64,000 bases of DNA from contig CANRPD010000004.1 of assembly GCA_947632385.1 (NCBI GenBank), positions 190 through 64,189 on the forward strand, in the 5' to 3' direction. Below are positions 1 through 64,000 of this stretch, one piece after another; the stretch's first letter is position 1; each line of letters opens with the position of its first letter. Origin of the DNA: an uncultured Clostridia bacterium. GTDB lineage: Bacteria > Bacillota > Clostridia > Oscillospirales > Acutalibacteraceae. The notes under the pieces are model-generated. The model searched no databases. It was given only the letters and a program-made list of their open reading frames with translations, and had not been told where the DNA came from. Both the position numbers and the translations under genes were made by a program.

Positions 1-6676: not shown

Positions 6677-8086
6677 ATGGGACGATCGAAAATGCTGCAG
6701 GTCCGGGAGCGGGCCGAGAAGGACCGGTTCGTGATGCTGTACCTGCGGGTCTCCACCGACCGGCAGGCGGAAGAGGGCTATTCCATCGCCATCCAGAAGG
6801 AGCGGCTGACCGCCTATGCCCATTCGCTGTTCGGCAGCGAGAATGTAAAGCTAGAATACTTTATAGACGACGGGTACAGCGGCGGGAACCTGGAGCGGCC
6901 GGAGATGCAGCGGATGATCGGGCTGATCCGCTCGGGGGTGGGGTCCCACGTGGTGGTGTACAAGCTGGACCGGCTCAGCCGCTCCCAGAAGGACACGCTG
7001 TACCTCATCGAGGACGTCTTTTTGGCCCATGACGTGGCCTTCGTGTCCATGCTGGAGAGCTTCAACACGGCCACGCCCTTTGGCCGGGCGGTGGTGGGGA
7101 TCCTTTCGGTCTTTGCCCAGCTGGAGCGGGAGAACATCTTTGAGCGGACCCGGAGCGGGATGCAGAAGCGGGTGGAATCCGGCCTGTGGATGGGCGGCGG
7201 CCGGGTGCCCTTTGGGTACGATTACGACCGGGAGCAGGGGATCCTGGTGCCCAACCGGGACGCGGACACCGTGCGCGCGGTATACGATCTGTATATCCAG
7301 GGGTACGCGCTGCAGCACATCGCCAACCTGCTGGGGCTCAAATACGAGCGGCTGGCGGCGCAGATCCTCACCCGGAAGTCCAACGCGGGGGTCATCGTCT
7401 ATAACGGAAAGGAGTACCCGGGGCGGCACGAGCCCATCGTCTCCATGGAGACGTATGAGACGGCCATGCGGCTGCTGCGGGAGCGCTCTGCCAAACGGAT
7501 GGTGACGAAGACGGATCACCTGCTCACCGGGCTGGTGCGCTGCGGCGTGTGCGGCGCCAAGATGCGGTACATAAAGTGGGGGAAGGATTCCAGCCGCTTG
7601 ATGTGCTACTCCCGGGAAAAGAGCAAGCCGTACCTGGTGCGGGACCCCAACTGCGACAACGAGCCCGCCGATGCCGACGCCATCGAGCGGATCGTCACCG
7701 AGGACCTGTTCGCCATGACCCGGCAGGCGGTGCCGGACCCGGAAACCGAGGCCGTGGAGGTGCTCCAAGTCCTGCGGGAACGCCTGGCGGCCTGCGCGCA
7801 TAAACTAAAACGACTGTACAACTTGTACAGCGCCGGGGAAGATGAGGTCCTGGTGGAGAGCATTGGAGAGGTCAAACGGGAAATGGCGGGGCTGCAGGAG
7901 CAGATCCGGGCGGAGGAAGAGCGGGGCGCCGTCAGCCGGGAAGCCCGGCGCACCCGGGAGAGCCTGGGGAACCTGGCCGGGGCGTGGCCCTGGATGACCC
8001 TGCAGGAGCGCCGGGCCGCCATACGATCGGTGGTGGAGTGCGTGGTGGTCACCCACAACCGGGTGCATATCCAATATAAGCTGTGA
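6677..8086 (+). CDS. Large serine recombinase (SpoIVCA/CisA-like)
   Basis: Catalytic LYLRVSTDRQ, YKLDRLSRS, FAQLERE. Recombinase domain, Zn-ribbon CGVCGAKM..C..C, coiled coil. GGAGG RBS. Confidence 0.96.
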   Translation: MGRSKMLQVRERAEKDRFVMLYLRVSTDRQAEEGYSIAIQKERLTAYAHSLFGSENVKLEYFIDDGYSGGNLERPEMQRMIGLIRSGVGSHVVVYKLDRLSRSQKDTLYLIEDVFLAHDVAFVSMLESFNTATPFGRAVVGILSVFAQLERENIFERTRSGMQKRVESGLWMGGGRVPFGYDYDREQGILVPNRDADTVRAVYDLYIQGYALQHIANLLGLKYERLAAQILTRKSNAGVIVYNGKEYPGRHEPIVSMETYETAMRLLRERSAKRMVTKTDHLLTGLVRCGVCGAKMRYIKWGKDSSRLMCYSREKSKPYLVRDPNCDNEPADADAIERIVTEDLFAMTRQAVPDPETEAVEVLQVLRERLAACAHKLKRLYNLYSAGEDEVLVESIGEVKREMAGLQEQIRAEEERGAVSREARRTRESLGNLAGAWPWMTLQERRAAIRSVVECVVVTHNRVHIQYKL

Positions 8087-8165
8087 GGGGGGCCCAGGGG
8101 ACTGGACAGGGCCGTTCGGGGGGCGGATCTGACCCGAAAGGTACGTTTTTTGACCTGGGTGGTTG

Positions 8166-8194
8166 TTGAAATTCAAAAAAAGCCGGTGTACAAT
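8166..8194 (+). promoter_or_regulatory. SigmaA-type promoter for the giant surface protein
   Basis: TTGAAA-17 bp-TACAAT. Confidence 0.65.
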
Positions 8195-8257
8195 AATACC
8201 ATCAGGAGAAGGGGGTCCCATACCCCGAGCGGTCGTTGAACCGATTTGTCAGAAAGG

Positions 8258-10294
8258 ATGGATGATCGTATGAAGAAGACCAGACGCTTCTGGAAGCCGA
8301 GCCGCTTCTTGGCACTGGTGCTGGCCATGCTGATGGTGTTCGCCAACGTGGGAGACGCGCTGGCCACGACCATTGAGGCAGTGGTCACCCCAGTCGAAGC
8401 TCCGGCAGAGCCCGACACTGCGGGTGACGAGATCGCCCCCGTAGAGCCGGCTGCGCCGACAGAAGAAGACACGCAGGACCCCGCAACACCGGAGCCCAGC
8501 GACAGCACGCCTGCTTCTCCGGAGGAGGAGACCTCATCGGAGCCCACGAACGAGCCCGAAGAGACCGAGCCCTCTGAGGACGCGCAGGATGCTGAAAAGT
8601 CCGAGGACTTGACAGACGAAACCGACGAGGCTGACAAGGAAGAAGACCTTACACCTTCCGAGCCTGCCAAGGGCGACGAAGCCGCCGAGGGTGAACCCCA
8701 GGACGGCGAGCCTGTGGAGAGCGGACCTTCCACCGAGGAAGGGGAGGACGAAGTCAGCGAATACACCCTGACGGTCTCTCACGTGCTGGATACCGAGAAC
8801 CTGGGCGAGATCCGCAGCGAGAAGACCTACACCCTCAGTGCCGAGGAAGTGGCCAACGGGTTTGAGCTGACCTCTCTGGCGATGGAGCGCACGGGCATGC
8901 GGCTGGTCACCAGCAGCACTGCGCTGACCGCAGAGAGCTTTGACGAGAACCACAACGGCCTGGCCACCCTGAATTATGTGGTGGCGGATGGGTACATGGT
9001 CATTGCCGATGGCGGCACGGTCTTCAAAGGGGAGATCCAAGACGTCACGTTCGTTGAAGGGGTCACCGTTCCGGTCAGTGTCAACGTGTATATCACATAC
9101 GGTCAGGAGAACGAGACCAAGATCTCCGTGTATAACGAGACGGCTGGTGCGGTGGTCCCGAAGGGTGGTTCTGGTGACTTCACGTATTCTCTTGCCGATA
9201 CACCATACAGCGATCAGGCAATTCGTGAAATTACCTCTACCCCGGAGGGTACCTTCAAAGTTGAGGGGAATACCATCACCGGCACGGTTTCGAATGATGG
9301 GACGACCTACTCCGTCGATATTTATCTGGCAGTTGCGACGTTGTCCTATACGGTTCAGCATCAGTATGGTGATAAGGTCGAAACTGAAACCCTGTACGGC
9401 ATTCAGGGCGCCATGACTGAGGCGAAACCCAAAGAATTCGACCACTACATTGCGCCGGAAACGGTTGAGAATGTGACTCTTGACAAGCCGGACATCGTCA
9501 TCGAAATCCAGTACGAGCCGATGACCTACCATGTCACCTATGATACCAACGGCGGCAGCTATGTACCGGCCAAGGATGGGAAGTATGGGACAGAGGTTGA
9601 GATTTGGTCTGGCGACCCGGGCAAGACCTGTCCTTTGGAAGAGCATACGCATATACCGGCATCTGGAGAAGCACGGTGGAATGCAGGACAAACTAGAGGC
9701 TGCTATACCAGCCAATATGTTCCTAGTGGTTTTTTGGGGATGGAAGGAAGCTGGCAATGGGTCTTGACCTGCGGCAAGGAGGGGCACACCCACAGTGCTG
9801 CATGCCAGGTTGCCAGCACATTAGACCCCGCAACCACGCGGCCTGGCTACACCTTTGATGGTTGGTATCTGGATGAGGCCTGCACCCAACCTGCACCGAA
9901 CCAGAAACAGCTGGAAAAAGATGTGACGGTTTACGCCAAGTGGACCTCTGATGGAACGACGGTTTCTTACACCATCGTATACATGAAGGAGCAGTATAAC
10001 GAGGCTGGGAATGCCACTGAGGATGTGTTCTATGATTCTACAACAGGACATGCACAGGTGGACAGCACAGTTACTGCTACAGGATTACGGAACAGGCCGT
10101 CCAACTATTATGACAATGGAACAGCCGGACCTTCGGCTGTTGTCAAGGCAGACGGCTCTACGGTGGTTTATTACTACTACAAGCTGAAGGAATATACCTA
10201 CACGTTCAATATCAATAACAGTCAAGCCACTCTGAACAAAGGCGGTCACAGTTATACTGGGAGCCAGTATGTATTGCATGTAAAACTAGGCTAG
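8258..10294 (+). CDS. N-terminal part of a giant cell-surface protein (signal peptide, acidic linker, InlB-B/Listeria-Bacteroides-type repeat); ends at an in-frame TAG
   Basis: Signal peptide KKTRRFWKPSRFLALVLAMLMVF..A (start 8258 or 8270). Repeat motif PGYTFDGWYLD. The frame continues without another stop into 10424-16081. Confidence 0.8.
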   Translation: MDDRMKKTRRFWKPSRFLALVLAMLMVFANVGDALATTIEAVVTPVEAPAEPDTAGDEIAPVEPAAPTEEDTQDPATPEPSDSTPASPEEETSSEPTNEPEETEPSEDAQDAEKSEDLTDETDEADKEEDLTPSEPAKGDEAAEGEPQDGEPVESGPSTEEGEDEVSEYTLTVSHVLDTENLGEIRSEKTYTLSAEEVANGFELTSLAMERTGMRLVTSSTALTAESFDENHNGLATLNYVVADGYMVIADGGTVFKGEIQDVTFVEGVTVPVSVNVYITYGQENETKISVYNETAGAVVPKGGSGDFTYSLADTPYSDQAIREITSTPEGTFKVEGNTITGTVSNDGTTYSVDIYLAVATLSYTVQHQYGDKVETETLYGIQGAMTEAKPKEFDHYIAPETVENVTLDKPDIVIEIQYEPMTYHVTYDTNGGSYVPAKDGKYGTEVEIWSGDPGKTCPLEEHTHIPASGEARWNAGQTRGCYTSQYVPSGFLGMEGSWQWVLTCGKEGHTHSAACQVASTLDPATTRPGYTFDGWYLDEACTQPAPNQKQLEKDVTVYAKWTSDGTTVSYTIVYMKEQYNEAGNATEDVFYDSTTGHAQVDSTVTATGLRNRPSNYYDNGTAGPSAVVKADGSTVVYYYYKLKEYTYTFNINNSQATLNKGGHSYTGSQYVLHVKLG

Positions 10295-10423
10295 GACATT
10301 TCCGGCCAGTGGCCGAGCAAGGGAGACTTTACGCCGGATAACCAGGCCAACCGGTTCAATGGATGGGATCCCAGTCATACCAATACCAATTATTTAACCA
10401 AACGTTATAAAGTTACAGAAGAG

Positions 10424-13400
10424 ATGCTGCCAAACAATGGCAACAGCGTTACGTTTACGGCACAGTGGAGCGGTAGTGTTTCTTCTCACAAGGTTGAATA
10501 CTGGCTGCAAGATGTGAGTGGCAACGGGTATACGAAGTCGGAAGAGTATTCTGAGACGTATAACTCCAACACGTCTGATCTAAGCGCGAAGGAGATTGCA
10601 GGTTATACGCATGTAAAAACGCCGCAAGGCTATAATGGTTCTTCTGGCAATACCTCCCGTTTCTACTATGACCGGCTTAAGTACAGCATCAAGTTCTATG
10701 TGGATGGGGAAGTAAATAAGACCGTGTCTGATGTTCGGTTTGACGCGAACATTCTAAACCAGTATTATGACCCCCAAAACACCAAGCCCAATGAGAGAGT
10801 ATTTGATGGCTGGTATGACAACGCCGAGCTGCAGGGCACCAAGTACACGTTTGACAAAATGCCCTCTCACGACCTGGTGCTGTATGCCAAGTGGGCGCCC
10901 AAGCAGGTGACCATTACCTACATGGACGACTCAAGAGAAATAGACCATGAGACAATTGGCTACGGCACAACGCCTCCGAATAAGTACAGTGAAAAGACAG
11001 GCTATGTCTTCGGAGGCTGGTACACCGATAAAGACCTGACCCAAAGCTTCGACATCAACGCCCCGCTGACGGAAGACCAAACCGTTTACGGCAAGTGGAC
11101 GCAGAAGGCGACTACTTCGTACACGGTGCGGTACGTGGATGAGGAGGACAACCTAATCCCCAAGACCGAGGAAATAGTAAAGTCTGACCGCCGTGTGGGT
11201 AGTTCCGTGACTGAGTTCGCGCCTGAATTCGAAGGCTACTATTTGGTGGGCAGCTACTCGCAGAGTATCGCAAGCCTGGACGCGGATCCTTCTAAAAACG
11301 TCATTAAATTTGTGTATGCCGAGAAGAACAGTAAGTACTACCAAGTGCGCTACACGAAAGGCGACGTTGACTATCCGGCTGATACTGACGGCAAAGAGTA
11401 CCCCATCACGAGCAATAGTATCACTGTTTGGGCAAATAAGGACATAGTCAATAAGCTTGCCCAAGAAGGGTATTCCATTGAAGGAAATGGCTCGGAAACG
11501 GTGTACTACAAGGTCGTGAAGGATCCCACTAATGGGATGGTTGTCACGTTCAACTTCGTGCCGACGGAGTTCTCCATTACCTATGAGGGCTTGGAAGATG
11601 CGACTGTAAGTGGCAACCCCGAGACCTACACGGTCAATGATGAGTCTTTCACACTGAATAACCCCACCAAAGAAGGTTATGAATTCCTTGGCTGGGAATT
11701 GACCAAGGGGCAGTCCGAATCCTTTGATGGCAAGCATGTCACCGTTGCTAAGGGTTCTGTCGGCGACTTGACGTTCACGGCGAACTGGAAGGCAAAGAGT
11801 TTCAATGTCCATGTGAAGCATGTGGTGCTGGAAACCAGAGAAACGTTGGAGGATTCTTATAACCAACCTGTCACAGGCCCCGCATGGCGGTGGGACGCCT
11901 CAGAGGAGGTTACTAAGTATCAGCCTAATGGCTATACTGATGAGACTAGCGGAACTCATTATGTCTGGGATCATGCGGCTTCGACTGTCCCAAATGAAAA
12001 ATGGGCTGGAGAAGGCTGGGAAAAGGATGGCGTTACCATTACCGTCTACTACGCCACGGATGCCAACAACGACGACATTGCTGATTCCGAGCAGAACGTT
12101 GTTGTGACAGTGAAAGGCCATACAGATTCCGTAACCTATGACGGACAAGAACATCCTGTCCAAGGTTATGACTTAGAAGTGGTTGTTGGCGATTCTGTTA
12201 GCAATGAGCTCCCGAAGGGGGTAGAGACTCAGTTCCTGGATCCCTCGGAAGCGACGGCTTCTGGTAAGGACGCTGACAATTACCCAATGGGTTTGCAGCA
12301 AGAAGACTTTACGGTTGTAGATAAGGGTAGCTTCGACAGCGTTACCGTTGTGGTAGAGGACGGCCAGCTGACGATCGAACCGCGCAAGGTGACGCTGACC
12401 TCTGCTGACGGCAGCAAGCAGTACGACGGCACGCCGCTGACGAACGATGAGATCACCGTGGGCGGTGATGGATTCGTCGAGGGCGAAGGTGCAACGTACA
12501 ACGTGACCGGCAGCCAGACGCTGGTCGGCGACAGCAAGAATGAGTTCACCTACACGCTGAACGAGGGCACCACGGCTAAGAACTACGAGATCACCAAGAC
12601 CGAAGGCACGCTGACGGTTACGGACCGCACCAACAAGTACGAGATCACGGTGAATGCGAACAGCGACACCGCGACCTACGACGGGCAGAACCACAGCGTA
12701 AGTGGTTTCGAGAGCCTGACCTTCGAGGTGGAGGGCAACACCTACACCGTGGAGGGCCTGAGTGCTTCCGCAAACGGCAAGGACGCTGGAACGTACGATT
12801 CTAAGGTGACCGGCACCGCGGTTGTGAAGGACGCTAAGGGCAACATCGTGACCGCACAGTTCACGGTGAATACCGTAGACGGCAAGCTGACGATCGACAA
12901 GAAGGCCGCAACGGTGAAGTCTGCCAGCGCCGAGAAGCAGTACGACGGCACTGAGCTGACCGCGCCGGAAGTGACCGGCGAAGGCTTCGTGGAAGGCGAG
13001 GGCGTGACCGGCACCGCGACTGGCAGCCAGACGCTGGTCGGCAGCAGCGAGAACCCGTTCACCTACAAGGCAAACGCGGGCACGAACCTTGAAAACTACA
13101 CGATCACCGAAACCAAGGGCACACTGACGGTTAAGGATCGCACCGAGAAGTACGAGATCACGGTGAATGCGAACAGCGACACCGCGACCTACGACGGGCA
13201 GAACCACAGCGTAAGTGGTTTCGAGAGCCTGACCTTCGAGGTGGAGGGCAACACCTACACCGTGGAGGGCTTGAGCGCTTCCGCAAGCGGCAAGGACGCG
13301 AAGGAGTATCCCAGCACTGTGACCGGCACCGCGGTTGTGAAGGACGCTGCTGGTAACGACGTGACCGCACAGTTCACGGTATCGACCGAGGACGGCAAGC

Positions 13401-16081
13401 TGACGATCAACAAGCGCAAGGTGACGCTGACCTCTGCGACGGACAGTAAGGAGTACGATGGCACACCGCTGACGAATGGCACAGTTACCGTGACCGGTGA
13501 TGGATTCGTCGAGGGCGAAGGTGCAACGTACACTGTGACCGGCAGTCAGTTGCTGGTTGGCAATACCGCGAATACGTTTGACTACACGCTGAACGAGGGC
13601 ACCAAGGCCACGAACTACGAGATCACCAAGACCGAAGGCACGCTGACGGTTACGGACCGCACCAACAAGTACGAGATCACGGTGAAGGCAAAGAGCGACA
13701 CCGTGACCTACGATGGCCGGGAGCATAACGTAAGTGGCTTTGAAAGCGTGACGGGTTCAGATATTACCGGTAACGCCGAAACGTTGGCATTCACACTGAA
13801 CGGCGTTACCTACACGGTAAGCGGCCTGAGTGCTTCTGTAAGCGCGACAAACGCGGGTGAATATACCAACGAAGTGACCGGCACCGCAGTTGTGAAGGAC
13901 GCTAAGGGAAACATCGTGACCGACCAGTTCACGGTGGAGACCGAGAACGGCACACTGAAGATTCAGTCGACGGGACTTACCGTGACCAAGACGGCTACCA
14001 GCAAGCCTGCGAATGGCGAAGCGTATGCCCTCGGTGAGGAGATCACCTACACGATCACCGTCAAGAACACTGGAGAAGTTGCCCTGACGGATGTCGAGGT
14101 AAATGATGGGCTGACCAACGATCAATGGTCGATTGGCCGTCTTGAACCGAATGCGACTGAGACCTTCACCGCTACGCATACTGTGACGGAAAACGACATC
14201 GCGGCTCGTGAAGTTGTGAACACCGCGACTGCAACAGGTCGTGCTAATAACCAGTATGAGGTGTCTGCGAACGCTACTGCGACCGTGAACACGGTTCCTG
14301 CGAACCGCCATGTGACGATCGAGAAGAAAGCGACGAGCACGGCTGCAAGAGAAGACGGCAAGTACGCCCTTGGTGAGACGATCACGTACAGCATCACGGT
14401 CACGAACGACGGCAACCAGACGGTTACGGATCTTACGGTGAATGATAAGCTGACCAATGATGAATGGACGATCGAATCCCTGGAGCCCGGTGCAAGCAAG
14501 ACCTTTACCACTTCGCATACTGTGAATGGGGATGACATCAAGGCTGGCAAAGTTGTGAACGAAGCGACTGCTACTAGCACTGACCCGAATGAGCCGGACG
14601 TTACTCCCGACACAGAAGAAGTACCGACAGTGACCGATTACGACTACACCGTCAATTACTATTATGACGATGAGTTGGGCGAGACAGTCAAGGGTAATCC
14701 AATTAAGTTTGGTGAACCCATCCCGTACGACAGGGAGAGCCCCAAAAAGTACGATGGCCACAACTATGTGTTCGAAAAAGTGACCAAGGGTCTCGATGAA
14801 AACAACGTAGAGGGTGTCATTACTACAAAGCCTGAATGGAACGTAGTTGATGTGTACTATGCGCTGGACGAGATGGGTGGTACTGATCCTGAGAATCCTG
14901 GCGACGAAATCGCTGACAAGTACCAGTATGAGATCATCTACCAGAGCGCTGGCAACGGCACGGTCGACCCGGCTGGCGGTGTGGTTACCACATTTGCCGA
15001 TGGCGCGACCAGTGGTACTGTGACTGCCTCCTCTACGGCTGAAGCCAATGAAGGTTACGCATTCGACGGCTGGACCAAAGGTGAAGAAATGCTGGACAGC
15101 GAAGCCCAACTGCACTACAGCTTCGAAGCCGAAGGTGGCCATACCTACACCTTCACCGCTCACTTCGATGTCGATGAGATCGGAACCGATCCTGAGGATC
15201 CTGAAAAACCCGGCGATGGTATCCCCGACAAGTATCAAGCGACCGTAACGTTCCATGTTGACAATGGTACTTGGGAGAATGGTGATACCGATGCCGTGCA
15301 AACGGTGGTTACACTCATGAAGGACGGCAAGCCTGCTGAAGACGGCGTAGCTTATCTGGAAGACGACCAAATCCCCACTGGTATGCGGCCGAACGAGAAT
15401 TACACGGGCGGTAGTTGGGGCGCGAACGTGCCTACGACGGATTTCCAAATCAAAGAGGACACGACCTTCACCTACAGCTTTGAGTCTGTTCCCACCCCCG
15501 ATCCGGACCCCGAAGAACCCGACGAGCCCGATCCGGAGGACCCGGATCCCGACGAACCCGAACCGACCGATCCCACCGATCCCGAGCCCGATGAGCCTGA
15601 ACCGACCGATCCTACCGATCCCGAGCCCGATGAGCCCGAACCGACCGATCCTACCGATCCTGAGCCCACGCCCGATGATCCCGACGAACCGGATGAGCCC
15701 GATGAGCCGGTCGTGCCTGTGACGCCGGACGAACCCACGCCTCCGGAAGGCCCGGCCGCCCCCGAGGGACCTGCAGCGCCTGACGCGCCCGCTCCCATCG
15801 TACCGGCGACCATCGCCCCTGAAGATGCGCCTTTGGCACCGGCTCCGGAAGAGGGACCTGCCACCATCGAGCCCGAAGCGGCTCCGCTGGCACCCGCTCC
15901 TGAGACCGACGAGCCCGAGGAGATCGTAGACGAGCCGGTTCCCACCACTGGGATCACTGAGATCGACTGCTGCATCCTCCACCTGATCATCATGCTGATT
16001 GCCTTTGTGGTTGGCGTTTACTACACCCACGACCGCAAGAAGCGGCAGGAGAAGGAATACGAAACGCGGATGGAGTTCTAA
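10424..16081 (+). CDS. C-terminal part of the giant surface protein/adhesin (InlB-B repeats, MucBP/MBG-like and DUF11-like repeats, Pro/Asp/Glu stalk, TM anchor)
   Basis: Motifs FDGWYDN, FGGWYTD, repeated TYDG units, EITYTITVKNTGEVALT. C-terminus VPTTG..CCILHLIIMLIAFVVGVYY..RKKRQ. Confidence 0.85.
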   Translation: MLPNNGNSVTFTAQWSGSVSSHKVEYWLQDVSGNGYTKSEEYSETYNSNTSDLSAKEIAGYTHVKTPQGYNGSSGNTSRFYYDRLKYSIKFYVDGEVNKTVSDVRFDANILNQYYDPQNTKPNERVFDGWYDNAELQGTKYTFDKMPSHDLVLYAKWAPKQVTITYMDDSREIDHETIGYGTTPPNKYSEKTGYVFGGWYTDKDLTQSFDINAPLTEDQTVYGKWTQKATTSYTVRYVDEEDNLIPKTEEIVKSDRRVGSSVTEFAPEFEGYYLVGSYSQSIASLDADPSKNVIKFVYAEKNSKYYQVRYTKGDVDYPADTDGKEYPITSNSITVWANKDIVNKLAQEGYSIEGNGSETVYYKVVKDPTNGMVVTFNFVPTEFSITYEGLEDATVSGNPETYTVNDESFTLNNPTKEGYEFLGWELTKGQSESFDGKHVTVAKGSVGDLTFTANWKAKSFNVHVKHVVLETRETLEDSYNQPVTGPAWRWDASEEVTKYQPNGYTDETSGTHYVWDHAASTVPNEKWAGEGWEKDGVTITVYYATDANNDDIADSEQNVVVTVKGHTDSVTYDGQEHPVQGYDLEVVVGDSVSNELPKGVETQFLDPSEATASGKDADNYPMGLQQEDFTVVDKGSFDSVTVVVEDGQLTIEPRKVTLTSADGSKQYDGTPLTNDEITVGGDGFVEGEGATYNVTGSQTLVGDSKNEFTYTLNEGTTAKNYEITKTEGTLTVTDRTNKYEITVNANSDTATYDGQNHSVSGFESLTFEVEGNTYTVEGLSASANGKDAGTYDSKVTGTAVVKDAKGNIVTAQFTVNTVDGKLTIDKKAATVKSASAEKQYDGTELTAPEVTGEGFVEGEGVTGTATGSQTLVGSSENPFTYKANAGTNLENYTITETKGTLTVKDRTEKYEITVNANSDTATYDGQNHSVSGFESLTFEVEGNTYTVEGLSASASGKDAKEYPSTVTGTAVVKDAAGNDVTAQFTVSTEDGKLTINKRKVTLTSATDSKEYDGTPLTNGTVTVTGDGFVEGEGATYTVTGSQLLVGNTANTFDYTLNEGTKATNYEITKTEGTLTVTDRTNKYEITVKAKSDTVTYDGREHNVSGFESVTGSDITGNAETLAFTLNGVTYTVSGLSASVSATNAGEYTNEVTGTAVVKDAKGNIVTDQFTVETENGTLKIQSTGLTVTKTATSKPANGEAYALGEEITYTITVKNTGEVALTDVEVNDGLTNDQWSIGRLEPNATETFTATHTVTENDIAAREVVNTATATGRANNQYEVSANATATVNTVPANRHVTIEKKATSTAAREDGKYALGETITYSITVTNDGNQTVTDLTVNDKLTNDEWTIESLEPGASKTFTTSHTVNGDDIKAGKVVNEATATSTDPNEPDVTPDTEEVPTVTDYDYTVNYYYDDELGETVKGNPIKFGEPIPYDRESPKKYDGHNYVFEKVTKGLDENNVEGVITTKPEWNVVDVYYALDEMGGTDPENPGDEIADKYQYEIIYQSAGNGTVDPAGGVVTTFADGATSGTVTASSTAEANEGYAFDGWTKGEEMLDSEAQLHYSFEAEGGHTYTFTAHFDVDEIGTDPEDPEKPGDGIPDKYQATVTFHVDNGTWENGDTDAVQTVVTLMKDGKPAEDGVAYLEDDQIPTGMRPNENYTGGSWGANVPTTDFQIKEDTTFTYSFESVPTPDPDPEEPDEPDPEDPDPDEPEPTDPTDPEPDEPEPTDPTDPEPDEPEPTDPTDPEPTPDDPDEPDEPDEPVVPVTPDEPTPPEGPAAPEGPAAPDAPAPIVPATIAPEDAPLAPAPEEGPATIEPEAAPLAPAPETDEPEEIVDEPVPTTGITEIDCCILHLIIMLIAFVVGVYYTHDRKKRQEKEYETRMEF
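12380..13980 (+). repeat. Three tandem two-domain repeats (~513-525 bp period) in the surface protein
   Basis: About 120 bp are identical between ~12637-12757 and ~13150-13270; the third copy is more diverged. Confidence 0.85.
15551..15667 (+). repeat. 3 x 39-bp tandem repeat encoding DEPEPTDPTDPEP
   Basis: Units start at 15551, 15590 and 15629. Confidence 0.85.
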
Positions 16082-16102
16082 ACAGTCATAGGAGAATGTG
16101 AA

Positions 16103-16294
16103 ATGGGCAATTTGCATCAATACGTTCACGAGACGTACGGGTTTTGCCTGTGGAACCTGCTGACCATCGTGCTGGCAGTGCTCCTGGTGGTTTGGCTGGT
16201 GGTGCATGTGGTACGCCAAAAGAAGCGTCAGCATGATTACCAGGATGAGCTGAGCCAAAAGACCCAGAACCTGAACGTCACAAAGAATCTGTAA
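16103..16294 (+). CDS. Small single-pass membrane protein
   Basis: AGGAGA RBS, one hydrophobic helix followed by RQKKRQ. Confidence 0.7.
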   Translation: MGNLHQYVHETYGFCLWNLLTIVLAVLLVVWLVVHVVRQKKRQHDYQDELSQKTQNLNVTKNL

Positions 16295-16310
16295 GAACTG
16301 ATTCCACAGC

Positions 16311-16342
16311 AGAAGCCCCCGACCAACTGGCCGGGGGCTTCT
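16311..16342 (+). terminator. Terminator-like hairpin after the surface-protein operon
   Basis: AGAAGCCCCCG..CGGGGGCTTCT. Confidence 0.6.
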
Positions 16343-16615
16343 CGTTTGCTGCGGGGAGGGGTCTCTTTTGCGCTGAGAGCTCCTACAAGACGTTTTTTGC
16401 TTGCAGGATGGGTTTCTATATTCCGGAACTGAAAGGCCCCTTCTCGGGGCTGTGAAGACCGTTTATGGAAATGCAAAAGCGAATCGGACGTTCCAATGCC
16501 TTTCTTTTTTGCTCTGACACCCCTAAAATCGATTTGAATTTGAAAGATGTGTTTCTATATTTCCAAGCAGAAAAGTCTCTTTATGAGGCGCAGAAGGCCC
16601 TTTATGGCGATGAGC

Positions 16616-16656
16616 AAAAAAACGGTCCTTCCCGGGGTGGGGAAGGACCGTTTTTT
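16616..16656. terminator. Bidirectional terminator ending the DUF5693 operon
   Basis: A-tract, AACGGTCCTTCCC / GGGAAGGACCGTT stem, T-tract. Confidence 0.75.
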
Positions 16657-16667
16657 GGAACCTATGA

Positions 16668-18293
16668 TCAAGGGGTGGGGGGATCTTTGCGAACGATCCA
16701 GCACACCAGGCCCAGCACCAGCAGCCCGATGCCAAAGCCGATCCCGGCGCCCAGGAGGGTGCGGATGACGGAGAGCAGGACCGGAGTGAAGGTGTGGCAC
16801 AGGGTGTTCACCACCGACACGGAGCCCACCAGCGCCAAAACCCCTGCGGGCAGGGCCAGAATGGGGATCCTGCGGGCGCACAGGGCCACGTAGGCGGCCA
16901 GGGCGGGGAAGGCCAGCAGCATTTCCTTGCTCCGCGGCCGGGCATAGAGGGTCTGTTCCAGCCAGGTGCGGGCGGCCAGCTCTGCCTGCGCCACGGGGAG
17001 CATGTTGTCCCCCGAACGCAGCAGCACCAGCACCAGCGCGCCGGCAGCGATGACAAGGATCAGCAGAATGAGGCCCACAGGCAGCTTTCGGATGTGTTCG
17101 GCGGGATAGGCGCGCAGGGTGGCAAACAGCAGCCCGGCGCCCACCAGCAGCGGCAGGGCCTGGGCCAGCTTCACTCCGGTGAACACCCCAAAGCCCAGCA
17201 GGTAATACCGGGTGCCCAGCAGAGCGGCCACCGTCATGCCGCCCACCAGGGAGATGCCCAAAAGCTCTGCCAGCAGCAAAAAACATTGCAAAGCAAGATT
17301 ATTCGTTTTCCCGCCCGTCTTCCAGGTACGGCACAGCAGCAGGGCCGCAAAGCACGGGGTCAGAACCGCCGTTCCAAAGGCGGCCAGCGTCTGCATCTGC
17401 CGGGGCAGCAGGATGGAACCGCCCAGGGCCACTGCGGTTTCGCCGACCAACAAAACGGTCTGCCAGAGAGGCGGCACCGGGAACAGAAACAGCAGGAACA
17501 GCACCAGCAGTGTCCCAGGGAACAGCACAGCCCCTCCCAGCAGGTAGCGGTTCAGGGTGGGAGCCGACAGGCAGGAGAACGTGTCGCCAAAAGACAATCC
17601 CCGGGCTTCGATGCGCTCTTTGAGCCCCTGCAGCATATCCGCATAGACTGCCGGGTCGGCCACCACGCCGCCGCCCTCTTTTTCCAGGGGCGTGACGATC
17701 ACCAGCCGCATGGAGCGGTCTGTGACGGCGCGAAACAGGATGTTTTCGCTCTCACAGGCGGGTTCCGCAGGCTCATAGTGGAAGCTGTACGCATCGTACA
17801 TGTAGAGGGTTTTGACCATGGGACCGGGCCAGATCTCCGGATCGAAGGATGCAGGCGCGATGGCCCCGGTCCGGGTGTAGTTTTCCACCAAGGCCACCGG
17901 GACCGATGGATCCCCGGTGTAGTCCCCAGGGGACGGATAGCCTTTGAAGCCCCGGTCCGGCGCGGTCGGCAGCAGGAAGGCGTCCCCCGGACAGGCAGCG
18001 GTCCCTTCCCGTGCGGTCTGCAGGCCGGCGGAGCGGGCCAGAGGCGCGGATTCCGCTTCATCGGCGTCGGTGAAGACCAGGAACCCCACTCCGGCGCTGC
18101 GCAGGTCTGCGAGCCATTGCGCCGGGGAGCGGCCGTCGGTTTCCCCCAGCAGCTGCACGTCGGTATAACGGATCGCAGCGGCCACGTTTTGAGAGGCGGT
18201 TTCGGCCGAGACCCGGCCGAACAACAGGGCGAGCGTACAGAGGAGGCCCGTCAGCAAGACGGGCCAGATCCAAAGCACCGGTCGTTTCTTCAT
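16668..18293 (-). CDS. DUF5693-like membrane protein
   Basis: N-terminal TM helix, extracytoplasmic domain, multi-TM C-terminus with FTGVKLAQALP, RPRSKEMLLAFP, VVNTLCHTFTP. Confidence 0.7.
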   Translation of the reverse strand: MKKRPVLWIWPVLLTGLLCTLALLFGRVSAETASQNVAAAIRYTDVQLLGETDGRSPAQWLADLRSAGVGFLVFTDADEAESAPLARSAGLQTAREGTAACPGDAFLLPTAPDRGFKGYPSPGDYTGDPSVPVALVENYTRTGAIAPASFDPEIWPGPMVKTLYMYDAYSFHYEPAEPACESENILFRAVTDRSMRLVIVTPLEKEGGGVVADPAVYADMLQGLKERIEARGLSFGDTFSCLSAPTLNRYLLGGAVLFPGTLLVLFLLFLFPVPPLWQTVLLVGETAVALGGSILLPRQMQTLAAFGTAVLTPCFAALLLCRTWKTGGKTNNLALQCFLLLAELLGISLVGGMTVAALLGTRYYLLGFGVFTGVKLAQALPLLVGAGLLFATLRAYPAEHIRKLPVGLILLILVIAAGALVLVLLRSGDNMLPVAQAELAARTWLEQTLYARPRSKEMLLAFPALAAYVALCARRIPILALPAGVLALVGSVSVVNTLCHTFTPVLLSVIRTLLGAGIGFGIGLLVLGLVCWIVRKDPPTP

Positions 18294-18311
18294 GGAGAGC
18301 TCCTTTCCGGG

Positions 18312-19802
18312 TCAGTGTTCGCGCTTTTTTGCGGGCCAGAAGCCTGCCAGGGGCAGGTAGAGGAGGAGTCCAGCCAGGCCCAGGGCCCCGCATTTGAGCA
18401 CCAACAGGGCTTTGCTGTCTCCAGGGGACACCAGCAGACGGGCGGCAAACACGCAGCCGCTGTACAGCACGGCGCTGAGCAGGAGACTGCGCGCCCACCG
18501 CAACGGGTGGAGCACGCCTTTCCGGCCTTTGAGGAAGGCGGCCAACAGGGCGATGCCCCCTGCCGTCAGCAGGAGAGCAGTGCCTGCGGCCAGAGCGCCC
18601 GGCGTGGGCAGGAGGCGGGTCAGGAGAAGATCCAACAGGAAGTTCCCGGCCAGCACCGCCAGGTTCACCATCAGCGGGACGCGGGTGTTCTGCATGGCGT
18701 AGTACGCTTTGGCCAGCAGGTCCAGCAGGGCAAAGCCCACCATGCCCAGGGCATACCGTGCAAATACCTCCCCGGTGAGGGCAGTGGAGAGTTGATCGAA
18801 GCTGCCCCCTTCGAACAGGACCCGAATGATGGGGACTCCGAAGGCCGAGAACAAGGCGGTCAAGGGCAGCAGGAGGAAGACGGTGTTCTCCACCACGGTT
18901 CCCACGTAGGAACGGTATTCGCTATCAGACATGGCGGTGTATTTTTCGCTCCATTTGGGGAACATCACCGCCCCGATGGAATAGATCAGCGTGGTGGTGA
19001 CGGGGGTGAACAGCTTGTCGGCGTAATAGAAGGCAGAGGGGACGCCCTCGCCAAAGGGAGCTGCCAGGGCGGTATCGGTGAGGTAGCAGAAGAGAAAGAT
19101 CGCCGTTGTGAACGCGGTGACAACAGCCGTGCGAAAGAACAGGGGCAGATAGGGGGCTTTCAGGTCCAGACGGAACCGGAAGGCGTAGTGTTCCTTCCAA
19201 AAATAGGGGACCGTCATGGCGAACTGCAGCAGCCAGGCTGCGCTGGAGACCACGGCAAAGGTCCACAGGCTCATATGGGGGCCGAAAAACAGCAGCACCC
19301 CGCACAGTTCCAGGTTGAACAGGAGGCTGAGACTGCCCTGCAGCGAATAGTGGCCCATGGCCTGGAACAGGGCCATGAGCAGGTAGGTCGTCACGATCAG
19401 GGGCAGGGTGACCGCCATCACCGTGGCATATCCGCGAAAGCTCTGCGGATCGGCGGTGGAGGAGGGATCCAGTACCCCCAGAGCGATGCAGCAGAGCATC
19501 CCTGCCGTGACGACCAAGGAAAGCAGACCGTTCAGGGTGATGAGGGTGTTGGCCGTTTGAAAGGCTTCTTCCCGGCTGAGGGTGAGCTTTTGAGATAAAA
19601 TGGGCACGGCCGCCAGACAAAGGGCATAGGCCGCCGTGGTGAACAGGTAGATGGTCCCGTTGTTGGCGGCGGTGAACTGGTCCACCTGGGCGGTGGTGCC
19701 GAAGGCCCGCGCCTGCAGAATGTCCCGAAGCATGCCCAGGCCTTTGGCGAGCATGGTCAGCAAAGCGACCCAGGAAATGGCGCTGAACAGGGTCTTTTTC
19801 AT
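18312..19802 (-). CDS. murJ: MurJ/MviN-family lipid-linked precursor flippase
   Basis: KGLGMLRDILQARAFGT, YYADKL, FEGGSFD..STALT, KAYYAMQNTRVP. ATG at 19802. Confidence 0.85.
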   Translation of the reverse strand: MKKTLFSAISWVALLTMLAKGLGMLRDILQARAFGTTAQVDQFTAANNGTIYLFTTAAYALCLAAVPILSQKLTLSREEAFQTANTLITLNGLLSLVVTAGMLCCIALGVLDPSSTADPQSFRGYATVMAVTLPLIVTTYLLMALFQAMGHYSLQGSLSLLFNLELCGVLLFFGPHMSLWTFAVVSSAAWLLQFAMTVPYFWKEHYAFRFRLDLKAPYLPLFFRTAVVTAFTTAIFLFCYLTDTALAAPFGEGVPSAFYYADKLFTPVTTTLIYSIGAVMFPKWSEKYTAMSDSEYRSYVGTVVENTVFLLLPLTALFSAFGVPIIRVLFEGGSFDQLSTALTGEVFARYALGMVGFALLDLLAKAYYAMQNTRVPLMVNLAVLAGNFLLDLLLTRLLPTPGALAAGTALLLTAGGIALLAAFLKGRKGVLHPLRWARSLLLSAVLYSGCVFAARLLVSPGDSKALLVLKCGALGLAGLLLYLPLAGFWPAKKREH

Positions 19803-21115
19803 GCGATCGCTCCTTTCGGGGAGGCCGGGGATTCGCCGGTGAAGCGCCGGGCATAGAGCAGGGTCAGGGCGAAGTAGAAGCCGGAGGTGACGCTGAACAG
19901 CGTGTGTCCTGCCAGGCACAGGTAGCCCACCGCCAGTCCCAGGGACAGCACACAGCACCAGGCCCGCAGGTCCAGGCGGCGGAACAGACCCCGCAGGAAC
20001 AGCACTCCCTGGGATGCGTACACCCAACAAAGCGCTGCGCCGCCCGGCAGGCCGTAGTACAAAAAGATCTCGGCCAGGTCCATTTCAACGACGGTGGCTT
20101 GTGTGCCCCGGCCCAGCCCAAAGAGCAGGGACTGGGGCAGAGCAGCCTGAAATTCCCGCCATGTCGCGAGGAGCTTGGTCGTTCGCCCGCTGAGCAGGGC
20201 GGTCTCTACGCCGGAGGCTTCGATATATTCCCCCGTGAAGGTCAGCGAACCGTACACTGAACCCACCAGTGAGGAGCCGATCAACAGGGAAAACAGGCCA
20301 AAAAGGAACCCGGAGGCAAGCAAAAACAGCCCGAAACGGGCAAGTTCCTGCACCGCTTTCGTGCGGAAAAAGCGCACCAGTGTCCAACCGCCCACCCCGA
20401 CCAGGGTGACCCCCAGCGCCAGGAACGTGGTCTTGGTGCCCAGCACCAGCATGGCGTTGAGGCCCATGGAGGCGGAAAGCAGGGGGAGGAGCCCTCCCGG
20501 AGCAGTGAGCCGGGGCGCCGTGAGCAGGCTGCACAGGGTCAAGGGCAGCAGCAAGAGCATCAGGGCGGCGGCGTCGTTTCCGGAAAAGAACAGGCCCCGA
20601 CAGCCCCGCAGGCCCATGGGATCGGCATAGGTGTAGAAACCGACGCCGCAGAGGAAGGGCACCAGGATGCCCAAGCTCGCCGCCAGCAGCGTCCAGGAGA
20701 AGAGCAAGTCCACCCGGAATCGGTCGCTGTCCGAGACAAAGAGATGGGAAAAGGCAAAAAAGGAGGCGATATTCAAGGCAAAACGGGCGATATAGGAAAC
20801 GTCCTCCCGGAGGGCAAAGGGCTTTCCGGAAAGCAGTTCTCCCCCCACGGACAGGACAAAGGCGGCCAGGACCAGCGCTCCAGCCAACAGGGCGGGACGG
20901 TCCCGCAGGAAAAGCAGCCCCACGGCCATGCCGGCCAGCATGGCCAGCCGCACGAACATACTGATGCTGACCGTCGGCATCTCGACGATCTGGAAGCTGC
21001 CCATCATCCCGCTGCCGCCGTTGAGCAGATAGATCTGCAGGCCGCTGAGGATGTCCAACAGGGGATTGACCGCCAGGAAGATCCACAGCAGGCGCGTCCA
21101 AATGAACTTGTGCAA
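19799..21115 (-). CDS. O-antigen ligase/polymerase (Wzy/WaaL-like) family membrane protein
   Basis: TTG start with GGAGA RBS, ~11 TM helices, motifs GLFFSGND, LGTKT, LLSGR, EMDLAEIFLYYG. Confidence 0.75.
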   Translation of the reverse strand: MHKFIWTRLLWIFLAVNPLLDILSGLQIYLLNGGSGMMGSFQIVEMPTVSISMFVRLAMLAGMAVGLLFLRDRPALLAGALVLAAFVLSVGGELLSGKPFALREDVSYIARFALNIASFFAFSHLFVSDSDRFRVDLLFSWTLLAASLGILVPFLCGVGFYTYADPMGLRGCRGLFFSGNDAAALMLLLLPLTLCSLLTAPRLTAPGGLLPLLSASMGLNAMLVLGTKTTFLALGVTLVGVGGWTLVRFFRTKAVQELARFGLFLLASGFLFGLFSLLIGSSLVGSVYGSLTFTGEYIEASGVETALLSGRTTKLLATWREFQAALPQSLLFGLGRGTQATVVEMDLAEIFLYYGLPGGAALCWVYASQGVLFLRGLFRRLDLRAWCCVLSLGLAVGYLCLAGHTLFSVTSGFYFALTLLYARRFTGESPASPKGAIA

Positions 21116-21173
21116 AAGCCCATCTCCGTTTCTTCGGGCGAGCACCCGACGCAAAAAAGAATATATCCAGTTT

Positions 21174-21202
21174 ATTCTACCACGAACCGGCGGTAGATTC
21201 AA
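21174..21202 (-). promoter_or_regulatory. SigmaA-type promoter for the ligase-murJ-DUF5693 operon, inside the element
   Basis: Minus strand TTGAAT-17 bp-TAGAAT with an extended -10 TGn. Confidence 0.7.
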
Positions 21203-21268
21203 GTAGCTGTCCCAAAAAGGCACTTTTGGCGATCCACCGCCCTTTGTGCAGGTCTTTCTCGCCCCCGT

Positions 21269-21769
21269 ATGTTCGTGCCGATGATCATAGGAGAGGTGCG
21301 GCGGTTCTTGCGGGACAACAACCCCGTCCGGGTGAGCCGTTCCATGCGGGACACGGCTTATAAGGCCATCCAGTGCCGGGAGCGCCTGACCAACGAGCAA
21401 GGCCGGGAACCTTCTGTGGAGGAGATCAGCGGGCAGCTGGGCATGCGGGCACAGGACGTGGTGGTAGCCCTGGAGGCCATCGTGGAGCCGGTGTCTCTGT
21501 ATGAGCCGGTGTTTTCCGATGGCGGGGACACCATCTATATCATGGATCAGGTGGGCGATGCCGACGGGGAAGGGAACTGGCTGGAGGAGATCGCCCTCAA
21601 ACAGGCCATTCGGCGGCTGAGCGACCGGGAAAAGCGGATCCTGTCCCTGCGCTTTTTGCAGGGCAAAACGCAGATGGACGTGGCCGGTGAGATCGGGATC
21701 TCTCAGGCACAGGTCTCCCGGCTGGAAAAGGGTGCCTTGGGGAAGATCAAACGGGAGATCCGCGCGTGA
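21269..21769 (+). CDS. sigG: 3' half of interrupted SigG (regions 2.4-4; SigG sequence resumes at 21275/21285)
   Basis: VPMIIGEVRRFLRDNNPVRVSRSMRD, VFSDGGDTIYIMDQV, GKTQMDVAGEIGISQAQVSRLEKGAL. Confidence 0.93.
   Translation: MFVPMIIGEVRRFLRDNNPVRVSRSMRDTAYKAIQCRERLTNEQGREPSVEEISGQLGMRAQDVVVALEAIVEPVSLYEPVFSDGGDTIYIMDQVGDADGEGNWLEEIALKQAIRRLSDREKRILSLRFLQGKTQMDVAGEIGISQAQVSRLEKGALGKIKREIRA
21275..21284 (+). other. attR core GTGCCGATGA
   Basis: Identical to 6339-6348; SigG homology resumes here. Confidence 0.88.
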
Positions 21770-21801
21770 ACTTCCCGCCGAAAACCGCAAAACCAAAAGA
21801 A

Positions 21802-21826
21802 AAAGAGACGACACCGTCGTCTCTTT
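21802..21826. terminator. Terminator after sigG
   Basis: AAAGAGACGAC-ACC-GTCGTCTCTTT. Confidence 0.7.
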
Positions 21827-21982
21827 CCTCTTGGACTCTGCTTAACTTCATGCACGTCGTTATTCTGATGAAGTAACAACATTGTAACATGTCTTGAGCC
21901 GGTTGTCAATCGCCAATTTTAGGGAATTGTTTTGAAATAAAGAATAAAAATAGTTGGAATATTTTCCATTCGTTGCCAAAAT

Positions 21983-22768
21983 TCAAGCGACAGCGGCCCC
22001 GTCCAAACGCAGTGTGAAGGACCCGTCCTTCTGGAAAGTCAGGCTGCCGTCCTCATAGAAGATCGCACCCAGGCCGCTGCGCCACTTGGAGCACCGAAAG
22101 TCGATGGAACCGTCTGTGACGCGGGTCTCTTCCAGGGTGAAGAGCACCCCGTCCTCCCAGTAGAGTTCCCCGTCGTCGATATACCCCTGTTCCGCCAGTT
22201 CCTCGTAGGTGCCGAACACCGCCGTCTTGCCCAGGGATTGGCTGAAAAGAGAACCGAGGATCTGGGCCTCCTGGCCGCTCAAGGTAGAGAGGCCGGTGAA
22301 ATCGAACCCAAAATAGTCTGCGCCGTCGTTGAGGCCGGGGTCCTCCTCCCACAGGGCCGTGAGTACCGCGAGCCACGCGCCGTAGTCGTCGTTGCCCGTC
22401 TCTTTCAGGGTCACGTCCTGGGCGGTGATCTGCGCCGGATAGGTCTCCCGCAATTCGCCGTCGAAGGTCACCTCCACCGTGTCTCCTGGGGTGATTTTGC
22501 TCCCCTCCGGCAAAGTGCAGGTGAAGGGCTCGCCGCTCTCCGTAAAGTACGCCAGCACGGAGATACTGTCGCCCGCCCGGTACGATTCCAGCACCTTGGC
22601 CGTCTGCACCACCACCGGCGGCGCCGTGGGTGTTTCCGTAGGTGCCTCTGTCGGCCCGGAGGAAAGTTCCAGACTGGGGACGGGGCTGCTTGCGCCGCGG
22701 CCGCCGGTGCAGGCGGTGAGCATACACAGGGCGCAGAGCATCGCCGCAAGGGTTTTTGCGCGTTTCAT
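21983..22768 (-). CDS. Hypothetical lipoprotein
   Basis: Signal peptide with lipobox LTAC, AGGAGG RBS. Confidence 0.75.
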   Translation of the reverse strand: MKRAKTLAAMLCALCMLTACTGGRGASSPVPSLELSSGPTEAPTETPTAPPVVVQTAKVLESYRAGDSISVLAYFTESGEPFTCTLPEGSKITPGDTVEVTFDGELRETYPAQITAQDVTLKETGNDDYGAWLAVLTALWEEDPGLNDGADYFGFDFTGLSTLSGQEAQILGSLFSQSLGKTAVFGTYEELAEQGYIDDGELYWEDGVLFTLEETRVTDGSIDFRCSKWRSGLGAIFYEDGSLTFQKDGSFTLRLDGAAVA

Positions 22769-22796
22769 GGGACGCCTCCTTTTTGGGCCGATTGCC

Positions 22797-23330
22797 TTAC
22801 CGGCAGAAGTCGTTTAAGTACCGGTCCAGACTCTCGCCGATGATGCGCCTGGCCTCGCCTGCGTTCTGCACCTGGCTGATGGCGGTCTCCTTGCCGGTCT
22901 CCAGCTGCTTGTACACGGCGAAGAAATGCCGCATCTCGTCGAAGATGTGTTCCGGCAGCTCGATGATGTCGTGATAGGAATTGTAGGTAGGATCGTCAAA
23001 GGGAATGGCGATGATCTTTTCGTCATCCTTGCCGCCGTCGTCCATGATGATGACCCCGATGGGATAGCAGTGGACCAGGGACATGGGGACGATGGTCTCC
23101 GAACAGAGCACCAGCACGTCCAGCGGGTCCCCGTCGTTGGCATAGGTGCGGGGGATAAACCCGTAGTTTGCCGGGTAGTGCGTGGAGGTGTACAGCACGC
23201 GGTCCAGCCGGAGCAGGCCGGTCTCCTTGTCCATCTCATACTTGGTCTTGCCGCCCTTGGGGATCTCGATCACGGCAAAGAAATCGTCATCCCGGATGCG
23301 TTTGGGGTTGATGTCGTGCCAGATATTCAT
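22797..23330 (-). CDS. ppa: Soluble inorganic pyrophosphatase (family I)
   Basis: EIPKG..KYE, YPANYGFIPRT, DGDPLDVLV, DEKIIAIP. Confidence 0.95.
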   Translation of the reverse strand: MNIWHDINPKRIRDDDFFAVIEIPKGGKTKYEMDKETGLLRLDRVLYTSTHYPANYGFIPRTYANDGDPLDVLVLCSETIVPMSLVHCYPIGVIIMDDGGKDDEKIIAIPFDDPTYNSYHDIIELPEHIFDEMRHFFAVYKQLETGKETAISQVQNAGEARRIIGESLDRYLNDFCR

Positions 23331-23466
23331 GATAAGGACCTCCTTGATTGATCGTCTTATTTTAGCACACCCCGGGCGGTTTTGCAACCGTTGGGGGCCC
23401 TTTTTTGCGGGTCGGGTTCTGTTCGCGCCGCGGGGCGCATACAGTGGACGGAAGGAGGATCCGCAC

Positions 23467-23763
23467 ATGAACTGCAGAATTGCCGAACTGCGCAACAAGG
23501 AAGTGATCAACGTGAGAGACGGCGGGCGCATCGGGTTCATCTCCGATGTGGAGCTGGATACTGTCAGTGCCCGGCTCACGGCGGTGGTGGTGTACGGGCG
23601 GTTCCGGCTGCTGGGGCTGCTGGGCCGGGAACCGGATCTGGTGATCCCCTGGCAGGAGATCACGCTCATCGGGGGAGATACCGTTTTGGTGGACTACGAG
23701 CTGCCTCCCGCCAAGCGCAAAGAGGGGTTTTGGAGCGCCCTTTGGACCAAATTGGGATTTTAA
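23467..23763 (+). CDS. ylmC: YlmC/YmxH family sporulation PRC-barrel protein
   Basis: [14 protein letters not shown]...DVELD, IPW..I..IG.D.VLV. Confidence 0.88.
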
Positions 23764-23798
23764 GGGCAAAAAAGCCCCGGATCGTGGGAAAAAATCCC

Positions 23799-23827
23799 TT
23801 GCTTTTGCAAAAGGGATATGCTATAAT
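23799..23827 (+). promoter_or_regulatory. SigmaA promoter of rpsB-tsf
   Basis: TTGCTT-17 bp-TATAAT with an extended -10. Confidence 0.75.
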
Positions 23828-23837
23828 ACTACAGCAA

Positions 23838-23918
23838 AACGCACGCTGCGCTTTCGGCCTGGTGCCCGGCATGCCGGGTTCTGCCCCGAAAAAACCAAGC
23901 GCGGCGGAGGAAAAACCA
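23838..23918 (+). promoter_or_regulatory. Probable rpsB (S2) autoregulatory leader RNA
   Basis: Structured 5' UTR with CACGC..GGTGC..GGAGGAAAAACC, resembling Firmicutes S2 leaders. Confidence 0.5.
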
Positions 23919-23933
23919 AGGAGGTTTTTTAAC

Positions 23934-24698
23934 GTGGCAGTCGTATCTATGAAACAGCTTCTGGAGGCCGGCGTCCATTTCGGCCACCAGACCCGCAGAT
24001 GGAACCCGAAGATGGCTCCGTACATCTTCACCGAGCGCAACGGCATCTACATCATCGATCTGCAGAAGACGGTGAAGAAGATGGACGCGGCGTACAATTT
24101 TGTCCGCGACCTGGCGGCCGAGGGCAAGAACGTCCTGTTCGTGGGCACCAAGAAGCAGGCCCAGGAATCCATCAAGGATGAGGCCACCCGCGCCGGTGCG
24201 TACTATGTCAACGCCCGCTGGCTGGGCGGCATGCTCACCAACTTCACCACCATCCGCAAGCGCGTCCAGCGTCTGGCGCAGCTGCGCAAGATGGAAGAGG
24301 ACGGCACCTTTGAGCTGCTGCCCAAGAAGGAAGTGGCCAAGCTCCAGCTGGAGATCGAAAAGCTGGAAAGATATCTGGGCGGCATCAAGGATATGAAGGA
24401 GTTCCCCGGCGCCCTGTTCATCGTGGATCCCCGCAAGGAGCGCATCGCCGTGTCCGAGGCCCGCAAGCTGGGCATCCCCATCGTGGCCATCGTGGACACC
24501 AACTGCGACCCCGATGAGATCGATTACGTGATCCCCGGCAACGATGACGCCATCCGTGCGGTGAAGCTCATCGCCGGTTCCATGGCGGACGCCATCATCG
24601 AAGGCCGCGAGGGCCAGATGGGCGCCGCCGCTCAGGAGAGCGAAGGATCCGAAGAGGCCGATGCACCCGAGACCGACGAGGAGAACGGGGAAGAATAA
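23934..24698 (+). CDS. rpsB: 30S ribosomal protein S2
   Basis: [23 protein letters not shown]; GTG start after AGGAGG. Confidence 0.98.
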
Positions 24699-24743
24699 GG
24701 AAACAACGGGCACGGGCCCACGAGAAAGGAAGTTTCGAACAAC

Positions 24744-25658
24744 ATGAATTTTACTGCGAAAGATGTTGCCGCCCTGCGTGAAAAGACCGGCTGCGGCATG
24801 ATGGATTGCAAGAAGGCGCTGGCTGCTTCCGACGGCGACATGGACAAGGCCGTTGATTTCCTGCGGGAGAAGGGCCTGGCCGCTGCCGTGAAGAAGGCCG
24901 GCCGCATCGCCGCCGAGGGCGTGGCTTTTGCCGCCACCGATGAGACCGGCAAGGTGGCCGTGGCTATCGAGGTCAATGCCGAGACCGACTTCGTTGCCAA
25001 GAACGCCGAGTTCCAGGCTTTTGTCAAGACCTGCGCCGACACCGTGATCCACGAGGACCCTGCCGATGTGGAGGCTCTGCTGGCCACCAAGGCCTATGGC
25101 TCTGAGCAGACCGTGGATGAGCTCCTCAAGGAGAAGATACTCACCATCGGTGAGAACATCAAGGTCCGCCGGTTTGCCCGCCTGGAGGGCGCTGTCACCG
25201 CCTATGTCCACGGCGGCGGCCGCATCGGCGTCATCGCTCAGTTCGACACCACCCCGGAGATCGCCGCCACGGAGGGCTTCAAGACGTATGCCCACAACGT
25301 GGCCATGCAGATCGCCGCGCTGAATCCCGAGTTCCTGGACGAGGGCCATGTCCCGCCGGAGCGCAAGGAAAAGGAGAAGGCCATCCTCACCCAGCAGATC
25401 GTGGACGAGGGCAAGCCCGCCGCCATCGCCGAGAAGATCGTGGCCGGCCGCCTGAACAAGTTCTTCAAGGAGATCTGCCTGGTGGATCAGCAGTACGTCC
25501 AGGACAGCAAGCTCACCGTGGCCCAGTATACCGAGTCTGTGGCCAAAGAGCTGGGCGGTCCCATCCAGATCGCTGCGTACACCCGCTTTGAGAAGGGCGA
25601 GGGCCTGGAGAAGCGCGAGGAGAACTTCGCCGAAGAGATTGCCAAGATGGTCCAGTAA
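24744..25658 (+). CDS. tsf: Elongation factor Ts
   Basis: LREKTGCGMMDCKKAL, EVNAETDFVAKN. Confidence 0.98.
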   Translation: MNFTAKDVAALREKTGCGMMDCKKALAASDGDMDKAVDFLREKGLAAAVKKAGRIAAEGVAFAATDETGKVAVAIEVNAETDFVAKNAEFQAFVKTCADTVIHEDPADVEALLATKAYGSEQTVDELLKEKILTIGENIKVRRFARLEGAVTAYVHGGGRIGVIAQFDTTPEIAATEGFKTYAHNVAMQIAALNPEFLDEGHVPPERKEKEKAILTQQIVDEGKPAAIAEKIVAGRLNKFFKEICLVDQQYVQDSKLTVAQYTESVAKELGGPIQIAAYTRFEKGEGLEKREENFAEEIAKMVQ

Positions 25659-25677
25659 ATTTCCCAACAAACCACGA

Positions 25678-25704
25678 GGAGCCGCCCAACGGGCGGCTCC
25701 TTTT
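25678..25704 (+). terminator. Terminator after tsf
   Basis: GGAGCCGCCC-AAC-GGGCGGCTCC-TTTT. Confidence 0.8.
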
Positions 25705-25708
25705 CGTG

Positions 25709-26071
25709 TTATCCTTTCTTCCGGCGCACCGCTCCGGCGATCCATACCGTGAGCCCGGCGCTGAGGGCTTCGATCCCCAAATAGCAGACCAGGTAGAATC
25801 CGGTGTCCCCCCAGTCCATGCCGATGAGCGTCTTGGCCGACAGCAGGAACAGCCCCAAAAAGAGGACCGCATACCACCAGCGCTCCTTGGGCCGCAGCCC
25901 GGCGTAGATCCCCAGCCCCACCGCCGTGAGGGGGAAAAGCACCAGCAGCTCGATCACAAAGAAGGCAAAGGCGCCCGAGGGCGGCACCGTCCGCACGATC
26001 ATCAACGGCAGCACGGTGGCGGAGATCAGCGTCAAGCACAGGGGAGTGAGGGCCTTTTTCATGGGGATCAT
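25709..26071 (-). CDS. Small membrane protein (about 4 TM helices)
   Basis: Hydrophobic 120-aa ORF abutting the upstream Cys-rich gene. Confidence 0.65.
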   Translation of the reverse strand: MIPMKKALTPLCLTLISATVLPLMIVRTVPPSGAFAFFVIELLVLFPLTAVGLGIYAGLRPKERWWYAVLFLGLFLLSAKTLIGMDWGDTGFYLVCYLGIEALSAGLTVWIAGAVRRKKG

Positions 26072-26227
26072 CTACCTTTCCGGAAACTTTTTGGTTGGTG
26101 CGCACCGGCTGCATCCCGGGCAGTCCCCGCCGCAGCAGGTCTTTCCGGCTTTCCGGTCATGGTACAGCTTCCGTACCGCGAAAAACACGGCCACCAGAAG
26201 CAGCGCGCAGATCACAACAGTTGACAT
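26072..26227 (-). CDS. FeoB-associated Cys-rich membrane protein (51 aa, absent from the ORF track)
   Basis: Translated by hand: MSTVVICALLLVAVFFAVRKLYHDRKAGKTCCGGDCPGCSRCAPTKKFPER. GGAGG RBS, directly after feoB. Confidence 0.85.
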   Translation of the reverse strand: MSTVVICALLLVAVFFAVRKLYHDRKAGKTCCGGDCPGCSRCAPTKKFPER

Positions 26228-26237
26228 ACCATCCCTC

Positions 26238-28289
26238 CTACACCAACAGCAGTCCGATGTGGTACACCGCGAAGGTCACCACCCAGGCCACCCCGATCTG
26301 AAATACCGCGGTCAGCAGGGTCCTGCGCCAGCTCTCGGTCTCCCGGTGGATCACCGCCAGGGTGGCGGCGCAGGGCACGTACAGCAGGGAGAAGGTCATC
26401 AGGGCGTAGGCGTTCAGCGCGCCGAACCCCAGAGCGGACAACGAGCCCTGCAGGGCGGTCATGCCCGCCGCGGAGTTGATGTTCCCGATCCCGAACAGGA
26501 CCGCGCAGCTGGATACCACCACTTCCTTGGCCGACACCCCGGCGATGAGCGCTACCACCACCTGCCAGAAGCCCAGTCCGATGGGCTGGAAGAAGGGGAC
26601 CACGAACCGCCCCAGCATGGATCCGAAGGTGACGCTCATTTCTTCCGAGTATCCCCCGGGACCGAAGTGCAGCAGGAACCACATGATGATGGACGCGATG
26701 AAGATGGTGGTGCCCGCTTTGGTCAGATAGTCCTTCACCTTTTCCCACACGTAGATCGCGATGGTCCGGGCGCTGGGGGATTTGTACTCCGGCAGCTCGA
26801 TGAGCAGGGAAGAGGGATCTTCCTGTTTCCGGTCCCCCAAACGGATGAGGAACGCACAGAGCACCGCCACCGCCAAACCCAGCAGGTACATGGAGAAAGC
26901 GGCCAGCATGGCGTGCTCCGCAAAGAAGATGGACGAAAACAGCACATAGATGGGCAGCCGGGCGCTGCAGGACATAAACGGGGTGATGAGCATGGTCCGG
27001 TACCGGTCGTGCTTGTTTTCCAGCGTCCGGGTGGCCATGATGGCCGGCACCGTGCAGCCGAACCCCAGCACCATAGGGATGAACGCCCGGCCGGAGAGGC
27101 CCAGCCGCCCCATGATCCCGTCCATCACATAGGCGACCCGGGACATGTACCCGCTGTCCTCCAGAAAGGCCAGCGCAAGGAACAGGATGAAGATATTGGG
27201 CAAGAAGGTGAGGATCCCGCCCACCCCGGCGATGATGCCGTCCACCAGCAGGGAAATGGCCACCGGGGAGACGTGCAGGGCCGCCAGCCCCGCCCGGGCG
27301 CCGCCGGAAAGGAGCTCCAGGCCGGTCTCGAAGTACCCCTTGAGCCAGTCGCCCACCGAGAACGTCAGGAAGAACACCAGTGCCATGACCAGCAGGAAGA
27401 TGGGCAGGCCCAGCACCGGGTGGGTCAGCAGCGTGTCGGCCCGGTCGGTGACGGCAGCTTTCCGGTCCCGGTTCACCAGCACCTCGCTGACGATCTCCTC
27501 GATGAAGTCGTATTTCTGGTTGATGATCTCCTTCTCATAGCTGCGGTCCAGAATGTCCGGGCAGTCCAGCGGGTACCGCTCCCGGATCTCCCGGTCGCCC
27601 TCCAGCAGCTTCACCGCATGCCACCGCAGGTTGACGATCTCCGGGTAGCTTTCCCGCAGCAGGGCGCTGAGCTGGTCGATCTTCTCCTCGATGTCCGGGC
27701 TGTACACCATGGCCAGCTTTTCATGCCGGGTCTGCTGGGTCACCGTCTCACCGGATTCGTCGTGGTGGTGGATCAGCGGCAGATCGCTGCCGCCGTCGGC
27801 ATGGTGGGCCGCCGCGTGCATGAGGATGTCCAGCCCGGTCTTGCGCCGGGCCGACACCGGGATCACCGGGATCCCCAGCATTTCGGGCAGCCGGTGCAGG
27901 TCGATCTCCATGCCCCGCTTTTCCACGATGTCCATCATGTTCAGGGCCAGGATCACCGGCTTGCCCAGCTCGATGAGCTGGAGCGTCAGGTAGAGGTTCC
28001 GCTCCAGGGCCGAGGCGTCCGCCACGTCGATGATCACGTCCACCTCCGGGCCCAGGATGTACTGTCTGGTCACCTGCTCCTCCAGGGTATAGGAGGTCAG
28101 GCTGTAGGCGCCGGGCAGGTCCACCAGCTTGTACAGGTGATCGTGGAACTTAAAGCTGCCCTCTTTTTTCTCCACCGTGACGCCCGGCCAGTTGGCCACC
28201 TTCAGGTTGGCGCCGGTATAAGCGTTGAACAGCGTGGTCTTGCCGCAGTTGGGGTTGCCGGCGAACCCGATGGACAGGCTGTGCTCCAT
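26238..28289 (-). CDS. feoB: Ferrous iron transporter B
   Basis: GNPNCGKTTLFNA, NWPGVTVEKKEG, DLPGAYSL, FMSCSARLP. Confidence 0.97.
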   Translation of the reverse strand: MEHSLSIGFAGNPNCGKTTLFNAYTGANLKVANWPGVTVEKKEGSFKFHDHLYKLVDLPGAYSLTSYTLEEQVTRQYILGPEVDVIIDVADASALERNLYLTLQLIELGKPVILALNMMDIVEKRGMEIDLHRLPEMLGIPVIPVSARRKTGLDILMHAAAHHADGGSDLPLIHHHDESGETVTQQTRHEKLAMVYSPDIEEKIDQLSALLRESYPEIVNLRWHAVKLLEGDREIRERYPLDCPDILDRSYEKEIINQKYDFIEEIVSEVLVNRDRKAAVTDRADTLLTHPVLGLPIFLLVMALVFFLTFSVGDWLKGYFETGLELLSGGARAGLAALHVSPVAISLLVDGIIAGVGGILTFLPNIFILFLALAFLEDSGYMSRVAYVMDGIMGRLGLSGRAFIPMVLGFGCTVPAIMATRTLENKHDRYRTMLITPFMSCSARLPIYVLFSSIFFAEHAMLAAFSMYLLGLAVAVLCAFLIRLGDRKQEDPSSLLIELPEYKSPSARTIAIYVWEKVKDYLTKAGTTIFIASIIMWFLLHFGPGGYSEEMSVTFGSMLGRFVVPFFQPIGLGFWQVVVALIAGVSAKEVVVSSCAVLFGIGNINSAAGMTALQGSLSALGFGALNAYALMTFSLLYVPCAATLAVIHRETESWRRTLLTAVFQIGVAWVVTFAVYHIGLLLV

Positions 28290-28290
28290 G

Positions 28291-28521
28291 TCAGTGGACC
28301 TCCTTTCCGCTCACGGTGATGTTCTCCGCGATCCGCCGCCCAATGGCGAACCGCGCCCCCCGCACATAGATGACCATGGCGCCGTGGGGCTTTTTCCGCA
28401 GCACCGTGACCGCGGTCCCTTCCAGAATGCCCAGCGCCTCCAGCCGGCGCTCCAGCGCCGTGGGCAGCTCCAGCCCGGAGACCCGATAGCTCTGTCCGGC
28501 CTCTCCTTCATGCAAAGTCAT
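28291..28521 (-). CDS. feoA: Ferrous iron transport protein A
   Basis: RRLEALGILEGT.V, RGARFAIG; ATG at 28521 with GGAG RBS. Confidence 0.9.
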   Translation of the reverse strand: MTLHEGEAGQSYRVSGLELPTALERRLEALGILEGTAVTVLRKKPHGAMVIYVRGARFAIGRRIAENITVSGKEVH

Positions 28522-28567
28522 GTTGATCGCTCCCAATTCCCGCTTGTTCATGCCCCGATGGGGCGTT

Positions 28568-29623
28568 TCAGCCCTTGGCGTGCTCCTTTTCCGCCGCCTC
28601 GAACAGCCCGTTGATGTACGCCGCTCCCAGCGCCCGGTCGTAGAGGCCGTATCCCGGCCGGCCGGTCTCGCCCCAGATCATCCGCCCGTGGTCCGGCCGC
28701 ACATATCCGTCAAAGCCGTTCTCCACCAGCGCCTTCACGATCCCGTACATGTCCAGGGAGCCGCACCGGCTCAGGTGGGCCCGCTCTTCAAAGCCGTCGG
28801 GCAGCAGCTGCACGTTGCGCAGGTGCACAAAGTGGATCCGGCCCATCTTTGCGTATTTGGCGGCCAATTTCACCACATCGTTCTTGGGGGAGCACCCCAG
28901 AGAGCCGCAGCACAGGGTCAGCCCGTTGTGGGGGTCATCCACCAGAGAGAGGAACCGGTCCAGATTGGCCTCGTCGGTGATGATCCGGGGCAGCCCGAAA
29001 ATGCTCCAGCACGGGTCGTCCTCATGGATCGCCATGTGGATCCCCGCTTCGGCGGCCGCCGGGATCACCCGCTCCAAAAAGTACCGCAGGTTTTCCCACA
29101 GGTCCTCCTCGGTCCTCTCCCGGTACTGGGCCACCACGTCCCGGAGCTGCTCTCGTGTGTAGCTGGCGTCCCAGCCCGGCAGCGTCAGGTCGCTGTCCGA
29201 AGCCACCGGGTCCACGGCCTCGGCCTGCTGGGCGTAGTACACCAGGGAGGTGGACCCGTCCGGCAGGGGGTGGGCCAGGTCCGTCCGGGTCCAGTCGAAC
29301 ACCGGCATGAAGTTGTAGCAGACGCACCGCACCCCGGCCTCGCCCAGCCGCCGGAGGTTCTCGCAGTAGTTGGCGATGTAGGCGTCCCGGCTGGGCAGCC
29401 CCAGCTTGATGTCCTCGTGGACCGGCACGCTCTCGATGACTTCAAATTTCAGCCCGGCGGCCTCGGTCAGGGCCTTCAGCCGCGCGATGCTCTCCCGGCT
29501 CCACACCTGCCCCACGGGCACGTCGTACACCGCAGTGACGATGCTCTCCATCCCCGGGATCTGCCGGATCTGCTCCAGCGTCACCGGGTCGTCTTCTCCG
29601 TACCAGCGAAATGACAGCTTCAT
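28568..29623 (-). CDS. uxuA: Mannonate dehydratase
   Basis: [38 protein letters not shown]. Confidence 0.95.
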
Positions 29624-29769
29624 CCTCGTCCATCCTTTCGGCGCTTTGGTTTCCAGAAGATCATACCATACAACGGCCCGTCCCGCAAGGCTTTCCCGGG
29701 AAAAAACCCGCACCGGGCCGGAGATTCCCCGCAAAAGAAGCCCCGCCTCACCGGCGGGGCCGTTTCGGA

Positions 29770-30426
29770 TCAGATCGTCTCGTACCCATGGGCTTCCTGC
29801 AGCATCATATCCTTGACCTTCATCAGCCGGATCTGGGTGGAGCGTTCGTTCTCGTCCAGCTTCATGGTGATATAGCGGATGTTCTCCTGCAATTCCGGGA
29901 TCACTACGTGCTCCAGGGCGTTGACCCGCCGCCGGGTCTTTTCGATCTCCGCCGCCATGAGCTGGCACCCCTTTTCACATTCCGCCAGCCGCAGCATCTG
30001 GGGAAAGATATCCTGCAGCGACTGCACTGCCCCGTCCAGGTCTCCGCCGGTAAAGGCAAAGCCGTAGGAGAAGATGTCGTTCTGGTCCGGCGTCCGGGTC
30101 TTGAAGGTGAACTGAGGGATCTCCACGCTCATGACGTTCTCCACGCCGCATTCCAGGGAGACCCGCTGCTTGGGAGCCAGCAGCGCCGTGTTCATCACCG
30201 CGTCCTGGGAGCCCGCCCGGGCCAGCAGGAAATTCATGTTGGCGGCGCAGATGCCCGCCTCCACCTCTTCCCGCAGGCGGCGGTTCTCCCGCACCCGGTC
30301 CAAAAACTGCCGCATCAGCTCGTCCCGTTTGTCCTTGAGCAGCTTGTGCCCCCGGGTGGCGGTGGTCAGCTTCTTCTTGAGCCGGGTCAGCTCCATGCGG
30401 GTGGGATTGACTTGTGTACTGGCCAT
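29770..30426 (-). CDS. ntpD: V/A-type ATP synthase subunit D
   Basis: [30 protein letters not shown]. Confidence 0.95.
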
Positions 30427-30433
30427 GCCGCCG

Positions 30434-31807
30434 TCACACCTTTCCGTAGTACTGGTCCAGCATCCGGTCGCTCACGCGCTTGAGCTCGCTCCTGGGCAGG
30501 ATGGACAGCAGCTTCCATCCCAGGTCCAGCGTCTCCTCGATGTCCCGGTTGGCGGTGTACCCCTGGGAAACGTACTCCTCCTCAAAGGCGTCTGCAAACT
30601 GCGCGTACAGCTTGTCGATGTCCGTCAGCGCCGCTTCTCCCAGGACCACCATCAGCTCCTTGGCCTCCTTGCCCCGGGCATAGGCGGCGAACAGCTGGTT
30701 CATGGTGCTGGCGTGGTCCTCCCGGGTCTTGCCCTCGCCGATGCCCTTGTCCTTCAATCGGGACAGGGAGGGCAGCACGTCGATGGGCGGGGCGATGTTT
30801 TTCCGGTACAGCTCCCGGCTCAGGATGATCTGTCCCTCGGTGATATACCCCGTCAGGTCGGGGATGGGGTGGGTCTTGTCGTCCTCCGGCATGGACAGGA
30901 TGGGGATCAGCGTGATGGACCCGTTCTTGCCCTTCTGCCGGCCCGCCCGCTCGTACAGTGAGGCCAGGTCGGTGTACATATAGCCGGGATACCCCCGGCG
31001 GCCGGGCACTTCCTTCCGGGCGGCGGAGACCTCCCGCAGGGCGTCGGCGTAGTTGGTGATGTCGGTGAGGATCACCAGCACGTGCATGTTCTTCTCAAAA
31101 GCCAGATACTCCGCGGCAGTCAGGGCCATGCGGGGCGTGGCGATGCGTTCCACGGCGGGGTCGTTGGCCAGGTTCACGAACATCACCGTGCGGTCGATGG
31201 CTCCCGTCTCCCGGAAGCTCTGGATGAAGTAGTCCGACTCCTCAAAGGTGATGCCCATGGCCGCGAACACCACCACAAAGGGCTCCGTGGTGCCCCGCAC
31301 CTTGGCCTGCCGGGCGATCTGCGCCGCCAGCTGGGCGTGGGGCAGGCCGCTGGCGGAGAAGATGGGCAGCTTCTGCCCGCGCACCAGGGTGTTCAGCCCG
31401 TCGATGGCGGACACCCCCGTCTGGATGAACTCCTGGGGATAGTTCCGGGCGGCGGGGTTCATGGGCAGCCCGTTGATGTCCGCCCGCCGGTCGGGCAGGA
31501 TCTCCGGCCCCCCGTCGATGGGCCGGCCCAGTCCGTCAAAGACCCGGCCCAGCATGTCTTCCGACACCCCCAGCTCCATGCTCCGTCCCAGAAAGCGCAC
31601 CTTGGCGCTCTCCAGGTTGATGCCCGTGGAGCTCTCGAACAGCTGGACCAGGGCGTTGCCCTCGTTGATCTCCAGCACCTTGCACCGGCGCTTTTCGCCG
31701 TTGGTCAGTTCGATCTCCGCCAACTCGTCATAGGCCACGTTCTCCACGTTCCGCACCAGCATCAAGGGGCCGGCCACTTCCTGGATCGTGCGATATTCCT
31801 TGGGCAT
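30434..31807 (-). CDS. ntpB: V/A-type ATP synthase subunit B
   Basis: [29 protein letters not shown]. Confidence 0.97.
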
Positions 31808-33579
31808 CAGAAGTCCTCCTTTTGTGCTTTGGCCTCGTCCAGCTCCCGGTCCAGCTGGGCGTTGATCTCGTCATACACCCGCTTCACGTCCTCGGGCAGC
31901 GTGTACTTGAACCGGCCGATCTGTTCCCGCACCGGCAGCGCGATGAGCTTTTCCACGCTCACGCCCTCGTTCAGGGCGGCCAGGGCCTTGTCGTAATAGC
32001 CGGTGATCAGCAGCAGCATGTCCCGCTGCTTCTCCAGGGGGGTGTACGTGTCCACCTCGTCAAAGGCGTTCTGGTGCAGGAAATCCTCGCGGATGGACCG
32101 GGACGCCTCCAGCTTCAGCCGGTCCGGGGCGCTCAGCGCGTCCATGCCCACCAGCTGGACGATCTCATCCAGCTCCGCCTCGTCCTGCAGCAGCCGCATG
32201 ATCTTGGTCCGCAGCGCCGACCAGTCCGCCGCCACGTTCTTGTTGAACCACGGCCCGATGGTGTCCAGATACAGCGAGTAGCTGGTCAGCCAGTTGATGG
32301 CCGGGAAATGCCGTTTGTAGGCCAGGGAGGAATCCAGGCTCCAGAACACCTTCACGATGCGCAGCGTGGCCTGGCTCACCGGCTCGGAGATATCGCCGCC
32401 CTGGGGCGACACCGCCCCGATGACCGACAGCGCGCCTTCCCGGTCCTCCTGTCCCAGGGCTACCACCCGGCCCGCCCGTTCATAGAACTGCGCCAGCCGG
32501 CTGCTCAGATATGCGGGATAGCCTTCCTCGCCGGGCATCTCCTCCAGCCGGCCGGACATCTCCCGCAGGGCCTCGGCCCACCGGGAGGTGGAGTCCGCCA
32601 TCAGCGCCACAGAGTACCCCATGTCCCGGAAATATTCCGCGATGGTGATCCCCGTGTAGATGCTGGCCTCCCGGGCCGCCACCGGCATGTCGGAGGTGTT
32701 GGCGATGAGCACCGTCCGCTTCATCAGGGAGTACCCGGTCTTGGGGTCGGTGAGCTCGGGGAACTCGTTGAGCACGTCGGTCATCTCGTTGCCCCGTTCG
32801 CCGCAGCCGATATACACCACGATGTCCGCATCCGCCCACTTGGCCAGCTGGTGCTGCACCACGGTCTTGCCGCTGCCAAAGGGCCCGGGCACCGCCGCCA
32901 CGCCGCCCTTGGCGATGGGGAACAGGGTGTCGATGACCCGCTGTCCCGTGATCAGCGGCATCTCCGGCGACAGCTTCCGCTGATAGGGCCGGCCCCTCCG
33001 CACGGGCCACTTCTGCATCAGCCCCACGGGGATCTCCTTCCCGTCCGGGCCGGTGAGCACCGCCACCGTGTCCGTGATCTTCTTTTCCCCGGCGTCGATG
33101 GACTTCACCGTGCCCTGCACCCCGGGGGGCGCCATGATCTTGTGGGACACGATCTCCGTCTCCTGCACGGTGCCCAGCACGTCGCCGCCGGTCACCGCAT
33201 CCCCGGGCCGCACGCAGGGCACGAAGTCCCACACCCGGTCCCGGCTCAGAGAGGCCACCTCCACGCCGCGCTGCAGGTTGTTGCCGGAAATGGCCATGAT
33301 GTCCGCCAGAGGCCGCTGGATGCCGTCGTAAATGTTCCCGATGAGCCCGGGCCCCAGCTCCACGCTCATGGGCTCGCCGGTGGATTCCACCGGGGCGCCG
33401 GGCGCCAGGCCGGAGGTCTCCTCATAGACCTGGATGGAAGCCTCGTCCCCGTGCATCTCGATGATCTCACCGATGAGCCGGCTGGAGCTGACCCGCACCA
33501 CGTCGAACATGTTGGCGTCCCGCATCCCTCTGGCGATGACCAGGGGCCCGGCCACCTTCTTGATGGTACCACTACTCAT
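31807..33579 (-). CDS. ntpA: V/A-type ATP synthase subunit A
   Basis: P-loop [25 protein letters not shown]. Confidence 0.97.
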
Positions 33580-33640
33580 GATCCGTCACCTGTCTTCTCC
33601 AAAAAAGTAAGTTGTCCGTTTTCCCGTGTCAATTTGGGGG

Positions 33641-33967
33641 TCAAGCGTCCCCGTCGGTAAAGATGATATCCGAGCCCACGGCCTGCTCCACCGAGCGCTT
33701 CACCCGGGCGATGCCCAGGCCGGTGTTGCCCACCACCCCGGGGATGGGGATGATGGCCGGGAGCCGCTGCTCCTCATACCGGCTCAGCTCCTCGGGCAGC
33801 TGGGCCGCCAGCGCCTCGGTGATGTAGATCACCGCGAATTCCTGCTCGCACAGGTTCCGCAGGGTCCGGCGTCCCGCCTCCGCGTCCTCCACGGGGAAGA
33901 CCTCCAGCCCCAGGGCCGCAAAGCCGTAGATGCTGTCCCGGTCCCCCAGTACCGCAATCCTATACAT
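33641..33967 (-). CDS. V/A-type ATP synthase subunit F
   Basis: IAVLGDRDSIYGF..LG, PAIIPIPG, VEQAVGSDI. Confidence 0.92.
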   Translation of the reverse strand: MYRIAVLGDRDSIYGFAALGLEVFPVEDAEAGRRTLRNLCEQEFAVIYITEALAAQLPEELSRYEEQRLPAIIPIPGVVGNTGLGIARVKRSVEQAVGSDIIFTDGDA

Positions 33968-34925
33968 ACGTGTCCCTCAGCCTTTCCCGGACCGTCTCAT
34001 CGGGCAGGCGGTTGAGCTTGCCCGACAAAAGGATCCGCACCGTGCCGATCTCGCTGCGTCGCGCCAGCACATAGGCCAGCAGCGGCCCCAGGGTGAAGGG
34101 GTTGGATTTCTGCTCCTTCATCCGGTCGAGGATCCGGTCGTCGCACCACTTTTCAAACGCGGAATAAGAGCCCTTCAGCGCCTCGGCAGCCGGGGCGTAG
34201 GGGGTCGTTTCCAGCTCGTCGAAAAATTCTGCCTGTCCCCGGGCGGCGGCTTGCGCCAGCCGCTGGGTGTCCAGCCCCGGGCAGGGGGCCAGGGCCTCGG
34301 CGAAAAACGCCGGGGATTTCCCCGTCCGGCAGCCCCGGGCCGCGATCTTGATGTCCGTGGTGGCGATGAGCTCCCGGGCGTAGTCCTCCAGCGCGGGGAC
34401 CCCGCTTGCCCGGGCCGCCGCCAGCACGTCCTCCAGGCACGCCCGGTCCAGGATCACATCGCACCGCTGGCCGTCCTGTTCCTGCAAAAGCGCCTTATAC
34501 GCCCGTTCGCCGGGGATCCCCAGTTCCGTGGGCAGCGCCGCGAAATCGTTTTCCCGCACGCAGCGCAGCAGCTCCTGGGGCTCCGCCCGGAACCCCGGCA
34601 AGAACACGTCCTTGGGCTCTGCGCCCGTCACCACGCATTTGATGGCCGCCTTCAGGTTGTTGAAGTCCCCGGGCCCCTTCAGCACCCGGAGGAACGCTTC
34701 ATCCTGGGTCAGCTCGCCGATGAACGCCCAGGTCTTTTCCTCCTCCGCGGCCAGGATCGCCTCCGGGCCGGCGGCCTCCGGGCTGCCCCAGCCCCGGTCC
34801 CGCAGCTGCCGAAGGACCTCCTCCGGGCTGCGGCAGGCCATCAGCTGGTCGACGTCCTGTTTCGAGAGCAGGGACAGCTCTCGCGCGCGCACCCGCGCCA
34901 CGGCGTAGATATAGTCTTCGCTCAT
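33960..34925 (-). CDS. ntpC: V/A-type ATP synthase subunit C (c/d family)
   Basis: YIYAVARVRARE, NPFTLGPLLAY..AR..EI; operon position. Confidence 0.9.
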   Translation of the reverse strand: MSEDYIYAVARVRARELSLLSKQDVDQLMACRSPEEVLRQLRDRGWGSPEAAGPEAILAAEEEKTWAFIGELTQDEAFLRVLKGPGDFNNLKAAIKCVVTGAEPKDVFLPGFRAEPQELLRCVRENDFAALPTELGIPGERAYKALLQEQDGQRCDVILDRACLEDVLAAARASGVPALEDYARELIATTDIKIAARGCRTGKSPAFFAEALAPCPGLDTQRLAQAAARGQAEFFDELETTPYAPAAEALKGSYSAFEKWCDDRILDRMKEQKSNPFTLGPLLAYVLARRSEIGTVRILLSGKLNRLPDETVRERLRDTYV

Positions 34926-34953
34926 GGATGCCCTGCCTTCCTTTCCGAAAAAC

Positions 34954-35541
34954 TCATGCCTCCGGCGGGAACAGGATCCCGCCGCACAGGTCCCGCAGCC
35001 GGCTCTCCTCGGCCTCGAACACCGCCGCAAAGGAGCCGTTCACGTCCACGCCCCCGTGGCTGAGCAGGAACCCGCTCTCCAGGTCGCAGGGCTCGGGGGA
35101 CAGGGTCACGTTCCCCTGGGGGTCCGCAGCCTGCAGCCACCCCTTGGGCAGCCGCCCCAGGTCCCGTTCATTGAACCGGATCACCGCGCCCTGGGGGGCC
35201 TCCGCCTTGAGGAACAGGGCGGTCAGCGCCGCGAAGTACACCTCGTCCGGCGCCTCCTCCAGCTCCCGGCGGGTGCGCTCCAGCGTCTGGGCGATGAGCG
35301 CCTGCTTGGCCGCCAGCAGCTCGTTGCGCTTTTTCAGCTGCGCCGCAGAGACGGCCCGGGCGGTCACGTCCGCGGCCTCTCTCCGGGCCTCCTCCCGGGC
35401 GGCCTGGGTGTCGGCCTCGGCCTGGGCCTGGGTCTGGGCCAGCAGGGCGTCCGCCTGGCGTCTTGCGTCCGCCAGCAGGCTCTCTGCTTCCTGCCGGGCC
35501 TCCTCGCCGATCTGCCCCAGGATCTTTTCCAAAGCCGTCAT
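34954..35541 (-). CDS. ntpE: V/A-type ATP synthase subunit E
   Basis: Coiled-coil N-terminus, GF.L..GGV..N.SF; operon position. Confidence 0.85.
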   Translation of the reverse strand: MTALEKILGQIGEEARQEAESLLADARRQADALLAQTQAQAEADTQAAREEARREAADVTARAVSAAQLKKRNELLAAKQALIAQTLERTRRELEEAPDEVYFAALTALFLKAEAPQGAVIRFNERDLGRLPKGWLQAADPQGNVTLSPEPCDLESGFLLSHGGVDVNGSFAAVFEAEESRLRDLCGGILFPPEA

Positions 35542-35564
35542 GGTTCACAAACTCCTTCCGAAGC

Positions 35565-38115
<2,551 letters not shown>

Positions 38116-38121
38116 GAGCCT

Positions 38122-38466
38122 CTACGCCTCCTTTTCCCCGTCTGTGGGGAGTTGTTCTCCCAAGATCTGCAGCCTGATCTGCCGGGCGGCCTGCCGGGCG
38201 CCGGCCTGCGCTTGGGCGGCCAGCTGCTCCCGCTGGGCCCGAGTTTCGGCCTGGGTGGCCGCGGCCAGGGCTTCTCCCTGCCGGCGGGCCTCCTCCAGCA
38301 GCTGCTCTCGCTCCCGGGCCGCCTGCTGGGCGGCCTCCTCCCGGAGCCGGCGGGCCTGCTCCCGGGCCGCGGAGAGGATGCGCTCGCTCTCGTCCCGGGC
38401 GGCCTGGACGGTCTGCTTGGCCTGGGCCTCCGCCTCGCTGATGGCCTGCATGGTTTCCTTTGCCAA
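38122..38466 (-). CDS. V/A-type ATP synthase subunit G/H (peripheral stalk)
   Basis: Ala/Glu/Arg-rich coiled coil, first gene of the operon, TTG start after GAGGTG. Confidence 0.75.
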   Translation of the reverse strand: MAKETMQAISEAEAQAKQTVQAARDESERILSAAREQARRLREEAAQQAAREREQLLEEARRQGEALAAATQAETRAQREQLAAQAQAGARQAARQIRLQILGEQLPTDGEKEA

Positions 38467-38555
38467 TCCTGCCTTCACCTCCTGCGATGGGTGCACAAGA
38501 CGTCGTTGTTTCGGGCGGTCATCCGCCCGCCGGTCCGAAGACCGTTCAAACACCA

Positions 38556-38584
38556 AGTATACACTTTTTCGGCGGAAAAGTCAA
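38556..38584 (-). promoter_or_regulatory. SigmaA promoter of the ATPase operon
   Basis: Minus strand TTGACT-17 bp-TATACT. Confidence 0.75.
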
Positions 38585-38739
38585 ATGTATAAAACGTGTA
38601 TAAATGCCGTATAGCGGTGAATAAACCGGGGGTTTGGGTGAATAGCGGAGGGGTTTTCCCGGCTTTTGGGCGCGCAGCGCACTTTTTTGAAGATTTTGTA
38701 AAATTTTTTTGCGCCCCGGGCGGGGCGGCCCGGGGGCGG

Positions 38740-39340
38740 GGACCGGGCCGGAAGGGGGCAAAAAGGGGGGTGGAACGTGCCGGAAGTCCTCAAAAAGGGG
38801 GGTGAAAGGTGAAGGAAGGGGGAAGGAAGGGGTGGGGGAAAGGGGTGCCGTCTCGCGGAGGGTTGGGCATGTCCTTGGCCCAACCCTCCCTTTTGCGGAG
38901 CAAAAGCGCCTGCGCCGAAGGCGCAGGCGGCGAGACGGGGGAGGCGGGTGGGGCGGGCGAGATGGAATTTTTGGTGGGGCTGGGTTGAGTTCCGGCGAGT
39001 TCAAAGGCGGAATTGAGCGGGCTGGAGCTGGGAAAAGTAGGGGTTTTGGTGGGGTTCGTGCAGGTTGGGAGTTTTTGGGGAAGGTTGCGGGAAACGGAAA
39101 CTGATGGGCGCGACTACTCGCTTTTTTCCCAGTAGGCGTCAGCGCGGAACGCGCGATGCGCGACTTGCCCTGCCCCGGCAGGGGCCGCGACTTGGCCAGT
39201 CCGGCCACGGACCGGCCACGGACCGGGCCACCGGCGGGCGAAAGGTGCAGGAAGTCCTCAAAAACGGGGGTGAAAGAGGCAGGAACGGGACAAAAAGGGG
39301 GGTTAAAACGGACAGGAAGGGAAAAATGGGCACGAAAAAA
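38740..39340. repeat. GC/purine-rich intergenic mosaic (copy B) with the four-way-junction motif (38848-38938) and REP-like units (39106-39235)
   Basis: Shares GGGCGCGAC..AGTAGGCGTCAGCGCGG, GCGACTTGGCCAGTCCGGCCACGGACC and the junction motif with 2851-3913. Confidence 0.8.
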
Positions 39341-39375
39341 GGGCGGCTGAGGAGCCGCCCTTTGGGGTCACGGGA

Positions 39376-40548
39376 TCATTCAGCGGCGCTGGAGGCGGGA
39401 GCCTCGGAGCTGTCGCTTTCGGGGGTGGAAGCGGTCTCGGTGCTGCCGGTGGTGCCGGTGGTACCGGCGCCGTCCTCCGTGGAGAGGGTGCCGTTGCGGT
39501 TGCTGTCGTCCACCAGGGAGGAGATCTTCACCCGGTCGATGGCCTTCTGGTTGATCTCGATGCCGTCCATCTGGGCGGCCGCGGCGGCCACGTCGTCGTA
39601 GAAGGCATCGCCCCGCAGGAGATAGAGCAGATCGTAGCGCTGGGTCTCATCGGCGGCGTAGTCCTCGTAGCCCTCGGCCACGGGGAGCTTGTGGATGACG
39701 AAGTAGTAGCCGCTGCCCTCCACGGCCCGGGTCTCGTCGTCCTTCATGTCGGCCAGGGCGGTGGAGAAGGTGGTGCTCAGCTCGTCGGAACGGGCGGCCT
39801 GGGGGGCGGTGTAGGTGCTCTCGGCATCCTCGCCGCCAAAGTTGCCGGCGTAGCGCTCAGCGGCCTCCTCCAGGGTGAGCTCGCCTTTGGTGACGGAATC
39901 GGCGTAGGACTCCAGCTGGTCCACCCGCATCTGCTTGTCCTCGTCGGAGAGGTCTACCGTGGCGCCGTCCTCGTCCACATCGGACATGGCGGCGTAGAAG
40001 TACTCGTAGCGGACGTAGTTCTCCACGAAGTAGTCCTTCAGCTCGTCCTCGGGGACCTCCTGCTCGCCGCCCTTGTCGTAGATCGCGGCGAAGAGCTTGT
40101 CCGCCATGAGGCCGTAGCGGCCGAAGGCCAGGGAGAAGGATTCCTGGGAGATCCCGTGGGACTCCATGATGTCCTTATAATAGGCCCAGTTGGAATCGGT
40201 GAGGGAGTCGATATAGTCCTCGTCGTCGGCGGTGAGGGCAAGGCCCCGCTGGGCGCACTGGTCCTCCACATAGAAGAAGCTGCGCAGGGATTCCATGGCC
40301 TTGTTCTTGATCCAGTCTTCGGCGGTGGAGCCCTCCAGGGGGGTCTTGAGGACCTCCTGGTCGGTGGGGACCAGGCTCATGGCCTCCACGTAGGCGCTGT
40401 TGAGGTAGTAGATGTATCCGCCGATGGGGAGGGTGACGTCGCCGGAGCGGGCCGCCCAGGCGTTGTTTTCGCTGTAGCAAGCATCCAGGCTCAGGCAGAG
40501 CAGGACCGCCAGGGCCAGGGCAAGGAGCTTTTTCAGGGTGTTTCGCAT
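39376..40548 (-). CDS. PrsA/SurA-like peptidyl-prolyl isomerase lipoprotein
   Basis: Signal peptide ending in Cys, SurA-like helices, G.Y..IHKL; usual position after mfd. Confidence 0.6.
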   Translation of the reverse strand: MRNTLKKLLALALAVLLCLSLDACYSENNAWAARSGDVTLPIGGYIYYLNSAYVEAMSLVPTDQEVLKTPLEGSTAEDWIKNKAMESLRSFFYVEDQCAQRGLALTADDEDYIDSLTDSNWAYYKDIMESHGISQESFSLAFGRYGLMADKLFAAIYDKGGEQEVPEDELKDYFVENYVRYEYFYAAMSDVDEDGATVDLSDEDKQMRVDQLESYADSVTKGELTLEEAAERYAGNFGGEDAESTYTAPQAARSDELSTTFSTALADMKDDETRAVEGSGYYFVIHKLPVAEGYEDYAADETQRYDLLYLLRGDAFYDDVAAAAAQMDGIEINQKAIDRVKISSLVDDSNRNGTLSTEDGAGTTGTTGSTETASTPESDSSEAPASSAAE

Positions 40549-40654
40549 GGGGATCATACCTTTCGTCTTTCGTTGGATTGTGGACTGAACGGGAGCTATT
40601 ATACTCCCTTTTTCGGGATTTGTCTACCGGTATTCCGGGAAATTCATCAAAACT

Positions 40655-43600
40655 TCACTTTGCGGGGGCCTCGCCCATGACGGAGAGGACCTGGGACAGG
40701 ACGGGGAGGGGAGGCTCCCCCAGGAGCTTGACGCTGATGTAGGGACGGCTGCCGGCGGAGAGCATGACCCGGGGACCCATGGCCCGGATGAGCCGGCCCA
40801 CTTCCTCCACGGCGAAGGTCTTTTTGTAGAGCAGCAGCGCGGCGCCCTGCTGCTTGACCTCGGTGACGCCGAGACTGGCGGCGGTGTTGCGCAGGAGGGC
40901 CACCTCCAGCAGGCCGCGGACGGCGGCGGGGGGCTCGCCGAAGCGGTCGATGAGCTCGTCGGTGACGTCCAGGGCGTCGGCCTCGGTGCGGACCTCGGCG
41001 ATGCGGCGGTAGATGTCCAGGCGCTGCTGGAGGCTCTCGATGTAGCTCTCCGGGATGTGGGCCTGGATCTGGACGTCCACGAGACATTCCTCGTCTACGG
41101 GCCGTTCGGGCTCCTCGCCCTTCATGAGGGAGACGGCCTCGCTGAGCAGGCGGACGTAGAGGTCGTAGCCCACGGCCTCCATGTGGCCGTGCTGCTCGCC
41201 GCCCAGGATGTTGCCGGCGCCCCGGATCTCCAGGTCCCGCATGGCGATCTTGAAGCCGGAGCCGAACTCGGTGAACTCCCGGATGGCGGAGAGGCGCTTT
41301 TGGGAGATGTCCGAGAGGACGCGGTTGGCGGGGTAGGTGAGGTAGGCGTAGGCCCGGCGGGTGCTGCGGCCCACCCGGCCCCGGATCTGGTGGAGCTGGG
41401 AGAGGCCCATGCGCTGGGCATTCTCGATGATGAGGGTGTTCACGTTGGGCACGTCCACGCCGGTCTCCAGGATGGTGGTGCACACCAGGACGTCGATCTC
41501 GTGGTCCAGCAGGCGGCGCCACACCTCGGAGAGCTCCTCCTCGGGCATCTGGCCGTGGCCCACCCCCACCCGGGCCTCCGGGAGGTTCTGGGCGATGCGG
41601 GCGGCGGTGCGGTCGATGGAGGCCACGTCGTTGTGGAGGTAGTACACCTGGCCGCCCCGGCGCAGCTCCCGGCGGATGGCATCGTAGACCACGCCGGCGT
41701 CGTACTCCATGACGTAGGTCTGGACGGGGTGGCGGTCCTGGGGGGCCTCCTCGATGACGGACATGTCCCGGATGCCGGAGAGGGCCATGTTCAGGGTGCG
41801 GGGGATGGGGGTGGCGGAGAGGGTGAGCACGTCGCAGCTTTTGGACAGGGCCTTGAGCTTCTCCTTTTGGGCCACGCCGAAGCGCTGCTCCTCGTCGATG
41901 ATGAGCAGGCCCAGGTCCTTGAAGGCCACGTCCTTGCCCACCAGCCGGTGGGTGCCCACCACGATGTCGATGCTGCCCCGCTTCACCTTTTTGAGGATCT
42001 CGGCCTGCTGCTTGGGGGTGCGGAATCGGGACAGGAGCTCCACGTCCACGGGGAAGCCCTCCATGCGGCGCTGGATGGTCTGGTAGTGCTGGAAGGCCAG
42101 GATGGTGGTGGGGACCAGGATGGCGCACTGCTTGCCGGCGGTGACGCACTTGAAGGCCGCCCGCAGGGCCACCTCGGTCTTGCCGAAGCCCACGTCTCCG
42201 CACAGGAGGCGGTCCATGGGCACGGGCTTTTCCATGTCGTCCTTGATCTCGCTGACGCAGCGCAGCTGGTCCTCGGTCTCCTCGAATTCGAAGCGGGACT
42301 CGAAATCCCGCTGCCACTCGCCGTCCGGGGGGAAGGCGAAGCCCTTTTCCTGGGCCCGGGCGGCGTAGAGCTGGATCAGGTCCTTGGCGATGTCCTTCAC
42401 CGCCGAGCGGACCCGGGCCTTCTGTTTCTGCCACTGGTCCCCGCCCAGGCGGCTCAGGCGCAGGTCAGCGTCCTCCCGGGGGCCAATGTATTTGGAGACC
42501 ATGTCCAGCTGGGTGACGGGGACGTAGAGGGTGTCGCCCCGGGCGTAGCGGACCTTGATGTAGTCCTTGATCACGCCGTTCATCTCCAGCTTGTGGATGC
42601 CTTGGAACACGCCGATGCCGTGGGCCGAGTGGACCACGGGGTCGCCGGGGGAGAGCTCGGAGAGGGAGGAGATCTCCCGGCTGTTTTTGTCCCGCTTCGC
42701 CTTGCGGGTGCGGGCCGCGGCGGTGCGGCCCTGGCTGAGCAGGGCAAAGCCGGCGTCGGGGAGATCCATGCCGGCGGTGAGGGAGCCCAGGGTCACGGTG
42801 ACGGTGCCCTTCTGCAGGGTGACGGGGTCCGGGATGAAGGCGGCGGGCAGGCCCAGCTCCTTGAGCTCCGCCGCCAGGGAAGCGGCGGCCTTTTCGCCCC
42901 CGGCCAGGACCACGCAGGCCCGGCCGGACTCCAGCAGGGGGGAGAGGTCCTCTTTGAGCAGGGACACGCCCCCGCCCCAGACGGGGAGCTGCCGGACGGT
43001 GAAGTTGGTGAGGGTGCGCAGGGGGATCTCGTAGGAGCCCCGGGCGAAGACATCGAAGAAGAGGGCGGGGGTCTGCTGGGCCCGGGAGAGGGCGTAGGTC
43101 CAGTCCTCGGTGAAGGTGTCCAGGCCCTTGCACAGCACGCCCTGGGCCAGCAGGTCGGGGAGGTCCTGGCTCCACTGGACCTGAGTGGTGCGCACGCGCT
43201 CTTTTAGGCGGCTGCCCTCGGAGAAGAAGAGGAGGGAATCGGCGGGGGAGAAGTAGTCGAAAAGGGTGGCCCGGGCGGGATAGACCAGGGAGATGAATTT
43301 GTCGATGGAGCGGGGGACGAGGCCGTTTCGCAGTTTGTCGGCCTCGGCCAAGAGGACCTCCCGGGCCTTGGGCGCGGTCTTGCCCCGCAGGCCGACGGCC
43401 AGCTTGTCGATCTTCTTGGCGAGGAGCACGGGGTCGGCGGGGATGACCTCCACGCAGGGGGCCAGGGTGACCGCATCCAATGGCTCGGTGCGGCGCTGGG
43501 TCTCGGGATCGAACCGGGAGAGGGAGTCGACCTCGTCGCCCCAGAACTCCACCCGGACGGGGGCGGGGCTGCCGGGGGAAAAGAAATCCACGATGCCGCC

Positions 43601-44125
43601 CCGGCGGCCGAACTGGCCGGGGCCCTCGATCTGCTCCTCCCGGGTGTAGCCGCAGCGCACCAGGGCAGCCAGCAGGTCCTCGGGGGGGAGCTCCTGCCCC
43701 GGAGACAGGGTGAACAGCCGCTGGGAGAGCTCCCCGGGGCCCATGGTGTATTGCAGGGCGGCGTCGATGCAGGACACGATGCAGTCACATTCCCCGGAGA
43801 GCAGCCGGGAAAGGGCCTCGATGCGCAGGCGTTCGTACTCGTGGGAGACGCCGGCAGCGTCCCGGAGGCCGAAATCCCGCAGGGGATAGAACACGGGGCG
43901 CCGGCCCAGGGCGGTGAGGTCTTCGGTGAAGCGCTGGGCCTCGGCCTCGTCGGCGGCCAGCACCAGGGCCTTTTTGCCGGAGGACTCCAGCAGCGCGGCG
44001 ATGAGGGCGCACTTGTGGATCCCGGAGAGCCCCGTGGCGGCGGCGGGCAGCGCCCCCCGGGCGACGGCGGTCTCCAGGGAGAGGTATTCCGGGGAACGGG
44101 AAAGGGCGGGTCGGATGAAACGCAT
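40655..44125 (-). CDS. mfd: Transcription-repair coupling factor
   Basis: CGDVGFGKTEVALRAAFK, DEEQRFGV, TLSATPIPRTL, TRCF domain. Confidence 0.98.
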   Translation of the reverse strand: MRFIRPALSRSPEYLSLETAVARGALPAAATGLSGIHKCALIAALLESSGKKALVLAADEAEAQRFTEDLTALGRRPVFYPLRDFGLRDAAGVSHEYERLRIEALSRLLSGECDCIVSCIDAALQYTMGPGELSQRLFTLSPGQELPPEDLLAALVRCGYTREEQIEGPGQFGRRGGIVDFFSPGSPAPVRVEFWGDEVDSLSRFDPETQRRTEPLDAVTLAPCVEVIPADPVLLAKKIDKLAVGLRGKTAPKAREVLLAEADKLRNGLVPRSIDKFISLVYPARATLFDYFSPADSLLFFSEGSRLKERVRTTQVQWSQDLPDLLAQGVLCKGLDTFTEDWTYALSRAQQTPALFFDVFARGSYEIPLRTLTNFTVRQLPVWGGGVSLLKEDLSPLLESGRACVVLAGGEKAAASLAAELKELGLPAAFIPDPVTLQKGTVTVTLGSLTAGMDLPDAGFALLSQGRTAAARTRKAKRDKNSREISSLSELSPGDPVVHSAHGIGVFQGIHKLEMNGVIKDYIKVRYARGDTLYVPVTQLDMVSKYIGPREDADLRLSRLGGDQWQKQKARVRSAVKDIAKDLIQLYAARAQEKGFAFPPDGEWQRDFESRFEFEETEDQLRCVSEIKDDMEKPVPMDRLLCGDVGFGKTEVALRAAFKCVTAGKQCAILVPTTILAFQHYQTIQRRMEGFPVDVELLSRFRTPKQQAEILKKVKRGSIDIVVGTHRLVGKDVAFKDLGLLIIDEEQRFGVAQKEKLKALSKSCDVLTLSATPIPRTLNMALSGIRDMSVIEEAPQDRHPVQTYVMEYDAGVVYDAIRRELRRGGQVYYLHNDVASIDRTAARIAQNLPEARVGVGHGQMPEEELSEVWRRLLDHEIDVLVCTTILETGVDVPNVNTLIIENAQRMGLSQLHQIRGRVGRSTRRAYAYLTYPANRVLSDISQKRLSAIREFTEFGSGFKIAMRDLEIRGAGNILGGEQHGHMEAVGYDLYVRLLSEAVSLMKGEEPERPVDEECLVDVQIQAHIPESYIESLQQRLDIYRRIAEVRTEADALDVTDELIDRFGEPPAAVRGLLEVALLRNTAASLGVTEVKQQGAALLLYKKTFAVEEVGRLIRAMGPRVMLSAGSRPYISVKLLGEPPLPVLSQVLSVMGEAPAK

Positions 44126-44136
44126 AGGGCCTCCTG

Positions 44137-44739
44137 TCAGTTGAAAAGCGCCATGGCCTGTTCGATCTCCCCACGGACGATGAGCTTTGCGGCATGGACG
44201 GCGTTGTCCAGGGCGGGGTCCAGGGCTTTGCGGTCCGACGGGGAGAAGGCGGAGAGGACCCAGTCGGCCAGGTCGTAGTCGGGATGGGGCTTTTGGCCCA
44301 CGCCGATCTTCACCCGGGGGAACTGGTCCGAGCCGGTGAGATAAATGATGTTCTTCATGCCGTTGTGGCCGCCGTCGCTGCCCTTGCGGCGGACCCGCAG
44401 CCGCCCGGGATCCAGGTTGATGTCGTCGAAGAGGATCAGGGTGCGCTCCGGGGGCAGGTGATAAAACGCCATGGCCTCCTGGACGGACTGGCCGCTGAGG
44501 TTCATGAACGTGGTGGGCTTGAGTAGGAGGACCTTTTGGTCCCCCAGGCGGGCCTCTCCCGTGAGGCCCTTGAAGCGGATCCGGCGGATCTCGCAGCCCA
44601 GGTCTCCGGCCAGGCGGTCCAGGGCCAGATAGCCCGCGTTGTGCCGGGTGTTCTCATAGGGTTTGCCGGGGTTGCCCAGGCCCACGATGAGAAAGTCGAT
44701 GGGGCCGGGGACGGCTTTTTTCAGGGGAAAACGAAGCAT
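44137..44739 (-). CDS. pth: Peptidyl-tRNA hydrolase
   Basis: LIVGLGNPG..Y..TRHNAG, KPTTFMNLSG, GGHNG. Confidence 0.97.
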   Translation of the reverse strand: MLRFPLKKAVPGPIDFLIVGLGNPGKPYENTRHNAGYLALDRLAGDLGCEIRRIRFKGLTGEARLGDQKVLLLKPTTFMNLSGQSVQEAMAFYHLPPERTLILFDDINLDPGRLRVRRKGSDGGHNGMKNIIYLTGSDQFPRVKIGVGQKPHPDYDLADWVLSAFSPSDRKALDPALDNAVHAAKLIVRGEIEQAMALFN

Positions 44740-45138
44740 GGCGACTCCTTTCGGAACGATGGGATGGGCGGCCCGCTCCTGGGCACGCCTACAGGCGGGC
44801 AGGGATGCTCCCGGCCCGCTGAATTTTTTGGAATGGGTTTGCAGTCTATTATGCCAGCATTTTTCGGATTTTTCAAGGGGAAATTTCCAGGGGAACGTGA
44901 GAAAAACCGACGGGAGCCGCCGGGAGGGCGGGCCGGTGGGAGAGACGGGCGGCGGAAAGAACGAAAAAATTTTAAAATCTTCCGATTTGGGTATAGCTTT
45001 TTTCGGAAATCTTTGGTATAATTTGCCTTGGACAAACCGTCTGTCTGTGCGGCGCAGTGCACCGGGACGGTCTCCTTTGCTGTGAAAAAGAGGGGAGTCC
45101 GAAGGAAAATCAGCAAATTTTTGTAGGAGGTAATACCC

Positions 45139-47775
45139 ATGAGCCACAAGTATGTCTACCTGTTCAGCGAAGGCGATGCGAACATGCGGGAGCTTCTTGG
45201 CGGCAAGGGCGCGAACCTGGCCGAAATGACCAAGATCGGTCTGCCCGTACCCCAGGGCTTCACCATCTCCACCGAGGCCTGCACCCAGTATTATGAGGAC
45301 GGCCGCCAGATCAACCCTGAGATCCAGGCGCAGATCATGGAGTACGTGGGCAAGATGGAGGAGATCACCGGAAAGAAGTTCGGCGACAAGGAGAACCCGC
45401 TGCTGGTCTCCGTGCGTTCCGGCGCCCGTGCGTCCATGCCCGGCATGATGGACACCATCCTGAACCTGGGCCTCAACGAAGAAGTGGTGGAGGTCATGGC
45501 CAGACAGTCCGGCAACCCCCGGTGGGCCTATGACTGCTATCGCAGATTCATCCAGATGTACTCCGATGTCGTCATGGAAGTGGGCAAGAAGTATTTCGAA
45601 GAGCTCATCGACGAGATGAAGGAGAAGCGCGGCGTCACCCAGGATACCGAGCTGACCGCGGAGGACCTGAAGGAGCTGGCCGAGCAGTTCAAGGGCGAGT
45701 ACAAGGCCAAGATCGGCGAGGAGTTCCCCACCGATCCCGTGGAGCAGCTGATGGGCGCAATCAAGGCCGTGTTCCGTTCCTGGGACAACCCCCGCGCCAA
45801 CGTTTACCGCATGATGAACGAGATCCCCTATTCCTGGGGCACCGCTGTCAACGTGCAGATGATGGCCTTCGGCAATATGGGCGATGACTGCGGCACCGGT
45901 GTTGCCTTTACCCGCGACCCCGCCACCGGCGAGAAGAAGCTGATGGGCGAGTTCCTGACCAACGCCCAGGGCGAAGACGTGGTGGCCGGCGTGCGCACGC
46001 CCATGCCCATCGCGCAGATGGCTGAGAAGTTCCCCGAGGCCTTTGCACAGTTCCAGACCGTGTGCAAGACCCTGGAGGATCACTATAAGGACATGCAGGA
46101 CATGGAGTTCACCGTGGAGCACGGCAAGCTCTACATGCTGCAGACCCGGAACGGCAAGCGTACCGCCACTGCCGCCATCAAGATCGCCTGCGATCTCATC
46201 GACGAGGGCATGAAGACCGAGGAAGAGGCCCTGCTGATGATCGATCCCAAGCAGCTGGACGCGCTGCTGCATCCCCAGTTCGATCCCGAAGCGCTGAAGG
46301 CGGCCACCCCCGTGGCCAGCGCCCTGGCCGCTTCTCCCGGAGCTGCCTGCGGCAAGATCGTCTTCTCTGCTGAGGACGCCGTGGAGCAGGGCAAAAAGGG
46401 CGAGAAGGTCGTTCTGGTCCGTCTGGAAACTTCTCCCGAGGACATCGAGGGCATGAACTATGCCCAGGGGATCCTCACCGTGCGCGGCGGCATGACCAGC
46501 CACGCGGCCGTTGTGGCCCGGGGCATGGGCACCTGCTGTGTCTCCGGCTGCGGCGCCATCAAGATGGACGAAGCCAACAAGAAGTTCGAGCTGAATGGCC
46601 GCACCTATCATGAGGGCGACTATATCTCCCTGGACGGCACCACCGGCAACATCTACGGCGAGGCTATCCCCACCGTGCCCGCCTCCACCACCGGCGGCTA
46701 CTTCGGCCGGATCATGGAGCTCTCGGACAAGTACCGTCAGCTGCAGGTGCGCACCAATGCCGACACCCCGCGGGACGCCAAGCAGGCTGTGGCCTTCGGC
46801 GCCGAGGGCATTGGCCTGTGCCGTACCGAGCACATGTTCTTTGATCCCGACCGCATCGCGGCCATCCGCGAAATGATCTGCTCCGACACCGTGGAGCAGC
46901 GCAAGGCCGCGCTGGCCAAGCTGGAGCCCATGCAGCAGGGCGACTTTGAGAAGCTGTATGAGGCGCTGGAAGGCAAGCACGTGAACATCCGCTTCCTGGA
47001 TCCGCCGCTGCACGAGTTCGTTCCCACCGAGGAGAAGGATATCGAGCTGTTGGCCCACACCCAGGGCAAGACTGTGGAAGACATCAAGGCCATCATCTCC
47101 AGCCTGCATGAGTTCAACCCCATGATGGGCCACCGCGGCTGCCGTTTGGCCGTGACCTATCCCGAGATCGCCGAGATGCAGACCGAGGCCGTCATCAAGG
47201 CTGCCATCAACGTGAACAAGGCCCATCCCGACTGGCACATCGTGCCCGAGATCATGATCCCGCTGGTGGGCGAGCTCAAGGAGCTCAAGTTCGTCAAGAA
47301 GACCGTGGTCGCCACCGCCGACAAGCTCATCGCCGAGGCGGGCGTGGACATGAAGTACAAGGTCGGCACCATGATCGAGATCCCGCGTGCCGCTCTGACC
47401 GCGGACAAGATCGCCGAGGAGGCCGAGTTCTTCAGCTTCGGCACCAACGACCTGACCCAGATGACCTTCGGCTTCTCCCGTGACGATGCCGGCAAGTTCC
47501 TGTCCTCGTACTACGAGAACAAGATCTACGAGAACGATCCCTTTGCCCGTCTCGACCAGGAAGGCGTTGGCCAGCTGGTGAAGATGGCTTCCGAAAAGGG
47601 CAAGGCTGTCCGTCCCGACATCGTGCTGGGCATCTGCGGCGAGCACGGCGGCGACCCGACCACCATCGAGTTCTGCCACAACGTGGGCCTGACCTACGTT
47701 TCCTGCTCTCCCTTCCGCGTGCCGATCGCCCGTCTGGCTGCTGCTCAGGCTGCCATCAAGAATCCCCGGAAGTAA
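45139..47775 (+). CDS. ppdK: Pyruvate, phosphate dikinase
   Basis: LLGGKGANLAEM, GGMTSHAAVVARG, FSFGTNDLTQ. Confidence 0.98.
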   Translation: MSHKYVYLFSEGDANMRELLGGKGANLAEMTKIGLPVPQGFTISTEACTQYYEDGRQINPEIQAQIMEYVGKMEEITGKKFGDKENPLLVSVRSGARASMPGMMDTILNLGLNEEVVEVMARQSGNPRWAYDCYRRFIQMYSDVVMEVGKKYFEELIDEMKEKRGVTQDTELTAEDLKELAEQFKGEYKAKIGEEFPTDPVEQLMGAIKAVFRSWDNPRANVYRMMNEIPYSWGTAVNVQMMAFGNMGDDCGTGVAFTRDPATGEKKLMGEFLTNAQGEDVVAGVRTPMPIAQMAEKFPEAFAQFQTVCKTLEDHYKDMQDMEFTVEHGKLYMLQTRNGKRTATAAIKIACDLIDEGMKTEEEALLMIDPKQLDALLHPQFDPEALKAATPVASALAASPGAACGKIVFSAEDAVEQGKKGEKVVLVRLETSPEDIEGMNYAQGILTVRGGMTSHAAVVARGMGTCCVSGCGAIKMDEANKKFELNGRTYHEGDYISLDGTTGNIYGEAIPTVPASTTGGYFGRIMELSDKYRQLQVRTNADTPRDAKQAVAFGAEGIGLCRTEHMFFDPDRIAAIREMICSDTVEQRKAALAKLEPMQQGDFEKLYEALEGKHVNIRFLDPPLHEFVPTEEKDIELLAHTQGKTVEDIKAIISSLHEFNPMMGHRGCRLAVTYPEIAEMQTEAVIKAAINVNKAHPDWHIVPEIMIPLVGELKELKFVKKTVVATADKLIAEAGVDMKYKVGTMIEIPRAALTADKIAEEAEFFSFGTNDLTQMTFGFSRDDAGKFLSSYYENKIYENDPFARLDQEGVGQLVKMASEKGKAVRPDIVLGICGEHGGDPTTIEFCHNVGLTYVSCSPFRVPIARLAAAQAAIKNPRK

Positions 47776-47809
47776 GTTTTCGAGAGGACCGAATTGAATC
47801 TATGGAATG

Positions 47810-47837
47810 GGCCCCTGCCGCAAGGCGGGGGCCTTTT
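47810..47837 (+). terminator. Terminator after ppdK
   Basis: GGCCCCTGCC-GCAA-GGCGGGGGCC-TTTT. Confidence 0.75.
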
Positions 47838-47917
47838 CGTTTCCAGCCTCTTGACATCGTTTCGGCAGGCGACTATAATTTGGATCAGGAAATATGATCC
47901 GGAAAGGAAGCGGTCCT

Positions 47918-48169
47918 GTGATCCGAAAGGTCAAGTTTTTTTTGGCCCACATCCTGATGCCCTGCACGGTGGGGGTATTCATCGGCAGCGCCGTGGAGCG
48001 CTGGCTGGATTACCGGAACCACCCGGGGCTGTACGAGATAAGTTCCGCGCCCTGGTATACGCAGATCCTGTTCAATGGGCTGATCACCCTGGGCATTCTG
48101 CTGTTGGAGCAGATCCTGTTTTTGCTTTTCCGGCGCTGGGACAGCCATTCGGATCGGGACAAGCCGTGA
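47918..48169 (+). CDS. Small 2-TM membrane protein
   Basis: Two hydrophobic helices; overlaps the next start codon by 4 nt (GTGA). Confidence 0.6.
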   Translation: MIRKVKFFLAHILMPCTVGVFIGSAVERWLDYRNHPGLYEISSAPWYTQILFNGLITLGILLLEQILFLLFRRWDSHSDRDKP

Positions 48170-48771
48170 CGGAACTGTTTCTGACGGTATACCGGTCGGA
48201 AGAGGTGCCCGCCGGTACCCGGGAGCGAGCCTTTCAGCACGAGGTGGGCCGCCTGCTGCTGCGGGCGGCTTTTTCACGGCGGTTTGCCCAGCCGTTTCCG
48301 GAGATCAAGGTGAGCCCGTCCGGCAAGCCCTATTTTGTGGGGCATCCCGCCCAGTTCAGTCTCTCCCACTGCCGGGGCGCGGTGTGCTGCGGGCTGTCCG
48401 ATCAGGCGGTGGGCGTGGACGTGGAGCGGGTCCGGCCCCAGGCTGCCCGGGTGGCCCCTCGGGTGTGTGCACCGGAGGAGCTGCACCGACTGGAGGGCTG
48501 TGATGACCGGGACGGGGCCTTCACGGCGCTGTGGACTCTGAAGGAGAGCCGGATGAAGCTCCACGGGGAGGGATTTTCCTTTGGCGCGCGAAACGCGGTT
48601 TTTCGGTTTGACGCCGCAGGGAAGCCCATTCCGGCAGAACCGGGGCTGCGGGCCGCCCTGTACCGGCCGGAGCCGGATCTGTATATGGCCCTGTGCGCCA
48701 TGGAGCTGCCGGAACAGTTCCTCACCATCGAGATGGAATACCTGCGTTCTTTCCCGCATACCTATTGCTAG
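48166..48771 (+). CDS. 4'-phosphopantetheinyl transferase (Sfp-like)
   Basis: GKPY, FSLSHC, VGVDVE, F..LWTLKES.MK..G.G. Confidence 0.88.
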   Translation: MTELFLTVYRSEEVPAGTRERAFQHEVGRLLLRAAFSRRFAQPFPEIKVSPSGKPYFVGHPAQFSLSHCRGAVCCGLSDQAVGVDVERVRPQAARVAPRVCAPEELHRLEGCDDRDGAFTALWTLKESRMKLHGEGFSFGARNAVFRFDAAGKPIPAEPGLRAALYRPEPDLYMALCAMELPEQFLTIEMEYLRSFPHTYC

Positions 48772-48825
48772 GTTCGGGCGGGCCGAAAGACATTTCGGCG
48801 GCCCAAAGGGAGGAACGGTGGCAAA

Positions 48826-49482
48826 ATGGTGGTTTCGCTGAAGGCAAACAGAAAGAGGATCGTCGCTTTTTTGATCTTGGCCGCGGTGGTCATCGGCGCG
48901 TGTATTTTTTTGAAGGGCGGGGACGATCCGGGACCCGCCGAAGCGGTGCCCGGGGGCACCAACGAGGAACGCATCGCCTATCTGGAGAGCTTTGGCTGGA
49001 GCGTGGAAAGCGAGCCGGCCCAGACCCGGGAGGTGATGATCCCCGCCCAGTTCGACGACGTGTATACGGCGTACAACGTGATGCAGCAGGCCCAGGGGTT
49101 CGATCTCAAGCCCTACGCCGGTGAGGTCTGCACCCAGTATCAATATAAGATCAACAACTATCCCGGGGAAGAAGAGGTCTATGCCACGCTGCTGGTGGTG
49201 GGCGAGAAGATCGTGGGTGGCGATGTGGCTTGCTCCAAGCTGGACGGGTTCATGCACGGATTTGCCCGGGACAGCGTCGCCTATGGGGAGACGCCGGGCC
49301 AGTCCGGCTCGGAGAAGGGGACTGCTTCTGCGGTGCCGGACCCGGTGAGCAGCTGCCCGGCGGGACCTTCTGAGTCGGCTGATCCCACCGTGCCGGCGGA
49401 AAGCGCAGCTGCGGCGGATGCTTCCACTGAAAGCACCGTGGAGACCGACACGGTGCCGGAGGACGCCTATCCCACCGATTGA
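48826..49482 (+). CDS. DUF4830-like protein
   Basis: N-terminal TM helix; TNEERIAYLESFGW, Y..YN..Q..QGFDL..Y.G. Confidence 0.7.
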   Translation: MVVSLKANRKRIVAFLILAAVVIGACIFLKGGDDPGPAEAVPGGTNEERIAYLESFGWSVESEPAQTREVMIPAQFDDVYTAYNVMQQAQGFDLKPYAGEVCTQYQYKINNYPGEEEVYATLLVVGEKIVGGDVACSKLDGFMHGFARDSVAYGETPGQSGSEKGTASAVPDPVSSCPAGPSESADPTVPAESAAAADASTESTVETDTVPEDAYPTD

Positions 49483-49517
49483 GCGTCGGCGGGGAAGTGA
49501 AACAAGGAGGATTGTGG

Positions 49518-50255
49518 ATGATCCAGCGCCTGGATAAGTTGCTTGGTTCCCAGGGGATGGGCAGCCGGAAGGAGATCGCCCGCCTGGTGCGCCGGGGCTG
49601 CGTGCTGGTAGACGGGGCGCCTGCCGGGGATCCCGCCCAAAAGGTGGACCCACAGAGCCAGCAGATCGTCGTATCCGGAAAACCGGTGGTCTATCGGGAA
49701 CATCTGTATCTCATGATGAATAAGCCCGCGGGGGTGCTCTCCGCCACGGAAGACAGCCGCCAGAGGACCGTGCTGGACCTGCTGCCGCCGGAGTTCGACC
49801 GCCGCGGGCTGTTCCCCGCGGGCAGGCTGGACAAGGATACCACGGGACTGCTGCTGCTCACAGACGACGGAGCATTTGCCCACCGGATGCTGTCTCCCCG
49901 GTCCCACGTGTTCAAGCGGTATCGGGCAACGCTGGAGCGGGCCGTTACGCCGGAGGATGTGGCGCTGTTCGCCCGGGGCATCACGGCAGGCGGGGAAACC
50001 TTCGTCCCGGCCCGGCTGTTCCCGGCAGAGGATCCCGCCGGAAAGGCTGCGTTCGTGGAGATCCGTGAGGGGAAGTTCCATCAGGTCAAGCGCATGTTCG
50101 AAGCCGCCGGAAACCGGGTCCTGGCGCTGCACCGGTGCGCCATCGGCGGCCTGGTGCTGGATGAGGACCTGGCCCCCGGAGCGGTGCGGCTGCTGGAAGA
50201 AAATGAGGAAAAGCAGGTCTTTATCGGACAAAATCAACAAAAACAGGAGATTTGA
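49518..50255 (+). CDS. RsuA-family rRNA pseudouridine synthase
   Basis: S4 domain RLDKLL, KPAGVLSAT, GRLDKDTTGLLLLTDDG, EGKFHQVKRMF. Confidence 0.93.
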   Translation: MIQRLDKLLGSQGMGSRKEIARLVRRGCVLVDGAPAGDPAQKVDPQSQQIVVSGKPVVYREHLYLMMNKPAGVLSATEDSRQRTVLDLLPPEFDRRGLFPAGRLDKDTTGLLLLTDDGAFAHRMLSPRSHVFKRYRATLERAVTPEDVALFARGITAGGETFVPARLFPAEDPAGKAAFVEIREGKFHQVKRMFEAAGNRVLALHRCAIGGLVLDEDLAPGAVRLLEENEEKQVFIGQNQQKQEI

Positions 50256-50406
50256 TTTGGATTTTATAGAAATCTCATAAACGCATGGACCAATCTTTGG
50301 TGAAATAAAGACTTACATTGAGGGAAGAATTCTGGTATACTGGACCCATACCAAAACGGTGCGCGTTTCGGCGCGCGAAAATTTACCTACATAGGAGGAT
50401 TTATCA

Positions 50407-51519
50407 ATGGCAAGTCTATCCCTGCAGCACATTTACAAGGTCTACGCCGGCGGCGTGACTGCTGTATCGGACTTCAACCTGGAGATTGCCGACAAGGAAT
50501 TCATCATTCTGGTTGGCCCCTCCGGCTGCGGCAAGTCCACCACCCTGCGTATGATCGCCGGTCTGGAAGAGATCAGCAAGGGCGAGCTGTACATCGGCGA
50601 CACGCTGGCCAATGACGTGGCTCCCAAGGACCGCGACATCGCCATGGTGTTCCAGAACTATGCTCTGTATCCCCACATGACCGTGTACGATAACATGGCT
50701 TTTGGTCTGAAGCTGCGCAAGACCCCGAAGGATCAGATCCGTCAGCGCGTGGAAGAGGCTGCCCGTATTTTGGACATCGCCCATCTGCTGGACCGCAAGC
50801 CCAAGGCTCTGTCCGGTGGCCAGAGACAGCGTGTTGCGCTGGGCCGTGCCATCGTGCGTGATCCCAAGGTGTTCCTGCTCGACGAGCCGCTGTCCAACCT
50901 GGACGCCAAGCTGCGTGCGCAGATGAGAACCGAGATCGCCAAGCTGCATACCCGTCTGGGCACCACGTTCATCTATGTGACCCATGACCAGACCGAAGCT
51001 ATGACCATGGGCGACCGGATCGTGGTCATGAAGGACGGCATCATCCAGCAGGTCGATACCCCCCAGAACCTGTACGATTATCCCGTCAACGAATTTGTGG
51101 CCGGCTTCATGGGCTCTCCTCAGATGAACTTCATCGACGCCAAGCTGGGCAAGGAAGGCTCTACCTATACCCTCACCTTCGGCAAGTGCACCATCAAGCT
51201 GCCTGACAACAAGGTCAAGGGCACCGAGATCGAGAAGTATGTCGGCAAGGAAGTCGTGTTCGGCATCCGTCCCGAAGATGTGCACGACGAGCCTGACTTC
51301 ATCGAGAAGGTCGGCGGCGCGCATGTGGAGTGCGAAGTGGAAGTTACCGAACTGATGGGCGCTGAGACCTATCTGTATCTGAACTGCGAAGGCAATGCCG
51401 TCACCGCCCGTGTGGAGCCCACCTCCACCGCCAAGGCCGGCGACCACTCCAAGATCGCTTTCGATCTGAACAAGATGCATCTGTTCGACAAAGAGACCGA
51501 GGTTACCTTCCTCAACTAA
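50407..51519 (+). CDS. MsmX/UgpC-type multitask sugar ABC transporter ATPase
   Basis: [27 protein letters not shown] domain; no adjacent permease. Confidence 0.93.
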
Positions 51520-51537
51520 AAACTTGTCATTGATTCG

Positions 51538-51567
51538 GGGCCGTGCCGTTTGGCACGGCCCTCTTTC
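51538..51567 (+). terminator. Intrinsic terminator
   Basis: GGGCCGTGCC-GTTT-GGCACGGCCC-TCTTTC. Confidence 0.75.
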
Positions 51568-51682
51568 TATGTGCCCATGCGGTGGAAACGGAACGAAACA
51601 CACGGTTCCATAGGGGCCGAAACGGATCGTCGCGTGACAAACCGACGGATCCGGGGTATCGTTAGAGGCGGAGGTGACAGCT

Positions 51683-52168
51683 ATGTTTGCTGACAAACTG
51701 AAGAGCCTGCGGGTCGAAAAGGGCCTGACGCAGGAAGCATTGGCGGAGCAGCTGTACGTGACTCGTGCGGCCGTCTCCAAGTGGGAAAACGGCAAGGGCT
51801 ACCCGAATATCGAGAGCCTGCGGCAGATCTCCCGGCTGTTTCATGTGACAGTCGATGAACTGATCTCCGACGGCGACGCGGAGAACCAGCACCGTCTGGA
51901 CGACCGGCGGACCAAATTCTTTTTTTGGTGCGCGATGGCGTGCCTGCTGGTGACGATGCTCTCGGCGCTGGGGGTGTTTCTGGGCGGGTTGCCCCTGGGG
52001 CTTCTGACGGCGCTGGGCACCGTGGGGTATGTGGTCTTTGCGTTCCTCTCGAAGCCCAAATACCGCCGAATGCAGCTGAAAAAGTACGTGTGGGCGTATG
52101 TTCTGTCCCGGGCGGTGGTGCTGGCCATCGTGCTGGCGGCGGCAATTGCCCTGCTGAGGAGCCTGTGA
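51683..52168 (+). CDS. XRE-family HTH protein with C-terminal TM helices
   Basis: LTQEALAEQLYVTRAAVSKWENGKGYP followed by 3 TM helices. Confidence 0.85.
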   Translation: MFADKLKSLRVEKGLTQEALAEQLYVTRAAVSKWENGKGYPNIESLRQISRLFHVTVDELISDGDAENQHRLDDRRTKFFFWCAMACLLVTMLSALGVFLGGLPLGLLTALGTVGYVVFAFLSKPKYRRMQLKKYVWAYVLSRAVVLAIVLAAAIALLRSL

Positions 52169-52243
52169 GGGCCTCTCTTGCTCTTGCTTTTTTCGTGCTT
52201 TGCCCTTATAATAGAACAAAACACGGGGAAGGGGGAGCAGCGC

Positions 52244-53011
52244 GTGGCCAAACGGGTCGGAAAAGGGATCGGGCTGGCAGTCTGCATTTTGGGCTGTCTC
52301 TGGTTCTGCCTGCCGCTGCTGCGGGGCGGATTCGGTCTGGGCTCCTGGTTCGGCTTTTTTGTCTGTGCGTTGGGTGCGGCTCTGCTGCTGGGATACGGAC
52401 GATGCGCCCGAAAAGGCGGCTGGACCAAAGCTTGTGCCCGGCTTGTCTTGGCTTTTTACCTGATGGGCTTGGGCTGGGCGGCTTTTCTCACGGGATGTAT
52501 TTTCTCCACCCAGTTCTCTGCCCCGCCGGAAGATGCGGATGTGCTGGTCCTGGGGGCGCAGATCCTGCCCGACGGACGGATGAGCCTGAGTCTGCGCAGC
52601 CGGATCGAAGCCGCCAGTCAGTATCTGATCGAGCATCCTTACGCCCGGTGCATCGTGGCCGGTGGAAAAGGGGACGACGAGCCCTGTTCGGAAGCCCGGG
52701 TCATGGCCCAGGCGCTGGAAGAGCGGGGCATCGCGACGGAGCGGATCTTTCAGGAGGATCGGTCCTTCAACACCCGGCAAAACATGACCTATGCGGCCCA
52801 GTTGGCTGACAAAGAGGGATTGGGACCAAAGTTTGCGGTGGTCTCCCAGGGGTATCACCTGTTTCGGGCGATCCGTTTGGCCAAGCAGGCGGGGCTGGAA
52901 GCTGTCCCGCTGCCCGCATATACCGACCCGCTGATCTTTCCCCAGTATTACGGCAGAGAGCTGCTTTCGCTGACCAAATGGGTGGTGGAGCAGCAGATCA
53001 TGGAGGAATGA
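52244..53011 (+). CDS. YdcF/DUF218 (SanA-like) family protein
   Basis: LVLGA, GGKGDDE..SEA, EDRS.NT.QN, YHL.RA, RE. Confidence 0.88.
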   Translation: MAKRVGKGIGLAVCILGCLWFCLPLLRGGFGLGSWFGFFVCALGAALLLGYGRCARKGGWTKACARLVLAFYLMGLGWAAFLTGCIFSTQFSAPPEDADVLVLGAQILPDGRMSLSLRSRIEAASQYLIEHPYARCIVAGGKGDDEPCSEARVMAQALEERGIATERIFQEDRSFNTRQNMTYAAQLADKEGLGPKFAVVSQGYHLFRAIRLAKQAGLEAVPLPAYTDPLIFPQYYGRELLSLTKWVVEQQIMEE

Positions 53012-53015
53012 CCGT

Positions 53016-54287
53016 ATGGCGATCGTACTCAAAGGCCCTCGGGTGGTGGATCCTGCCCAGGGGCTGAATGGGATCTATGATATCCGGATGGAGGGGGGGC
53101 GCATTGCGGAGCTGGGAGTCAGTCTCCCAGCGCAAAACGCCCAGGTGATCGATTGTACCGGCCTGGTGGCAGCACCGGGGCTGGTGGACCTGCACGTGCA
53201 TTTGCGGGATCCCGGCCAGACACAGAAGGAAGACGTCTTTTCCGGGTGCCGGGCCGCTGCTGCAGGAGGCGTGACCAGCCTGTTGGCCATGCCCAATACG
53301 ACGCCGCCGATGGACGAGCCGGAGCGGGTGGCGGCGCTGCTGGAGAAAAGTCGCTCCGCCGACGCCCATGTGTACACTGCCGCATGCATCACCCGGGGAA
53401 TGGCCGGGCAGGAAACGACGGATTTTGCAGCCCTGCGTGCCGCAGGTGCGTCGGCTTTGTCCGACGACGGAAAACCCGTGGGGAGCACGGCCTGCCTGCT
53501 GAAGGCTTTGCGGGAGGTACCCGAACTGGGGCTGATGGTCACTGCACACTGTGAGGACCTTTCGCTGGTGGCGGGAGGCTTGATGAACGAGGGCGAGACG
53601 TCCCGGCGGTTGGGCGTGCAGGGGATCCCCAATGCCGCCGAGGATTGCGGGACCGCTCGAGAGATCGCTGCGGCCGCCAGCATCGGTGCGCCCATCCATA
53701 TCTGTCATGTGAGCACCCAGGGCAGTGTTGCCCTGATCCGGGATGCCAAGGCCCGGGGCGTGGCGGTGACGGCAGAGACCTGTCCGCACTATCTGCTCCT
53801 GACCGATACTTGTCTGCGGACACGGGATGCGGATTACCGTATGAACCCGCCGCTGCGCTCGGAGCGAGACCGGCAGGCGGTCATCGCCGGGCTTCTGGAC
53901 GGTACGCTGGATTGCATCACCACCGACCATGCGCCTCACACACCTGCGGAAAAAGCGGATTTCGAGAAAGCGCCCAATGGGTCGATCGGCATGGAGACAT
54001 CTCTGGCGGCGGTGTTGACCGCCCTCTCGGGGAGAATGTCGCTTATGGACATCATCCGTGTCATGAGCACGGTGCCTGCGCGGATCTTGGGGATCCCCGC
54101 AGGGTCGCTGGCGCCCGGCATGCCGGCGGATGTGGTGTTGTTTGATCCCCAGGAACGGTGGACCGTGGACGCGGAGAGGCTCCACGGCAAAAGTAGGAAT
54201 ACGCCCTTTAAGGGAATGACGCTGACCGGCCGGGTCCACAGGACCTTCCTGGCCGGGCGGCAGGTGTTTGCTCTATCAGAACAGTAA
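53016..54287 (+). CDS. pyrC: Dihydroorotase
   Basis: DLHVHLRDPG, MPNT.P, MNPPLRS, TDHAPH. Confidence 0.95.
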   Translation: MAIVLKGPRVVDPAQGLNGIYDIRMEGGRIAELGVSLPAQNAQVIDCTGLVAAPGLVDLHVHLRDPGQTQKEDVFSGCRAAAAGGVTSLLAMPNTTPPMDEPERVAALLEKSRSADAHVYTAACITRGMAGQETTDFAALRAAGASALSDDGKPVGSTACLLKALREVPELGLMVTAHCEDLSLVAGGLMNEGETSRRLGVQGIPNAAEDCGTAREIAAAASIGAPIHICHVSTQGSVALIRDAKARGVAVTAETCPHYLLLTDTCLRTRDADYRMNPPLRSERDRQAVIAGLLDGTLDCITTDHAPHTPAEKADFEKAPNGSIGMETSLAAVLTALSGRMSLMDIIRVMSTVPARILGIPAGSLAPGMPADVVLFDPQERWTVDAERLHGKSRNTPFKGMTLTGRVHRTFLAGRQVFALSEQ

Positions 54288-54302
54288 GAAAGGTTGATCG
54301 TT

Positions 54303-55247
54303 ATGTCCATGGACCGGCTTCTGGAAAAGATCGCTGCGCTGAAAAATCCCACTGTCGCGGGACTGGATCCCAAGCTCTCCTATATCCCGGAGCATCTTCG
54401 TCAGGCAGCGTATGCTGCCTATGGGAAGACGTTGGAAGGTGCTGCCGAAGCGATCTATGCGTTTAATTGCGGGCTCATCGACGCGCTGTGCGATGTGGTG
54501 CCTGCCGTCAAGCCCCAGGCGGCCTATTACGAGCTCTACGGTTGGCCCGGTGTGCGGGCCCTGGCCCGGACCATTGCCTATGCCCACAAGAAGGGCATGT
54601 TCGTCATCACCGACGGTAAGCGCAATGACATCGGCGCCACCATGGAGGCCTATGCAGACGCTCATCTGGGCGAGACAGAGGTAGAGGGGGAATATTTCTC
54701 CGCTTTTGGGGCAGATGCCCTGACGGTGAACGGGTATTTGGGCATTGACGGGATCGCGCCGCTGCTGCGGGTCTGTCTCCAACACGATAAGGGAATTTTT
54801 GTGCTAGCCAAGACATCCAATCCTTCTTCCGGAGAGCTGCAGGATCGGACCCTTTCCACCGGAGAGACAGTGTACCGGATCCTGGGAGAGCATTGTGAGA
54901 CCTGGGGTCGGGAGTTGCCCGGCAAATACGGGTATTCCGGCGTGGGCGCGGTGGTGGGAGCCACCTATCCGGAGCAGCTGCGGGAACTGCGCCGGGCGCT
55001 GCCCCATACTTTCTTTCTGGTGCCGGGCTACGGGGCCCAGGGCGGCGGAGCCAAAGATGTTGCTCCTGGGTTCGATGACAGCGGCATGGGCGCTGTGGTC
55101 AATTCATCCCGTGCCATCCTCTGCGCCTGGCAGAAGACCGATCGCCCGGGGGAGGAATACGCATTGGCGGCCAGAGCAGAGGCCATCCGGATGCGGGACG
55201 AGATCGTGGAGTGCGTTGGTGTGCCTACTTTAAATGAGATTATGTAA
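54303..55247 (+). CDS. pyrF: Orotidine-5'-phosphate decarboxylase (type 2)
   Basis: GLDP, VKPQ.A.YE, DGKRNDIGAT, LVPGYGAQGG. Confidence 0.95.
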   Translation: MSMDRLLEKIAALKNPTVAGLDPKLSYIPEHLRQAAYAAYGKTLEGAAEAIYAFNCGLIDALCDVVPAVKPQAAYYELYGWPGVRALARTIAYAHKKGMFVITDGKRNDIGATMEAYADAHLGETEVEGEYFSAFGADALTVNGYLGIDGIAPLLRVCLQHDKGIFVLAKTSNPSSGELQDRTLSTGETVYRILGEHCETWGRELPGKYGYSGVGAVVGATYPEQLRELRRALPHTFFLVPGYGAQGGGAKDVAPGFDDSGMGAVVNSSRAILCAWQKTDRPGEEYALAARAEAIRMRDEIVECVGVPTLNEIM

Positions 55248-55301
55248 ACTAATAAATGATCTGGTTTTCCATTTTTATCGAAAAAAGGGGTATCAATTGG
55301 A

Positions 55302-56066
55302 ATGATGCGCAAGTATGATTCTGTTTTCTGTAAACTGATACAGGCGGTTTCCTTGACTGCAGATGTCTTTGACTTTACAGTGGAAGCTCCGGCCTTTGCC
55401 GATGTAGCCCAGCCCGGTCAGTTCGCTCAGATCCGTCTGCCGGGGCATACCCTGCGCAGGCCGATCTCCATCTGCAACATCGACCGGGATCGAGGGACGC
55501 TGCGGTTTGTCTTCCAAGTGCGGGGTGCGGGGACCGAAGAGTTGTCGCGGTACAAATCAGGGGACAGCCTGGAGATCCTGGCACCCCTGGGCCATGGTTT
55601 TCCTCTGGATCTGCCGGGCCGCGTGTTGCTGGTGGGAGGGGGCAGCGGCACGCCTCCTTTGCTGGGTGTGGCGGCACAATATCGGGAAAACGCCGTTGCG
55701 GTCCTGGGATATCGCACCGCGTCTGCGGTCATTCTGGAACAGGATTTTCGGGACATGGGTGCAAAGACGGTGATCGCTACGGATGACGGGACGTACGGAT
55801 ATTCCGGTCTCGTGACGGACGCAGCGCGGCAAGAGCAATTTTCTGCGGTGGTGGCCTGCGGACCGCTGCCAATGCTGCGGGCAGCGCGAGACCTGGCGGT
55901 GGAACGCGGCGTCCCCTGCTACCTGTCTTTGGAGGAGCGCATGGCCTGCGGGATTGGGGCCTGTCTGGGGTGCGCGGTGTCCCTGGTGGACGAAGCCGGA
56001 CAGCCGTATTATGGGCATGTTTGCAAAGACGGGCCGGTATTCCCGGCCGAAAAAGTGGCCTTATAG
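55302..56066 (+). CDS. pyrK: Dihydroorotate dehydrogenase electron transfer subunit
   Basis: LRRPISI, GGGSG.PPL, EERMACGIGACLGC..C.DGPVF. Confidence 0.93.
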   Translation: MMRKYDSVFCKLIQAVSLTADVFDFTVEAPAFADVAQPGQFAQIRLPGHTLRRPISICNIDRDRGTLRFVFQVRGAGTEELSRYKSGDSLEILAPLGHGFPLDLPGRVLLVGGGSGTPPLLGVAAQYRENAVAVLGYRTASAVILEQDFRDMGAKTVIATDDGTYGYSGLVTDAARQEQFSAVVACGPLPMLRAARDLAVERGVPCYLSLEERMACGIGACLGCAVSLVDEAGQPYYGHVCKDGPVFPAEKVAL

Positions 56067-56078
56067 GAGGGGCATGAG

Positions 56079-56990
56079 ATGACTGATCTTTCTGTCAACG
56101 TGGCGGGCGTTGGGTTCCACAACCCGCTGATCGCTGCCTCCGGTACGTTTGGGTTTGGTCGGGAGTACGCTGAGTTTTATCCGTTGTCCGTTTTTGGGGG
56201 CATCAGTACCAAAGGGACCACGCTTCATCCGCGCCCGGGCAATCCGCCGCCCCGGGTGACCGAAACGCCCGGGGGCATGCTCAACGCAGTGGGTCTGCAA
56301 AATCCCGGGGTGGATGCCTTTATCCAGCAGGAGCTGCCGTGGCTTTCTCGGCAGGGTACGCGGATCGTGGCGAATGTTGCCGGCAGTGCAGTGGAGGATT
56401 ATTGCCAAACGGTGGAAAAATTGAATCCCACCTGTGTGAATATGGTGGAGCTCAATATCTCCTGCCCCAACGTGAAAGAAGGCGGGGCGCAGTTCGGCAC
56501 CAGCGCCCAGAGCGTGTACGACATCACCCGAGCGGTTCGGGACGTGTGCAAAAAGCCCCTGATGGTGAAGCTGTCACCCAATGTCACCGACATTTCTGAA
56601 ATGGCTGTGGCAGCTGAGCACGGCGGCGCAGATGCGGTGTCTCTGATCAATACGCTGACCGGGCTGCGAGTGGATATCCGGACCCGGCGGCCCATCCTCC
56701 ACAACAACACAGGCGGTCTTTCAGGCCCTGCAGTGCTTCCGGTGGCCCTGCGGATGGTGTGGCAGGTTCATCAGAAGGTGAAGATCCCCATCGTGGGGCT
56801 TGGCGGTATCTCCACCTGGCAGGATGCGGTGGAGATGCTGTTCTGCGGCGCTTCGGCCCTGCAGCTGGGCACGGTGCTCTTTACTGACCCCTACGCGCCG
56901 GTGAAGATCGCCCAAGGCTTGTCCGAGTACATGGAGAAAAACGGTGTTGCCCATGTGGCGGACCTGACAGGAGGTATACGTCCATGGTGA
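56079..56990 (+). CDS. pyrD: Dihydroorotate dehydrogenase (family 1B) catalytic subunit
   Basis: ASGTFGFG, NAVGLQNPG, ELNISCPNV, KLSPNVTD, GGLSGPA. Confidence 0.96.
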   Translation: MTDLSVNVAGVGFHNPLIAASGTFGFGREYAEFYPLSVFGGISTKGTTLHPRPGNPPPRVTETPGGMLNAVGLQNPGVDAFIQQELPWLSRQGTRIVANVAGSAVEDYCQTVEKLNPTCVNMVELNISCPNVKEGGAQFGTSAQSVYDITRAVRDVCKKPLMVKLSPNVTDISEMAVAAEHGGADAVSLINTLTGLRVDIRTRRPILHNNTGGLSGPAVLPVALRMVWQVHQKVKIPIVGLGGISTWQDAVEMLFCGASALQLGTVLFTDPYAPVKIAQGLSEYMEKNGVAHVADLTGGIRPW

Positions 56991-57646
56991 CCACGGTCTA
57001 TCTGGTACGTCATTGCCAGTCTACCGGCAACTCTGAGGGACGCTTTCAGGGGCGCTTCGACGCACCGGTGGATGAGCAGGGCCGCAAACAACTGGCACTT
57101 TTGGCCCTGCGGTTTCGCAACGAGCCGCTGGATGCTCTGTACACCAGTCCGCTGACCCGCGCTATGGAGACCGCTCAGGCGGTCAACGAGTACCATCACC
57201 TGCCCATTCTCCCGCGGGAGGGGCTGTTGGAGATTTCCGCCGGGGATATCGAGAACATGAAGGTGACAGAGGTCGCCCGCCGGTACCCAAAGCTGACTGA
57301 CAATTGGAACCATGCCCCTGACCTGTGCGAATTCCCTCACGGAGAGACCATGGAGCAGGTCTATGCCCGGGTAAACCGGGAGCTGGACGACATCATCGCG
57401 GAAAACCCCGGTCGCAAGGTGTTTATTGCCACTCATGGCGGGGTGATCCGCAATATCTATGCCCGCGTGGCTCACGGTACGATCCGGGGGCTGCGGGACG
57501 GGACCGTCTTCGGCAACACCGGCGTCAACATACTGCTGGCGGAGAACGGCGTGCTCCGGTTTGCCCGGGTCAACGATTTGGAACATCTGCCGGAGGATCT
57601 GCGGCGTAAACCCACCATTTTCAATTTCCACACGGAGGCAGTATGA
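56984..57646 (+). CDS. Histidine phosphatase (phosphoglycerate mutase) family protein
   Basis: LVRHCQS, YTSPLTRA.ETA, HGGVIR. Confidence 0.88.
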   Translation: MVTTVYLVRHCQSTGNSEGRFQGRFDAPVDEQGRKQLALLALRFRNEPLDALYTSPLTRAMETAQAVNEYHHLPILPREGLLEISAGDIENMKVTEVARRYPKLTDNWNHAPDLCEFPHGETMEQVYARVNRELDDIIAENPGRKVFIATHGGVIRNIYARVAHGTIRGLRDGTVFGNTGVNILLAENGVLRFARVNDLEHLPEDLRRKPTIFNFHTEAV

Positions 57647-58071
57647 TCATTTTAGCAGTGGATCTGGGGAAAGCCCGGACCGGTCTGGCTGTCTGCGATC
57701 CTGGGGAGGTCCTGGCTTCGCCGTATGGGGTGGTCACAGAAGCGGACCCGGAACGCCTTGCCCATCAGATCGAAGAGGCAGCGCTCCATGCCCATGCCGA
57801 GCTTTTGGTGGTGGGCTTGCCCAAAAATATGGACGGTACCGAAGGGGAGAGTGCGCGCGCTGCCCGGGAGATGGCCGCTCTGCTGCTGGAACGAACCGGG
57901 CTGCCTGTGGAACTGGTCGATGAGCGACGGACGACGGTCACAGCTCACGAGTATCTCAACGCGGTCAACGTGCGGGGAAAGAAGCGAAAGGCAGTGGTGG
58001 ACGCTGTGGCTGCGACGGTGATCCTAGAGGCTTTTCTGGAACGGCGCCGCATGGCTGGAAAATCCCTGTGA
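57643..58071 (+). CDS. ruvX: RuvX/YqgF resolvase-like nuclease
   Basis: LAVDLG..RTGLA, VGLP.NMDG, DER.TT, VDAVAA..IL. Confidence 0.93.
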   Translation: MIILAVDLGKARTGLAVCDPGEVLASPYGVVTEADPERLAHQIEEAALHAHAELLVVGLPKNMDGTEGESARAAREMAALLLERTGLPVELVDERRTTVTAHEYLNAVNVRGKKRKAVVDAVAATVILEAFLERRRMAGKSL

Positions 58072-58086
58072 CAGCTTTTTTTTGAC

Positions 58087-58315
58087 TTGACAAACGGCTG
58101 CAAAAAGTGTACTGTTTTGGTGGGCGTTCAGGTGCTTTTGAACCTGTGCGACCTGCCATTCTTTTTTTGAGAGGTGAATCAGAGTGAGTGTTCCGCGATG
58201 TAGCGACGACATAGGGCCCGAAGGACGACCACGGCTTGCCGCGGGGCGCTTGCTCTGTGGCGCTTTTTGCCGTTGATTTTCCGGCGGGTCCTCGGTGAGA
58301 GGACCCGCTTTTTTT
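58087..58315 (+). promoter_or_regulatory. mgtE promoter and attenuator-like leader
   Basis: TTGACA-17-TACTGT (58087-58115). 30-codon uORF at 58184-58276 with GAGGTG RBS. Terminator GCGGGTCCTC-GGTGA-GAGGACCCGC-T7 (58284-58315) lies upstream of mgtE. Confidence 0.55.
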
Positions 58316-58367
58316 AGGCTCTGTGTTGTCTCCCACGGTACTTGCTGGAAGAAGGGAGTCAACCGAA

Positions 58368-59714
58368 ATGAATGAATCTTTGTTGGAGCAGTTGGAGGCT
58401 GTTCTGGCCTCCAAAAAGTATGCGGATGCGGCTCAAATGGTCAAGGAGCTGAATCCTGCCGATGCAGCCGCGCTGATGGACGAATTGGATCCGGGCAAAA
58501 TGCCGCTGTTGTTTCGGCTGTTGCCCAAGGAGTTTGCCGCTGAACTCTTTGCCTATATGGAACCGGAGGCGCAGGAAACGCTGATTTCCGCGTTCAGTGA
58601 CCGCGAACTGGACGAAGTCTTGGATGATCTGTTCCTGGATGATGCAGTGGACATGATCGAGGAGATGCCTGCCAACGTCGTGAAACGCATCCTGCGGCAT
58701 GTGGATCCCGACACTCGGAAGATGATCAACCAGGTGCTCAACTATCCCAAGGACAGTGCCGGCAGTATCATGACCATGGAATATGTGGATCTGAAACGCT
58801 CCATGACCGTGGAACAGGCTTTTGAGCGGATCCGCCGGACGGGTGTGGAGAAAGAGACCATTTACACCTGCTATGTGACCGATTCTCGGCGCAAGCTGGA
58901 GGGGATCATCACGGTCAAGGATCTGCTTTTGGCGCCCAAGGACGCTGTGATCCGTGATATCATGGAGACCAATGTCAAATATGTGACCACACACACCGAC
59001 CAGGAGGAAGTGGCAGCGATGCTCAGCCACTACGATTTTTTGGCGCTGCCGGTGGTGGATGCCGAAGAGTGCTTGGTGGGGATCGTTACGGTAGACGACG
59101 CCATCGATGTTCTGCAGGAAGAGGCCACGGAAGATATTGAAAAGATGGCTGCTATTTCGCCATCGGATAAGCCGTATATGCGGACGGGCGTGTTTTCCAC
59201 ATGGAAAAAGCGGGTGCCTTGGCTGTTGATCCTGATGATCTCCGCCACGTTCACCAGTTCTATCATTTCCTCCTATGAGGGTGCGCTGGCAGCCAGTGTG
59301 GTGCTGACGAACTTTATTCCCATGCTCATGGATACAGGAGGGAATTCCGGAAGCCAGTCCAGTATTACCATCATCCGCAGCCTCTCTCTGGGGGAGATCC
59401 GCTATGCAGATGTACCTCGGATCCTTTTGAAGGAGAGCTCGGTAGCGCTGCTGTGCGGCGGTACCCTGGCGGTGTGCAGTTTTGTCAAGTTGATGCTGGT
59501 CGACCGTGTGGCCGTAGGGGTGGCGGCTGTGGTCTGTCTGACCCTGGCTGTAGTGGTCCTGGTAGCCAATCTGGTGGGCAGCACTCTGCCGATCCTGGCC
59601 AAGCGCTTGGGGTTCGATCCCACAGTGATGGCCAGCCCATTCATCACCACCATTGTGGATGCGGTGGCTTTGGTCATCTATTTTAACATTGCCAAGCTGC
59701 TGCTTGGGATCTGA
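58368..59714 (+). CDS. mgtE: Magnesium transporter MgtE
   Basis: CBS pair (DSAGSIMT.EY), GGNSGSQS, DP.VMASPFITTIVD. Confidence 0.96.
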   Translation: MNESLLEQLEAVLASKKYADAAQMVKELNPADAAALMDELDPGKMPLLFRLLPKEFAAELFAYMEPEAQETLISAFSDRELDEVLDDLFLDDAVDMIEEMPANVVKRILRHVDPDTRKMINQVLNYPKDSAGSIMTMEYVDLKRSMTVEQAFERIRRTGVEKETIYTCYVTDSRRKLEGIITVKDLLLAPKDAVIRDIMETNVKYVTTHTDQEEVAAMLSHYDFLALPVVDAEECLVGIVTVDDAIDVLQEEATEDIEKMAAISPSDKPYMRTGVFSTWKKRVPWLLILMISATFTSSIISSYEGALAASVVLTNFIPMLMDTGGNSGSQSSITIIRSLSLGEIRYADVPRILLKESSVALLCGGTLAVCSFVKLMLVDRVAVGVAAVVCLTLAVVVLVANLVGSTLPILAKRLGFDPTVMASPFITTIVDAVALVIYFNIAKLLLGI

Positions 59715-59821
59715 TCCTGCCCTGCTGTTTTCTGGATGCTGGATCAGGACTTTTGGCCTAAAGATGGTTTGTCTGTGTCATGTCTACCCTTCTGGGAAAC
59801 CGGTATGGGAAATAAGAAAAC

Positions 59822-59856
59822 AAAAAAAGACCGCGGGAACTCCCGCGGTCTCTATT
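59822..59856. terminator. Bidirectional terminator
   Basis: A-tract, AGACCGCGGGA-AC-TCCCGCGGTCT, T-rich tail. Confidence 0.7.
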
Positions 59857-59865
59857 TGCATGAAA

Positions 59866-60049
59866 CGCCCGCCCGGTCGTAATGTGCGTCTCAATAACCT
59901 GCTACCATAAAGCAGGTGGGTGCCCTCCCAAACGTTTCTCGCTCCCTTCGTCCGACAAATGCCGGGAGGTCTGCAGTCTGCGTTCGGAGGCGAGCTCCCT
60001 GATTTTTGAGTGTAGGGTTATTCGTGCACAGTCCACGCGCCGGGCAGGC
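59866..60049 (-). ncRNA. ssrS: Probable 6S RNA
   Basis: About 185 nt. Closing stem GCCTGCCCGG/CCGGGCGGGC, A-rich central bubble, and GGGCACCCACCTG..CAGGTT typical of Firmicutes 6S RNAs. Confidence 0.75.
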
Positions 60050-60076
60050 AAGATCCCCCATCTCGGGAGACCGTTT

Positions 60077-60376
60077 TCAGTCCTCCGGTCCCTCGTAGTA
60101 GGCTTCGTTGAATCTGGCTTCGAAGATCTCGGCCAGCTGGTTGAGGAGATCATCGTCCTCTACTTCCTGTAGCTGTTCCTCACCGTCTTCTTCGATCACT
60201 TCGAAGATGTAGTAAGTTTCAGCATCGGAAGAGAGTTCATCCGGTTCCTGGTGGGTGGGGACAAGGGCCATAAAATGGCCGTCATCGTTCTCAAGCTCAT
60301 CGATGATCTCGAACTCGTGTTCTACGCCCTCATCGTCGATCAGGGTGATCAGATCGGCCTCAAATTCGTTATCCAT
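60077..60376 (-). CDS. DUF1292 domain protein
   Basis: Acidic; ITLIDDEG.E.EFEI, Y.ALVP, L..VEDD. Confidence 0.85.
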   Translation of the reverse strand: MDNEFEADLITLIDDEGVEHEFEIIDELENDDGHFMALVPTHQEPDELSSDAETYYIFEVIEEDGEEQLQEVEDDDLLNQLAEIFEARFNEAYYEGPED

Positions 60377-60629
60377 GGTCCGTTTCCTCTCTGTGCAAAT
60401 GGTTTTCAATCCTGTCTTCATTCTACTTGGAAACAGGCCAAAAGTCAAGGGCTTTTCCGGGACAAATCGCTGTTTTGGCGTGCTTTTTTCTTTTGACAAC
60501 AGGATCCCCAAATCGGAGCGTATCTTGCCCGGCTTTTTCTGGAAATCCGAACGGAGGAGGAACCGGGGTTGCGATTTGTTCGGTTTTTTGGTATACTACC
60601 TTTTGTGTGTTGAGAAAGGTGGTGTAACG

Positions 60630-61058
60630 GTGAAAGGCCTCTGGAGCAAATACCGGGAGATGATCCTATACGTGTTGTTCGGTGTGGTGACCACCGCGGT
60701 CAATCAGGGAGCATACTGGCTGCTTGCAGGACCTTTTGCGGTTCCGTATCTGTGGGCCACAGCGCTGGCGCAGGTGCTCGCTATCCTGGTCGCCTATATC
60801 ACCAACCGGCGGTGGGTGTTTCAAAGTCAGGCTAAGGGCATCCAGGGCATCGTACTGGAAATGATTCGGTTCTTTTCAGCCCGTGGGGCAACTTTTTTGT
60901 TGGATCTTGGGTGTATGTACGTGGGCGTGGAGCTGCTTCATATCAATGACAACTGGATGAAATTTTTCTCCAATGTGGTGGTGATCCTGGTCAATTATAT
61001 GCTCAGCAAGGCGTTTGTGTTCCGGAAAAAGGGAAAGACCCCAAGGCGTAAGGATTGA
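60630..61058 (+). CDS. GtrA-family flippase-like protein
   Basis: Y..FGVVTT.VN, AY.TNR.WVF, NY.LSK.FVF. Confidence 0.9.
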   Translation: MKGLWSKYREMILYVLFGVVTTAVNQGAYWLLAGPFAVPYLWATALAQVLAILVAYITNRRWVFQSQAKGIQGIVLEMIRFFSARGATFLLDLGCMYVGVELLHINDNWMKFFSNVVVILVNYMLSKAFVFRKKGKTPRRKD

Positions 61059-61116
61059 CGAATTCCAAAAAATGGAGTACAATACAACAGATTTGGATTT
61101 GCTGAGGTGATCTGAT

Positions 61117-62310
61117 ATGTCACGGGAACGACAAAATACAGATGAATTTGAGGAGATCTCCAGCTATTCTTCCTCCAAGGAATACAGAAAGCATCGCCAG
61201 GGTTCCAGATGGAAAAAGATCCTGATGGCCGTTGCTGCGGTGCTCTGTGTTCTGCTGATCGCTGTTGGCGCTGGGATGATCTATGTCTCTACGGTATATC
61301 TGTCCGATCTGACGACGACCGACGTGACCAAAGACCCGGAGACATTGGGAATTGCGCCGGAAGCAGTCAGTCGGCACAGCGATGACAGCATTACGAATAT
61401 CGCCCTGTTCGGGCTGGATGCCCGCGGAGATGTCTTTGTGGGGCAGTCCGACGTGGTCATGATCCTGACGGTCGACAACAAGCATCACAAGGTGAAGATG
61501 ACCTCTCTGATGCGCGACAGCCGGGTGAGCATTGAGGGGACAGGCTTTGACGGGTATTACGATACCCACGGAAAGCTCAATGCGGCGTACAGCTGGGGTG
61601 GGCCCGAGCTGGCCATGCGCACCGTGAACCGGAATTTCGGTATGAATATCCAGAACTATGTGACCATCAACTTTGCCAAAATGGCCACCATCATCGACGC
61701 TTTTGGCGGGGTGGACCTGGAGATCACAGGCGGAGAGATGCGGGAGATCAATGTGAATCTGCGGAATCTGCGGGATGAGATCGAGAGCGGCTGGTATACC
61801 GACGAAGACGAGGAGACCGCACACATTTTGGACAGCGATTTTCTCTTGAATGCCTGGGGTGAGGTGGATTTCTACGACAACACCTATGAAGGCGGAGTGT
61901 ATCACCTCAATGGGAACCAAGCGGTGGCGTACGGTCGGATCCGCAACATCGGTGATGACTTTGAGCGGGTCCAGCGGCAGCAGAAGGTCTTCTACAAGCT
62001 GATGGAAAAAGTGGCGAACATCAGCGTAACCGAGTATCCGGGCATCATTCGGGAAATGATGCCATTGTGTGAGACCAATCTCACCTTGCAGGAAGTTCTA
62101 GGCCTGGCGCCCATCGTTATGAGCGGATTTACCGTAGAGTCGATCAGCGTTCCCAACGCGGACTATGAACTGGATTTGCACGATGTGGATTATGATCTGG
62201 TCTACGATCTGCAGCAGGCGTCTCATCGCGTAGATGCGTTTATCTATGAGGATGATTCCGATTATTGGGATGAGTACGGGTACGATACCGGAGCGTCTCA
62301 GGCCCAGTAA
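61117..62310 (+). CDS. LCP (LytR-CpsA-Psr) family protein
   Basis: NIALFGLD, SD..MILTVD, SL.RDS, KLNAAY, YGRIR....DF.R..RQ. Confidence 0.93.
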   Translation: MSRERQNTDEFEEISSYSSSKEYRKHRQGSRWKKILMAVAAVLCVLLIAVGAGMIYVSTVYLSDLTTTDVTKDPETLGIAPEAVSRHSDDSITNIALFGLDARGDVFVGQSDVVMILTVDNKHHKVKMTSLMRDSRVSIEGTGFDGYYDTHGKLNAAYSWGGPELAMRTVNRNFGMNIQNYVTINFAKMATIIDAFGGVDLEITGGEMREINVNLRNLRDEIESGWYTDEDEETAHILDSDFLLNAWGEVDFYDNTYEGGVYHLNGNQAVAYGRIRNIGDDFERVQRQQKVFYKLMEKVANISVTEYPGIIREMMPLCETNLTLQEVLGLAPIVMSGFTVESISVPNADYELDLHDVDYDLVYDLQQASHRVDAFIYEDDSDYWDEYGYDTGASQAQ

Positions 62311-62343
62311 AACGGCTATGTACTGGCGAAAGGAGGGAAGACG

Positions 62344-63747
62344 ATGAGCGGGTCCCGAGACCACGAAGACATTTACAGCGACAGCCGAAGGCAGCCGGGC
62401 AGCGCTCGGCCGCGGGAAACCACCCGGGGAGGCCGGCATCAAGACAGCCCTCGCTCTTCCCGCAACGGGTCCGGCAGCCGACCCTCTTCCACCAATGGCC
62501 GGACCTCTACGCGAAATCGGCCGCCAGCGCCTCCGCTGCAGGATCGCTACACCTATGAGGAACCCCGAGCAGCTCGCTTTGACGATGTATACAGTGACTC
62601 TGCCTATGCCGTGTCCCACCGGGATGCGGATAAGAGACGGCAGCGTGACACTCACCATCGGAACCGCGTCCCTCCGAAAAGGAAGCGCTCGCACAAAGGA
62701 TTGGTGTTTTTCCTTGTGGTGGTCTGCCTCCTGGGAGTCGGGCTCTATTATGTTTTCGGGTATATGTTGGGCGGCCTTAAGCTGCGCAACCTGACGGGGG
62801 ACAAGAACCTGCTGGGGATCAACTCTGCGGTTCTCTCCGATGACGGCATCAAAAATATCGCCCTGTTTGGGCTGGATGCCCGGGAAGACGAAAACGAGGG
62901 CCGTTCGGACGCTCTGATGATCCTGACCGTGGACAATAAACATGATAAGTTGAAGGTCACCTCTGTTCTGCGGGATTCCAACGTGTCGATCCGCATGACA
63001 GATGAGGATGGCAGCGTATATTATATCGATGACAAGATCACCCACGCCTATGCCTATGGGGGACCGGAATGCGCCATCAACGCACTCAACCGGAACTTCC
63101 ATTTGGATATCGAAGACTATGTCACGGTGAATTTTATTCAAATGGCAAAAATCGTGGATGCATTTGGCGGGGTGTCGATCCATATCTCCTACGACGAGAT
63201 GAACGAGATCAACCGGAACCTGGCCATGCAGCAGGCGGAGTCCTATGACGCGGAGATATCGGACGGGGACTATCTCTATGAGGATGGGGATATGTTGCTC
63301 AACGGCAATCAGGCAGTGGCTTATGCTCGGATCCGTTATCTGGATGGGGATGAGATACGTGCCCAACGGCAGCAGACGGTGCTCAAGGCGCTGATCGATC
63401 GGCTGCGCAGCAAGAGCAAGCTGGAGTATCCGGAGCTCATCCATACGCTGATGCCCATGTGCGAGACCTCGTTGAGTTTTTCTGACATTATGGGGATGTC
63501 CCCTATTATTTTGACGGATTTTACTGTGGAGACGCTTTCTTTGCCCAGTGAAGAGGAGAACCCCACTGGCGGATACAACAGTCAGGATGCCTGGGTGTAT
63601 GTATACGACTTGGAAGCTGCAGCCAATCATCTGAACCGGTTTATCTATGAGGAGGATGCGGTCCCCGTGAGCCTGGGTTCCGATGTGACGGATGTAGTCT
63701 CCTGGGAAGATGCGGAAGACAGCGGCGAAGAAGAGTACGGATATTAG
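62344..63747 (+). CDS. LCP family protein with a long disordered N-terminus
   Basis: NIALFGLD, GRSDALMILTVD, YARIRY.DG...R..RQ. Confidence 0.93.
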   Translation: MSGSRDHEDIYSDSRRQPGSARPRETTRGGRHQDSPRSSRNGSGSRPSSTNGRTSTRNRPPAPPLQDRYTYEEPRAARFDDVYSDSAYAVSHRDADKRRQRDTHHRNRVPPKRKRSHKGLVFFLVVVCLLGVGLYYVFGYMLGGLKLRNLTGDKNLLGINSAVLSDDGIKNIALFGLDAREDENEGRSDALMILTVDNKHDKLKVTSVLRDSNVSIRMTDEDGSVYYIDDKITHAYAYGGPECAINALNRNFHLDIEDYVTVNFIQMAKIVDAFGGVSIHISYDEMNEINRNLAMQQAESYDAEISDGDYLYEDGDMLLNGNQAVAYARIRYLDGDEIRAQRQQTVLKALIDRLRSKSKLEYPELIHTLMPMCETSLSFSDIMGMSPIILTDFTVETLSLPSEEENPTGGYNSQDAWVYVYDLEAAANHLNRFIYEEDAVPVSLGSDVTDVVSWEDAEDSGEEEYGY

Positions 63748-63758
63748 GAGGAACAGAC

Positions 63759-64000
63759 ATGAGTGAGCCCGTTTTAGTGATCCTTGCGGCAGGAATGGGG
63801 AGCCGGTACGGCGGCCTGAAACAGATCGACCCTATTGGGGAATATGGGGAGAAGATCATTGATTACTCTTTATATGATGCCCGTTTGGCTGGATTCCGAA
63901 AGGCAGTGTTCATCATTAAAGAGGAGTTGGCTTCGGATTTTGAGGATGCGGTTTTTCGCAAGGTGCGGCCCTATATGGAGATCGAAACGGTCTACCAGCG
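63759..64000 (+). CDS. Sugar-phosphate nucleotidyltransferase (partial, runs off the window)
   Basis: LVILAAGMGSRYGGLKQIDP; AGGAGG RBS. Confidence 0.88.
   Translation, partial: MSEPVLVILAAGMGSRYGGLKQIDPIGEYGEKIIDYSLYDARLAGFRKAVFIIKEELASDFEDAVFRKVRPYMEIETVYQ

What the first reader, a model, noticed from the sequence alone, without database searches (positions are those of the whole stretch)
8166..21202. The element's cargo is vegetative cell-envelope machinery, not phage genes
Seen: the cargo is two convergent operons, each with a near-consensus sigmaA promoter inside the element (TTGAAA-17-TACAAT at 8166-8194; TTGAAT-17-TAGAAT at 21202-21174). One encodes the giant surface protein plus a small TM peptide; the other encodes O-antigen ligase, MurJ and DUF5693. 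No phage structural, replication, relaxase or toxin-antitoxin genes are recognisable. Known: MurJ-type flippases and ligase/polymerases build wall glycopolymers. Inference: useful cargo would select for spores that keep or re-integrate the circle. Loss would give progeny with intact sigG and a different surface, coupling sporulation to surface phase variation.
Basis: partly seen in the sequence, partly recalled or inferred. Interest (0 to 1): 0.72.

Follow-up and report, generated by a model that had tools for sequence, protein, structure and literature searches.

The report
Cell-envelope cargo island inside sigG
A 15-kb stretch of DNA that splits the spore-development gene sigG in an uncultured rabbit-gut Clostridia bacterium carries no virus genes; it holds a broken adhesin gene and a cell-wall operon that sits in the ordinary chromosome of relatives, and it belongs to a widespread family of sigG-splitting islands, not found in the papers searched, that carry everyday metabolic genes.

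Summary
The observation largely holds. Both promoter strings sit exactly where stated. The 14,936-bp element between the sigG halves holds only a recombination module and two convergent units, each with its own promoter and terminator. No phage, conjugation, defence or toxin-antitoxin family was detected.

Two corrections:
- The "giant surface protein" gene is cut by one in-frame TAG (10292-10294). Homologues read Gln or Met there. Its codon composition is foreign.
- The ligase-MurJ-DUF5693 trio is host-like in composition. In relatives it is an ordinary chromosomal operon with the same promoter type and TTG start.

New context: the recombinase, together with a conserved small upstream ORF, belongs to a family found next to sigG fragments split at the same codons in at least 28 fetched loci from about 20 distinct Clostridia contigs. 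Cargo differs in almost every lineage: NAD salvage, NfnAB-like, Hcp, his operon, transporters, CRISPR-Cas9/ICE, phage-like. In Ruminococcus albus the cargo is conserved between strains, and the split sigG has dN/dS of 0.04-0.06.

So retention through the germ line is supported indirectly. "Surface phase variation" is not. Expression, excision and murJ copy number could not be tested. No paper on sigG-splitting elements was found.

The parts
6060..6348 (+). 5' segment of sigG (codons 1-96). As it stands the ORF reads on into the element to a stop at 6383.
   Evidence: Sigma70_r2. Joined to 21275-21769 it passes the NCBIfam SigG equivalog.
6339..6348 (.). Left copy of the 10-bp direct repeat GTGCCGATGA (attL core).
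   Evidence: R. albus elements cross over within the same codons. The reconstructed attP has its best dyad symmetry centred on the CC of the core, 14 of 24 positions.
6452..6625 (+). Small ORF (57 aa from the ATG; 61 aa from GTG 6440) directly upstream of the recombinase. Candidate directionality or accessory factor.
   Evidence: No Pfam, PHROG or NCBIfam hit. Homologous 40-60-aa ORFs sit in the same position in 21 other loci.
6677..8086 (+). Large serine recombinase (469 aa).
   Evidence: Resolvase + Recombinase + Zn_ribbon_recom. phrog_95 integrase, E 3.7e-106. TP901-1 and A118 integrase chains in the PDB. 35-45% identity to phage integrases.
8166..8194 (+). SigmaA-type promoter of the surface-protein operon (TTGAAA-17-TACAAT).
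   Evidence: Shuffle P = 0.002 within its intergenic gap.
8246..10294 (+). First piece of the surface-protein gene. The likely start is ATG 8270, with a Sec-type signal peptide. It ends at the in-frame TAG 10292-10294.
   Evidence: Flg_new. The TAG is present in the contigs of four runs.
10295..16081 (+). Rest of the surface-protein reading frame: Flg_new repeats, three tandem units of about 515 nt, DUF7507/DUF11, a Pro/Asp-rich linker, then VPTTG + hydrophobic segment + KKR tail.
   Evidence: Homologues run straight across the TAG position. GC3 is 0.66.
16103..16294 (+). 63-aa single-pass membrane peptide, preceded by AGGAG.
   Evidence: Only weak sub-threshold family hits.
16311..16342 (+). 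GC-rich hairpin after the + operon (terminator-like; weak T tract).
16617..16656 (-). Perfect 17-bp-stem hairpin flanked by A6 and T6, 12 nt after the DUF5693 stop (bidirectional terminator).
16668..18293 (-). DUF5693 membrane protein (541 aa).
   Evidence: PF18949, E 5.8e-73. AlphaFold2 model at pLDDT 88.6: an N-terminal anchor helix, an alpha/beta domain and a helical membrane domain (helices from residue 249). No PDB match at E <= 0.001; the best weak matches are TIM barrels.
18312..19784 (-). MurJ-family (MOP) flippase (490 aa).
   Evidence: PF03023, E 1.8e-40. TIGR01695 at 176.9 bits, below its cutoff of 235.55.
19799..21115 (-). O-antigen-ligase/polymerase-like membrane protein (438 aa, TTG start).
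   Evidence: PF13425, E 1.2e-15. The start context GGAG-N8-TTG is conserved in orthologues.
21174..21202 (-). SigmaA-type promoter of the ligase-MurJ-DUF5693 operon (TTGAAT-17-TAGAAT, TG-extended).
   Evidence: Shuffle P = 0.047. Equivalent promoters in L070, L071 and L072.
21275..21284 (.). Right copy of the 10-bp direct repeat (attR core).
21275..21769 (+). 3' segment of sigG (regions 2.4-4).
   Evidence: Sigma70_r3 and r4. Joined ORF.

Best explanation
The 14.9 kb between the sigG halves is a non-phage, non-conjugative cargo island. It is moved by a large serine recombinase and a small partner ORF, and this pair belongs to a family found at one codon position of sigG (…AVPM|I…) in many Clostridia.

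The cargo is composite.
1. A compositionally foreign, sortase-type adhesin gene with a small membrane peptide. It has its own sigmaA-type promoter and terminator, but in this population a TAG replaces a codon that homologues read as Gln or Met. At most a 682-aa secreted fragment can be made.
2. A copy of a three-gene envelope operon (Wzy/WaaL-like protein, MurJ-family flippase, DUF5693) with host-like composition. In relatives this operon is an ordinary chromosomal unit with the same promoter type. It most likely exports and attaches a lipid-linked wall glycan (lipid II or a secondary polymer) during vegetative growth.

Shown: gene identities, boundaries, promoter and terminator strings, the nonsense codon, synteny of the operon elsewhere, and the family of sigG islands with variable cellular cargo.

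Inferred:
- The cargo is transcribed by the housekeeping sigma factor, while the recombination module is not.
- For sporulation the island leaves sigG in the forespore.
- Because a spore does not divide, the circle stays in it and the integrase alone puts it back at germination.
- The envelope operon makes loss costly rather than producing a viable surface variant.
For: - Boundaries and an intact joined SigG.
- Recombinase domains.
- Only nine genes, none of phage, defence or conjugation type.
- Promoters and terminators. No sigmaA-like site ahead of sigG, and only poor ones (8 of 12, weak -35) ahead of the small ORF and recombinase.
- TAG confirmed in reads; homologues are contiguous across it, with Q or M at that position.
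- GC3 is 0.65-0.66 for the adhesin, 0.81 for the envelope operon and 0.81-0.94 for host genes.
- Ligase-MurJ-DUF5693 is syntenic in L069, L070 and L071, and MurJ-DUF5693 in L072, next to mreB/recD2, rplM-rpsI or pur genes, with no sigG or recombinase nearby. Their promoter and start context match.
- Thirty recombinase relatives in genomes and about fifteen in metagenomes (40-62% identity), at least 28 of the fetched loci beside sigG fragments broken at residues 84-100. Some of these loci are the same or near-identical contigs (L013=L043, L002~L038, L044/L046/L047~L025).
- Complete islands of 4.4-8.4 kb with NfnAB-like, NAD-salvage/MFS and GH2 cargo. Hcp cluster, his operon, transporters, GGDEF, CRISPR-Cas9/Tn916-like and phage-like genes in others.
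- In R. albus the split sigG has dN/dS 0.04-0.06 at dS from 0.06 to above 2, and the cargo is 73-97% identical between strains.
- The small ORF is conserved upstream of the recombinase.
Against: - No attB or attP joint in the source sample. Depth is only about 5x and only contigs are available.
- No RNA data, so vegetative expression rests on promoter strings and on orthologues.
- The broken adhesin shows that part of the cargo is decaying, which also fits an inert island.
- Copy number of the envelope operon in the genome is unknown.
- MurJ scores below the TIGR01695 equivalog cutoff, so its substrate is not established. DUF5693 has no known function.
- The R. albus evidence comes from another lineage, whose recombinase is only 47-48% identical to the window's.
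- In this window the recombinase sits at the opposite end, in the opposite sense relative to att, compared with every relative.
Confidence: 0.5

Rival explanations
1. Dead-end insertion. An integrative island happened to use a conserved sigG sequence as attB, sigG is simply inactivated, the host no longer sporulates, and the cargo is ordinary island cargo with no link to development.
For: - No excised form in the contigs.
- One cargo gene is already a pseudogene.
- By my recollection, not tested here, several host groups with such islands (R. albus, Christensenellaceae) are described as non-spore-formers.
- Phage-type serine integrases often target conserved genes (relatives).
Against: - Both sigG halves are intact here, and the joined product passes the SigG equivalog cutoff.
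- Four split R. albus alleles have dN/dS 0.04-0.06 over dS up to above 2, which is not what a dead gene shows.
- Sporulation-linked genes are present around split sigG copies: a PRC-barrel ORF resembling YlmC/YmxH by my reading at 23467-23763 with homologous ORFs beside sigG in relatives, and gerAC/gerAB in L013.
Confidence: 0.15
2. Decayed prophage or conjugative element. The island is what remains of a phage or ICE that integrated in sigG, lost its mobility genes and kept only 'moron'-type accessory genes.
For: - Relatives of the recombinase sit in a phage-like context (L001: dUTPase and others) and in a Tn916-like context with HTH_16, Sigma70_r4_2 and NlpC/P60 (L024).
- The recombinase is 35-45% identical to phage integrases.
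Against: - No remnant of any phage or ICE gene, and no spare non-coding DNA.
- The envelope operon matches host composition and is a chromosomal operon in relatives, promoter included, which is unlike a moron.
- Most complete relatives are equally free of phage genes.
Confidence: 0.15
3. The cargo is dispensable surface machinery. A share of spores lose the circle, giving viable progeny with intact sigG and an altered surface, so sporulation drives surface phase variation.
For: - The cargo is envelope-related and carries sigmaA-type promoters.
- Related organisms with uninterrupted sigG occur in other rabbit-gut samples. These differ in sequence and are not cured siblings.
Against: - The adhesin gene is already non-functional.
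- The flippase operon looks like housekeeping in relatives.
- Loss would be irreversible without re-acquisition, so it would not be phase variation.
- Long-term retention of islands and cargo in R. albus argues against frequent loss.
Confidence: 0.08

Closest known systems
gin element in gerE of Bacillus cereus ATCC 10987 (Abe et al. 2017, PMC5595907)
   Same: A non-prophage intervening element inside a sporulation gene. It has a short shared core at both junctions and a serine recombinase plus a small additional factor (GirC + GirX). It carries no phage genes, and its content varies between strains.
   Different: gerE is a mother-cell gene, so excision happens in a terminal cell. gin has 31 genes, three recombinases, lower GC than its host and mostly uncharacterised cargo. 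The element here interrupts the forespore gene sigG, has one recombinase, and its cargo includes a host-like housekeeping-type operon. No sequence relation between GirX and the small ORF was tested.
skin elements in sigK (B. subtilis, C. difficile) and SPbeta in spsM
   Same: They interrupt a sporulation gene (sigK is a sigma-factor gene) and use a large serine recombinase with a directionality factor. Precise excision reconstitutes the gene (summarised in PMC5595907, PMC5025042 and PMC4191935).
   Different: These are prophage or prophage-like. Developmental excision takes place in the mother cell, whose genome is discarded, so the element stays in the germ line without re-integration. A sigG element cannot use that route.
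Staphylococcal cassette chromosome (SCC) moved by CcrAB/CcrC
   Same: Non-phage cargo islands inserted at one conserved chromosomal site by large serine recombinases. Cargo is variable and composite. The window's recombinase gives partial sub-threshold hits to the CcrB, CcrA and CcrC models.
   Different: Scores are far below the Ccr cutoffs (127 against 900 bits). SCC inserts at the 3' end of rlmH (orfX) without inactivating it (my recollection, not checked here). SCC has no developmental role.
fdxN element excised by XisF in Anabaena heterocysts
   Same: A developmentally excised element with a large serine recombinase; sub-threshold XisF hit (108 bits against a cutoff of 375).
   Different: It occurs in a terminally differentiated cell of a cyanobacterium, and the interrupted gene and the element's other genes are different.
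Reversible prophage excision from comK in Listeria
   Same: Excision restores a host gene in a cell line that goes on living. The excised form is kept as an episome and re-integrates, which is the behaviour inferred here.
   Different: That element is a complete prophage and its trigger is intracellular growth. Nothing of the kind has been demonstrated for sigG.

Membership tests
Sporulation-gene intervening element (skin/gin class) | Interrupts the coding sequence of a sporulation gene so that precise removal restores one ORF | tested here: met
   sigG is split at 6348 and 21275. The joined 257-aa ORF scores 410.7 bits on NF006071 SigG (cutoff 372).
Sporulation-gene intervening element (skin/gin class) | Carries its own site-specific recombinase, with a short identical core at both junctions | tested here: met
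   Large serine recombinase at 6677-8086. A 10-bp core is present at both ends. The reconstructed attP has imperfect dyad symmetry.
Sporulation-gene intervening element (skin/gin class) | A small directionality or accessory factor works with the recombinase | tested here: inconclusive
   A conserved 40-60-aa ORF lies directly upstream of the recombinase in the window and in 21 other loci. It matches no known family, and its function was not tested.
Sporulation-gene intervening element (skin/gin class) | Excision during sporulation | not testable with these tools
   Only low-depth contigs of a gut metagenome are available, and they show no attB or attP joint. Indirect support: dN/dS 0.04-0.06 for split sigG alleles in R. 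albus.
Sporulation-gene intervening element (skin/gin class) | The interrupted gene acts in the mother cell (terminal cell line) | tested here: not met
   The gene is sigG. By established knowledge SigG is the late forespore sigma factor (e.g. PMC3789822).
Prophage | Structural, packaging, lysis or replication genes | tested here: not met
   Only the integrase matches PHROGs. Pfam finds nothing of this kind.
Integrative conjugative or mobilisable element | Relaxase, coupling protein, type IV secretion genes or oriT | tested here: not met
   No such Pfam family among the nine genes. oriT was not searched for.
Wzx/Wzy-type glycopolymer assembly locus | MOP-family flippase together with a Wzy/WaaL-like polymerase or ligase | tested here: met
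   MurJ PF03023 and O-antigen_lig PF13425 are adjacent in one operon.
Wzx/Wzy-type glycopolymer assembly locus | An initiating transferase and glycosyltransferases that build the repeat unit lie in the same locus | tested here: not met
   None in the element. The operon would depend on genes located elsewhere.
Lipid II flippase MurJ (equivalog) | Score above the curated equivalog cutoff | tested here: not met
   TIGR01695 gives 176.9 bits against a cutoff of 235.55. This supports family membership only.
Sortase-anchored surface adhesin | Signal peptide, repeat domains and a C-terminal sorting signal in one intact ORF | tested here: not met
   A signal peptide and VPTTG + hydrophobic segment + KKR tail can be read directly, and repeats are present. 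The ORF is broken by TAG at 10292-10294. The Pfam Gram_pos_anchor model was not matched.

The most novel reading that the evidence does not exclude
sigG islands are germ-line intervening elements that excise in the forespore and must re-integrate at germination. They become impossible to lose by capturing housekeeping operons: here possibly the only ligase-MurJ-DUF5693 operon; elsewhere the his operon next to polC, NAD salvage, and NfnAB-like genes. The host's cell-wall flippase would then ride on a DNA circle through dormancy, and a developmental DNA rearrangement would be reversible in the cell line that survives.
Probability: 0.25. Interest if true: 0.85.

Novelty: new variant of a known kind. 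Interest (0 to 1): 0.62.

Why it matters
In the papers I read, and to my knowledge generally, described intervening elements of sporulation genes sit in mother-cell genes, where excision costs the lineage nothing. An element in sigG has to be removed in the forespore, the cell that becomes the next generation. How it persists is therefore an open question. The cargo bears on that question. Here, and in relatives, the cargo consists of ordinary cellular operons rather than phage genes. In one lineage it is conserved together with a selectively maintained split sigG. That makes an excise, carry and re-integrate cycle testable, and with it the idea that essential cargo enforces retention. It also offers a family of site-specific large serine recombinases, each with a small conserved partner ORF, as candidates for reversible recombination tools. 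Finally, it adds a genomic association (always beside a MurJ-family flippase) for DUF5693, a family with no known function.

Tried and rejected
- Exact look-up of the recombinase: not on record.
- RNA runs holding the envelope operon: none, so expression is untested.
- Contigs of the source sample (X1-X4): both junctions appear only in the integrated form and no joint spans the element. Depth of about 5x is too low to exclude rare excision.
- Two other rabbit-gut runs (X5, X6): joints across the element at shifted positions. These come from divergent organisms with uninterrupted sigG (for example …PMISGEIRRYL), not from cured cells of this strain.
- Foldseek of a confident DUF5693 model against the PDB: nothing at E <= 0.001, only weak TIM-barrel resemblance for the N-terminal domain.
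- Rfam and tRNA scans: no riboswitch or leader in the cargo 5' regions and no suppressor tRNA in the window.
- PADLOC: nothing.
- Secondary att-like sites inside the element: only chance one-mismatch matches of the 10-mer.
- IMG/VR relatives of the recombinase (47% identity): no sigG next to them, so uninformative.
- Literature: no paper on a split sigG and none mentioning DUF5693.
- Assigning the conserved -10-like motif upstream of the small ORF to SigF/SigG: the C. difficile papers give the consensus only as logos, so this remains a lead.
- L013 geometry: I could not reconcile it with a simple insertion.

Full report
**1. What is at the coordinates**

The window is about 62% G+C. Runs from one rabbit-gut metagenome sample hold 70-85% of its sampled words.

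sigG is split.
- Codons 1-96 lie at 6060-6348 and the rest at 21275-21769.
- A 10-bp repeat, GTGCCGATGA, is present at both junctions.
- The joined 257-aa protein scores 410.7 bits on the NCBIfam SigG equivalog NF006071 (cutoff 372). It scores well below cutoff on SigF, SigE and SigK.
- The intervening DNA is 14,936 bp, counting one copy of the core.

It contains nine genes and about 0.9 kb of non-coding DNA:
- a small ORF (6452-6625);
- a large serine recombinase (6677-8086; Resolvase + Recombinase + Zn_ribbon_recom);
- a surface-protein reading frame (8246-16081; Flg_new, DUF7507, DUF11);
- a 63-aa single-pass membrane peptide (16103-16294);
- on the other strand, an O-antigen-ligase-like protein (21115-19799), a MurJ-family flippase (19784-18312) and DUF5693 (18293-16668).

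**2. Promoters and transcription units**

- Across 5800-22000 the count of sigma-70-like matches is at chance level (5 against 5.9 +/- 2.5).
- Each site is nonetheless the best match on the correct strand of the single gap ahead of its operon. Dinucleotide-preserving shuffles of those gaps reach the observed score in 0.2% and 4.7% of trials.
- Orthologous chromosomal operons (L070, L071, L072) carry TTGAAG-17-TACAAT or TTGAAA-17-TATACT about 60 nt ahead of the same GGAG-N8-TTG start.

Each operon ends in its own hairpin:
- 16311-16342 after the + operon;
- a perfect 17-bp stem flanked by A6 and T6 at 16617-16656, 12 nt after the DUF5693 stop.

By contrast, no sigmaA-like site of 8/12 or better lies ahead of sigG. 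Only poor ones lie ahead of the small ORF and recombinase. No terminator-like site separates the sigG start from the recombinase.

The layout fits cargo under housekeeping control and a recombination module under other control. No RNA run holds the sequence, so this is not demonstrated.

**3. No mobile-element genes apart from the recombinase**

- PHROGs matches only the integrase (phrog_95, E 3.7e-106).
- PADLOC matches nothing.
- Pfam and NCBIfam give no relaxase, replication, structural or toxin-antitoxin family.
- Rfam finds no RNA family inside the element.
- The recombinase is a typical large serine integrase. It matches the TP901-1 catalytic domain and the A118 C-terminal domains in the PDB. 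It is 35-45% identical to phage integrases such as phiFC1.

**4. First correction: the surface gene is broken**

The two large + strand ORFs are in the same frame, separated by a single TAG at 10292-10294.
- Contigs from four runs of the source sample cover the codon with no differences.
- Homologues of 900-1,200 aa align straight across it: …VKLGMNIADKWP…, …LGQDISALWP…, …IGQDISTLWP…. The simplest history is therefore CAG (Gln) to TAG.
- No suppressor tRNA lies in the window.

What can be made is a 682-aa fragment with the signal peptide (MKKTRRFWKPSRFLALVLAMLMVFANVGDALA) but without the C-terminal VPTTG + hydrophobic + KKR sorting-type signal.

The gene is also compositionally foreign. Its GC3 is 0.65-0.66, against 0.81-0.94 for host genes and 0.88 for the recombinase. 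Its homologues lie in ordinary chromosomal contexts, one of them near a sortase.

**5. Second correction: the envelope operon looks like a housekeeping operon**

Its GC3 (0.81) lies at the low end of the host range. The closest DUF5693 proteins are about 60% identical. Their contigs show the same gene order:
- ligase-MurJ-DUF5693 in L069, L070 and L071 (52-57%, 66-69% and 56-59% identity respectively);
- MurJ-DUF5693 in L072;
- neighbours are mreB/recD2, rplM-rpsI and the pur operon, or dlt-like genes, with no sigG fragment or recombinase nearby.

No second copy lies in the 64-kb window. The rest of the genome could not be examined.

On function:
- The MurJ homologue scores 176.9 bits on TIGR01695, below the 235.55 cutoff, so only family membership is established.
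- DUF5693 modelled confidently (pLDDT 88.6, pTM 0.89). The model shows an N-terminal anchor helix, an alpha/beta domain and a helical membrane domain with helices from residue 249.
- Foldseek found no PDB match at E <= 0.001. The best weak matches are TIM barrels.
- No paper mentions the family.
- There are no glycosyltransferases in the element. The operon can only be the export and attachment end of a pathway encoded elsewhere.

**6.

Scans with the recombinase returned 30 relatives at 40-62% identity in genome contigs and about 15 in metagenome contigs, some of them duplicates of each other. In at least 28 fetched loci a sigG fragment broken at residues 84-100 lies within about 0.1-1.5 kb of the recombinase. 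Counting duplicated and near-identical contigs once (L013=L043, L002~L038, L044/L046/L047~L025), that is about 20 distinct contigs.

In R. albus the crossover lies in the same codons: …GCTGTGCCAA|TG….

Complete islands:
- L011 (Christensenellaceae MAG): 4.4 kb, a GltD/NfnB-like and an NfnA-like oxidoreductase.
- L027 and L048 (R. albus KH2T6 and a metagenome): about 6.1 kb, isochorismatase, a PRT-like protein, NAMPT and an MFS transporter.
- L025 and L044 (R. albus 8): 8.4 kb, the same cassette plus a GH2 mannosidase.

Partial views:
- Hcp with Fe-S and NifX-like genes (L038);
- an ABC-transporter ATPase and, by my reading of the sequences (no family search was run on L039), HlyD-like and formate/nitrite-type transporters (L039);
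- GGDEF, confirmed by Pfam, with what I read as a DAHP synthase and a hydrolase (L004);
- a CBM/GDSL/LRR protein confirmed by Pfam, with what I read as a LytTR two-component system and a ZIP transporter (L012, L015);
- the his operon, preceded by the end of polC (L021, also L029);
- Cas9-Cas1-Cas2 beside Tn916-type HTH_16, sigma and NlpC/P60 genes (L024);
- phage-like early genes (L001).

None of these loci has the window's cargo. Non-phage cellular cargo is therefore the rule in this family. The envelope cargo is unique to this element in the sample of loci examined.

**7. Are such islands kept?**

Four split R. albus-type sigG alleles, joined in silico, are full-length. They give dN/dS of 0.04-0.06 at dS from 0.06 to above 2. 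Their NAD-salvage cargo is 73-97% identical in protein sequence.

A gene that was merely dead would not behave this way. An island lost at each sporulation would not persist together with conserved cargo. This is indirect support, from another lineage, for excision followed by retention.

A spore does not divide, so a non-replicating circle would not be diluted. Large serine integrases recombine attP x attB without a partner, and excision needs a directionality factor (PMC12286644 abstract; PMC5595907).

A conserved 40-60-aa ORF lies directly upstream of the recombinase in the window and in 21 other loci (core M.I.R.[IV]NG[KR]P[VI]..EEL..L.I.N). It is a candidate for that directionality factor.

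In the window this module begins about 100 nt after attL, in the same sense as sigG. Read-through from the sigG promoter could therefore express it in the forespore. That is inference only.

**8. What remains unknown or argues against**

- The source sample shows only the integrated form, at about 5x depth and from contigs only.
- Other rabbit-gut samples contain abundant uninterrupted sigG from related but distinct organisms, plus low-depth pieces of this island.
- Every relative has the 3' end of the recombinase next to att, in either orientation with respect to sigG. The window has the 5' end of the module next to attL, so all cargo lies between the recombinase and attR.
- In L021 and L029 (his operon, polC) and in L013 (gerAC, gerAB, uppP, rpoD, dnaG), core genes lie on the element side of a junction and the other sigG half is not on the fetched DNA. 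These may be very large islands, inversions or dead genes.

**9. Comparison with what is known**

The closest described case is the non-prophage gin element in gerE, which has a serine recombinase GirC and a small factor GirX (PMC5595907). Next come the skin elements in sigK and SPbeta in spsM.

All of these interrupt mother-cell genes. That defining feature is not met here.

Full-text searches found no report of a split sigG. A survey of sporulation genes in Firmicutes reports split sigK genes but no split sigG.

The finding is therefore a new variant of a known kind. The cargo claim itself is descriptive and largely correct. The phase-variation idea built on it is not supported. The more interesting reading is that housekeeping-type cargo may enforce retention of a germ-line intervening element.

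Noticed in passing
window 10292-10294: A single in-frame TAG splits the roughly 2,610-codon surface-protein frame. Homologues read Gln or Met at this position. The TAG is present in the contigs of all four runs of the source sample.
   Followed up: yes
window 6452-6625; L001, L003-L009, L014, L016-L020, L022, L028, L039, L040, L042, L045, L050 (just upstream of each recombinase): A conserved 40-60-aa ORF (core M.I.R.[IV]NG[KR]P[VI]..EEL..L.I.N) always lies directly ahead of the sigG-type recombinase. It matches no known family. It is a candidate recombination directionality factor.
   Followed up: partly
about 20-40 nt upstream of the small ORF in L003-L005, L016-L019, L039, L042, L045, L050; window 6421-6430 (GGCCCATACT): A shared -10-like motif, GG(G)nATAnT, is preceded 13-15 nt upstream by GTTATA, TGCATA or TGTATT. 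It occurs in 13 of 22 loci against a 3% background; two of the 13 (L020, L040) look spurious, and the loci are not independent. It resembles forespore SigF/SigG-type promoters with upstream G as I recall them. This is a lead, not a result.
   Followed up: partly
L021 111-8706; L029 682-4553: On the element side of the sigG 5' junction, right up to the recombination module, lie the histidine biosynthesis genes. In L021 these are preceded by the C-terminal part of DNA polymerase PolC. The sigG 3' half is not within 11 kb.
   Followed up: partly
L013 (= L043) 9995-20807: The sigG 3' fragment (14568-14077, minus strand) has gerAC, gerAB, uppP, rpoD and dnaG beyond its junction. The recombinase lies on the other side, 2.7 kb past the sigG stop, behind TauE, carD, ispD and ispF, with no att-like core beside it. 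This does not fit a simple insertion.
   Followed up: partly
L024 730-11922: A type II CRISPR-Cas locus (Cas9, Cas1, Cas2; what looks like an array follows but was not checked) lies next to Tn916-type HTH_16, sigma and NlpC/P60 genes and a sigG-type recombinase that abuts the sigG 3' half. This looks like a conjugative element carrying Cas9 integrated in sigG.
   Followed up: partly
L025, L044, L027, L048 (R. albus 8, KH2T6 and metagenome contigs): The sigG islands of Ruminococcus albus share a NAD-salvage cassette (isochorismatase/nicotinamidase-like, PRT-like, NAMPT, MFS transporter) at 73-97% protein identity. Strain 8 has gained a GH2 mannosidase. The split sigG has dN/dS 0.04-0.06.
   Followed up: yes
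window 6677-8086 compared with all related loci: There are three arrangements. In the first, the 3' end of the recombinase abuts the sigG 3' half in the same sense. In the second, it abuts the sigG 5' half in the opposite sense. In the third, seen only in the window, the 5' end of the module abuts the sigG 5' half in the same sense. The family therefore inserts in both orientations, and in the window all cargo lies between the recombinase and attR.
   Followed up: partly
window 8246-16294 compared with the rest: Third-codon-position G+C is 0.65-0.66 in the surface-protein gene and 0.72 in the 63-aa peptide gene. It is 0.81 for the envelope operon and 0.81-0.94 for flanking host genes. The island is a composite of foreign and host-like modules, with a 270-bp non-coding seam at 16343-16616.
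   Followed up: yes
window 16668-18293: DUF5693 gives a confident AlphaFold2 model (pLDDT 88.6) with no significant match in the PDB. In every context seen it follows a MurJ-family gene, which suggests a functional partnership.
   Followed up: partly
window 23467-23763; L002 3760-4128, L038 9049-9417, L027 11814-12188, L030, L048: A PRC-barrel ORF resembling YlmC/YmxH by my reading (no family search was run on it) lies about 1.7 kb downstream of sigG in the window. Homologous ORFs (BLASTP cluster) lie directly beside sigG in several related loci.
   Followed up: no
window 340-622 and 59862-60053: tRNA-Arg(TCT), tRNA-His(GTG) and tRNA-Gln(TTG) form a cluster at the left end. A 6S RNA gene lies on the minus strand near the right end.
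   Followed up: no
window 5953-6348 and 21275-21700 in runs X5 and X6: Other rabbit-gut metagenomes hold abundant (up to about 165x) related but distinct sigG genes without an insertion. They also hold low-depth contigs that are 96-100% identical to parts of this island.
   Followed up: partly
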